Part shown: positions 1-64,000 of the stretch, one piece after another | How positions within the stretch are numbered: position 1 is the stretch's first letter | How the letters are laid out: every line of letters starts with the position of its first letter | NCBI RefSeq assembly: GCF_963676685.1 | Contig: NC_092347.1 | Coordinates: 99,138,001-99,202,000 of the forward strand | DNA length: 64,000 nucleotides | Origin: Mytilus edulis | Lineage: Eukaryota | Direction of reading: 5' to 3' | Notes under the pieces: generated by a model | What the model was told of the DNA's origin: nothing | Seen by the model: the letters and a program-made list of their open reading frames with translations, nothing else | The model's database searches: none | Program-made: the position numbers and the translations under genes

Positions 1-3000
1 CTCTTTTTAGATTACGCACCTTAAAAACTATCACCATTGCTGATGTTTACAATGACAAATAAAAAAGGCAAAATCGGAAATAATTTATGCATATTTCAAA
101 TTGTGTTAAAAAAAATACGGTATAATGGCACAAAGGGGAGATAGTAAAGCTCATAAGTCGAACAAAATCAATAAAACGCATGGTAAAACCGGCAGGAGTC
201 GAAAATATTAATTAAAAAACACTGCATAGACAACTACATACTGAACAAGAGATGGGTTTTGCATAACCTAGGAGTGGTCAACAATTTAAAGAAAAAGAAT
301 GTCAACAAAAAAATAATGGTTAACTATTCGGTTGACTGATTCGAACCGCAAAAAATAATTATTTTACTGGTAAAAAAGAAAATAAACATATGTTTAACTT
401 AGGACATGGAATCAAACAGTCTTATCAAAATTCAATTGTACGTGTTTACTATCTATATATTTTCATATTCACGTTTATATCGAATGACATGACCGTCGAC
501 AGTTTTCAGAGGTCACATCGATAGTTAATTAGATGACGTCTTGTCCGAAATTCACCCGAAATGCTGATGTATAGTATCCAGTCGATAGTATGTATAGTTT
601 TATAGTTATCTATCTATATTTCTTTATGATTTAGATATTTAAGAATATAATGTCTTTTTAAAGTGTTATTCTCAAATTAAGGTATTGATAAAGAGGTACG
701 ATATATATGTAATCATTTAGTTTAAAAAAAAGTTTTTGTTTTACAAAACAAACGATTTCTGGAAGTTTGAAAATCTTTTAATCTTGAAGATGTCGTCTTT
801 TGAAAATTCTTACAACAAAAGCTGAATTGTGGTTTATAATCAAATGTCAGAATTTATAAGAGCGTCTGAATCAACCACGCACAATTTTAATTTTATTTTA
901 ACATAAGAAATGTGAATTAGATGTGCAGGAGTCAGAAATGTCATGAAATATTAGAAAATAACCAGTCCATTAAAGAAAAATATTTCATGGCTGGTCTTTA
1001 TAATGAAGATATTCAAATATGAAACACAAAGTTCACGCCTTTTCCAGTTACTCTCAAAATGTTGAAGCTTTGCTGACATTTAAATTCTAATTTACTATAT
1101 AGATGATAGAATCATAAATACACAAAAACACTTACCAAAAACAGAAATAAAGATAATCATATATCTCGTATTACTTGCCATGTCTACAAACGAATAAAAA
1201 TTTAACAGTTCCGTGCAGGAAGAAATCTATATAATTTTTACAATATTTCCATAGTTCCTCAATAAACGTGAAGAGGAAGTAGTATGAAATGAACGTAATT
1301 TCTATGTACAAGTTTAAATAGATATATGATATCTTTATCTAATCTTAGAGCTAATGCAGAACAAAAGTTAGAAACATCTTTATTTTTTAGTACAATAGAA
1401 AACGAATATGTTACTTTAAGTGCACCTACACGGTTTAAAGTTTCAAAAATTGCCATTAAGATATTTTTGAGCGTATTTTGGCCAAAAATATTTTTATACA
1501 AACAAAACAAATGTTGCAAAAATGGTGAAAAATAAAACCACGGATATCTTCCTACTTTGAAACGTTTTCGGTTCTTATACATCCTTAGCTTTCAAATATT
1601 CGACTTTTATGCGTTCCTGGTGAAGGTTAATTCAGAAAAGCGCATCGGACGCATCAACATTTATAACGTTTTGTTTTGTTTGAACAACACGACAGGTGCC
1701 ACATGTTGGGCAGAATCTGCTTACCCTTCACCTGATATCACCCCCGTTCGTGTTGATGAGTTTTCTGTATTGTGTTTTGCGAATTGTAGCTTGTCTATTT
1801 GTCTTTATCGTTTTTAACTGTTACGGTATTAGTTTTGTTGTTCATTGGTTATCGTTCGCTTATCTGGTTCCACAAATTAGTAGAAAAAAAACATAAAATG
1901 GTATCTATTTAGTAAAGGTGTGGTGCGTCATTCGTAGCTTAATGTATATTTGCACAGTTTAGAAAGGTGCGTTTGGTTTCACGTTATCCATAAAACAAGT
2001 AAGATTTGAATGCTACAGTCTCATTATTTTGTTGCATTATATAACTATTTTAACAGTATGTAATTACTTGTAAAACTGTAAAAAAATGATGACATCAATT
2101 TTAGTAGCTACTTGATAAAATTTGTTGTATAACTGGGTTTATTTTTTTATTATTTAATTTTTATTATCTTGATAGTACTTGTTAACTGTTTCCGTGATTT
2201 AAATAAAAATATATGTGGAAATATTTATAGACTAATACTCTAACATGTGATGTTTTTGTCAGTAATGATACGAGCAATTAACTCTCTGCTAATACTTTTA
2301 AAAAAAGTAAAATTACAAAAATACTGACCTCCTAGGAAAATTTAAAACGGAACAGTTGTAAACAAATGGCAAAGTCAAAAGCTCAAACACATCAAAGGAA
2401 TGGATATCAACTTTCATATTCTGGACTTGGAAACTTCATTTTCTTATGAAGAAAATAGGGGGATCAAACCTAGTTTTATAGCTAGCTCAACATCTCATTT
2501 GTATGAAAGTCGAATTAAATTCCAGTATACTGATAACGCTGTGTAAACAAAACAAACAGACACAATAAATATAAATGTCAACAATAGAGGTACCGCAGTC
2601 AAGAAGCACAAAAAGTATATAGACAAAGCGCATTATCATAGAAGAAAGTCAAAAACACAACACAGTGATGGTATGTATAAGTACCGAACACACGTACAAT
2701 ATTACAGTCCTTCTGCTCTTATAAGACCTTTCAATTATTAAAGGAAAACTCTTTAATTTGATTGACCTTTTGTGAAAGTTCAAAATAGCTGTAGATAAAA
2801 ATATTCAGGAGTTTAAAGGTCCATTTGTTTATTTTTTCCCTCTTTACTTCTATGTTAGCCGGTAATGAGGTCCATTAAATATTTAGTGACTTTTCTAGGT
2901 AGCCTGCTATTAATTGTTTCTTTCTGAATTATTTTAAGAGTTTCCGTCATCAAAAACATGTCTGTCTCATCTATCTACTTAAACGAAAATTTGCTTTATC

Positions 3001-4199
3001 TATGAAATTTAAATCTTATGAAAATATAACAAAACAAAAGTCTAAGCAAACTGATACAATCAAACGGGAGATCAACCAACGAAACGAATGAAATCCAACC
3101 ATTATGTTATTAACTTGGTACCGGCATTTTACAACAAAAAAATGTGGATTCAACCTGGTTCAAAGTTAGCTACACCTCACACTTGTTAAAATGAAAAGTG
3201 TGTGTAGTTGAGTTTTATTTACAAATAGAGTGAGCAAGCCAATTGGATATGATGGGTTAATGTGTCAAAATATTCCAAAGGCCAAAATTAGGTGAACAAA
3301 CATCTCTCACACAAACATTTTAGAGATTTTACATTTATTATTGCTTAAAGTACCAAAATGTTGTGGAAGCAAATAAACAATCATGAGAGATATTGTCGTA
3401 TTTCAATAACAAATATGATGATTTTGTATACTATTTTTTATTGCGTGAAGATAAATATATAGAACTTAAAACTTTCTTGGGTTTTATGATACGAAGCAGA
3501 AAACAAATGGAGGAATATGTGATGTAAATTTCTTGTTACATCTGTACATCGTTCTGACGATTGTCATCATTGTGTGAAACCCAAAATTTTGGTAGCAATA
3601 GAAATGAAATACAGGCCAATGGTTTCAAATTAAAATTTAATGTACAACTTAAAATGTTTACTTCACTACGAAAATGTAAGTTGATAATAACTTGTCAAAA
3701 TGGCAATCCATCACTAGCCTAAGATAAGAAATATAGCTTCAATACAAACAACAAAATGTTTTTCTTTGTGTCCGTTTTGGTCTTTATGTGGTCAGAATAA
3801 TCCCGTAAACGTTCAACGTAAAGTTAACATACATATGACCAGTTACAAATATTTTACAAATCTTCGATACTAAGAAGGTTTGATTATCAGAATACAACTA
3901 CACACTTTCGTTGATGTGTAGTCTTAACCATATACCATATTTTGTCCAATTAAATATCTGTTGCATTTTTCATACCAAATATGCATAACAGTCTGTCTCT
4001 TTTGATAGCAGGACCGTTTTGTATAATAATTGAACTGATAAAGTATTTTCTATTATTTTAAGAAGCCTGCCACAGGATATTTTAATTATGTCTATAGCTG
4101 TTTGACAGTAACAAACAAATGACAAATAATGGAATAAAACATTCATGGTCCATATAGTTGGTTGTTCATTAAACGTTATTTAGAATTAATCACTTTTTC

Positions 4200-7100
4200 C
4201 TAAAGCCCGTCATGACTTTTACTTTTAATCCCAAGAAATATATATGAACATCCTATAGCAAATGAAATTAAAAATACAAATAATCCAACTCGATCTAATA
4301 CTAAGGCAAACTGAATCCAGAATTCGGAATCATCATCATAATAATCTCCAGCAAACTTTACAGTCTCTTGACCTTTTGATCTGCCGTTACATTCTGCCTG
4401 GTATAACTGGCGTTTAGTATTATCCTTCAAAAATAAATAATAATTGATTATTATCTTATTTATCAATTGTGTTTGTTACTTACAAATTTACATTAAAGTG
4501 TACTAGTCGATATAAAAAAATAAACATATATAATTTTTTTGAAACATCTTCATGCAATTGCTCTATATAAAAAGTAAAATCACAAAAAATACTGAACTCC
4601 AAGGAATATTCAAAAAGGAAAGTCCCAAATCAAATGGCAAAATCAAACGAATGGATAACAACTGTCCTATTCTTGACTTGGTACAGGCATTTTGTTAAGG
4701 AATACATATCGTCAGATTAACATTAGCAAATTTCATTCTTTAAATCTAAAAACAAAATATCAAACTAAACAATTAAATATTACCTGTTTATTGGAATGTT
4801 GGAAGGGATGTACACTCTTCGGCAGTGATACACATGTAACGTAGGCAAGTGGCCTCAATATAAATGATTTCAACCATGGTGGCATTGTCCTATGACCCCG
4901 ATGATGTATGTTCAGGACTATCACTTGCCATAATGAGGATCCGCCACTCAATACCAATGTAAATGTAAAGAACATTGCTGGAAAAAGTGAACAAGTAAGA
5001 AGCCTCGGTCAAATCAAAATATAACCTTAAACATTATTTCAATTAATTAAATATGTGTTGTATGTGTCTGAAAAAGAGGATGAAAAGAAATTTGTTTTTT
5101 AATATTCCTTTTGTAAGTTTGATTGTTCAATTCATATTTTGTTATAATTGGCATGAATTGTTAAAATTTTATATATAGGCCTTAATAATTGTAATCTATT
5201 TTGTAGAATATGACTTTTATCTCACTGATATTTGGACAATATCATTCTCCTCTTTTAACTATAAATATGTCTTACCGATCCATGGGGTAGAATCAGCTGA
5301 TGGCGGTAACTGATCGGCGACCAGCAATTGGAAAACTGACATGGCTAACATGACTGTCAATTCTAATCCAACCTTCTCTCCTGAGTCAACAGGAAGTAGA
5401 AACCCAAACGAGGCTACTACTGTTACCAATACTGATGGAATGATAATATTGGTTATGTAGTAATCAGGTTTTCGTGTTAAATGAATGTAAACGGTGACAT
5501 CTGGAAATGGGTGAGCGCAACATCCGTAATATAGTTCATGTCTCACTATTGGTGCATTGTCAATTATAAATTCAACGTTTTCTTTCACTGATGATAAATC
5601 AGCATTTGATTGCCTGGATGTAACATTTAATTGGAAACCATTATATACCCAAGATCCAAACATTAAGTCACAAATTTGACGATCAAATGGAAATCTCGAC
5701 ACATCTATTGGACATGAGGCTTCAACTTTTGTAGGAAAGTTATAGGTGACATTTCCATCAAAATGAATCAGAGCTCTGAAACTGTCAAATCCATAAAACT
5801 CTTCAGAAATGCTGAAAATATAAAACATTTGATAATCGCTTTCTTTTTTTGTGCTTTTGCTTAAGACCAATAAAAAAATCGGTTATAAGTAGAATCTTGT
5901 GAGCTTTTTCAGCTCTGTAAACAAAATTTTCTTATGCATGATAAATACTTTTTTGCTGATATTTTGATTATAGAAACACAAGTATCTTCTCTATACATTA
6001 CTACCTATGACTTTTACATTTCGGCTTGATGGAGAAACCCTATATACAGTAGAATGAATCTCATTGATTGTGTTAATCTTTTCCATTATGAAACTATAGT
6101 TGAGGAATAGGGATGAGAAAAAAAGAATATAATTGTAAAAAAAAGTGAAATTTGCTACAAATTCGACAACAACAAAAAACGGCTTAATAAGTCAATAATT
6201 CTACACATTTGAATCTATATTCATGTAACCATTTTATTTATCTCTATGGGATATAAGCTGTGCTTACGGTTATTCTTCCTTGAAAATGTGTGTCACCATT
6301 GTAAATTAGAAACAAAGACGACATTAGGAACAACCATTTTTTGATTGATCCAGCATACACAAATCGTTCTTATACAGGGAAAGCAATGATTTATATATAT
6401 TTGTAACCTATAACATTAGATAAAACATACTTAGAAAAATCCCTTTGAACGTGCTTGCTTCTTGTATTTATATTTATGCATATATCAGATTACATTTTTT
6501 ACCATTGAGTCTTTGGGTCACCTTGATTGATAATTAGATGGGGGTCTGTTCTATAATACGTGTACAATGGTTAATAGCGAGCCTATGCATTGTTAATTGT
6601 TTCTTTTTGGGCCTTTTGTAAGTAGGATACACGTGTTATGATATTATAAATTAGATATGAGAGTTTGTTAGGTGAACATAAATTTGACATTTAATGCATT
6701 TTCGTAATTTTACACTTACCATTTGTGTTATTACATAGTCTAAGATGTAAAAATATGCCTTCCATGTAATTTCCTATTCAAACTATTAAACATAATCAGG
6801 TCTAGTGAATAATACAAACTCCAAGCTTTTTTTCCTTTAATATTTTGTCGTAATGACATATACATAATGAGGACTAAACGTCGACCCAAAGTGAATACTA
6901 TGACTTAAAGGAGATGTAAAACATCATATTCCAACGAGACAACAACCACAAAACTAAAAGGACATGTAAAGGGTATTGCAAATACAATTCATTCTGTATC
7001 ACTTGCAAGAGTTTTTCTGACCTAAAAAAAAAATAGAGAGGGTAGAAATCTCTTAATTAATTGTTAACTCGTGCATTGACTGATACACGTGAACATATCT

Positions 7101-9754
7101 CACAAAAATGAAGACAGTTCAAATTAATGTCAAAAATGTGTTGTGAACTATTACCTGTTGTATAACGTAATGTCAGGTTTCCATATAAGAGATACCGGAA
7201 GTACTATGGACTCGATGCCGTCAAAGGCATCAGGATTCCAAACAAGGTGGCAATCGTTCCATCCCTAGGTAAACAAATAAATTGTATTATAAATCAAAAG
7301 CTCACGAAAATTCATAAAACACAGATTTGAACAAACCTGGTCTTTGTTTGTTTTTAAAGTAAAATACAAATTAAAATCTTTAAATTCCAAAGTAACAGCC
7401 GAACATTTGACAAAGTAACCCTTTTTTATTATTTTAGAAAGGTGAAATGCTTTAAAATAGTTTGGACTGTTTATATCAGTTGTAACTATCTCCTAACTGT
7501 CGGTATTACATCTCAGAAATCAGCGCTCCTGTTTACAGTTGTAACTATTTCATAAATGTCGGTATTACATCTCAGAAATCAGCACTCCTGTTTACACATA
7601 CAATTGTAACTATCTCCCAACTGTCGGTATTACATCTCAGAAATCAGCACTCCTGTTTACACATACAATATCAGGTGTAACTATCTCATAAATGTCGGTA
7701 TTACATCTCAGAAATCAGCACTCCTGTTTACACATACAATATCAGGTGTAACTATCTCATAACTGTCGGTATTACATCTCAGAAATCAGCACTCCTGTTT
7801 ACACATACAATTTCAACGATGCAATTGTTCTGTATTTAACATGTGTCAGTGTGTGTTTATGAAATGTACAAATGTATTCCCACCAACAACCTTTTGCTAT
7901 CACATGGCACATATTGATTTCATTAGCCTTTTTTCCAACCGTCTTTATTCAAGCGCCACTTATTACTCAAATGTTGACAAGTATCGAGTCTAGTGAGCAA
8001 AAGTATAAGCCAGGTATTCTTGGTGAATATTAACAAGAAAAACGTGTATCAATTACGCAATGACTCCGACAAAGTGAATGAACACATGACTTAAAAATGT
8101 CAACCAGATTCAAAAAATTTATTATTTGTTGTTACTGTCACATATTAGATTAATAATTTGTTATATAATTTTTTAAGTGTTAACAGGTCTTTTACTCCAT
8201 ATACACCGTGTATTGTTCTATTCATTTCACATATGATTTCAAATACCATTATACTGTACAGTGAAAACTCACCAATCTCATCCATATGTTAAACAGTGCA
8301 ACTTGCTCGGGTTCATTCTGAAAAATTAATTGAGAATAAAGAAAAATTACAGAATTAAATACTGCATTTCAATAATATTTAAACTGTGTACGATATAAAT
8401 GTTGTAGAATTTGAAATAATCGATTTAAGCAGTCAAGTTTGTTGTGATGCCTCAGAGACCACATGTATTGAGCAAAAAAAACTGTGTTATTAGACCAGTA
8501 GTTTTAGATCCCTCTGTAGTAGTAAACGACCATCTGTCTCAAGAGACCATATTTGTGCTCTACCTTAAGTGGTCTCTAAAAACATGTTTCACTTGATTTT
8601 TTTAAGTGTATGTGTGTGTACAAGCGTGTGTTTGAATTTGGTAATTCTTTGTTATCGAATTATATATAAGGCATGCAAGATCAAGTAAATATTAATGAAA
8701 AATTATTGTGTTAACTTACTTCTATATGAATATTCCTGTACTAGAACTAAATCATGCAGACTATACAAAACATACCAAAGATATTAACTGTCTAATGGCC
8801 ATGTCAACTGTAACCTGAGTTGTCTCAAATCCGGGACACACTGGCCGTACACTTGGTTCATAATCGTTGATAAGAGCAGTTGTCAGATAGTTCAGGGTGG
8901 ATGAACATCCTGTATTGATGCAAAAATAAAAAGTAAAATCACAATAATACTTAATTCCGAGAAAATTCAAAGACGGAATTAAGTCCCAAATCAAATGGCA
9001 AAATCACAAGCTCAAGCACATCAAACAAATGGATAACAACTGTCATATTCCTGAATTGGTACAAACATTTTCTTATGTAGAAAATGGTGGATTGAACTTG
9101 ATTTTATAGCTTGCTAAACCTCTTACTTGTAACAGTCTCCAACGGAACAACGTCAATGAAAATTTAGAATTACTTAGCTAATGTTGAACCTATTTGTTTA
9201 TATTCTTTCTTTGGACTAAATTAAATTGTTCAACTGACAACAAAGATTGTCGGTTGATGATTTGAATTAAAAAATAGCTTGTGACATTTTTTTCAAGAGA
9301 GGGACGAAAGATATCAGAGGGACAGTCAAACTCATAAACCGAAAATAAACTGACAACGCCTTGGCTTGTGGGTTTGTGATGCAAAAATAAATAGAGAAAA
9401 AATAGTTAATTGTAACTCTGTTTCAGAAGTTACGGCTACGTATCGTAAAAAAACCATAGCAGTGATCTTAATACAAATGTATTACTTGTTCTTCATTTTA
9501 TTTGTTAGTGTGAAAAACTGAACTAAAATGTTTAAAATAAAATTGTAAATATAAAACAATGATTAAAACAGGTTAACAATGCTAGCATACCACAACAGTT
9601 TAATAAAACTGATTAGAAACGGAAAAAATATCATGTAACATATACATTGTTTTTTACTTATAAACGTTTTTCTTTACATATAAATCTACTAGAACTTACC
9701 TAAACGACATATTCCGATTATAACGTAGAGTATTAATCCATGGCGTTTTGACAT
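4200..9754 (-). CDS. Nicotinic acetylcholine receptor alpha-type subunit (alpha9/alpha10-like), paralog A; 7 coding exons, about 432 aa
   Basis: Exons on minus strand: 9754-9700 (signal peptide MSKRHGLILYVIIGICRL), 8909-8776, 8317-8273 (NEPEQVALFNIWMRL), 7264-7155 (WNDCHLVW...WKPDITLYN), 5811-5276 (Cys-loop CPIDVSRFPFDRQIC, loop B FGSWVYNG, loop C YYGCCAHPF, M1, M2 SGEKVGLELTVMLAMSVFQLLVAD), 4977-4784 (M3), 4424-4200 (M4, stop). All junctions are GT-AG and in phase; total 1299 nt. Confidence 0.95.
7479..7810. repeat. Minisatellite, 5 copies of a 59-72-bp unit, in an intron of nAChR paralog A
   Basis: Core GTAACTATCTC..AACTGTCGGTATTACATCTCAGAAATCAGCACTCCTGTTTACA repeated in tandem. Confidence 0.92.
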
Positions 9755-10146
9755 GATTCATTCTTCTCCTCAAATGATGCTCTACATGTCAACTTTGAGA
9801 TACTAGTACTATGCCAATCTTCATACAAATATTAGAACAAAACCTTTTTAGGTGTCAATAATCAGGCGTATATAATCGACCTTATTATCATCTACTTATA
9901 TTCAATATCCCATTAATTATTTCAAATCAAAGGTCAACATGTTTTAGGAGAATTATATGACTCTTAATTAAAAAATCTATACTGAAATACCTTGTTACAA
10001 CATTGTAATTGCCATTTATTTAAAAAGGAAATGAATTTTGAAAAGGCCATTACTATGTTTTTCTATACGGCGAAAGTCAATATGTTGCATACCATATGGA
10101 GAAATATATTGGGGGTTCATGTGTGCATTGGAAGTTTAGAAACTAC

Positions 10147-10529
10147 CAATCTAATTAAAAACCGATCTCTCATCGCTCCTGTTTCTGATATGTCGCGTGG
10201 GAGATCTAACGAAACCCGCTTTGAGGTCACATGTGAGTGACCTCGTAGGTGTGTCTTTTTCGACCAATGAAATTGAGTCTTCCACGATCTTGGAAGTTTA
10301 ACGTAAGGCAAAGGGATGTAACTCATTTTATTTACGACAAAATCGTCAGTCAAAATAATTCATAAACTTTTTTGATTGGCTTATTAATAGGTCGTTAAAT
10401 CATTTGCATATCTTTATAAATTCATAACTTTTAGTTCACTCACATGTGACCTCAAAGCCGGTTTCGTTAGATCTCCCACGCGACATATCAGAAACAGGAG
10501 CGATGAGAGATCGGTTTTTAATTAGATTG
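10147..10529. mobile_element. MITE with 94-bp terminal inverted repeats and 9-bp TSD
   Basis: 10147-10240 is the reverse complement of 10436-10529 with one mismatch seen. Flanked by the direct repeat AGAAACTAC at 10138-10146 and 10530-10538. No coding capacity. Confidence 0.9.
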
Positions 10530-11719
10530 AGAAACTACCACAATCACATTGTACAGGAGCGTAATGACTTTATATTTGATTATCAGTTTGACAATTCTAA
10601 TAAAAACATAGGTTTCAAAATAAAACATATTTCTCGATTGATATAGTCGACTTTTTTTGTTTTGTGAGGATAAGGGCTTCTACTTGAAGTTATTTTTGTC
10701 AACATTGTTTCTCCAACTCAAACGAACTCGCACAAAATCTACAACACAAAAGCTATCATCACATATTTATGCATTAGTACACTCCATTACTATAAATAAT
10801 GACCATCTGCATATTGTTTCAACTTCGTAGTAAAATACCTCAATCAAACACTTAACTTATCAAACACTTAACCTTACAATCGGCCATATCAAAATAAAAA
10901 GTGTCATTGTTGCAAATCAGAAAACTTTTAATTAAATATGTATGTTCAGTAAACTGTCAAATCAGTGTCAAAATCGTTATTTGACATAGTTTTCACTTTG
11001 ATGTGACCACAATGTTTAAATCAGAATGAGTTTATTTCAGACCAATACTAAATTGTGAACTGATACGAGACAGGCTAACGGACGGACGGATGCACATACC
11101 AGTAAACATATTATCCTCTACTAAAGAATACGTAGAAATTAGCTTTCAAGTGGATTGTACGTTGACTTGTATCATGAAATGTGATATGATGGGTCAATCA
11201 ACACGGATGATACGTTGGTCTTTAGTAAAGTTGATGACATGTGGACTTTTTTATTGTTGGTAATAAATTTACCTTAATAACAATGGCGATACTTTGTTCG
11301 ATTTACACTTAGCAAAAATGACAGTCAATAAATAGAAATTCATTGCCATTTTATAACATAAATGAAGTAAAACGTTTCTCATATTCCTGAAAAACAATTT
11401 TTCTATTTTCAAAAATTGAAACACGAAATTTTAAGGTTTTCTGTTTTACTTTATTATAATTGATGATAAATCAACCTTTATTCTGATACTGATTACTCCT
11501 GTATCTAAATCATTATAGTAAGATCATAGTGAAAGTGTATTAAAAGTTAGAAACATTCATTAGTTGTTATTGGCTTTGAACTAGCTGACAGTAAGTGCGA
11601 GTACTCTAAAATCAGTTATTAGTGTCTTTTTGTTTTATGATGTTTAAGTTACCGTTCATGTCCGCTTTGTGTTTTTGTTGGATGAATTTCAATTTGTACC
11701 CATCTGATGAGTTAATAGT

Positions 11720-11915
11720 AATCAAAGGTACCAGGATTACAATTTAATACGCCAGACGCGCGTTTCGTCTTCATAAGACTCATCCGTGACGCTCAGATCA
11801 AAATAGTTATAAAGCCAAACAAGAACAAAGGAGCATTGAGGACCCTAAATTCCAAAAATGTATTGTCAAATAAGGCTAAGGTAATCGATTCCAGGGATTA
11901 CAAAATCCCTAGTTT
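11720..11915 (+). repeat. Dispersed repeat family 4 (ACCAGGATT...CGCCAGACGCGCGTTTCGTC...GACTCATCAGTGACGCTC)
   Basis: Related copies at about 19120-19235 (reverse), 35270-35365 and 42640-42720 (reverse). Confidence 0.8.
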
Positions 11916-14255
11916 TTCAAAAAAAACAAATAAAGCCTTTTTCAACAACTTTCAACAGTTTGTTCTTGTACTGGTATACCCCTGTCCTATGTTATGGTTT
12001 GAGGCTTTGAGCGCTCACAAACATATTTAACCCCGCCACATTCTTTAATGTTTATGTACCCTTGTGTTGATTCAATGCTAAACATGTGGAAATTTTATAG
12101 AAAATCCACAGCCTTTATCCTTGTACTCTCAAATTTGGTTTTTCTATTAAAATATTGGTTTATTTGTCACAAAGTACTCTTTTTTCTAAAATGAAATGAA
12201 ACAGTAAATAATAATGCTTTGCATCAAGTTTCCCCTTGGTATATGTACACAATGGCCTATCATTATTTATCATTATATCTTTAGTTTTGATACAATTGAA
12301 GTTTGAAAAGTTCGTACAAAAATGGCTATAGAAGGGGTAATAAACCTTAAGTGCCGTCCCAAATCCAGAGCCAATTGTTCATTGTTTAATGTTTGATATA
12401 TTTTCGGTTTTTTGTAAATTATTATGTTAACACGAAAAATAATTTAAAAGTGGATCAAATATTTTTTAAAGACATGTAACCATTTATATATAACTGTTTA
12501 TTGTTCACAGTAAAGGCTGTGTGTAGGCCTCCAGATATCTTTTGTCGTGGATTGCTGTTCCGCCGACATTTACACATGTTTTCATTTTTCCATATGTTAA
12601 AACAAAGCAATAATTCTGGTAAAATGAATATCAATTTCTTTGAGGTTGCAGCATGTACAAAATTTGATAAACGCTGCAGTTCAATTAAATTATAGACATG
12701 CATCAAGTTCATTTTTTTAAATATCCTATAATGCGTTTATTTCTATACAAAACTTTACAGGAAAAGTCCCGTGTGTTATTAAATTTGTATATAGATCGTA
12801 GAGGAGTGTGTAGCAATACAACGTAAGGAGTGTGGTCTTACATTTTTGCCTTGCTAGATTTTTCAAATTGGAAAGTTATTGTGCAATAAAATTCATTTTA
12901 GACAGCCGACAACAATGTAATTTGTCACTTGACAAACTACTTTCTTGATAGCGATAAGTAAACAGTTTAAGAAAAGGTTTCACTCAAAGGGATCGAAGTT
13001 CTACTTTTGACCTCATTTTGAGGAAATAAGCGAAATTTTCACACCTTTTTTGCATATTTGAAAGCAAATAAATGCCGATTAGTAACATGGATACACCAAA
13101 AAGAAATCATATTTTACCATTTTAACTACTGGAAATCTTATCTCTAGAAGATTCTGATAACATATATATGACAAACGCAAAAACTTAATGTGTAAAAAAT
13201 CAAGAAAAAAAGGTAGTAAAATTTATGTGGCTAAAAGCTAAGTTTTTATACTAACTGTATATTGCATTTGCTTCCGTTGTATAATTCATAGAATATTTCA
13301 GCCTCATCCACTACGAACCTAACTAACCCTCTATGGGTCTATAGGAGGTCAGTGACACATATTACAATGTAACATATAATGTGTATTTATGGGCTTTTAA
13401 AGAATTACCTTGAAATGTTTTTTTTTAATACTGTTTACAAGAACTCTAGGAGAATCTTATGAGTAAGATCTTTGCATCTTTCCAAAGGAAAATCATTTTC
13501 TGTTGTTTTGTTCTTTTTTAATTTTTTGTTGTTTTTGTTTTTCAGTTGGTTTGTTTTGTGATGTTACATGTATCTTAGGTGTTTCCTGTGTAGTGCTTTG
13601 TGTACTATCTCGTCTTTGTTTTTAGCCATCGTGGAGCATATCGTTCATTCTATAATTTTGGATTTTTGTTTATTTCTCCGTTGCTAACTAACTTATAGAG
13701 TGCAACTAACAGAGAGCATCTTTTGGAAGCTTGATTTAAGGGTTGAACGCGTCAATAAACTTGGTCTTTAACCAGAGATGTATGAATAATTTCATTTATA
13801 CTTTAATTTGGTCCTATAAAACTGTAAATGTTTTGGTAAATTTATATAAATTCAGATTAACCATGAAAAAAATGGAGCATTAACATAAAACACCACACTC
13901 AGATACATAAAAAAACAACGATCTCTTAATTTAATTGATTAGCATGGAAATGCTTTAAATGTATAATGCCCATTAGTTGTTGCTTATAAATCACATATTC
14001 TGAATCATAGCATCAATATAAGTCACCATTTATACAGAAATCAATATATTAAATTTTTGTTTATGTTATTTGATTATATATATATACATCAAGTCAACAT
14101 CTTTAGTCACCACATTGTTAGAGTATTACAGTAATGATTGGAAATTTAAAAAAAAAAATTACAATTGCTCCTTAACACACAAAAAATGTTAACAAATTTA
14201 CCAAAAATGTCTTGAGTAGTTACATCATCCCTATCAATTAATATTAGCAAATGTG

Positions 14256-17200
14256 TCAATTGTAAATAATTCCAATAAATATATAGGCACATCCCGTGAC
14301 CAATGAAAATAAAAATACTACAAATCCTAGTCTGTCTAAAACTAAAGCATAGTGTATCCATAGATCTGAATCGACCTCCTCCTTCTCACTTTCTGATGAT
14401 GTTGAAATCTCCACTTCTTTCTCATTTGACATTCTTCTTTCGTTCAAAGTGTTAAACAGCTTGGAAATGATTTTGTCCTTTAAAAATAAGATAATTAAAT
14501 AATAGGGCACTGCGTACACAGTTGCAATTGGTCGAATTTGTGTCATTTAATCAATTGCCTAATATAGGTTCAAGTTCACTTTCATTGTTTTTAGCCCGTG
14601 TATTTTTTGTCAAAATAAATACAGTTCGTTTCGTAAATTACTTTTCTATGATACAAATTTCATATAATAAAATAAATAATACATTCACGGAAGTGGAAAG
14701 AAACCCTATTTTTAAAGCATGTTTTTAATATAAATTCCCTGATGGAGATTTAATGATTTAGTATAAATACTTCATCAAGCTTAGTTGATTCTTAAATTGA
14801 GGGTTGGTAACTGCAATGGAAAAATTTGAGTCGTCTGCAACGGTCAAATGTTCTACCTAGATGGAAAATTTCGAAAATTGACCTTTTTGGTCAAACGAAT
14901 ATTTCGTTTGTTCAAATTGTTTTTTATAACGTATTCATTTATTATAAATTATCAAAGAACACGAAAAGATTTCACCGTAAATATACCTCACATCTTTTGG
15001 GTATCGAGGCGATATAAAATTTATAATCAATATACTATATACCTCTGTTCATTTTTAAAAACAGTATGTTGACCGTTCATGTTATATTTTTATATATTTG
15101 TGTCCGGGCCCGTTTTATTGCTTTCTCTAGCATGTCTATATTTATTTTTTATGTGTATTTAAATACTAAAAACTTTTTCAAATCAATGTTTGAATAATTT
15201 AAAATCAGAATCCTCATCACAAATAAAGTGAAATACTACAGAAGTAGATGTAAAACAAGTACTATACCGAGACAGAATTACATTCAAGAGTCATTATAAA
15301 GTTGTATTACCTCATTCTGAGATGTTTTATATCTGTTGTTTTGTAGTCTTGGTAGCTTTACGCACGTGATATATGCAAGTGGTTTTAAAAGGTAACATTT
15401 TGTAAATCGTGACATCGTTCTATCTCCCCTGTGGTGAATATTTAAAACCATAACTTGCCATAATGATGATCCACCACTTAAAATTAGAGTAAAGCTAAAA
15501 AACATGGCTGAAATAAAAAAAAACATTTGACTAGTATCATACGATTCATTTATATCAGAGAGATATTTTGTAGTACATTTAACATTTGGCATGTCGACGC
15601 CTCCGATTGCGGTCCTTTTACAGTGTTTCGTACCTTGATCTATATCTTCCTAGTAGATTTATGGTCCTTTAACATCTCTTGTTTCATGTTGCCTAAAATT
15701 TATATAGTGTCATTTTGTGTTCGAGTGTTCTAAGTATTTCATCCAGCCTGTCAGCACTGAGGCTGAGTTTTAACCTCGCACGCGGAAGATTCGTTCGACA
15801 TAATAATAACTGAATAAAAAGTAAAATTACAAAAATACTGAACTCCGAGGGAAATTCAAAGCGGAAAGTCCAGAATCAAATGGCAAAATCAAATGGTCAA
15901 CACATCAAACGAATGGACAACAACTGTCATATTCCTGACTTGAAACAGGCGTTTTCAAATGTAGAAAATGGTGGATTGAGCCTGGTTTTATATCGCTTAA
16001 CCTCTCACTTGTATGACAGTCGTATCAAATTCCATTATTTCAAGGTTTTTTTTGAAGGTCGATGGTTCTCTCCGGACACTCTAGCTTTCTCCATCAATTC
16101 TTTTTTAGATGTGGAGTTCTCAAACATGTGTTGGTGTATATTGTCTTGGATTTTTGTCTCATACAAATTTCGACACTACTAAGTATGTCTGTGTTAAGAC
16201 AATCATATATGATTGAGTTTTGCGGCTCTAATTGCATTCGTTTAAATTGTCTTCTTTCGCTTTCCGCGTTTGTACAAGTTAATGTGGTCTTTTGTTATAT
16301 AATCAAGGTTAATTTCGGCTAGCAAGACTTCTAGCAAATATAACTTGAAATGATTACCTTAAAAAAAACAGAAGAATAAGGAAAATATGTCCATCTACAA
16401 CATGAAATAAAGTATACCAATTGTGTTAAGATTTCATTTATATATTTCGGAGTTTAGTATGACATCAATTTTCACTGAACTACATAAAATGTAGTACACC
16501 TTTTTCCTTTTTATTTAGGTACCAGATGAGGACAACCTTCGGTCCGGGATTTTCTCGATGCGTTGAATACCAATTGGTGGCCTTATGTTGTTATCTGCTA
16601 TTTGGTCGAGTAGCTGTCTCTCTGACATATTTCTCAATTTCCATTCTCAATTTTATGACAACGGTTCATACTATTTTATATCGGTAAGACTGACGGATTT
16701 TCAGTGATATAAAGTTTATTATTACTAACCAATCCATGGGGTGGAATCAGCTGATGGTGGCAACTTGTCAGCAACAAGCAATTGAAACACAGACATCGCC
16801 AACATAACTGTTAATTCTAATCCAACCTTCTCGCCGGAATCAACAGGTAGTAAAAACCCAAACGATGCCACCATTGTGATTAAAAACGATGGCACTATTA
16901 TATTTGTTATGTAATAAGCTGGTTTTCGTTTCAAGTGAATATAAAAAGTCACATCTATAAAGGGTTCCGGACAGCAACCGTAATATACTTCGTGTCTTAC
17001 GTTTGCTGTTTTTTCAACTATCCATTCAACATGTTCTTTCATGGAAGATAAATCGCCCTCAACGTTCTTAGATCGAATATCAAGTTGTAAACCATTATAT
17101 GACCATGATCCAAACATTAACTCGCAAACTTGACTGTCAAAAGGGAATTTAGCAACGTCAATAGGACACAAAGCTTCGATTTTGGTTGGAAAGTTATAGG

Positions 17201-20200
17201 CGACATAACCATCTGAATAAATGAGAGCCCTGTAGTCTTTGAATCCATAAAACTCCGCCGAAATGCTACAAAACAATATACATGTTCATGCAAAAACAAA
17301 TAAATACTTCATGTTAATTTGAGATTGGAATGTACAGTTTTAGACTAGTAATCATCTATAAGCTTAAATTCTTTAAACCTTCATATTAAATGTAAAACAA
17401 TTCTAATGAGAAAAACAAACGGCTTAATTAATAACAATACAATACTCGTTTTGAATTTTCCTTGGAGCTCAGTGTTGTTTTTACTAAAACCAGATATAAC
17501 CAACATGAATAAGCGACAATCACTCAAATACATGATCCTAACGTGGGACAGACACATAAATTTAGCGGAATTAAACATCTTTTCGAGCGCTCAACCCTCT
17601 CCTAACCTAGGTCAGTGGTGTAACAACATCCATATGAACAAAGTTTAAATATCAGTTGCAAATAGCTAAAAGATCGATGCAATGCACATGAAACAACTAC
17701 CTTAAAAACGATAATTACAAAGCACCGATATTAAAGTGAAACAGATACCAAAGGGATAGTCAAATTTGAAAACAAGCTGACAATGCCGTGGTAAAAAGAG
17801 AAAAAGATAAGCAACTCAGAAACTAACAGTTATTGTAGAACACGATATAAACACGTATTTTCAAATCATAGACATCTTTTATGATAAGCAAATTATAAAA
17901 GAAAGGAAGAGCAAATGTGAGACAAAATCGTTATTATATGTCACGATAGTTTTACCTTGTTATTTGAAGTTAAATATCGCATACCGGATGATGAATTCAT
18001 TATTAGTTACACAGGCGATGTGTATAGCCTGCTCAATTTAATGTTTCCAATCCAATGATTGTCATTTTGTACCTATGCACTATAGTACTTTTAATCTACT
18101 TTAATTGGTATTGGACATCAGTCTGAGTTCTATTCTATACAAAACTACGAATAAAGAGATTTGCTAATTGATAACTTAATTGTATGTACACAATAAACAA
18201 TCACTCTTCACATTTACCTTTTATAAAGGGTAACATGAGGTTTCCAAATAAGTTCTACGAGTAACATAATGTATTTAACTTTCATAAAGGGTAAAATCAG
18301 GTTTCCATATAAGGTATAAGGGTTGCATAATATATTTACCTCTCATAAAGGGTAAAATCAGGTTTTCATATCAGACCTATTGGTAAGACTCTGTATTTAC
18401 CTTTCATAAAGGGTAACATCAGGTTTCCATATAAGACCTATGGGTAGCACTATGGAATCTGTGCCGTTAAAGTCATCAGGATTCCATCTAAGATTGCAGT
18501 CTATCCATCCCTAGGAACATGACAGAAATTAAAATTATCAAGTACTTAACAAAAATATACTGAAATAATACGTATGTATTCCTTTTCGTCGTCATTCATA
18601 TTTAATAGTTTACATTTAATAATCATTCATAGAACGAAGTGAGGGGGAAATAACATGTATGAACTCACCAGTCGCATCCACATGTTGAAGTGTATAAGTT
18701 GCTCTGGTTCATCCTAAAAAATATTGAAAATCATAACTAATACAGACAACTCATATGGCAAACGAAACGTTTTAATTTTGTTGAATCTTGGCTGATCTGA
18801 AATTACTTCTTGAAAATGTTTCCATATTGCTCAATTAGTGCTATGATCTGATTATTTGCCAACTGAATCACTAGCCGTAACGTTCTTGTTATTATTTGCG
18901 TATGTGTTCTCTTTCAAATAAATAACGAATCATTATGATGTCTTGTGTTACAAATATAAATTGTGTGTTCACTGCTTATAAATCATGAGGGCGAAAATTA
19001 ATGTTTGGTGGAGACTTCTCGCATGATATGAAACAATGTAACAAAATAACTTTTCATTGCTTTTTACAAACAGAAATCATTATTATCATATGGCTTATTA
19101 AAATGACTTCAACTTCGTAATTTATTTGGCCTTTTAAACATTTTTGATTCGAGCGTCACTGGTGAGTCTTTTGTAGACGAAACGCGCGTCTGGCGTAAAT
19201 ATAAAATTTTATTCCTGGTATCTATGATGATTTTATTTACTGTCAGATTATTAGGTTACACTGTTGTAGCGATTGCTTAGATGCACCAAGTTTCCTTCGG
19301 GCCTTGCATATCAATTTGGAAAAAACAAAACTCAGGTTATCTCTGACAATGATTGACACAATATTTTTTAAATTGTTGAATTCATAAAAAATATACCTAC
19401 AAGCGATATAAGTTGACGAATAGCAATATCCACAGTCACATTAACTCTCTCATAGCCCGGGCACAAGGGTCGGACTTCTGCTCCGTAATTTGTCAGTAGT
19501 GAAGTTGAAAGGTTGTTTAGTACCGATGATGAACCTAATAGAAAAAATAATGGTTAATATTAATTTTCTGTTTTTAAGTTTTCAAAAAGTTTAACTATTT
19601 TGTTAATTTGACAAATCAAATTTGAAATTTCTAATATCTTTTTTTACACATTTCTATTACTCTCAATGCAAGATATTACAGAAAAAGTGTTGTGTGCCTC
19701 GGATTTTCATTTGACAATGACGTTTTACCTTGTTTCTGCTGTGGGCTCTGGCCTGTTATTTTCTATTTTATAAGAACGTCTGTTTTGTTGTAAAACTTTT
19801 TTTTCAAGTGACCCTAATAGTCGACTTCAATGTAAAAGTATGGCATATAGGATTATATTATTAGTCAAATTTAAATATGAAAATTATAAATGTAGAAAAT
19901 TAATTTAACAGAGCTTCAAGAACCTTCTTGAACTAAGAATAGGAAAAATCTATATGAAAATAGATTGAAACATACTTCTTATTCTACTGCGAGCTTGTTC
20001 CGTTACGTTACTTTGCATGTGCTTACCATAAGTAAAAGTTCCTTTAGAATCGTCGCCAGTGTTGTCCTTTATTATCTTGCCTGATCCTACAATATGTTAA
20101 AATCTATAGTAGTTGTTATGCAATAATATAAAGGGTTTCGAAAGAGGTAAATTATAGTTGATAAGTGCGACGATACCGATAGTACATGTTATACATTTTA

Positions 20201-22076
20201 ATAACAGCGAGCACTTTCAGGTCTGTACTTTGTGGGTTTTTTTTTTATGACGGGTGTATATATTCCCTGCAATTTTGGTCTGTGTTTTGTGTAGATTGTT
20301 TTCTGTTTTGTATAGATTCGATGAGGTAAGACCTTTTCGACTGGTTTTAACATAGTTGTATACACCACTGGTCCATGTTAAGGGAAGGGTTGGCGCCTAA
20401 AACTCATGTTTCTAAGACTAAAATATCGATCGGTTTGAATCACAAATTCGATGAATTGCATGTAAAGACATGAATAACAGTCGGAGAAAAACACGGCATT
20501 GTGCAATGATAAAATGATTATATGCCTGTTACAATTTAGGAGCCTGTAGTAAATTGGCTGCCATTGGTTCATGTCTGTCGTATTTGTTTTTCGAAAAAAA
20601 GTTTTGCTCTGCATTAGGGAGGCAATAGTTTTCTCCATTGAATTCTTTCGTATTTTGTTCATGTCAGGTTCTTTTAAAGCGGACTATGCGGTATGGGTTT
20701 TCTCATTGTTGAAGGCATTACGGTTACCTAGCATTGCTTACATCCACTTCATTTGAACTTTGGTTGATATATGGCACACATATCATACCACATCTCCTTA
20801 TTTGTATACTGTTTTAGCATGGTGGGACTAAGGAAATGAGCAAGTAATTTATTTTTTTAACAAGACTAGCCTTATGCAATTTGTTAACCATTGAGTTAGT
20901 TTTTTTTTGTTTTTTTTTACTCTTTTACCGACGTGAAAATCAGAGGATTAAGAAAGAAACGCATTATCAAATTTTCATATCAAATAAGGTGATCGAGTAA
21001 TTTAAAGTTTCCAGTCATATTCTTTATTTTCATCTTTCAAGATCTAATTCTGAATTCCAGAAAATGCTTTAAAACGTACTTCGTAGCGACCAGGGTTTTT
21101 TTTATTGGAGAGGGAGGTGTGGTATTAAAAGGATTAACAACTGGCAGTCCTTTGTCAATTGATATTGGAGTCGAACACAAAACGTCATGAGCGGAGTTTG
21201 AAATTACAATGACTAGTTAGCAGTGATCACTGTAGATGAACTGTTCACACTAAGCAGTTTACCAAGCGTAAGTGTTGGAATGTCAAATACAAATAAAGAT
21301 GAACTTTTCCTCTTATACACAACATGTAATAACAATGAATCTCATTATAATTAGTTGAAAAAATATTTGATAATGCTCATTCTGCCCTGCGGTTCAGTAC
21401 AATCTATTTACTAGCTTCACCTTGAACGGCTTACAAAGTATGCTACAAACAACCTATTTACATGATATAGCCCTTCACTAGTGGTAATGACTCAGTCTGT
21501 TTTAAAAATGTTTAATTCTCTTACAAACTAGTAATAGCAGGTTTATAACTGGACAAAAAAATCAGCATTTTAATCATCACTTTCACTCAAATCTATATTA
21601 CTACACTCGGCTAGAACAATTAAATTAAATTTTTGCTTTCAAAAATTCTCTCTAGGTTTTGACGACTCAAGCAAATATTTACATAAAACAGTAATGTATC
21701 AGAAGTCGATTTCACACAAAATCACATACGACTAAGTGGGCCGGTTTTTTTTGTGGAATTCATGCTGCTCACTCTGTAGTTTTCTAGGTGGTGATATCTA
21801 TTATAGACCGTTTTGCAGTCATTCCAATGGTGCTGGACATTGGGCAAAGTCCAGTAAAAACAAATTTGTACAGTTAAGTGATGTGTATTATTGGGCCTAA
21901 TGACCAGTGTAATTTTTAATTTTGTCCAAATGAAGTAGAATGGTTTACTGGACAATAAGACAATTACTTTATAAACGGTAGAATACATATAGTTAAAAAA
22001 AATCATAAACCTATAATATCTTACCAAAAATATAGAATTCCATCAATAGAAATAGCACTGTTCCGTATTTCCCCAT
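14256..22076 (-). CDS. Nicotinic acetylcholine receptor alpha-type subunit (alpha9/alpha10-like), paralog B; 8 coding exons, about 451 aa
   Basis: Exons: 22076-22025 (MGKYGTVLFLLMEFYIF, least certain), 20086-20027 (60-nt extra exon), 19534-19401, 18713-18669, 18510-18401, 17265-16730 (Cys-loop, YYGCCPEPF, M1-M2), 15507-15311 (M3), 14477-14256 (M4). The 134/45/110/536-nt exon sizes match paralog A; total 1356 nt. Confidence 0.92.
18211..18450. repeat. 61-bp tandem repeat x4 derived from the exon end and splice donor of paralog B (loop A exon)
   Basis: Donor-equivalent positions at 18400, 18339, 18278 (mutated) and 18217, exactly 61 nt apart. Confidence 0.88.
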
Positions 22077-24892
22077 ACTTCATTGGATTATTTTTTCTAT
22101 GCTTAACACTCAATCCTGTACCATCAGTGTTTTAACGCATACTCAGCATATAGGTCTAACATATATATAAGTATGAGAGACCCGTTATCCGGAGCATAAA
22201 AATCAAATTCTGCAATCGAACTACTTATCCGGGATTATTGTTGTCATAAAATAATTACAGATGTATTTTAAATGTATATATATAATGCATTATTACTGAT
22301 AAACATGCAACTTTAAAGCATACTATATTATTGTCTTTTCAATTCATCATAGTAAATTGATATCTTACACAACCGCGGTTAATCAATCTATGGATTTTAA
22401 ACCCATATTTTTACTACTTTTTTTAAATTTTCATACATATTATTCACAGTTAAAACATTCTACTTTTAGATTTGTTGAGACATATAATCTAATTTCAATA
22501 TATTTCTGATATTTTTAGTTAACCTTAATTAGCTTATCGATCTTAAGTATTATTGTATTGCATACGTGTAAGAAATGTATGTATGTCATAGGTATGCTTT
22601 AACATACACTTGAGAGAAATATGCAACAAAAAGTCTATTTGCAGGTGCTTGATGAATTGATCTTGGTTCCTATACTATTATAGGCTATAGATCGTTTACT
22701 ACTGCCTGTTGTTGTCCATGCAGAGGGATCTGTCCCGAACAAGAGATACAATTAAATCAGTACAGTATATTGATGTAGTAACTAGTAGATATGGCGTGAT
22801 AACTCCCATGTACAAATATAAGAATAAAACAATTATTGAAATTAAAAATAACATGTTTTTGATTCTTAATTTATAAAAAATTTCAAAAAATAAACAAATA
22901 CAGATCATCATATATATCAATATAGATATGGTTTATTTAATTAAAATGCGTTTTAACTGATGATTCATTAAATAATTTGTATTTACCTATCAAATATTGA
23001 TTTCAAACTATTTGTATGTTTCAGCAATATATAATTTTAAATAATAAATGTCTCTAAACAAACGATTCTTAATCAAAACTTTTATAACATCAAACAATGT
23101 GGGATAATCAGAACTTTTCATAACATAAATGTGGGACAACTAGAACTTTTTACACATAACATAGTATGGGACAATCGGAACTTTTGATGCCAAACAATAA
23201 ATTAGGAAAAGTCAGCGCTACTCAAATTACATAGATATAAGAAGATGTGGTATGAGTGCCAATGAGACCACTCTCCATCCAAGTCAAAATTTGTAAAAGA
23301 AAAACCATTATAGGTCAAAGTACGGTCTTCAATACGCGCCTTTGCTCACACCGAACAGCAAGCTTTAAAGGGCCCCCAAAATTACTAGTGTAAAACCATT
23401 CAAACAGGAAAACATTTTGTTCGTATTGTATGCCGACTACTTCCTTCTGTCTTCCCTTTATTTATTCCGTCTAGTGTTGGAGTACACACAACTAGCTGTG
23501 TTTTCAAAACACAAACGAAGAAAATATCAACTTTCTTCGACGGGAAAGAAATTTTTCAAGTTAAGGAATAATTTTTTGTTCAGATGATAGGTGACGGCGG
23601 AAAGACATATTGACATCTATATAACCCCGTTGTGCAATTTAATGAACAATTAATTATTAGTTATAGGCATACATTCCCATAAATAATATGTCCGCACTTT
23701 CTTTAGAAACTTAGGCGATTAAAAGTGGCAAATGTGCACAACAATAAAGCTACAGATAAGTTTATGCAATTTCTGCTCCACTCTGACACCCGTTCAGCCG
23801 TTCACGATAAAAGTCATTCAATGCATTAACGGCGATACTATGGATGTATGATAACAAGTATTATCTAAAACCTTATTTCCCACAAATCGAAAACTATTAA
23901 AATTCATGTGGACTTTTCTTTGACCTAGTAACCTCAAAATAAGAAGACGTCTCCTGCTCAACAAGTGACTTTGTCCGGTTTGTAAACCATGATACTGGAT
24001 GTGTGATGTAGGATATAGAATGAAGGTCACTCAAGTTTAAGTTGATTAATAAAAGTATGATCCTTCTCTTATACTTTAACCTTAAAAACAATATGGATCT
24101 CAGTACACTCATCTTCAAGGGACAAATATACATTTGTAAGTAAAGTTTGGATGTTTGGTTAAACAAATATTTAATAAAAAAAAAAAAAAGTCGTAATTCA
24201 GCCCTTGTAATCATGCCCTTTGAAATTATTTTCTTAAAGTGTATAATAATTCCTTCCAATGGTTATTGCGCATCTCATTTGATACAATTTGATTTAAATC
24301 TAAATAGTATAATTTAAAATAAAAACTAAAATGCTGATGCTAGGACAGATTCGTGTTAGAAGCTATTTCGACACGTCGGAAGCTTCCGATGTTACCATGT
24401 AAGTATACATCTTTTATTTTTATAATTTAGAAGTTTATGATATTTTTTAATTAAATGATGTAATCCTACGTGCGTGACTTAGCTTATATAGTTTATGTGA
24501 ATTAATCTTAAGTTTGACTTCAGATGAGAATATAATTAACAGTCGAAACATGTCATGTATTGAACGATTTTGGGACTTAATTTCAAACAATCATGAAAAT
24601 TAATATAAAAATGTTGATCTATTAAATAGACAACGAGACCTTTGAATCATTGAATTTCAAACTACCTCTGATATGAAACAGATGTCATCACTAAAAACGA
24701 ACAAAGTAAGTTAAAATATTTAATATAACAATTTAAACAGTCAAAGAATCAAACAAGAAAGACTATAGTACATCTTTTTAGTAACATCACAATAGCATGA
24801 AGTACATTTATTTCCTCAAAAACCATCACGACAGTATAAAGGAAAACAATGATTTACTCCGCCAATAACCTATCACTTGACGTGATAAAGAA

Positions 24893-25283
24893 TCATTCAA
24901 CAGACAGAATTCTATTCTGTTCTATTCTATAGATATAACCACATCCAATGCTTAAAGATAAAAAAAAGTCATTAAACAGACTGAAATCTATTAAAAATAT
25001 AACCACATCCAATGCTTAAAGATAAAAAAAAAAGTCATTCAACTGACTGAAATTTATTAAAAATATAACCACATCCAATGGTTAAAGATAAAAAAGTCAT
25101 TCAACTGACTGAATTCTATTAAAAATATAACCACATCCAATCCTTAAAGATAAAAATTAAGTCATGCAACAGACTGAATCCTATGAAAGATGTAACCACA
25201 TCCAATGCTTAAAGATAAAGACTCATTCAACTGACTGAATTCTATTAAAGATATAACCACATCCAATGCTTAAAGATAAAAAG
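24893..25283. repeat. About 60-66-bp tandem repeat x6 derived from the M4/stop-codon segment of paralog C
   Basis: ATATAACCACATCCAATGCTTAAAGATAAA-type core occurs six times; the rightmost copy is the coding LSLSIGCGYIFNRIQSVE-stop. Confidence 0.9.
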
Positions 25284-28200
25284 AACACCATCATCCCGAT
25301 TCTGTCTACCATTAAGGCGAGACTGATCCATAGTTCTGAGTTTTCTGCAATCTCTGCTTCCGGTTCCGATAGGCTTATAGATGACGTGTTTCCCAGTTCT
25401 TCCTCCTTATATTTTCTATTCCTGTCCAGGATGTTGAATATTTTGGCCAATGATTTATCCTTCAAAGAAAAAAATGAAGATTTATATAATTTATCGTTAT
25501 AAAGTTCTGCATCTTTGACTGTCATAAACGCTGATGTGTCTGTCGTGTACTCAGTTTTGTTTGCCGTGTGCGCAGCTTTGTCTGTCGTGTATGTACATGT
25601 AGCTTTGTCTGCTGTGTTCACAGATTTGTCTGCCGTATGCACAGCTTTGTCTGCCGTCTACGTTGTTCTGTCTGACATGTACGTAGCTTTGTCTGCCGTG
25701 AACACCGTTTTGTCGTGTATATGGCTTTATTTGTCATGTACGCACTGTGTTTGTCGTCTTCGTAGTTTTGTCTGCCGTGTGCGTATCTTTGCCTGTAGTG
25801 TGTATCTTTGTCTGTAGTGTGCGTAGCTTTGTCGTTTGTGTTCAAAACCTGTTGTTTCTTTTTTGTGTGTCATTACGAAATTTTATCTACCGTATACGTA
25901 GCTTTGTCTGCCGTGTATGTGGCGAACTGTTTGCAGCTTTGTCGGTCGGCTTTGTTTGTCGTTGAAGTTTGTACTTTTATCAATAACAATTTGATTGTTT
26001 AGAGCTGCAGACGAACCATATGTTCCCTCGTCAACTCCAAAAAAGTGTACTATTCACTTTAATAAAAATACATTCTTCTGACATCAGACTCGGATTTCTC
26101 TTGAACTGAATTTTAATGTGCGTATTGTTATGCGTTTACTTTACTACATTGGTTAGAGGTAAAGGGGGAGGGTTGAGATCTCACAAACATGTTTAACCCC
26201 GCCGCATTTTTGCGCCTGTCCCAAGTCAGGAGCCTCTGGCCTTTGTTAGTCTTGTATTATTTTAATTTTAGTTTCTTGTGTACAATTTGGAAATTAGTAT
26301 GGTGTTCATTATCACTGGACTAGTATATATTTGTTTAGGGGCCAGCTGAAGGACGCCTCCGGGTGCGGGTATTTCTCGCTACATTGAAGACCTGTTGGTG
26401 ACCCTCTGCTGTTGTTTTTTATTTGGGCGGGTTGTTGTCTCTTTGACACATTCCCCATTTCCATTCTCAATTTTATTGGTAACAGTTTTGTTTTCACTTT
26501 TGCTACTTACCATTGAACTTTTTTAGCTGATGAAGACAAGTTTAGAAATGTCTATGGACAAAAAAGACTGATATTATTTTCTCGCAGTCGAGACAAATCT
26601 CAGATGAGAATATGTAAGAATATAGAAATATGAAAGTAAAAACTTGTTTAAATCTTATAGCAGTGTACAATATAGATAATTCAATAGTTTCGCTTACGCA
26701 GAAATGGGATAATGGGATATAACCCTTTAAATGGTTTTGTAATATTGGTCACTGAACATAAACAAACAATAAAAGATAAAAGGATACTTACACATTTCGG
26801 TGAAGATTGTTTTACGTAATCTGGTTTTACTCTCGGAACATCTATCCATGTTAGTCTACCAAGCAGTTTCAATACATAGAATTTTAACCAATGTGGCATA
26901 TGTCTATCCCCTCGATGATGTAAGTTCAATACCAACACTTGCCAACACGACGATCCACCAGATAATATCATCGTAAAACTGAAAAAGGAGGCTGGAAAAA
27001 AAAAGAATATGAAAAAAAAATGAAATTTTCATTGTTCTTATCTTAAATACAAAAAAAAGAAATATATATAAAAATTATATTAAAAAGGACAAAAAAGCAG
27101 AAGAAGGTAACATCGCACAATTTAAAGATAATGGGGTCTATAAAGAGGCGTCGTTTAAACCTGTTTAAAGTACTAAAACGTTTGTGCTTGGTGCTAATGC
27201 TATTTTTCGTTGGAATTGCATATACTGATGTTTATTCTATCTTTTTAATTGGTGTACTAGTTAATAGGCCGATCTTCGAAATGAAATATAATTTATTGAC
27301 AGTAGGCAAGCTTTTGAAAAGTCAAAAGGATTTGAAGTTCTAGGAGTGTAGCTTAAATACTTACATATCCAAGGTGTTTCGTCAGCAGATGGGGGTAAAT
27401 GGTCTGCTATCAATAACTGGAATACAGACATTGCTAACATCACGGTCAATTCTAAACCCACTTTCTCTCCAGAGTCAGCTGGTAGGAAAAATCCTAGCCC
27501 TGCTACCAATGTTACCAGTAAGGAGGGTATCAGTATATTTGTGACGTAATAGTTTGGTTTCCTCTTTAGATTGATATAAAATGTAACATCAGGATACGGT
27601 TCCGGACAACAACCGTAATATAGTTCGTGTCTGATGGCTGGTATGTCTTTAATGATCCATTCTACATTCTCCTTCACCGAGGAAAGATCTCCTGCACCAA
27701 GTTTTGTAGAGACATCAAGTTCAAACCCGTTGTATGACCATGAACCGAACATCAGAGAACATATTTGGCTATCGTAAGGAAATTTGGCCACCGAAACTGG
27801 ACATAATGCTTCTATTTTGGAGGGAAAGTTGTAAGTAACATAGCCATCGGGGTAGATATGAGCTCTGAACTTCTCAAAACCGTAGAATTCCTCCGAAATA
27901 CTGCAAAACAAATGGATAACTTAGTCTATACCAATCACGATACAATAAGAAGTTATTTCTACGCATTTGTATCATAAGATATCCATATCAATGAATTCAC
28001 ATAAACAGTATCTGTTTTAAATATAAATGTTTAATATCCTTTCTTTCTATCAGTGAATATGACTCGTTACCGAACAATGCAATTTTCTTTTTTCATGAGC
28101 ATATAAAATAATGCTAAATTGTAATTACATTGTTTGCTTCAGCTTTCTTTGTTGTCGTGATATATAATAGCTAGTTGCTTGGTTTTTGTTTCTTTTATGG

Positions 28201-31200
28201 ATGTTGCTTTTGATTTATATAGCAGGAGAGTCGGGTATTGAGAGCTTAGTCTTAAATAAAGTTTTCTCATATATGGCATTTCCTGTACCTTATATTGACT
28301 CTTAAATAATAGCTGAAACACTTTCATCTTGTTATCCATTCGTTTGGTGTGTTTGAGCTTTTGATTTTGCCATTTGATACGAGACTTATCGTTTTGAATT
28401 TTCCTCGGAGTTCAGTATTTTTTTTATTTTAAATTTTTCCATGATAATAGTAGTGATTCCCTGTCTGCATGAGCTACGATGATTAGTAAATATTCCCACC
28501 AATTCCAATTTGCAAACTTTGTTTGGTTTGTTTGGATGGGTTATTTACATTGACTGTATACGTACACTTCACAAGCTTTGTTTGGTTTGTTTGGATGGGT
28601 TATTTACATTGATTGTATACGTACAATCCACAAACTCAACAAAAAGCATTGCATACGTACAATTCACAAACTCAACAAAAAGCACAAATTGCATGATTGT
28701 TTACCGAGATTTTCGAGAAAAATTACTTGTCTATATTTTTGTGTTCTCCGGTGAATGATGATTAAATTTTCATAGTCTTTTTATAGAAAAAAAAAACATT
28801 TAGATTCATTATTTCTATTAACATATTATATGTATTACCTTTCATAAAGTGTAATATCCGGTTTCCAGATGAGATCTATGGGTAATACTATAGACTTTGT
28901 TCCGTTATAATCGTCAGGGTTCCACTTCAGATGACAGTCTACCCAGGCCTATAAAAATAATAGCAATCCCCATAAGTGTCTCACTCATATTAATATATTT
29001 GTTTAAAATACTTCTGAGATCATGTCAACAAAACAGTCGTGTGATGGTCCAACGACATGTCAAAGACGAAGCATAAGCAAAGGTTATGACTGTAATAATT
29101 ATCTTAAACCGTATTACAAAACAGTCTTGTGATGGTCCAACGACATGTCAAAGACGAAACATAAGCAAAAGTTATGACTGTAATAATTCTCCTAAACCGT
29201 ATTACAAAACAGTTGTGATGGTCCAACAACATATCAAAGACGAAACATAAGCAAAAGATATGACTGTAATAATTCTAAACCGTATTACAAAACAGTCTTG
29301 TGATGGTCCAACGGCATGTCAAAGACGAAACATAAGCAAACAATATGATTGTAATAATTCTCCTAAACCGTATTACAAAACAGTCTTGTGATGGTCCAAC
29401 GACATGTCAAAGACGAAACCTAAGCAAACAATATGATTGTAATAATTCTCTTAACCCGTATTACAAAACAGTCTTGTGATGGTCCAACGACATGTCAAAG
29501 ACGAAACCTAAGCAAACAATATGATTGTAATAATTCTCCTAAACCGTATTACAAAACAGTCTTGTGATGGTCCAACGACATGTCAAAGACGAAACATAAG
29601 CAAAAGATATGACTGTCATAATTCTCCTAAACCGTATTACAAAACAGTCTTGTGATGGTCTAACGACATGTCAAAGACGAAACATAAGCAAACAATATGA
29701 CTGTAATAATTCTCCTAAACCGTATTACAAAACAGTCTTCTGATGGTCCAACGACATGTCAAAGACGAAACATAAGCAAAAGATATGACTGTCATAATTC
29801 TCCTAAACCGTATTACAAAACAGTCTTGTGATGGTCAAACGACATGTCAAAGACGAAGCATAAGCAAACAATATGATTGTAATAATTCACCTAAAAAATA
29901 TAAACCGTATTACAATCATCATCGCTGGACTGTTTCTAAATGGGGATAGACAAATATTTAATCACGTCACTTGAGTGTATTGAAGAACATTTTCCAGGAT
30001 GCTTTTCTTCCAACATTTCTTCGGACACTTTTATCGTAGAACAGATCTTAGACCATATCTTAGGAAACTTTAATCTCAGAACATATAGAAAATCATTTTT
30101 ATTTCAGAACATATAGAAAATCATTTTTATCTCAGAATTAATTTTATACTAGGAAATAATCCCGGTTGAATCCGGGGTCGAAGTTCAACATGTTAACAGG
30201 TGAAAGGGTATTCAGAAAAATTACAAATATCATAAAAAATAAATCAAATGATACATACACCACCCCCCCCCCCCCCCCCCTCTCCAGGTGGAGAGAAACA
30301 CTATTTTTAAAGCATGTCTTTTTTTATATAAATTCCCTGATGGAGATTTAAAGCTTAGTCGATTCGTAAAGTGAGGGGAGATTAGTCGATGCCAATGGAA
30401 AAACTTGAGTTTACCTGGATGGAAAAGTTTCTTATTAATGTTGTAAACTATCATCTCGGAACTTGTATAAGAAGATTTTATCTTGGAACATATCTTAAAA
30501 CATAGCTTTTGTCTTAGAAAATATCATAGGAAACTTTTATCTTCTTACTTTTTCATTTTTTGCCTTGTACATCTAGCTACCTATTGTGTTGGCATAGTTT
30601 CTCTTAACTCGGCATTCTTAATTACTTACATCCTTTAGTCATCCTTTAATATAGACGGTGAAATAAATGTAAATAATTCTAACTAATAAATGAATTACAA
30701 TAGTAAGAAATATACTAACCAATCGCATCCATACGTTAAACTGTACTGTCTGTTCTGGTTCGTTCTGCAAAATGAAAGGGAAACAATAATTATGATATGA
30801 GATAGCTTGAGATTCCGTATCACACTATTTAAAGTGAACTAGTTTTACAACTTAATCTGATTCCCGTAAGAAATAAAGTATTCGCATTATCGAAGGAATT
30901 TCACTATTTTACAAAGTTTGGCCCGAGGACTTACAGTAACTACGATTAAAGTGTTATAAGATTAACTCACATAACTTAGAATTATATTCCGCTGCATCTG
31001 GCCCACAAGTAAAAGGGATCGCTTACATGGAGGGCTCAATTATTCGGGTTAATATAAGATTGTGGTCAATGATAGAAGATATTATAAAGAACATTTAATT
31101 GCTGTTTCATATCAATTTTGAATTAAAAGCTGTTGCTTAGACAATTTGTTTCCAATATGTAAATGTAAACTGTAAAACAATGTTTAAATAAATCTGCAAT

Positions 31201-32750
31201 TATTGGACATGGTATTGCGTTTGAAGCAGTCCCAGTGTCGTTTAAAGACCATACAAGTGTAAAATTTTCCACTACGCTTATCTTTACAAAGTTTAGTACT
31301 AACCAGTGTTATGAGCTGTCTAACTGCCATATCAACAGTAACTGGAACTGTTTCTTTTCCAGGACAGACTGGTCGGACATTAGGGCCATAATCAGCTAAC
31401 AGGTCCGCTGTTAAATTATCTAACCTGGATTGGGAACCTGTAAAGTACATGTGAAGAAATAATGTTATATATCTTCATCTCTGTTAAATTATCTAACCCG
31501 GGTAGAGAACCTGTAAAGTACATGTAAAGAAACAATGTTATATATCTTCATCGCTGTTAAAATATGTAACTTGGATTGGGAACCTGTAGAGTACACGTGA
31601 AAAAACAATGTTATACATCTTCATCGCTGTTAAATTATCCTACCTGGATTGGGAACCTGTAGAGTACACGTGAAGAAACAACGTTATATATCTTCATTCT
31701 TTCAAAGCGGGACGTACTTTTTATAAACGACTAATGAAATTATAAAGGAGCAAGACATTACTTCTACAATGCGGGCATTGTCAAATTGTGTTTGGTTTAT
31801 TAGTTCGAATATCCCTGTGGTAACTTTCGCTTTTTTTCTAACAGTTCTTCATCTAAAATACGAAATCATAAATACAAAGGAAGCATTTAATTATTTATGA
31901 AAATTCAAAACAACTCTGTTTTTCCAACTCGATTAACAATTTCAAACAATTATCCACACTTTTCCATCAACTCGTCAATATGAATTGTCCAACTAGACCC
32001 AACTTTTAAATTGACTCGCATCTACTATGGTATATATTGAAATCTGTTTAGAGGGTTCATGTTCAACGGTTCACACGTCTTAAACATGCATGAAATATTC
32101 AAATATATGTATTATTTTGTATTTCAAAATGTTTAACGATCTTTAACCTTTGTGAATATCTTTCTTTTCTTAGAAAACTAAATATGTCTGACTTACCGAA
32201 AGAATCTGAACTGCCGGATGATTCATCAGTTTTGTCGTTAATAATCTTACAGAAACCTGTCAATATATTGTAAAAAAAATCGTAAAATCAATAGGAACTT
32301 GAGAAATATATACAAAAGAGAATATCAAGGTGTAAAACTGGCGATAGATGAATAGAAATAAATTATATAAAATTAACTCATAAAAATAAATTAATGATAA
32401 AGATATGAATAATCCTAAATAACATGTATGTTCATTTCTATGTAATAAAGATACACATATTTAATCTCATTTATGGGGAATTAAAGAACGAGATGAATGA
32501 TTGAATGAATGTTTGTTTATTGGGGTTTTTTTTTTTTTTTTGTATTTTTGTATTTTTAACATGTAAAAAATCACTTACATACAATGTGCGAGCTTTATAA
32601 AGAGTGTGTATATTTTGTTTTTATGTGGTTTTTTTTTTGTTTTTCTTTTGTTTGTTATTTTTCATTTTAACATGTACAAAATCACTTACCCAAGTTGCAA
32701 GTACAGAAATAAACAAATAAAATAACGCTTCCTAATTTTAAAACATCCAT
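25223..32750 (-). CDS. Nicotinic acetylcholine receptor alpha-type subunit (alpha9/alpha10-like), paralog C; 8 coding exons, about 460 aa
   Basis: Exons: 32750-32690 (signal peptide MDVLKLGSVILFVYFCTCNL), 32256-32197 (60-nt extra exon), 31437-31304, 30764-30720, 28948-28839, 27900-27365 (Cys-loop CPVSVAKFPYDSQIC, loop C YYGCCPEPYPD, M1-M2), 26991-26792 (M3), 25459-25223 (M4). GT-AG and in phase; total 1383 nt. Confidence 0.94.
25535..25955. repeat. Degenerate 21-bp minisatellite in the last intron of paralog C
   Basis: Consensus approximately GTAGCTTTGTCTGCCGTGTAC; translates as (Y/H)TADKAT-like heptads on the minus strand with frameshifts. Confidence 0.8.
26075..26476 (-). repeat. Dispersed repeat family 3 (ATAAAATTGAGAATGGAAATGGGGAATGTGTCAAAGAGACAACAACCC...)
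   Basis: Related copies at about 16440-16655, 50041-50100 (plus) and 52775-52850. Confidence 0.8.
29029..29915. repeat. 88-bp satellite x10, intron of paralog C
   Basis: Unit AAAACAGTCTTGTGATGGTCCAACGACATGTCAAAGACGAAACATAAGCAAA...AAACCGTATTAC; starts at 29553 and 29641 are 88 nt apart. Confidence 0.95.
31406..31697. repeat. 73-bp tandem repeat x4 derived from the splice acceptor and exon start of paralog C (134-nt exon)
   Basis: Acceptor-equivalent AG at 31438, 31511, 31584 and 31657, exactly 73 nt apart. Confidence 0.9.
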
Positions 32751-33819
32751 TCTTAACAAGGCAAAACACGAAAATAATACTTCTCTAAATCTCTATTAAA
32801 TTGGTTATTTGTAATGGCCAGACAAAACCTTTTTAAATATATAATCTTTGTGACGAAAGGTTATATAACTATACAATTGACAAGTAAACGTAACGTATTC
32901 AATGTGTTTTCGTTTTTATTGTGTTTATAGTTAAATTACAGGTGTCAGTCTTTGAAGTTGAGTTGACGGTGTGCTTGATTAAATAATGCCAACAATTAAT
33001 TAGTGAAGACAATTACTCATTTTTATCTAATTAAGATATCTAAAAATAAACTAATTGACAAATTAGAAAATTAGGGTAAAAAAAATTTCTTTTTCGTTAA
33101 AGATATTATTACTTAAAAAACATGAGCCTAAATTGAGTATATGAAATAAGATAGTTGAAAGAAACTTGACATGACTGGATTTTGTTGGAATTTATGAAAT
33201 TTAAAGTATTATATATCACAACCCAAGAATAACAAGGAAAAACGAAAACGTTTACATTTACAAAGCGAACATTCCATCAAGGATATGTCTAGAAACTTGA
33301 AATGTCGAAAAAGAGATGTCGAAATTCCATATATACAAAGAGCTCATGATGCTGATACATCAACAGTGGATATTTCAAAGGGACTACTACCCCGAGTGTT
33401 CAAACAGAGTTTTAAAAAGGTTGGTTTTTTTCTAATCCCTGGTTTTATTTTTTGTAGAAATTCATCATTGATGAAAGGCGAACGACAAAGAGTATCATAA
33501 AATGAATTGTGAAAGGTTAACATATTTTTTTAATAATAACTGCAGGTTATCATTTTTTTTTAATCAAAACTGCAGGTTTCCATGAGACGATTTATGTGTA
33601 CCATACCAATAAAACAAAGATTTATTTATACTTGGAATATTATCATATTTGCAGGATACGAGATTTATTTATATCAGGAATAGGATCCCAGTATACGAGG
33701 TCCGTATCCCGAGTCCTTTAATATTTCTACCATCTTTTAAGAAGGACGTTAAACAAAAATGTAAATGTAAAGATGCTTAAATTTTGTTATTTAAAAAATA
33801 TTTATTAAACTTTCCACTT

Positions 33820-34015
33820 TGTTTAATTCTGAAATGTATAGGGTGTATAATTGTTTAATTCTGAAATGTATAGGGTGTATAATTGTTTAATTCTGAAAAG
33901 TATAGGGTGTATAATTGTTTAATTCTGAAATGTATAGGGTGTATAATTGTTTAATTCTGAAATGTATAGGGTGTATAATTGTTTAATTCTGAAATGTATA
34001 GGGTGTATAATTGTT
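33820..34015. repeat. 32-bp minisatellite x6
   Basis: TGTTTAATTCTGAAATGTATAGGGTGTATAAT repeated nearly perfectly. Confidence 0.95.
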
Positions 34016-34064
34016 CAAGTTTTATTTTTGATTTTAACCAAAATGTGAATAAAATAACCCTTTT

Positions 34065-35200
34065 AATCAAATCAAATCAAATATTTTATTGTCATATAAA
34101 CTTTACAGTTTGTGACCAACATATATTAATACAATAAACATAAATACATACATATTAAACATACAAAATATCAACAGCATTAAAATTTATAACAACAAAC
34201 AAGTTGTTAAGAGTCCCCTGCCCTCAGTTCTAATGACTTTTTCAAGAAGGATCCTAACTTATTTGTTTGTAAAGGTGATGATGGATTTAGTAAATAATGA
34301 ATTTTTCTTCTTCATTTAAATTATTAAAGTTATTATTTTCTGTACATATGTGATGAAAAAAGTCATTTCTTAGAGTTTTATTATACTCACAATATAGTAA
34401 AAAATGTTTCTCATCCTCTAGTATTTTACATTTATGGCAAAGACGTTCCTCTCTTGGGATTTTAAAATATCTCCCCTTTTCAATCAAGAGGGAGTGATCA
34501 CTTATTCTAAATTTAGTGATTAATCTCCTTATCTGAAAATTAGATGTATTTAGATAATATTCTAGTTTGTAATCTTTTTTAAGTTTTTTATAGAGAAAAA
34601 ATTTACTTTTATCATCGATGTTTTGAAATTTATTTTGAATTAAATCTTCATATCTATTTTTCATTTTTAACTTTATATCGTTTTTTATTTTATTTACATC
34701 TTTTATGTCCTTACAAGTAGAAAGAATATTAAGATCAACGTTAGTCTCTTTAACTATATTTTTAGCATATGTATACCATGAGTAAGTTCCTGTCAAATCT
34801 AGAGACTGTGCTAGAGAAAAAGCTTCCTTTAACAATGGATTAATATTATTATTATTATATAGTCTAGCTAAATATAAAAGGTTTGTGTTTTAATAAAGCA
34901 TTCTATAGGCAATCTTCCTAATTCAACTCTTGCTCCTAAATTGGATGCATTTTTTCTTATCCCTAGAGTAGATTTACAAAATTTAAGATGCATATTTTCT
35001 ATGGGGGTTTTGTCTATAAAATCAAGTTGATTAATTTCTTTTCCTGAAGTTAAGGCTCTGCTTTTGGCTCGATGAAAAGAAATATATGTATCCAAATATG
35101 TTACTTCTGAATTATAGGTCATAATTGGTTTTACTAAAGAATCAAAAAGATTATTTGCTACTTTTATAGGTAGATTATTCAATGATTTTATACTCAAAAC
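34065..35200 (-). mobile_element. 5'-truncated, frameshifted non-LTR retrotransposon (LINE) ORF2 3' end
   Basis: ORFs 34868-35197 (LFDSLVKPIMTYNSEV...ELGRLPI) and 34287-34835 (FRISDHSLLIEKGRY...EERLCHKC...EDEKHFLLYC, C-terminal CCHC of LINE ORF2). Ends in AATAAA plus an (ATTTG)n tail. Clade not assigned. Confidence 0.85.
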
Positions 35201-35864
35201 AGTATTGCTCTTTTAAATGCCGGTCATGACCTTTAAATAGTTCTCCTGTAATGCACGAAGATAAAGTCATCATAAATACCAGGATTGAAATTTTGAATTT
35301 GCGCCAGACGCGCGTTTTGTCTACAAAAGACTCATCAGTAGCGCTCGAATCAAAAAAAGTAAAAAAGGGACCGCTATATTATGAGGAAGTAGTTGGAATT
35401 TGACAGTCAAATATAGGAAATAAAAACATGTGATAGAATACGGAGGATAGGTATCGAGCCAAGTTTTAGCTCAACGTATTTTAATTCATTTCAATTAATC
35501 AGCATTACAGGCTTATGTTATGACAAACATCATCCTCATTATATAATTGTATGGTCAGAACATTTAGTTTCGGTCGATAACATTTCTATAGTTGTTTGTC
35601 AATTGTTTTACTTTTGTACAAATCTCGTTACAGACAGAAATATGATGAAAAGATACATAAACCTGTAACATACAGATACTGACACCTTTATTATCTGGTA
35701 AATTCTGATAAGACCTTTTAAAACGAAAAACAGACGTTTTTCTTTAGAATTTATATTAAAAATATTTAAGCTTGCTGCTGTTGATGCGAATTAAAGTTGA
35801 CTTAGTTACGAGAAAATACCTAAACTATTGACCACACAATCTTTCAATCACTCTATCACACTTG

Positions 35865-36296
35865 TATTTATACATTATGCAAATATAGATGTGGTAGTCA
35901 CCACTTGCCGATTGAGTCTGGAAGGTGGCAGGGTTTACCGAGAGAAGACAGAATCTGCCGTCTTTGTGACTCAAACGACATTGGTGACGAGTACCATTAC
36001 ATTATGAATTGTGGATCTTTTATGTTTGAAAGAAAGAAATTTTTACCTACATACTGCTGGTCAAACCCTAATATCTATAAATTTAATCAACTGTTTAATT
36101 CATGTAATATTGTAATATTAGAAAAACTATGTAAATTTATCAAAGTTATAAATGTGAAAGTCAGTCCTCCAAGTTTATTTCATTGTATTGTTCACACATG
36201 CTTGTAAAAATTGTACCTTATAGTTATATTTATGTATGTTCTCTATAACTATGTAATTGTAGTTTTATGAGAAATAAAGTATTCGTATTCGTATGT
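35865..36296 (+). mobile_element. Short 5'-truncated LINE 3' end, related type but different family
   Basis: Encodes CKYRCGSHHLPIESGRW...EDRICRLC...IGDEYHYIMNC and ends in AAATAAA plus a (GTATTC)n tail. Confidence 0.82.
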
Positions 36297-36692
36297 ATCA
36301 AAATTGAAGATAACTCTATGGTTTGGATATTAGAGATTTGATGATTTTAAGACATAGTTCGTGTTACTTTCACCAGCACAAAATGTCTGGATTCATCACA
36401 TTTATTAGATTTTTTGTTTTTTCTATTTCTACTTCCAAATGAACTTTGCATGCACCTGCAAAAAGAGCTTTATAAAATATATCTCTTTAACACACCTGCT
36501 AACCTTCTAAAGGAGTAGGTCCAGTAAGACCCCTTTATGGCCCCAAAATATAGCAGTTTTACAAAATTGTTAAAATGTAAACTTCTAGTTACTTATTTTA
36601 AAGAAGAATGCTTCTGCTACATTAATATGGGCTGTGTTTTACAATTAAATGCACATATTCCGGGCACTAGCATCATTAAGTCATGCTAAATT

Positions 36693-37723
36693 AAACATCT
36701 AAGCTATTGACCACTCCAGCTTTCATTCACGCTATCACACTTGCTAACGCTGATATGAAGACCCATTGAGTAACTGGTAAATATCTAAGCTATTGACCAC
36801 TCCAGCTTCAAATCACACTATCACACTTGCTGTCGCTGATGTGAAGACTTATTGAGTAACGAGTAAATATCTAAGCTATTGACCGCGCCAGCTTTCAATC
36901 ACACTATCACACTTTCTGTTGCTGATGTGAAGACTCATTGAGTAACAAGTAAATATCTAAGCTATTGACTGCTCCAGCTTTCATCACACTATCACACTTG
37001 CTGTTGCTGATGTGATAACTCATTGAGTAACAAGTAAACATCTAAGCTATTGACCGCGCCAGCTTTCAATCACACTATCACACTTGCTTTTGCTGATGTG
37101 AAGACTTATTGAGTAACAAGTAAACAACTAAGCAATTGACCGCCCCAGCTTTCAATCACACTATCACACTTGCTATCGCTGATGTGAAGACTCATTGAGT
37201 AACAAGTAAATATCTAAGCTATTGACCGCGCGAGCTTTCAATCACACTATCACACTTGCTGTTGCTGATGTGAAGACTCATTGAGTAACAAGTAAATATC
37301 TAAGCTATTGACCGCGCCAGCTTTCAATCACACTATCACACTTGCTGTTGCTGATGTGAAGACTCATTGAGTAACAAGTAAATATCTAAGCTTTTGACCG
37401 CGCCAGCTTTCAATCACACCATCACACTTGCTTTTGCTGATTTGATAGCTCGTTGAGTTGCAAGTAAACAACTAAGCAATTGACCGCGCCAGCTGTCTAT
37501 CACACTTTCACACTTGCTGTTGCTGATGTGAAGACTCATTGAGTAACAAGTGAACATATAAGCTATTGACCGCGCTAGCTTTCTTTCACACTTGCTATCG
37601 CTGATGTGAAGACTTATTGAGTAACATGTAAACATTTAAGCTATTGACCGCGCCAGCTGTCTATCACGCTATCACACTTGCTATCGCTGATGTGAAGACT
37701 CATTGAGTAACATGTAAACATCT
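36693..37723. repeat. 86-bp satellite, about 12 copies
   Basis: Unit TAAGCTATTGACCGCGCCAGCTTTCAATCACACTATCACACTTGCTGTTGCTGATGTGAAGACTCATTGAGTAACAAGTAAATATC; starts at 37215 and 37301 are 86 nt apart. Confidence 0.95.
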
Positions 37724-40700
37724 ACAGACACATCGGTGTTGAAGGCCCGTAAATTGACCTATAATGGTTTAGTTTTATAAATTGTGACTTTGATGGAGAG
37801 TTGTCTCATTGGCACTCATACCACATCTTCCTATATCTATAATAATGAACGAGTTTTTACATTGTTAACTGATGTTCAATTTTATCGTTATCTTAAATTG
37901 ACCAGTGCCTTAAGACGTAAACATAAACAAAGTGTTACAATTTTTGTTGATCGGTTGAAGAAAAGAAAGGGAATACAACTTGATTATTACATAGTATGGA
38001 TTGGATTTTGTAACGTACATTATTCACACCTTGTTATTATTTCAGTTATATATAATTCTCTTTTTCAGAACTAGTAGTAAAACTAAACAGAGACAATAAA
38101 TAGTACAAAATATTTTATAACCAGAGAATAAATAGTACAAAATATTATATAACTGGTTAATATAACAAAGCAGCTGTCAATATATCTTACTCGCCCACCC
38201 GGAGACAAGTTTACAAGTTATGTGAAGTGGGTATTTAGCACATACTTACAACTTCTCGTCCAATCATATTGCTTGTAATTGCCTTCTCCGTTTCATAATA
38301 CATATTTTCCGGTGTACTTAAGTAACTATGCATGAAACGAAGACTGAAATTTCATTGTATACGAAAAATAAAAAAATGCAACCGGCTATTTTTGAATAAA
38401 ATTGGATGTCCCAAACTTTAAAAAAAAAGTTTTTACCTTGGTTTTTATACATCGTGCTCACATATATGCCTATATATATCTTATAGGGGTTTTTTAAGAG
38501 ACAATTGCCTGTAGTCGAGCCTCATGCTATTAAAATCATAATTTTAAAATATTTTGTAGACAATTAAGATACAAGCGAATATTCAGTAACGGAAATAAAC
38601 AAAACATGAAACTAGATGGTTAACTAAGTTTGTTTAAAGATTTTCTAATTAAATACGAAAAGATCTTGTTTTTATAATATTTTGTGAAATTGTAGTGTAG
38701 AGTGTCGAAAAGTCATAACTGTCATAACGGTCAACCGAATCGAGAGTACCATCGGAAGCACTTAAATTGCCAGTCTAAACATTCAAAGCAGGCTTTAACA
38801 CTTCAAAAATATCTATGTTGTTATATTCATATGTTTTAATACAAACTGTCTTTAATTATAATAAGATAAAGAACAAAAATAGTAGTAGAGTATTAACTAG
38901 ATATAATAAAATAAGTTGTGTTATGATTATCAATGAGACAACTCTTCACATGAGACCAAATAACACAGAAATTAGCAACTATAAGTCACAATAAGGCCTT
39001 CAGCTATGAGCAAAGTCCATACCGTATAGTAAGGCATAAAAGGCCCTGAAATGACAAATGTAAAATTAAATCCAAACGAGAAAACTAACGGCCTAATTTA
39101 TGTACAAAATACTGTGCGAAAAACACGAAAAACAAATGTGTAACACAGCAACAAACGACAACCACATAATTACATTAACCTGACTTGGGACAGGCACATA
39201 CAGAAAGTGATGGGGTTAAAAATGTTATCGGGTGCCCAACCCTCCCCTAACCTTAGACAGTGGTGTAACAGTACAATATAAGAAAAAAAAACATGAAAAT
39301 CAGTTGAAAAAGGCCAATTCATCAGATGGATACAAATAGAACAAAAACAGATTAAAAGTGGCAGGGTACTTGTACATCCCAAAAACAAAAAGAAACTAAG
39401 TACAGATATGAGAGTACTTGCAAGTTACTGACAGCTAATTAAAAGCCAATCATAGAAGCTGAGCTGAAACGATATCTGACAGCTTTTTGTGGGTTATTTT
39501 ATAATATATCTTTTGCTGGTTCTTTATCTTTACCGGACTGAAAGGCATACAAAAACAAAATAGAAAGTCAAACAATGTTTTTAAAGGCAATCGGGAAAAT
39601 TCATCTTTTATATGAAGGTGTGATACACGTTAATGCAAGACATATTTTCATATTGATAACTTTTTAATATTTAAAAAAGAGACATATTTCTAATGTGAAC
39701 TAAAACCCACCCATAATATAGCAAACTTAAATATAAAAATCATGTAAAATAAATAAATGATAAAATCTGATTAAGTCATAGTAGGGTCATACTAATAAAA
39801 CAAAGGATATATATTAACAAATTATATATTGCCTTGGGACAAATGTGGCTGATTTGTAATGACATTAGAATTTTATCTAACATTTTGTCTATACTAAGCG
39901 TCCAGCGATCCACAAAGATCTGATAAGCAGCAAAGCCTGCAGAAATATTACAAGCGAGCATGTCAGAGGAGTCAGTCCTGGTGGTGGTGAGCATCACCTT
40001 ATATCACTGTAGTGCAGGTAAGATTGGAAAATTTGATTTAAATTATTGTATCCTTTAAACGCATTTTTAAAAGTTATATGGCTTTTGTGCTGTGAAATGA
40101 AGCAACTTGGTATGTTTTGAATGTGGTTCCCATATTATGTCAATTACGTGGATATTCAAAAGAAATATCCTTGTAAGCTTAGTTGCTGATAATACTTTCT
40201 GCATAGTAGCTCTTGTGTCAGTACTTGTATGTTCCATGTACAAACAGTGACTATTATTAATTAGTTTATCGAATATGTTATAGACCCCATGTAAGTTAAT
40301 ATTTACGACTGATACGGTTTCGACTGGTCTGATTTTGGTTGTTTTCTATTTTACTTTTTTGCCTGCGAATCTGAGAAAGATTCCCCAGAAACGTTAAACA
40401 TATGTACGAAGAAGTTTTTTTTATTAAGAACAAAATTTTATTTTATTTCCAATTAGGGGCCCTAAACAATAACATCAATAATTTTTTTACAATACAATAC
40501 AAACAACGATATAAAAAACAAACAAAAAAACATGCGAACAATTTAAAAAAGTTTTACAAGTAATATATAATTAAAGAAAATAAATAGATAATGCATAATA
40601 ATGTAAGTGTAGTTGATAAAGATATGACCGGACGAAAAGCATGCTAATTATTTGGACTATCATCTTTCTGACTTTAATTACTATATCTTTCAATTGTCAT

Positions 40701-41179
40701 TTTTAGCTTAAATATTCCCACACAATTATCTTTGGTTTAAAATGTATGTTTCGACTAATCCGATAATGGACTTCGTATCTACGTGTCAAAGACAGTTTTA
40801 GCAGATTATCTGAACAATGGACAATAATTGCCTAATCCGTTGTTACATGTATTTCTTACTTATTCTGTTTTATATACTTCTTAAAAATAATTTATATTTA
40901 GTTTTGGATAGGTTCTTAAACCGTCAACACCGGACTCAATATTGTAACATCGTTTATATTCTTGTTGGATCGTTTATTAAATTGTTAAACTTTATACCGA
41001 CTTGAATCTTCATTTTAATACCCAGCAAATAGTCTGGCTATAAAGATAACAAATAAACAGCCAAGAAAAAAAGATATATAATGTATGTTATACAATACAA
41101 TGTTGTTTATCACAAATCACATTTTAAATATCGTGACAAAACGCCAAATAAACAAAGTTCGGAAAATGTGAATACTGAT

Positions 41180-41553
41180 TATACAGACCAAAATTGCTCA
41201 CGTGAATTTCACATTCATCTCACATGCAATTCACATGAAAAATTCACGTGATACTCACCTGAGACGAACTTATATATGAATTTCACGTGATAAATTCATC
41301 AATTCAATTATATTCGAAAATTTAGATTTTTTAAAATTAATTTACTTTAGAAATTCACGTGAATTTGACGTGAAATAAATTCATGTGAAATTCACTTAGT
41401 TTCACATTAGATTCACGTAAAATTCACTTAGTTTCACATTAGATTCACGTGAAACTCACATGCACTGATTTCACATGAGTTTCACTTATGAGCTCGTTTG
41501 AGGTGAAATTGACGTGTATTTCATGCGAGATTCATCAGTATTTTGCCTGTGTA
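41180..41553. mobile_element. MITE-like element filled with AATTCACGTGA/TTCACATG motifs
   Basis: Imperfect TIRs TATACAGACCAAAAT / ATTTTGCCTGTGTA; the interior consists of degenerate palindromic TTCACGTGAA units. Confidence 0.55.
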
Positions 41554-42726
41554 TAACAGAATCGCCGGTGTGATAGAAGCTCGAACTGTTCAAAGCGTAA
41601 ATGTTCGTGTTTACTGTTCGTATGTTGTTTGGTTTGGTTCTTGTAGCTTTAGCTGTTGTTTTTTTTAATGTATATTTTTTTGCTGTTGCATAAAATTACA
41701 TTGGTTTCTTTCCTACCATTATTTTTCTTTTCTTAAATTGTCCTATTTATTTCTCTGAATATTTAATTAGTACTGACTATTTTTGTACATTATTTATTGA
41801 AATAATAAGACGTCGGTTTGTAACTAAAAGTCTTTTTTATTATTCACAATTTCTTTATTTTCCTCAATATAGCAATTATATATTTTAGAAACATATAACA
41901 GTTAGAAAATATTAGTTTATAATTTATTCGTCAAGGCTTTATAAAAGTGTATTTTAAGCGACAACAGAAATTCATGTCTACATCTCTCGTAAATATGATG
42001 TTTCAAGTTTGGCTTTGGGTTATAGTAGGCCTTTTATCACAAGATAATCCGATTTCATTATAATACACCATTTGAATATCTCAGAATTAGAATTTATAAT
42101 ATATTTAATAAAATCCACCCCTACAAACATACATTTGTGTATAACTCTGCATGTTTACGTATATGGTTATGGTTGATTGATGTTTATTTTCTTGCTAATG
42201 AAGTTAGAATTAACATGATCTTGGAACAAATGTACTCTTAAGTTTGGTATTTTGGATAAAAGTTGATAAATATATAAAACGTTTTTGAGCATAACAAAAT
42301 AAAATTGTACACAGAACAGTCATTCACATCCAATCTAAGTCTACTTTGCACGATCGAGCTGCAGCCTTAACTTTAGCACAATCATAGTATACTTCTATAA
42401 ACCCAGAACTTATATAATTAGTTATCAAAGGTACCAGGATTATAACACCGTCTGTAATATTTGAATCATTTCATTGCCGAAGCACTGACACATGCTTGTT
42501 ATTGTGTTCTTTGTAACTAAACATGTATGTGTGTGTGTCTGTCTCTATGTAAGTCGGTGCACTACTTATTTATTTATTCACATAATTCTATCCAACTCTG
42601 CGTGCCTATGTTTGTACTTTTTCAGCGGCAATTTTATTTTTGTCGAGCCTCACTGGTGAGTCTTTTATAGACGAAACGCGGATTTGGCGTACACATTTTT
42701 ATCCTGGTATATAGGAGGGTTTATTT

Positions 42727-42937
42727 AAAAAGTAAAATCACAAAAATACTGAACTCCGAGGAAAATTCAAAAGTTAAGTCCCTAATCAAATGGCAAAACC
42801 AAAAGCTCAAACACATCAAACGAATGGATAACAACTGTCATATTCCTGACTAAGTACATGTATTTTCTCAAATAAAAAATGGCGGATTAAACCTGGTTTC
42901 ATAGCTAGCTAAACCTCTAACTTGTATGACAGTCGCA
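42727..42937 (+). repeat. Dispersed repeat family 1 (AAAAGTAAAATCACAAAAATACTGAACTCCGAGGAAAATTCAAA...)
   Basis: Homologous copies at about 2302-2690, 4569-4692, 8928-9130, 15817-16040 and 28300-28425 (reverse). Confidence 0.85.
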
Positions 42938-44160
42938 TAACACTGTTTATTTTAATATCTCAGAATGTTTTTCTTTTTTTAATCCCTTGTCTATGCAGAG
43001 ATATGAATGTAACTAAAGTGTAGAGGTTTATTAAAAGTTAGTCTATATCAAAATCTGTGAGAGTAACTGTTGATTAAACAATGTATAATATAATAAGTAT
43101 TGCAAAATAAATCTATATGGCAATTTGCGATATGGAATCTCAAAAACAATTCTAAACTTTCATGTTGTAATATCTTGTTTTAATGCATTTTTTAATTTTT
43201 AATGTGTAATTAAACATTTTATTTTACAAAAATATTTGCTTGATCATGTTGATAGAATGACACGAAGAGATTGTGTTGATAGACGAATGGCCTGAGAGAA
43301 TACATGGTTTGACAATACTATTACTGATACATATGCATATGCATTAACGCAAAATTGTGGACAACAAGTACATATCTAAGATTGTTTAAGATAAACAAAA
43401 TCACAACAAATTAGATACCACTAAAAGCCCTACAAATGATTTATATACTATTTTATTTCCTAATACTGGATGCTTGTGCATAAACATAAAAGTTGAGGTG
43501 AACGAGTACATGTTTTAGATGTTTTATATACATTTTATAACACATTAAGTACCATCAAAAGCTCGACAAATATCATACTATGTTCAATAATCAATTTCAA
43601 TTAAAAAAATATGTAAAACGCTGTTGATAATTACATCTCATTATGATATACTCCATTTTAAGATATATATGGAGAGGAATATACCTTACCCCTCAGTTCC
43701 TTACCAGTTGTGGAGAGGGTTGTTTCTCTTATCAGACAAATCATTTAAACAATGTAAAGCCTAATTTTAGGCAGACAGCTACTTAAGTATTTGTCATGGG
43801 CATCCAGAAAAATACCTTTTTTTTTCTAGACGAAAACACACACAGAAGCAGTTAGGTAGCGGGATCTCATATACTTTTATAGTGCGGTATTTATAAATTT
43901 GATAATAAAAAATGATTTGACTACAGCGAGTATGTTACCCTCTCTGGTTCTTCACTAAGTTCAAGTAAACATTGAGTATGGCTTCACAAAGGTTCAAAAT
44001 TACAATTAAAAGTATCTGAACAAAAACTATATGACTGCACGAAATATATGTACTGTTCCTTAATTTCTTAACATATTAATTTTTTTAATATTTTCAATCT
44101 GTTATTGTTTTGTAGAACCCTAATAAGGAGACTTGTTACTGAAACATCTGAACGTTTATC

Positions 44161-47100
44161 ATGGCTTCTAGCACATCACTACAGGCACACAAATATAAGT
44201 ATGGATTCCAAAGGTCAAGAGGAAATAAGTTTAAATGGTATCTGATCCTGGCTATCAGCATTGTCTTTGTTGTATTGGCGGTCACTGTCATAGGTCTGAC
44301 GATTTACCTCACAAGCGAAAACAACAAAACAGGTACGTATCATAGAGGTTACTTGGATACCTTCTAGCTCACAGCTTGGATTCGAGCACCATGGATGAGT
44401 TATATTTTTGTTATTTTGCACCTGATTTTTTATCATGTTCGTGATAGAGCTTCTGCTTAAGTTTTTAATGCACTAAATCACCAAAATTTCGGTCTGTTTA
44501 TCCATATTTCTTTTTGTTTGCCTATCCGGTAGATTAGCATACAAGTGATTTTTTTACTGATCTATTGGTGGTTTATGTGAGTGGTTTACTTAACCGACAG
44601 ATGGTCATATAAATGGTTTGATATTTATTGTACGCAGAGAGGATCAAATTCTCTGAACATTAGCACCATTCCCATGTATATGGAGCTAATTTTCCTTTCA
44701 AAAAATATGTTAATGTACAATATATTTCGTCATAACTGGACCAAACAAACACATTAGATAAACTATGAATTATTTGTTTTTTGCTTATGTTACTAGTTAC
44801 ATGTACGTTATGACCCCTAGTTAAAACACCTATTTTCATTGCAATAACAAGTAAAAACACACATGTACATTATAATTCCATGTAAATACACCCATGTTTT
44901 TTTTTTTGTTAATTAACAGGTGACAAAGATGCGCAATATGATTCTGGAGATGAGGACACAGGTATGACAAATATATTATAATGTTTCTCATAAACGAAAA
45001 AGTACGATTTTAATAAAAATTTTCAATGGAAGTAATAGTTGCTATTTTTCTTGTTTGCAATCTTCACGTACGTACTAAGACAATTGTTTCATGTTTATAT
45101 CGGAGTGGTTTTTATTTATAATTGAGATATTCTCCATGCCTTTTTACATGTAATGCAAATATTTTCTTCAGTTTCAACAGCACAAACGGTATCTACAACT
45201 TCCGCAACAACTAGCGTCAGCCAAACAACGCAAACGATCACAAAGTCTTCAACAGAGAGTCCAACTACTATAAAAATGACTTCATCCACTCAAAAGACAA
45301 CTCCTGATATGCTGACTAGCCATCGGTCAACAACTTTGATATCTTCTCAACAGACAACCACTGAACCGACAACTCAACAACCAACCACTGAACCAATCTC
45401 AACCACACAACCGTCAACAACTGTAAACAAACCTCTTTCTACGGAACAGCAAACAAACGAAAAACGTACCTTTTCAACTCAACAAAGTACCACAGAAGTG
45501 ATTTCGTCGACTCAAAAATCTACAATGTCAACAGAACAAAGAACAACCGAGACAATGACGTCATCAAGTTCACAAACAACTGACGAACCATCAACAGTCC
45601 AATACTCTACGTCGAATGGTCCGGTAGTGTCAACCAGTGTTTCACCATCATCAACATTACAGGTCACATCAACGGTCGATACAACAAGTACAAGTAATAC
45701 AATAGTTATATAAATTCAACAAATAATGTTCTTTAGAATTTGAAAACTGCCAAAATAGCCTCATTTTTTTAATTTTGTGCTTTTATGTTAATTGCTGTTA
45801 TGATCACTTTAACATAACCCAAAAAAAGAATTTGTTACAAACATGCTAATTTGGATAAAAGATCTTTCAGCTTATACTCATAATTTCTGATATCCAACCC
45901 ATGAAGCAGTCTCATTATAGTACTAGTATTCATTTCTCAATACAATAGCAAAAGAGACTGATATTGTTTGAATTATTTTTTAGATAAGAATTTACTTATT
46001 ACTTGACAAATTTATTTGTCACTTTCATTTGAAGAAATGTGCAAATCGACTAATCACAAATTTTAAAATAGGGAATCATAACAAAAATGGTTGAGACATG
46101 TAGATAATTTTTATTTCCACAGATTTAAAACAATCGTTATAATAACTGACTTGTAACATTTATGCGATAATGATATGCTTTTGATTTTTTTGCAGCAATT
46201 GAATTATCTGGATATAATATCAGTAGCTCATCCCCATTCTTACTAACTTGCGAGGTAAAAAATATTCCTGGATGGATTGACCTTTTGATTTATCGTCACT
46301 ATGGAAACAACCAATCAGGTCTGTTGGCTCAGATGACTGCAGGACCAATAGTTCCAACGGTTATTGTAGTCGATGATTCGCTAACATTTTCAGCCAATCA
46401 CCACAGCGATGCCATTACAATGGTATTGATGGCTCAAAATTTCGAATGCAACCATGCAGGGACGTACAGTTGTTCGGTATCTTCTGCAACTGTTGTCGTT
46501 TCAGATGAAACAGAAATTAACGGTACAGTTTTACTCGAACTATATAAATAAGAGTACATTCTCAAATCGCATCTCATGCATATAGAATGGTGAAATCTAT
46601 TTACAATATAATATTTTTTCTACGCTATGAGTTAATTTTTTCGCAGGCTAGTCAAAAGTACTATGGTGGATTTTATTGAGTATAAGGAACTAAAAAAGAA
46701 ATGTATGCAGGTTAACTTTCTTTGGTACTTAACATTGAACTAACTCAAATTAAAACTTGACACATGAATGAAATAACACGGACCGCCATATTACACACAT
46801 ACAAATTACATGTACACGAACTTACGTCACTTTGCGGTGTTTGTTATCCTTTTACATATCGACCTATAGTATTAGATTGTATCATTTGTATCTTTTAAAT
46901 TGTAAGTTATTTACTATCAAGTCTTTTGTTTAAGTTGACATGGTCGACAACAACTACATGTATACTATTTGAAACATGTTGTCTTAATTTTAAAAACCCT
47001 TGGATATAATTTTTTTTTTAACAATTTAGATAATCGCAAATAGTAAACTCATTCTGTTTTTTATTCAGTCGTTTCAGAACCACCGGCAATCTATTTTCCT

Positions 47101-48083
47101 GTTGGGATTGTTGAAGATAGAACTATGTCGTTGGACTGCATAGTGGAATTTGAGGGTACTTCCGGTGATATCAAATGGACATTTAGTCCACCTGGATTAG
47201 GCAATATGTTTTACGACTTGAGTATAGATCCAGACACAAAAAATAGTTCTATGAGTTGTACGACTAAACTGGAAAGCAAATTGACTTTTACACCAGGGAT
47301 GTATGACAACGGCTCAAACTTTCGATGTGAAGTTGTGAATGCAGAGGGTTACAATGGTGCAACAGTTTTACAAAAGACTGTTCCATTTTATGTGTTACAT
47401 AGTAAGTTGAAGAAAATATGAACTTTGTGACTTTAGTCGAATTCGTGTATTACCACTTTGACAGAAACAATTGTTAAATTCTAATATGTTGTTAACCAAA
47501 AAATCTGTTAAAGTATTCTTTTTTAGATTTGTAACAGTTCCTTTATTAGAGACCATCTTTTGTTATTTTGTTGGAATGTCTACAATTTTCTTTGAATATT
47601 GTAATTGACAAATTCAGAAATGATGATAAAAGTTAACGTTTTTGACAATGTGATCAGTCGATACGATCTTACTTCGTTTTTGACACTACTGTGATATGGT
47701 TAGTTTGGTTATTTTTTTTTCGTGTATTTAAGTTACATTTTCTTTTTATTTTGTTCTTCATGCACATGAAATTTTAAATCATTTTGTCTTTTTATTTGTT
47801 TTTTTTCGGGTAATTGTAACTAATGATTTTTATATTGTTTATTTCAGATTCCATCTGCACAAATCGTATATTTGAGATTTTTAATCATCCTTATCAGCCA
47901 TGTGGGAAAATAATATATTGTTCGGAAAATGGAATACTTGTTTTTGAAATTCCGTGTCCATCGCCTGGCTACTGCTATGATGCATTGCTTACAGACTGTG
48001 TCCTTGAAAAAGACCTCAGCATTTATAATGAAACCAGTACTACGATTGGACAAAGCACAACTGGTGCGCCACCTATCTCTTAA
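44161..48083 (+). CDS. Type II membrane protein: TM + Ser/Thr mucin-like stalk + two Ig-like domains + C-terminal chitin-binding type 2 (CBM14/peritrophin-A)-like domain; about 543 aa
   Basis: Exons: 44161-44332 (basic N-tail, TM WYLILAISIVFVVLAVTVIGLTIYL), 44920-44961 (DKDAQYDSGDEDT), 45172-45693 (S/T-rich; exact donor uncertain), 46196-46522 (LTC...W...CNHAGTYSC), 47069-47401 (LDC...IKW...DNGSNFRC), 47848-48083 (six Cys, HPYQPCGKIIYC...CPSPGYCYD). All introns are phase 1 GT-AG; total 1632 nt. The acceptor at 44114-44115 implies an upstream 5' UTR exon. Confidence 0.85.
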
Positions 48084-48480
48084 AACTGAAGAGATAACGT
48101 TTCGAGATAATTGAGATTATGATATGAGAATACCAGGACAACAGTACCTAATAATTTTATATTCTAAATTAATTTTGTATATTGATACATGCTGTTTTGT
48201 TTGTTTGTTTGTTTGTTATTTTTGTGTGGGTTTACATTGCTTTATATGTGATTTGTCACTGTTTCCTTCAAGTTTTTGTTGACATAAATAGTACCTGTAT
48301 TTTAAACGAATATTTCAAAGTAAATTTGTGAAAGGAAGTAACTGACATATTAGCTACTAAATAAAACATAAACCACGTAATTAAAGTATAAAAAAAACAA
48401 GAATGAAATCCAAAAACAAAAATAAAAGATAGAAACTGGCCTGATATTTTTGCTTTCAGTGTAAGCTATCATAATATATA

Positions 48481-48790
48481 AAAAAGAAGATGTGGTATGA
48501 TTGCCAATAAGACAATTCTCCACAAGAGACCAAAATGACACAGAAATTAACAACTATAGGTCACCGTACGGCCTTCAACAATGAGCAAAGTCTATACTGC
48601 AAAGTCAGCTATAAAAGGTCCCGAAATGACAATGTAAAACAATTGAAACGAAAAAACTAACGGCCTTATTTATTTAAAAAATGAACGAAAAACAAATGTG
48701 TACACATAAACAAACGACAACCACTGATTTACAGGCTTCTGACTTGGGACAGACACATACATACATAATGTGGCGGGGTTAAACATGTTA
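48481..48790 (+). repeat. Dispersed repeat family 2 (AAGAAGATGTGGTATGATTGCCAATGAGACAACTCTCCAC...)
   Basis: Related copies at about 20490-20805 (reverse), 23237-23410, 37735-37820 (reverse), 38910-39450 and 53134-53310. Confidence 0.85.
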
Positions 48791-49081
48791 GTACTAAATT
48801 AATGCAAAACGATCTACCATTGGTTTAGAGCTATCATGAAGTATGTAATCATTTAGTTGTTGAACATGCCATCGAGAAGCATAGGACCTACTGTAAATCA
48901 TAACAGTGAAGAAATTGGGGTCTGGAACTATTAACCTATTTTCTTTCGTTAAGTCCCCAAAAAGTAATGTTTTTTTCTTCTGTTTCTCGCAACTGACCTG
49001 TTGGCGATATATGGTAGGGGTACTTTAGAAAACCGAAAAAAATAAAAATAAAAGTTTTTGGCTATTTGGGATAAGTAAATC

Positions 49082-49498
49082 CAGACAATTCCCACAACAT
49101 AGAGATAAAGATAACATTATCGATTGTATCAAAGCGATCTTTATATCAACAGACAATTCCCACACACATAGAGATCAAGATAACATTATCGATTGTATCA
49201 AAGCGATCTTTATATCAACAGACAATTCCCATATACATAAAGATCAAGCTAACACTATCGATTCCATCAAAGCGATCTTTATATCAACAGACAATTCCCA
49301 TATACATAAAGATCAAGCTAACATTATCGATTGTATCAAAGCGATCTTTATATCAACAGACAATTCCCATATACATAAAGATCAAGCTAACACTATCGAT
49401 TGTATCAAAGCGATCTTTATATCAACAGACAATTCCCATATACATAGAGATAAAGATAACATTATCGATTGTATCAAAGCGATCTTTATATCAACAGA
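49082..49498. repeat. 69-bp satellite x6
   Basis: Unit CAGACAATTCCCATATACATAAAGATCAAGCTAACATTATCGATTGTATCAAAGCGATCTTTATATCAA. Confidence 0.93.
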
Positions 49499-50696
49499 TA
49501 TAACAGATGACGATATTGAGTCGATACTAATATTTGCAGTATGCTTCAAACATCCATGACACACCAAGACATATACCCATATGTCTATATCGACGATGTC
49601 GACACGATATCGCATGGGGTGTGTAGTGATTAAGTAAATATCGATATCTATACGATATCATTGTTATCGTCGATATTGTAATTGCAGCGTGTCTTTGATA
49701 TATCCCGCAATATTAGTCGATCGTGTAGAAGGGCAGGGAATTTTGAAAGTCATTGTTAAAAGAATGTTTGTTGGATGAACATCGGATTTGACTTTCAAAC
49801 TTCCACCGGACATTATTAAACTGTGTATTTATATTTCCTTCATTTTTTTCGTGTGTGTAATTAGTTATAGACGTAACTGATCATGACATTGTTTTGATCA
49901 TCTCATTTTGTTTGCAACGAACAACCAACCTAACGATCTCCCTCAGTTAGTTGATTGATTATTTGTTTGCTATAATGAGTATTTGACTAGATTCATATTC
50001 AGAATGAAAAATAAATCATGCAATGATTGATTGGTGTTTTATAAAATTGAGAATGGAAATGGGGAATGTGCCAAAGAGACAACAACCCGACCATAGAAAA
50101 AAAAACAAAAAAAAACACATATAACATTTTTAACACTGTTATTTCGTGGCGGTTAGTTATTACTGGTGGAGTGCCATGCAGAGAGAACCAACGGTCATAG
50201 ACAGATAAACTGACAATCATAGTCAATATAGCACCTGCCATGTACGGGGTTCACACGCACAACATCGGTGTTGACAGGCTATAGTCATACAGTATTTGGA
50301 CTACTTAGGTCACTCCTTACTAGTAGGATTGACAAAGTAGCACGACTGTCATGATGGATGGGAAATTTAGAATACCACTGGAAAAAGAATGCTGAATTAT
50401 AGGGCAAGAAAGGTCGCTTAACATTAGAAACAAAGTAAAGACTTCTTTAATCGCCAAACAACATGAGACTCCCTTCATACACTTGAATGACGAGTGTTTG
50501 ATAAATTTCCAGTGGCAAATATTTCATGCAAGTTTTGGCCTATTCAGCCATTGTCAGCGATACAGCTTAATTAAACGATAAACTCGTATATTTATATATT
50601 AAACGTTATAATCACAAATAGGAATTAAGATTTAGTATGTATAATAAATAACAGTTAAACAAAACGCATATTGATAGTATTACGACAGTTCGTGTG

Positions 50697-51856
50697 TTAT
50701 GCTGGTCTCCATGAGAACGTATTCATAAATATGTCTGTAGCTACCGAAGCTCTGGCAGAATCATACCCTTCTGTTACTGTTTCATTGTGGAATGGCTCGG
50801 CATCTGCAGCTCGCTTTCGATGTGTGAGATACATGCTAAGTCTCGCCCAGATCTGAAGTAAGACTACACTTAAAATGATAAAAGCCCAAACAATAACAGC
50901 AATATGGTCTATATTCAGACTGTTTTCTTTCTCGGATTTTAATTTCGTTCCTGGATTTGTTACATCTGGTTCCTGCACGCTCAAGGCTACTGCCCTTGAT
51001 AGGTTCATAATGACTGTACGTGTTGTCTTAAATGTCGTTATTCTACAACAAAAAATACTGTTCCTCAAATTACCCAAGTATTTGTTTTTTTACATGAAAA
51101 AACAACAATTAGGAATTACTAAATATTAAAAATTTGACTTTTTAAGATATTTAACTACTAGCAGTTTTCTACAAATGTGCGTCCGGATCAAGACCCAACG
51201 CCTCCTCAGAGCACTAGAAACTGAATAGTTTATTGGTACATTTATTTGTTTTTAACTTTTTATGCTTTTAAACTAGTTCTCAGTAACTGCGAATACTTCA
51301 AGATTGGTCATTTGTCTTATGGTCAGTTGTGATTGTGTGCATATTTGTCTGTGTTAATGGGATATTTTGTGGTGAAAACAGGGCCATTGTTTGTTTATAG
51401 GTATAGATAAACCTTATGGACAGTGAAATATTTAGACAATGTCAATGTCAAATTCAGTAGGTTTAGAAAAAAATGTGTCGACCATGGTGAAACTAGGGGA
51501 TTAGGAATTAAAATACAAGATTGACTGAGATCAAATTAACTTTGCTTTACAACAAGCAATCTACGAGCCCCAGTTTTTTCAGTTACCATTTATGGGTTTT
51601 GAAATTGGAAAAACATCCCTCATTGTAGAACTATTCCCAATAAATGTAATTAGATTTAAAAATCAAAGTGTTTCTTAACATTCTAACAGTAATTGTCTCA
51701 CCAGTGGATCGTCTTTTTTTATAATTGGCTTTGTGTGAGTTGTTTACCCGGATAAGCTTGAATGAATTCGACGGAACACTCGGTTATGTTTTGTAACGCA
51801 TGATTTAACAACCATGGCCATTAAAAAAATAATATAGCCGGGATCTAGTAGTAGAA
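50697..51856 (-). CDS. Putative small single-pass membrane protein of unknown family (3' exons; start uncertain)
   Basis: Terminal exon 51042-50697 follows a polypyrimidine-TAG acceptor and encodes TM IAVIVWAFIILSVVLLQIW followed by basic THRKR and a short tail. Candidate upstream exon 51856-51748 (LLLDPGYIIFLMAMVVKSCVT...SLS) is in matching phase 2 and has a hydrophobic N-terminal part. No family motif recognised. Confidence 0.5.
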
Positions 51857-52924
51857 CTTAAAAGAGAAACTTTTTAACCAACCGTTAAAAAATAACAAAA
51901 TAGAGATATAACTGTTCATGACCCAAACCATTTTGAATTGTTTAACTTTAGTATTTGCAGGGTGGTTGTTTCAACATATAATTGTTACGTCTAACAGAAG
52001 TTTTCCTGGAAACTTTGCTATAAACAATGACATAATCTATGTTCCAGTTTGAACCAATTTTCTGTACCTTTTATTTCGTAGATATTCGTAAGGAACAAAT
52101 ACTGTATGTCACATGTGTTCCGGTGAAAATAATATTACAGAGTATTTGTTCTACCCGAAAATTGAATTATATGTCCCAGTGTATATAAAGGGCGAATCCA
52201 GCTAGTTCATTTTCACTATCATATGCGAGTATGTCTATTGTAGAATAAAGAATCATGGGAAAACTGTATTTGTTTACGTTTCGAAAATACCAAAATAATA
52301 AGTTTCAACATATTTTCATTGTGATATCTCTTTTTACTGTACAAAAACAGCATTACAGTTCAAATAAGTGTTATAAAAGCAACATAATATAGCATATCGA
52401 TTATTGAAAGCGATTCATTTTAACTATTAGTGCAATCATTTCTGATGTAGAATTTTTGAAGATGCGAGGAATTTTTATTGTAGATTTATGTGATAAACGA
52501 AATGTCAACTAAAAAAAATTGTACTAAAATCAAGGTGAATGTTATTAATGTATACTTGATGCAACTGGCTTAATTTTAAAATTGAAACACCACACATTAT
52601 TTTCTGAGACATCAAGAGAAAGAGAAAGAATCATTTTTTTTCAATATGAAGATCTTACAAACGTCATAGTATGTACGGTGGAATTGGATTATTAAAAGTC
52701 AAACTTCGCCAGTATTCCTCACAGACAATCCTTTCTAACATGTATAATGCAATAGGACAAACGTCATTGCAGACTCATGGGTGACCTTCGGTTGTTATCT
52801 GCTCTTTGGTTGGGTTGTTGTCTCTTTGACATATTCCCTATTTTCATTCTCTATATTTTTAAAAATTCATGCGTATTATGAAAACGAACACTTGTAGTGT
52901 ACTATAGGTAAGGCTCTCAAACAT

Positions 52925-52995
52925 GAACTAAAACTACCGGTTAACCGGTTAATCGGTCGAACTAAAACTACCGGTTAACCGGTTAATCGGTCGAA
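52925..52995. repeat. 34-bp direct duplication containing palindromic ACCGGTTAACCGGT
   Basis: GAACTAAAACTACCGGTTAACCGGTTAATCGGTC twice in tandem. Confidence 0.85.
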
Positions 52996-53490
52996 CGACT
53001 ATCCGAGTTACCGGTTAGGAAAAATTGTACGATTTGGCAACACTCATATTAAGCCCATTATAAAATAAGTAGAAAAGTAGTGTGTTTTTTATCTCTTTTT
53101 ATCCCATCCCGTTTCGGTTTGAGCCAGATAGATATAAGAAGATGTCATATGTGACAATGAGACAACTCTCCATCCGAGTCACAATTTATAAACGTAGACC
53201 ATTATAGGTCAAAATACAGTCTTCAACAAGGAGTCTTGGCTCACACCGAACAGCAAGTTATAAAGAGCCCCGTGTAAAACCTTTCAAACGGGAAAACCAA
53301 CGGTTTAACTATATCAAGATGTACGTAATTAGTGATGGAGTGTCAAGGAAATGGATAAATAAAACCAAGGATAAACATCCCTACGATTTATAAGAAATTA
53401 AATGGAATACATTTGAAATATATGTTATTTCTATTGATTTTATTAGAGTGTTAAATCAAACTTTCCTCCGCAAGTTAAACTTTATCAAAT

Positions 53491-54167
53491 TGTCACCGGG
53501 GAAACAAGGTGACTTGTCGGGTGTGTAACAAGAGCCTGACTGAATAGCCTCTTGTTACTGAAACTGTGTGATGCACCTGATCACACAACGAACGATTGCT
53601 GTGAATAGCAATGAGAACTCTGGAACTGAAACTCTGGTGAAACCTAACTTTTGAGACTCTGGAACTAGCGATGAATAAACCAATAATTCAGCATGGAATA
53701 CTAATACTTTTATTACAGATGGACTGTGTTCAGTGTAAAGTCCTGAGTCCGAATCTTGCTTATAAAAATTATAAGCAAGTATTTATACACAATTGAATTG
53801 ACAAGTATAGACATAACAAATAACAATTAATTTGAGTGATATTGTTCACTGACAAAGATTAAACTATTTTTAGAACTTAAAGAATAGATATTAAATGATA
53901 ATCTGATTATGACAATTAATAACATACATTATGAATAAGGTAAAATGTCACTAATTAGGTAACAGATTGAAACATGTCACTCAATGTCCAAACTAAGAAT
54001 TAAAAAGCATGTTGATTTTAAGTCCTGGTTATGAAATGTAAATAGAAACGAAATTATAAAATAAAATGAATTATAAAACACAGAGAATTAAAGTCTAAAA
54101 TATCAAAATTGAGAATTTTATATTAAAGTCCAAAATAATAAACGAAGCTGCTTTTTCCACTGTCACA
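53491..54167 (-). repeat. 3' LTR of the element
   Basis: Same 677-bp sequence as 55184-55860; preceded on the minus strand by the polypurine tract at about 54183-54171. Confidence 0.92.
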
Positions 54168-54208
54168 TATGCCTCTCCTCCCAATTAAGTCCGTCCTCGG
54201 ACTTAGCA

Positions 54209-55075
54209 CTATCTAAATCGGCCTCCTCTGCGGTTGTTATAGTGTCTGTTGTTGTTATTGGGACGCTGTTGGTTTTGGCGGGATACAAGATGGAGTTCGT
54301 GGTTAAGGTCCTGAAGTTGAAAAGTCAATTGAGAAATCGAATCCGCTTGAAAATGTACCTTTGAACATAGGTCTGCCTTTTCTTTTTCCAATGCTTGTTT
54401 TTCATTTTTCAATGATTGGATTTCATCCGTAAATTCGGTTGAACGCATATAGTAAAGATCTTGCACCATTTTAACAGTCCCGTCTTTTTCGATTACTTGG
54501 TCCTTTAATTCTTGAATTTGATCCACATATTCCTGTACGTTTATGCGCGAAGCACTTTCTTCTTTCTGTTGACGCAGGTTTTCAAGTTCTTGCTTGAACT
54601 GGTCTCTTTCTGATACGATGATTTGCGTATTCTTTAATTGAATTTTGAGTGCCTCGATGCACTTTTGCTGTTCTATATTTGTATTCTTTTCCTTGAAAAT
54701 TTTCTGCTTCACACTTTTTAATTCTGTTTTGAGCACATTTGAAATATCCAAATATTGAATGAACGGTGAATTACGCATACCAGAGAATGGTAAAGCACGG
54801 ATAATATTTTTACACTGAATATAGCTGTTTATCCTAGCTGTATCGCGCTCTTTCTGTTTTCTGGATTTCACACTAACTGATTTACTTTTGCTGTCCTTTG
54901 TAACTTTAGAAAAACACTTACTAGAATAATGTCCGAATTTTCCGCACGAATAACATCTCTGATTGATAGAGTTACAAATATAATGTTTGTGAAATTTGCC
55001 ACACCTCCCACATGCTGGACTATAACCTGACTGGATGTTCCATGGTCTCCATTGTGGTCGAAAGCTGTACTCCAT
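54209..55075 (-). CDS. Gag nucleocapsid-like protein: two N-terminal CCHC zinc knuckles + long coiled coil + Asn/Arg/Gly-rich tail (288 aa)
   Basis: Intact intronless ORF with CGRCGKFHKHYIC (CX2CX3HX4C) and CYSCGKFGHYSSKC (CX2CX4HX4C). Roughly aa 115-265 are heptad-like and E/Q/K/L-rich; the protein ends NNRRGGRFR. Confidence 0.85.
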   Translation of the reverse strand: MEYSFRPQWRPWNIQSGYSPACGRCGKFHKHYICNSINQRCYSCGKFGHYSSKCFSKVTKDSKSKSVSVKSRKQKERDTARINSYIQCKNIIRALPFSGMRNSPFIQYLDISNVLKTELKSVKQKIFKEKNTNIEQQKCIEALKIQLKNTQIIVSERDQFKQELENLRQQKEESASRINVQEYVDQIQELKDQVIEKDGTVKMVQDLYYMRSTEFTDEIQSLKNEKQALEKEKADLCSKVHFQADSISQLTFQLQDLNHELHLVSRQNQQRPNNNNRHYNNRRGGRFR

Positions 55076-55183
55076 CGCTGAATATTGTCTACACTTCTTT
55101 TCTGGGGAACTCGCTTGGCTGCTTGAGGTCTCTGGATCGTGTGCTGAGCATAGAAGTCAGCACGCCGTCGTCGTCCACCAATC

Positions 55184-55860
55184 TGTCACCGGGGAAACAA
55201 GGTGACTTGTCGGGTGTGTAACAAGAGCCTGACTGAATAGCCTCTTGTTACTGAAACTGTGTGATGCACCTGATCACACAACGAACGATTGCTGTGAATA
55301 GCAATGAGAACTCTGGAACTGAAACTCTGGTGAAACCTAACTTTTGAGACTCTGGAACTAGCGATGAATAAACCAATAATTCAGCATGGAATACTAATAC
55401 TTTTATTACAGATGGACTGTGTTCAGTGTAAAGTCCTGAGTCCGAATCTTGCTTATAAAAATTATAAGCAAGTATTTATACACAATTGAATTGACAAGTA
55501 TAGACATAACAAATAACAATTAATTTGAGTGATATTGTTCACTGACAAAGATTAAACTATTTTTAGAACTTAAAGAATAGATATTAAATGATAATCTGAT
55601 TATGACAATTAATAACATACATTATGAATAAGGTAAAATGTCACTAATTAGGTAACAGATTGAAACATGTCACTCAATGTCCAAACTAAGAATTAAAAAG
55701 CATGTTGATTTTAAGTCCTGGTTATGAAATGTAAATAGAAACGAAATTATAAAATAAAATGAATTATAAAACACAGAGAATTAAAGTCTAAAATATCAAA
55801 ATTGAGAATTTTATATTAAAGTCCAAAATAATAAACGAAGCTGCTTTTTCCACTGTCACA
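55184..55860 (-). repeat. 5' LTR of the element
   Basis: Minus strand reads TGTGACAG...GGTGACA. TATA-like GTATAAATA at about 55481-55473 is followed about 70 nt downstream by AATAAA at about 55407-55402, consistent with U3-R-U5 order. Confidence 0.92.
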
Positions 55861-57210
55861 TATCCTTACTTTATCTATTGTTTGAGCAAGTCGGCTAAAT
55901 TAAGACTTTTAAAATAGATAAAAATAAAATAAAATTCATATAGTGAAAATGCACCGCATATACAATACTAATGAATCGCTCTACAGTGAAAATGAAAGTA
56001 TAGTATCATTATTCGACAGTAAACATGACTCGCATAAAGCAAGCATCATAATGGAATTTAGTTCAATATGAAGAAACTGAATGACAAAACCTATTCTACG
56101 TTATACAACTTTAATAATTGTGTTGAAATGAATATTTTTCTGCAACAACATCTTACTTGCTAGTTTTAAATCACCTGCACGATCTGTTCGTGAAATGTCC
56201 TAAATATTCACCTATTTCGGTATATATTTCACAGCTGGATGTCTTTAGGCGCGATAAAACCCCGTTCGCATCTCTTACATTGTCTTACTAGTTTAATTTA
56301 TTTCTAAACATATACATTTTAACTAATTTTCTTCATTTTCTTCAAAAATCAAAAATAAATCGTCTGTTTATTTATCATTCTACATCAGAAGTTAATGGCA
56401 TATACAGTGAAAATGATATTTTAGGATCCGCACTTTACATACACTGTGTCCAGCCTTTTCTGCATTGGATATATCTTAATTCAAATATCATATTAATATT
56501 TTACATGCACTGCCATCTCGCCAAAGGAAACTCGGTATGTGCAATGGTGCGTCCCTTTCAGAAAACTGTGTATGCAATGATAACCCTCAAAGGGACTGAT
56601 GGGTTATGTTTGCATTATTATTGCAGTAAAAAAAGAAATTAAGGTTTTAAAAAAATCACAGCTGAACCATCAAACTCTGGATTTTGCAAATATTTTAACG
56701 AAGAAAACATACTTGTAAATGCTTTGCGTTTATACAAATAAAGCGTTTGAACTTAATTTGTCTTCATTATCTATATATAGTAAAAACACACAGTGTTATG
56801 TCGATTTGTAATCTTAATGATTTTTATTGTTGTCTTTTGTACCGTTGGATTGCTGTCTCGTTGAGATCAATCCCACATACTTTTTATTCATATTGAAAAC
56901 CAAACCATAATTTTGGTCATGTAAACTCGTTGCATTACTCTTTTTTTTATTTTACACTTGATCGTCATTTGTACAAACGATGAGAAACAGTAAAATAAAT
57001 TCGGTGGTGTATATGTTATTTTATTTATTTTATTTATATACAGAATTTTTTTTTTATCAATATAGCAATACTATATCAATTTTGAAAAATAGAAATAAGG
57101 ACTCGATTTTAAGATATTTTTCACGGAACACTTTGTTTCAGTCTTTCTCTCTTTCAGTCGAAGTTCAAAACAACGGAGGTGTTTGAAAAATTATAAAAAA
57201 AAATAATAAT

Positions 57211-57712
57211 AACTAGACGTGTCAAAGCGACACGAATGGCTCCGTCTCCAAAAGTTGAAAAATCTGCAATTTCAATAACACATGTGGACACAAACATGAT
57301 GGTAGTCTCACATATAAAAAATCAGCTCAAATCTGGAGGCGTATTGAAGAAAAATCTGTATAACTGTGATTTTCAACAATTTTTAAAGTTGTAAACCCTT
57401 AATTGTGGCAAAAATTAGCGGAGCCGAACGAAACTGAAACTTGATCTGTAACTCACAAACCAAAAATCAGCCCAATATCTGAAAGCGTTTAAAAAAAAAG
57501 TCTATAACTATAATTTTCAACAATTCATCAAAGTCCAAAGCCCGTAATTTCGGCAAAAATTAGCGGAGAGGAACAAAACTTTAACTTGATCTGTAACTCA
57601 TCATGGTTAACTCACATACAAAAAATCAGCCCAATATCTGAAGGCATTGAGAAAAAAACTCTGTATAATGGTTTGTTGTGGAATGACGGAATGACGGAAT
57701 TTCGGAATTACG
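57211..57712 (+). mobile_element. Probable Helentron-associated (HINE/DINE-1-like) non-autonomous element
   Basis: AACTAGA start with short hairpin GTGTC..GACAC, about 2.5 copies of a roughly 150-160-bp core (AAAAATCAGCCCAATATCTGAA...AAAATTAGCGGA...AACTTGATCTGTAACTCA), then a (GGAATGAC)-type microsatellite. Class inferred from modular structure only. Confidence 0.5.
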
Positions 57713-58359
57713 GCCATTTATTATTCCTTGAAACGATGGAATTCGTCTGAAATGCTTTCCCGCCGATGGCGACATTATAATACACTACAGGTGACGTCAT
57801 GGATAGTTGTATGTTTTGACGTTCGATATCATCGGTTTTCGGTGGTAAGTTAACCTAATTTTATGATTTCTTTGGCAAAGTTGATGTCCGTTTGTTGTTC
57901 AGAACATGTAACAGTGGTTTACAACTCTTATTTAACGTCGGTCTTTGCACTTCTTTCGATCTTCACTGCTCACCCGGCCATTCTAGATCAAAGTATACTA
58001 CAGTTTGCCGCAAGAAAAGTGTTATTTTTTCCGTTTGTAAAAGAGATATAGTCATCTTTAACTGCTTTCCAAGACAATATAGTAAGTTTTCAAGTTTTCA
58101 AGGCACAGATCTTGTGAATTAAAATTTAGTTTATTAAATAGTTGTTTTCTATAATTTTCAAATTTTTTGCAATAGATAAGGAAATGTATGTTTAATTGAT
58201 TTAGTGTACTTAATTTCATATATGGATATATTAAAGTGTTAGGTGACCCCTTAGGTCATCTACTCTAGTATGTCGACTTTTTGTAAATAAGCCAAAGATT
58301 CATAACCCTAAACTGACCCTTGCAAATACAATAGTATGATATCTTGAATATGTGCATGG

Positions 58360-58580
58360 AGAGCGACGAAAGATACCAAAGGGATATTCAAGTACATAAG
58401 TCGAAATCAAATTGACAATGCCATGGCGAAAAAACACCATAAAAGGACCAAAGGACAAACCATAAAACACATAATAGAAAATAAAGACTGAGCGGCAACA
58501 CGAACCCCACCAAAAAAAACGTAATTTCAAGTGCTTCCAACAGCAGATCCTGCTCCACTCGTGGCAAAAGTCATGTTGCT
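58360..58580 (+). repeat. Dispersed repeat family 5 (GACGAAAGATACCAAAGGGA..GTCAAACTCATAA..GACAACGCCATGG)
   Basis: Related fragments at about 130-280, 9295-9365 and 17745-17830. Confidence 0.6.
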
Positions 58581-58649
58581 CATCCCTTGCTTACACGATT
58601 GAAGTTCGCTCTGCCGCTGAAAAATTATAAACAGCATCGTTGCAATATG

Positions 58650-59159
58650 AATGTGAATAACAACTACACAGACCGAACACCTGGCTGTGTCACAAATATG
58701 GTAAATAATCTAAAGTGGGAAAGCCTCGAAGAACGGAGGAAAACAAACAGATTATGCATGCTATTCAAGATCCAGCATGAACTTATAGATATAGACCGTC
58801 ACCAATATTTAACCCCGAATGATAACCGGACCAAAAGTAAAAACCGCTTCTTCCGAGAAAGAACAAGTACATACACCTAAGGCCAATCTTTCTTCACGAT
58901 GACAATCAGGGACTGGAGCAACCTACCAACAACAGTTACAGCGACCAACACCGTTGAGGGATTCAGAGCTGCCCTGAAGTAGGAAAAAACAGTTGAAAAT
59001 AATTTTAATTGTACATTTTTTGCGAACTTTTTAAATGTTATTTGTAAATGGCCAAGAGAAATCTTTCTGTGTTGCCCGACACTGCGTAAAGTTTTCGCGC
59101 CGATCCATTAACATTCAGCTTTGAATCCGGTTCCTTACCTGGAAGAAGAAGAAGAAGAA
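58650..59159 (+). mobile_element. 5'-truncated CR1/L2-group LINE 3' end
   Basis: Encodes NNYTDRTPGCVTNMVNNLKWESLEERRK..RLCMLFKI, an in-frame stop, then SFFTMTIRDWSNLP (typical post-RT C-terminus); ends in a (GAA)n tail at 59142-59159. Confidence 0.8.
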
Positions 59160-59296
59160 CGTTCAATTGGATACCCTTTGTTTGAAGAATGTCATGTTCT
59201 GCAAGAACACGTTAACTTCTATATGCATTTGATATTCCTCGACTTTTTACTTTTTCCAGCAATTTTATAAAACAGGAATTACTACTCTTATGACAA

Positions 59297-59438
59297 CAGT
59301 GACGGATCCAGGGGTCCGGGGGTTGGAACCCCTCTTTTTTTGGACGATCAATGCATTTGAATGGGGACATATAGTTGCCCCCCCCCCCCTTTTTGTCCTG
59401 GGTTTGCCCCCTTTTTAAAATGGCTGGATCCGCCCCTG
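59297..59438. mobile_element. Short GC-rich MITE with CAGnGnCGGATCCAG termini
   Basis: CAGTGACGGATCCAG ... CTGGATCCGCCCCTG imperfect TIRs; GACAA repeated directly on both flanks. Confidence 0.7.
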
Positions 59439-59889
59439 GACAATGTGTGTATATATCTAGCTAGGTTGGTCCCCTCCGTAAATGTTTAGTATGCCTTCAG
59501 AATTTACAAGTATTGTCGAGAATTTCAATCTCGACCGGGAAACAGACTAATATCTTGCAATCACCAAGTTTATTGTTTATAGTCATAATTTTATTCTAAG
59601 GTGATAATTTAGGTTACAAATTATAAACTTTAAGGTCGACTGCAGCTTTCAGTGATTGCACTGTTCGTTATCATAGAACTAAATGCAAAGTCTTGCTATA
59701 ACAGAACATTCAAATGTCTGTAACTTGTGTGACAAATGATAAAAACAGACAAAGAAGATTGACATTAAATTACTATGATTTATTAAAGTTGGAAAATTAT
59801 AAGTAGACTTAAGCTTCGTCTAGATATGTGGGATTTATAATGAATATGTCTATTGAGTATTGTCACTGTCAACTGGATATACATGTCTC

Positions 59890-59973
59890 CAATGATTTGT
59901 ATAGTAACTCGGAGACTACTACACATAACTGTGTTATAGTAGTCTCACGGAGTAACTAGTATACAAATCATTG
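59890..59973. mobile_element. 84-bp fold-back mini-MITE with 7-bp TSD
   Basis: Termini CAATGATTTGTATA / TATACAAATCATTG, inner arms GAGACTACTA / TAGTAGTCTC, and flanking ATGTCTC at 59883-59889 and 59974-59980. Confidence 0.75.
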
Positions 59974-62900
59974 ATGTCTCCGCTGATAAATTATTATTAA
60001 AAAAATCAAAATGTACGACTTTGGGACAAATTATTTCAAAATTACATGCATATATATTATCATAATGTCTATATCCTGATTCCAGCTATATATGAATTAT
60101 ATGTCTCTGATATAACATATACATAGCTACTTAAGGTCATATGTACTTTTATCTTTAAGTAGTCGTAAAACCGTGTCAAATTAGCCAATTTGATTGTTTC
60201 ACTTTTGTTTTATAAATTATTTGAAAGCTCTTAACAAAGGGTTTTAAGTTAATCTTACAACAATATTTCGTTAACATTTGTTTTTCATATTGTTTATGAA
60301 GACAGATGTCGTAAATTCATCGATTTACGTTAACATTATTTTTTGTTTACATGATTCAACATGGACGAACACTCGGACTTCACAAGTCGTATTTATATGA
60401 CAATTTCCTGATAAACGGTCACTTTTATCATGTAAGACCTTACTAAAGTCACGAGTTTCTGTTTAATTTAACATATATTGACAGTCAACCAAATTAGTAC
60501 CCTTTGCATAATATTTCACATTCGACCTATCAAAATATTTTATAGAACCAGATGGAACATGAATATTTTATGATTGTTGCTGAATACTTTATTGGATTTT
60601 GATGATTTGTTTGGGGATGTATCAGGTAATCGATTTCTTTGCCATGTAATAAAGGAACTTTACAGATTGTTGCATGTTTCATATTCAACAGATTACCTAG
60701 AATTTCTAACTTACAATTCCATTTTAAATATTGGTTTACAAGTCTGCTCTAATTAATAGCTATGAGATGCAATTGTAGTTGCAAATGTCTGAGAGGTAAG
60801 AATATTAGATATTATCTTCTTTGGAGGATTCAGAGTAAACAATAACTTCACAGTTTTGTGTTTTTTGGTCAATAAGTAAGTGTAATTATTTTGTTTTATA
60901 AATTTTATTTAATGTGATGAATGTATAAAGGGGAAGGGGGGGGGAGGGCAGGACCTTTTTTTCAGGACGTCGGGTGTTTTTAATCTCTGGATTTTTGGAT
61001 TGATCCTTTCGGGATCCAGGATTTTTTTTCTTTGAATTTTGATTTTGGGATGTCAGATTTAAATTTGGGACCTCAGGATTTAATGTTTTTAAGCCCGGAA
61101 TTTCGGGATCATGACTCCTCCGACCCCCTCTAATCCCTCCCTTATTGGGAACACCCTTAAGATCTGCAAGGGTTCAGTGGAATCCATGGGATTAAAGGTG
61201 GTGTCACTAACATTTAAATGTACTTGGACAATCCCCAACCCAACTCAAAGGGGGTGCTAGGACACTGGGAAAAGTCTCTTATTGAAGTAAGTACTAAGGA
61301 AGAACCACTAGTCTGCTCAGCTTGAGCTTGAACAGATAAACCAAAGAGATAGCCCCTGTAGCTTTCCAGATTTCGAGGTCAAAGTTAAGTACAACTTTAT
61401 GGAGGCCATCAAAGTTTAAAACTGGTCTAGGAACCAGAGAGGTGTGTGGGAGGGTGAAAATCACCCTTCTGATGTACATGGATTGAATTTTTTTAGCTTC
61501 AGAGTCAGAATTGAACCTGTGACCTTCAGCACTCAGATATTTTTTTACAAATGTTTTATGGATAAATGAAAGTAGTTTGTGGCACTCAACATTACCCTTA
61601 AACAGTAATAGAAGGTACCACAGTGTTCTTAGAAACCTTTTACAATCTTCCTACATAATTTAACCTGATTAATCCAGTCTTATATTACCATGATTACCAT
61701 CACTCCATTTCCTTGAAAAAATTAGTGGAAAGAGGGCGCTGAATTATTCGAGTTATGCATAATTATTCCAAAAGTAATGTAAACATGTTAAATAAATCCC
61801 CACCTCCTTTTTAAGCTGTTGATAAAAATTTGTGGTCAAATACATCATGTACATATTTCCACATAAATATATATGACGCATTATGATGTCAAGTAAAAAT
61901 ACATTTTGTAATAGAGCCATTATTACCTCCCTTGTAACTGTATTGTGTTTGATATTAAAAGACACTTACTTTTTTGTTAAAAGATATATTGAACTTCAGT
62001 GAGAGCAACTACAATATGTACATGTATCTCAAATTTGTCCATGTTTTTCTCTAACATTATTAAAAATACAACAGATATTTCAAATTGAATTATGATATCA
62101 AGTTCATCAATCCTTCACATGTTTTATTGGAAGAGCAGACATGACTTTGTTTACTAATCAAAAGATGAACATCTCATCAGAATTTTTTTTTAATAATAAA
62201 TATTTAACAACCATAATAAGGAATTATTATCTGGATACCATACATGTACACCATTCTTTATTTGAAAAAAAATAATAATACAAAACCTGATTTGAAATTG
62301 AATATATACATTGTATATATATTTATCCTCATTTGAAATAGAACACATATACATGTACATACAATATCTTCTCATATTTAAGTTTCAAGCACAGATTTCT
62401 TTTTATATCACATCACTGTTATTTTAAAAACACTTTTAATTTTGTGATATTCCTAGAGATATCTATTCACATGCTCATAAACACAATTCATCTTTGTCAA
62501 CATGGTCAATGTCCATTTTACGAATCATGTTTGCACATTTATTTTAAAAGCTGAATTTTAATATTGAACCTTAATCTATTTTACACTTTATTTAGTTTAA
62601 TAACACAGATTAAATTTCATTAGGAGTTAAGCTTTTAAGCTTACTGGTCAACCCATAATACTACCTGCATGGGTTTTAAGACTTTGTTATGCTAGCCTAC
62701 ATGTACATGTATTTCAGTTCTTGTTTCATGGTATGAATCACAAAGGTTTCTTTATAAAATTAATAGATAATTGTAAAGATTTGCTGACCTTTTTATAACT
62801 GTCAGCATCACTCAAAATCTTTAATATTTTAAGATTGAAAAATTATATAAAATATGTGATTTTTCTGTTTTGTTTATGAATTTTTTTGATTTATTTTAAT

Positions 62901-64000
62901 TGTATGTACATGTAAACTGAGTTTGTATTGGAGTTATCTCTAGACACATATATCATGGATATGGCTGTAGGTCATTGAACATATATTGTGAACTGTTATG
63001 TGGGCAAAGTAGTTGAAACATTTAAAAAGTTGTCAAGACATAATTACCTATAACTAATCAATTTTCACACTTAATGATTTTATCCTCTTTAAATTTCCAG
63101 ATTAAAACTTTTAAAGGTTAAGCTTTCTAATGTAGAATCAGAATTTAATGAAAATCTATTATCATGATTGTAATGAATTTGTCTGGTTACTGTCTAGGTC
63201 TTACTTATATCTAATTAGAAACTCACAATTTATGGTTTTAACTTCATAATAAACATTAAAATATGAGCATTGCAATTCGTTAATTTCTAAAGGTATTTTG
63301 AACTTAGTTTCACTTTAATGGTTAAATGGTCCATAACATTTCATACTCAATTGGATAACCTAAAGTGACTTTAAATATATATATTTGACCTTAATTAAAA
63401 AGGATTATAATATTTCATTTCCAAACTGAAAAATGTCTGACCTGTTGATTCAGTGCATGAATTCTGTGAACTTTTCCGACTACCGGTATCGACAGTGCAT
63501 TGGAATAAAATGTTACAAAAATGTATAAACATGTATCTAAAGGCAAAGTGAATGACAAAGTGTATTTCAGCTGTTTGGAATTATTTGTACTGGAAGTTTT
63601 TGAATTCCTAGATTATAGTCAAATAAAAGATGGGTTCTAATTTTTATTATTTTGATTATTGTGAAGAAGATTTACCTGAAAACATGGATACAGGGTAATA
63701 TAATAAATACATTTACACAAAATGATATATATTAATTATATATATCATGTATATATATGTGTGTGCGTATATATGCATTAACAGTTATGGTATTTGATAA
63801 TTATCTTGATTGACAAAATTCTCAAGCAAAACAATAGTTAATAATTATAGTGCATTGTATTATGAATTACATTTTACACACTGCTCGGCTAAGGATTTAA
63901 CAGTGTGATGAGAGAATTGCATCATAATGTTATTCATAATACAATAAGAGCTATAGTTCCTATGGGTCGCAAATAGTAAAAAAAAAATATCATAACTACA

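What the first reader, a model, noticed from the sequence alone, without database searches (positions are those of the whole stretch)
53491..55860. Very young pol-less, capsid-less LTR element encoding an intact zinc-knuckle + coiled-coil protein
Seen: apparently identical 677-bp LTRs, PBS-like and PPT motifs, and one uninterrupted 288-aa ORF filling about 85% of the 1016-bp interior. Established: Ty3/Gypsy Gag has capsid first and CCHC nucleocapsid knuckles last. The CX2CX3HX4C + CX2CX4HX4C pair resembles Mag-type Gypsy Gag. TRIMs and LARDs are non-coding, while gag-only non-autonomous elements keep the capsid domain. Here the knuckles sit at aa 22-54, no capsid domain is recognisable, and a roughly 150-aa coiled coil with an RGG-like tail follows. 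Inference: a recently active non-autonomous family that keeps its own oligomeric RNA-binding protein, e.g. a cis-acting packaging adaptor or chaperone (loosely analogous to LINE ORF1p), or a modulator of its helper element.
Basis: partly seen in the sequence, partly recalled or inferred. Interest (0 to 1): 0.85.

Follow-up and report, generated by a model that had tools for sequence, protein, structure and literature searches.

The report
Mussel LTR element with capsid-less Gag
A 2.4-kb retrovirus-like jumping gene in a mussel genome has no enzymes and no capsid domain, but keeps a small conserved protein (two RNA-binding zinc knuckles plus a long coiled coil) that recurs in many copies across mussels, pearl oysters and ark clams, so it may be copied in a way not yet described for this class of element.

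Summary
Window 53491-55860 is a complete LTR element on the minus strand. It has two 677-bp TG..CA LTRs that are 100% identical, a PBS-like site, a polypurine tract, and one 288-aa ORF (54209-55075) filling 85% of the 1016-bp interior. The host is a Mytilus mussel.

The protein is not a one-off. A profile search found about 40 cluster representatives (50% identity level) with the same stand-alone design of roughly 250-370 aa. Named members come from three Mytilus species, Pinctada and Tegillarca.

- **Conserved design:** the two CCHC knuckles are invariant. The coiled coil keeps its heptad pattern at only 16% identity. The basic R/G tail is kept.
- **Origin of the knuckles:** they are homologous to the nucleocapsid of canonical Gypsy-type Gag-Pol proteins (hhalign 97.5%).
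- **No capsid:** no capsid fold appears in Pfam, PDB or two AlphaFold models.

Three caveats remain.
- This copy has no target-site duplication.
- No DNA of other copies could be fetched, so LTR context, helper element and dN/dS are untested.
- Repbase and Dfam could not be consulted.

Best reading: a non-autonomous, TR-GAG-like LTR family whose "Gag" is reduced to nucleocapsid plus an oligomerising coiled coil. The protein's function is inferred only.

The parts
55184..55860 (-). 5' LTR, 677 bp, TGTGACAG...GGTGACA on the element strand
   Evidence: 100% identical to 53491-54167. AT-rich U3-like part (positions 1-410, 23% GC) and GC-richer R-U5-like part (42% GC).
53491..54167 (-). 3' LTR, 677 bp
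   Evidence: The identity extends 3 bp further, to 54170 and 55863.
55475..55480 (-). TATAAA in the 5' LTR (LTR position 381), followed at once by a 25-nt perfect palindrome at 55448-55472
   Evidence: Motif search on the element strand. Palindrome I4. Promoter function is inferred.
53709..53714 (-). AATAAA in the 3' LTR (LTR position 454), candidate poly(A) signal
   Evidence: Function is inferred.
55163..55180 (-). PBS-like site starting with TGG, 3 nt after the 5' LTR
   Evidence: Read directly from the sequence. The cognate tRNA was not identified, and the window has no tRNA gene.
55076..55183 (-). 108-nt leader between the 5' LTR and the ATG
   Evidence: R-U5 plus leader folds slightly better than shuffles (z = -2.0), with perfect hairpins in U5.
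54209..55075 (-). ORF of 288 aa, the only coding capacity of the element
   Evidence: Homologues.
54914..55012 (-). Double CCHC knuckle module (aa 22-54)
   Evidence: Regex. All Cys and His are invariant in 21 diverse members. pLDDT about 90. Homologous to the NC of Gag-Pol P0214 and Gag P0163.
54746..54913 (-). Basic linker with conserved K70 S71 R77 D78 R81 K89 and the (E)LPF motif P96 F97 (aa 55-110)
   Evidence: 13 K/R against 4 D/E. Helix at aa 72-89.
54269..54745 (-). Coiled-coil region (aa 111-269), two long helices
   Evidence: AlphaFold helices at aa 111-175 and 178-268, pLDDT above 90. Heptad periodicity.
54212..54268 (-). Basic Arg/Gly/Asn-rich C-terminal tail (aa 270-288)
   Evidence: Similar R/G-rich ends occur in most family members.
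54168..54182 (-). Polypurine tract GGGAGGAGAGG plus CATA abutting the 3' LTR
53479..53490 (.). Left flank with no target-site duplication. The 8-mer ACTTTATC (53479-53486) recurs at 55868-55875 in the right flank.
   Evidence: The chance of a shared 8-mer in two random 30-bp flanks is about 0.02.

Best explanation
This is a structurally intact, non-autonomous LTR retrotransposon in a Mytilus genome.

**What it is.** It belongs to an old bivalve family whose only gene encodes a reduced Gag. The protein has an NC-type double zinc knuckle and basic linker at the N-terminus, a coiled coil of about 160 aa, and a basic R/G tail. It has no capsid domain, protease, RT or integrase.

**Shown here.** The LTR/PBS/PPT anatomy, the protein architecture, its homology to Gag-Pol nucleocapsid, its conservation across bivalve orders, and its multi-copy state.

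**Inferred mechanism.**
1. The 5' LTR (TATAAA at LTR position 381) drives an RNA of about 1.7 kb, which ends after the AATAAA in the 3' LTR.
2. That RNA serves both as mRNA and as template.
3. The protein binds the RNA through its knuckles and basic segments, probably in cis as it is made.
4. The protein multimerises through the coiled coil into an RNP. This resembles LINE-1 ORF1p in logic, though not in ancestry.
5. The RNP supplies nucleic-acid chaperone activity and delivers the RNA to the particles and the PR-RT-IN of an unidentified autonomous Gypsy-type helper. The helper's RT primes from a tRNA at the PBS, and its integrase uses the TGT..ACA ends.
For: **Anatomy.** Identical LTRs, PBS-like site, PPT, and an ORF filling 85% of the interior.

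**No enzymes or capsid.** Pfam gives only a weak zf-CCHC hit. That holds for this protein and for 21 diverse members, apart from generic coiled-coil families. Two AlphaFold models contain only the knuckle module and long helices. Foldseek and PDB sequence searches return only nucleocapsid or Lin28-type knuckles, all below significance, and no capsid.

**Family.**
- 32 Mytilus proteins at 53-95% identity.
- The profile search found 253 representatives at E<=1e-3 and 34 at E<=1e-30.
- About 40 of the 150 listed representatives match 200 or more of the 282 profile positions.
- No listed full-length match exceeds 486 aa, and the ten longest or extended family-type hits scanned with Pfam showed no PR/RT/IN.
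- Named members occur in M. galloprovincialis, M. edulis, M. coruscus, Pinctada imbricata and Tegillarca granosa. Several Pinctada copies lie on different long contigs.

**Constraint.**
- Invariant M1, all knuckle Cys/His, R77, R81, P96 and F97.
- Region identity is 46% in the knuckles against 16% in the helical part. Heptad periodicity is still significant in 18 of 21 members.
- The N-terminal 105 aa carry a net charge of +10 to +20 in all members.

**NC ancestry.** hhalign gives 97.5% probability (E 6e-12) to P0214, which has a capsid-like N-terminus, the same CX2CX3HX4C-X6-CX2CX4HX4C pair, and then PR, RT and RNase H. It gives 96.4% to P0163, which carries Retrotrans_gag plus PNMA and then knuckles.
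Against: - No target-site duplication flanks this copy.
It is therefore not shown that the family as a whole sits in short LTR elements, and no helper sharing LTR ends or PBS was found.
- An autonomous element with this ORF and a separate pol ORF would not have been seen by protein searches.
- dN/dS was not computed.
- RNA binding, oligomerisation, cis action and helper dependence are all inference.
- Several database copies are truncated or fused into chimeric gene models, as expected for a transposon family with many dead copies.
Confidence: 0.6

Rival explanations
1. The ORF is the regular first ORF (gag) of an autonomous bivalve LTR lineage that has an unusual capsid-less Gag and a separate pol ORF. 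The window copy is then simply a pol-deleted derivative.
For: Protein searches cannot see a neighbouring separate ORF. No genomic context of other copies was available. One chimeric gene model, P0026, joins an integrase C-terminus to this ORF.
Against: None of the 150 best representatives joins the coiled-coil part to PR, RT or IN. Lengths cluster at 250-370 aa. In this copy the conserved C-terminal tail ends 26 nt before the PPT (41 nt before the 3' LTR), so the deletion would have to be exact. P0026 starts the family match only at profile position 57. It looks like one of many chimeric models, alongside fusions to tetraspanin, STAND NTPase, EGF, ankyrin, MFS and a LINE endonuclease.
Confidence: 0.15
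2. The protein does not serve the element's own propagation. It interferes with or modulates a helper or competitor retroelement, as a dominant-negative NC decoy in the manner of Ty1 p22 or Fv1-like Gag-derived restriction. Alternatively, it has been taken over by the host.
For: It keeps the NC module shared with canonical Gag-Pol but lacks capsid, so it could compete for RNA or Gag partners. It is conserved over long times.
Against: It is multi-copy and dispersed, sits in an element with intact LTR, PBS and PPT, and has many decayed copies. That is transposon behaviour, not single-locus host-gene behaviour. Interference and self-service are not mutually exclusive.
Confidence: 0.1
3. The copy is not a fresh integrase-mediated insertion. 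Its perfect LTR identity and missing target-site duplication would come from recombination between two copies, gene conversion, integrase-independent end-joining of cDNA, or an assembly join or polishing across near-identical repeats. The element would still be real, but "very young" would be overstated.
For: No TSD at any tested boundary. The extra shared TAT equals the bases between PPT and U3, as on an unprocessed cDNA end. The 8-mer ACTTTATC lies just outside both ends, with a chance probability of about 0.02.
Against: A 3-bp match has a chance probability of roughly 0.02-0.03 in this AT-rich DNA. There are no gaps or Ns in the window. The ORF and all cis sites are intact, as expected for a recent copy.
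Confidence: 0.3
4. A host coiled-coil gene that lies by chance between two solo LTRs, or was captured by an LTR element. It would have no retroelement ancestry of its own.
For: The coiled-coil part has no detectable relative outside the family.
Against: The N-terminal module is homologous to Gag-Pol nucleocapsid. PBS and PPT abut the LTRs precisely. The ORF has no introns. The whole architecture, including the start and the tail, travels together in all members.
Confidence: 0.03

Closest known systems
TR-GAG elements (terminal-repeat retrotransposons with a GAG domain; plants)
   Same: Short LTR-bounded elements with PBS and PPT that lack PR, RT and IN but keep one Gag-derived ORF. They are regarded as semi-autonomous (definition as quoted in PMC13570524).
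   Different: TR-GAG elements keep the capsid-type GAG domain. Here the capsid part is absent, only the nucleocapsid knuckles remain and sit at the N-terminus, and a coiled coil follows. TR-GAG was described in plants, and I found no animal or bivalve report.
LINE-1 ORF1p (type I ORF1 proteins of non-LTR retrotransposons)
   Same: The logic is the same: a small element-encoded protein with a rapidly evolving coiled coil for multimerisation, plus basic nucleic-acid-binding parts. It coats its own RNA (PMC5940361 abstract; otherwise my own knowledge).
   Different: There is no RRM or CTD, and no Transposase_22 or other ORF1 Pfam hit. The domain order is reversed, the RNA-binding part is retroviral NC-type, and the carrier is an LTR element. 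This is analogy, not membership.
Nucleocapsid (NC) domain of Ty3/Gypsy-type and retroviral Gag
   Same: Two CCHC knuckles with CX2CX3HX4C, a 6-residue linker, then CX2CX4HX4C. Profile homology to Gag-Pol P0214 and Gag P0163. The best, though non-significant, fold and sequence matches are RSV, HIV, MLV and EIAV NC.
   Different: In Gag the NC follows the capsid and precedes the protease. Here it opens the protein and is followed by a coiled coil.
TRIM / LARD non-coding LTR elements, including biv-TRIM of bivalves
   Same: Non-autonomous LTR elements in the same host group. For biv-TRIM, too, no autonomous partner was found (PMC6934838).
   Different: TRIMs and LARDs are non-coding, and biv-TRIM lacks a canonical PBS. 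This element has a conserved ORF and a canonical-looking PBS.
Troyka LTR retrotransposons (present in Mytilus)
   Same: Virus-like LTR elements of marine invertebrates with non-autonomous derivatives (PMC12440569).
   Different: Troyka has CG..CG termini, 3-bp TSDs and a CX2CX8-10HX4C finger. This element has TG..CA termini and CX2CX3-4HX4C knuckles.

Membership tests
LTR retrotransposon (structural definition) | Two direct long terminal repeats ending TG..CA | tested here: met
   677 of 677 positions identical, TGT..ACA ends.
LTR retrotransposon (structural definition) | Primer-binding site next to the 5' LTR and polypurine tract next to the 3' LTR | tested here: met
   TGG-initiated 18-mer 3 nt after the LTR. 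An 11-nt purine run lies 4 nt before the 3' LTR. The tRNA was not identified.
LTR retrotransposon (structural definition) | Target-site duplication of 4-6 bp | tested here: not met
   No 3-8 bp duplication at any boundary shift of up to 3 bp.
Ty3/Gypsy (Metaviridae) | RT-RNase H-IN order and RT phylogeny | not testable with these tools
   The element has no pol, and no helper was identified.
Ty3/Gypsy (Metaviridae) | Gag with capsid domain followed by NC knuckles | tested here: not met
   No Retrotrans_gag, PNMA or capsid hit. Models show only long helices. The knuckles are N-terminal.
TR-GAG | LTR-bounded, lacks PR/RT/IN, keeps one Gag-derived ORF | tested here: met
TR-GAG | The ORF carries the GAG (capsid) domain | tested here: not met
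   Only the NC module is Gag-like.
TRIM / LARD | Non-coding internal region | tested here: not met
   The intact, conserved 288-aa ORF fills 85% of the interior.
LINE-1-type ORF1p | Coiled coil followed by RRM and CTD, encoded by a non-LTR element | tested here: not met
   A coiled coil is present, but there is no RRM or ORF1 family hit and the carrier has LTRs.
Troyka | CG..CG termini, 3-bp TSD, CX2CX8-10HX4C finger | tested here: not met
   TG..CA termini and CX2CX3-4HX4C knuckles. Definition from PMC12440569.
Penelope-like element with pseudo-LTRs | Hammerhead ribozyme in the repeats, RT plus GIY-YIG | tested here: not met
   No Rfam family reaches its gathering score anywhere in the window. 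No RT is present.
Bivalve knuckle + coiled-coil protein family (defined here) | MEY-x-FRPQW start, two invariant CCHC knuckles, basic KS..K.RD..R linker, (E)LPF motif, heptad-periodic helix of about 160 aa, R/G-rich end | tested here: met

The most novel reading that the evidence does not exclude
A long-lived lineage of LTR retrotransposons has given up the capsid altogether. It propagates as an ORF1p-like ribonucleoprotein (nucleocapsid knuckles plus coiled coil) that either plugs its RNA into the particles of unrelated helper elements or is reverse-transcribed without a Gag shell. That would be convergence of an LTR element on the LINE strategy. The end-joining-like junctions of this copy would then be a trace of integrase-independent insertion.
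Probability: 0.2. Interest if true: 0.85.

Novelty: new variant of a known kind. Interest (0 to 1): 0.6.

Why it matters
Non-autonomous LTR elements are usually treated as non-coding (TRIM, LARD) or as keeping a capsid-type Gag (TR-GAG). Here, a family has kept only a nucleocapsid module fused to a coiled coil. It appears to have done so across bivalve orders that, to my knowledge, separated hundreds of millions of years ago.

This says that the RNA-binding and chaperone part of Gag, coupled to a multimerisation device, can be the one function worth carrying for a parasite of retroelements.

It also offers a tractable system for asking how a satellite retroelement gets its RNA chosen by a helper. 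The protein is short, the element is 2.4 kb, and many natural variants exist.

Practically, these ORFs are currently annotated as host "CCHC-type domain-containing proteins" and are fused into chimeric gene models. Recognising the family would therefore clean up bivalve genome annotation.

Tried and rejected
- **Genomic context of homologues.** I did not try to reach the same data by another route.
- **Other copies in public DNA.** Two JGI metagenome scans, IMG/VR and GTDB genomes gave nothing. The single hit, L001, is an unrelated GC-rich canonical gag that shares only the knuckles and has no repeats.
- **Other copies or solo LTRs in the window.** None found.
- **Hidden capsid fold.** Rejected after Pfam, a PDB profile search, two AlphaFold models and three Foldseek searches.
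- **Troyka membership.** Rejected on termini and finger spacing.
- **Penelope-like pseudo-LTR element.** Rejected: no hammerhead ribozyme and no RT.
- **Env- or fusion-protein-like reading of the heptad repeats.** Rejected from the sequence: no signal peptide or membrane span is visible, and the ends are basic.
- **Identifying the primer tRNA.** Not possible. The window has no tRNA gene and no mussel tRNA set was at hand.
- **dN/dS.** Not computable without DNA of other copies.
- **Second profile word search for more named species.** It returned almost only Mytilus.
- **Literature.** Searches found no description of such an element.
Full report
**1. The observation**

- The direct repeats at 53491-54167 and 55184-55860 are identical at every one of 677 positions. 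The exact identity runs 3 bp further, to 54170 and 55863.
- BLASTN of the LTR and of the interior against the whole window finds only these places, so there is no second copy or solo LTR within the 64 kb.
- The only long ORF, 54209-55075, is on the minus strand, so the element reads right to left.
- On the element strand the 5' LTR begins TGTGACAG and ends GGTGACA. After a 3-nt spacer comes an 18-mer starting with TGG (55180-55163).
- The 3' LTR is preceded by GGGAGGAGAGG plus CATA (54182-54168).
- The ORF starts 108 nt after the 5' LTR and stops 41 nt before the 3' LTR. It fills 867 of 1016 interior bases.
- With the window's stop-codon frequency (0.066), about 2e-5 ORFs of this length are expected by chance.
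- The LTR has an AT-rich first 410 nt (23% GC) and a GC-richer remainder (42% GC).
- It carries TATAAA at position 381, a perfect 25-nt palindrome immediately downstream, and AATAAA at position 454. That is a plausible U3/R/U5 layout.
- R-U5 plus leader folds slightly better than shuffled sequence (z = -2.0), with perfect hairpins just upstream of the PBS.
The additions are the strand, the 680-bp exact repeat and, importantly, the flanks.

**2. What does not fit**

- There is no target-site duplication. The left flank ends CAAAT and the right flank begins TATCC. No 3-8 bp match appears at any boundary shift of up to 3 bp.
- For a copy with identical LTRs this is unexpected.
- The three extra shared bases (TAT on the plus strand) are, on the element strand, the ATA between the PPT and U3. 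An unprocessed U3 end of linear cDNA would carry exactly those bases.
- An 8-mer, ACTTTATC, lies 4 bp outside the left end and 7 bp outside the right end. The chance of a shared 8-mer in two random 30-bp flanks is about 0.02.
- I cannot decide among integrase-independent capture of cDNA, recombination between two copies, and an assembly join.
- "Very young" therefore rests on LTR identity alone. Zero differences in 677 bp gives an upper bound of about 0.4-2.2 million years for assumed rates of 5e-9 to 1e-9 per site per year. Those rates are assumptions, not Mytilus measurements.

**3. Host and context**

- The closest proteins are all from Mytilus: M. galloprovincialis at 93% over the full length, M. 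edulis fragments at 95%, and M. coruscus at 80%.
- The window is 32% GC and has no N.
- It carries three paralogous Cys-loop receptor exons and many satellite-like arrays.
- It has no Rfam family hit and no tRNA gene.

**4. The protein**

- Two knuckles: CX2CX3HX4C at aa 22-34 and CX2CX4HX4C at aa 41-54, separated by six residues.
- A basic linker follows, with 13 K/R against 4 D/E in aa 55-110.
- Then come two long helices, and a tail rich in N, R and G ending RRGGRFR.
- Pfam gives only zf-CCHC, below its gathering score.
- AlphaFold with 17 close relatives gave helices at aa 72-93, 111-174 and 180-269.
- AlphaFold with 21 diverse relatives raised the knuckle module to pLDDT about 90. It gave helices at aa 72-89, 102-109, 111-175 and 178-268.
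- Nothing resembles the two bundles of short helices of a retroviral or Ty3 capsid.
- Foldseek against PDB and BFVD has no significant match. The best PDB matches of the second model are RSV, HIV-1 and MLV nucleocapsid and Lin28 knuckles. The PDB profile search agrees.
- Heptad periodicity is strong at aa 180-269 (none of 2000 shuffles reached it) and weaker at aa 111-174.

**5. The family**

- A profile of 17 sequences was searched against 1.84 billion cluster representatives. It found 253 at E<=1e-3, 79 at E<=1e-10 and 34 at E<=1e-30.
- About 40 of the 150 listed representatives match 200 or more of the 282 profile positions, nearly all end to end. Their lengths are mostly 250-370 aa.
- Named members are from three Mytilus species, Pinctada imbricata and Tegillarca granosa. 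Pinctada has several near-identical copies on different long contigs. Many others come from unnamed ENA or Logan assemblies.
- In an alignment of 21 members at 19-34% identity to the window protein, these residues are invariant: M1, all eight knuckle Cys/His, G26, G48, R77, R81, P96 and F97.
- Mean pairwise identity is 46% in the knuckles and 31% in the linker, but only 16% in the helical part.
- Even so, 18 of 21 members keep significant heptad periodicity there.
- All members have a net charge of +10 to +20 in the first 105 residues, and most end in an R/G-rich tail.
- A fast-evolving but always present coiled coil next to a conserved nucleic-acid-binding part is what selection on function along the active lineages would produce.
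- A non-coding passenger ORF would not stay open at 20-30% identity.
- Many database copies are truncated, frameshifted or fused into chimeric gene models. The partners include tetraspanin, STAND NTPase, EGF, ankyrin, MFS, COR, a LINE endonuclease and an integrase tail. This is the usual picture of a dispersed transposon.
- At least eight M. edulis models start exactly at Met100, which I cannot explain without DNA.

**6. Ancestry of the knuckles**

- Among the weaker profile hits are canonical retroelement proteins that match only profile positions of about 15-75.
- P0163 has Retrotrans_gag and PNMA domains and then the knuckles.
- P0214 (771 aa) has a capsid-like N-terminus, the same pair of knuckles with the same spacing and a following CFSK, and then protease, RT and RNase H.
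- hhalign gives 96.4% for P0163 and 97.5% (E 6e-12) for P0214, over 44-47 columns.
- P0153 shows the knuckles followed directly by a protease.
- The N-terminal module is therefore a Gag nucleocapsid by descent.
- The homology stops at the end of the knuckles. The coiled coil has no relative outside the family.

**7. Mechanism**

- **Shown:** a complete set of cis elements for transcription, tRNA-primed reverse transcription and integration; a single conserved ORF; and no enzymes.
- **Follows from established retroelement biology:** RT, RNase H and IN, and probably PR, must come in trans.
- **Inferred:** the protein binds the element's RNA through the NC knuckles and basic segments and multimerises through the coiled coil.
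  - It would then act as the element's own packaging and chaperone factor.
  - That role would be played either inside helper particles or as an ORF1p-like RNP.
- I put 0.6 on the overall reading, meaning a non-autonomous family whose reduced Gag serves its own propagation. Within that, I put roughly 0.4 on the specific cis-packaging and chaperone role.
- Rivals:
  - a pol-deleted derivative of an autonomous lineage with this same gag (0.15);
  - a modulator or inhibitor, or a host-co-opted protein (0.1);
  - a captured host gene (0.03).
- Independently, there is about a 0.3 chance that this particular copy is not a simple fresh integration.

**8. Comparison and novelty**

- The nearest category is TR-GAG. 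Those are non-autonomous LTR elements that keep a Gag ORF, described in plants (PMC13570524).
- This family fails the capsid-domain criterion, and it is in animals.
- It works like LINE-1 ORF1p in outline but is not a member of that family.
- It is not a TRIM or LARD because it is coding. It is not Troyka, given its termini and finger spacing (PMC12440569). It is not a Penelope-like element.
- In bivalves only a few non-autonomous elements have been described in detail, and biv-TRIM also lacks a known partner (PMC6934838).
- Five literature searches found no description of a knuckle-plus-coiled-coil LTR element.
- Repbase and Dfam could not be consulted, so prior cataloguing as an unnamed LTR family cannot be excluded.
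- I rate it a new variant of a known kind, with interest 0.6.

**9. Limits**

- Public DNA scans gave no family member.
- Copy structure, helper identity, TSDs of other copies, dN/dS, expression and polymorphism therefore remain open.

Noticed in passing
window 5259-5870, 16725-17276, 27261-27911 (minus strand): Three paralogous ORF pieces, each with Neur_chan_LBD plus the start of Neur_chan_memb (E 1e-25 to 1e-27). This looks like a tandem cluster of Cys-loop ligand-gated ion-channel genes about 11 kb apart.
   Followed up: partly
window 29028-29895, 36692-37724, 49082-49498, 24931-25293, 7536-7815, 31406-31697, 33819-34015: Many satellite-like tandem arrays with units of 32-88 bp and 4-12 copies at 86-98% match. 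This is the kind of short dispersed array reported in bivalves on Helentron-type elements (abstract of PMC7492417).
   Followed up: no
window 52925-52996: A perfect two-copy 34-bp tandem unit built from the palindromic arms ACCGGTTAACCGGTTAATCGGT, about 500 bp left of the element.
   Followed up: no
window 53128-53297, with copies at 23231-23413, 37737-37840, 48476-48663: A dispersed repeat of about 170 bp (66-85% identity), just left of the LTR element. It is probably a MITE or SINE.
   Followed up: no
window 53479-53486 and 55868-55875; 54168-54170 and 55861-55863: The junctions have no target-site duplication. They do share an 8-mer just outside both ends, and 3 extra bases that match the PPT-U3 junction.
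   Followed up: partly
proteins P0008, P0010, P0011, P0016, P0018, P0020, P0021, P0023 (M. edulis): At least eight M. edulis gene models of the family begin exactly at the internal Met100 and so lack the knuckles. This could be an annotation habit or a knuckle-less sub-lineage.
   Followed up: no
protein P0164 (Logan assembly, 364 aa): A distant family member carries extra CCHC-like knuckles at its C-terminus as well as the N-terminal pair.
   Followed up: no
window 34287-34835 (-) and 45153-45713 (+): ORFs of 182 and 186 aa without any Pfam match.
   Followed up: no
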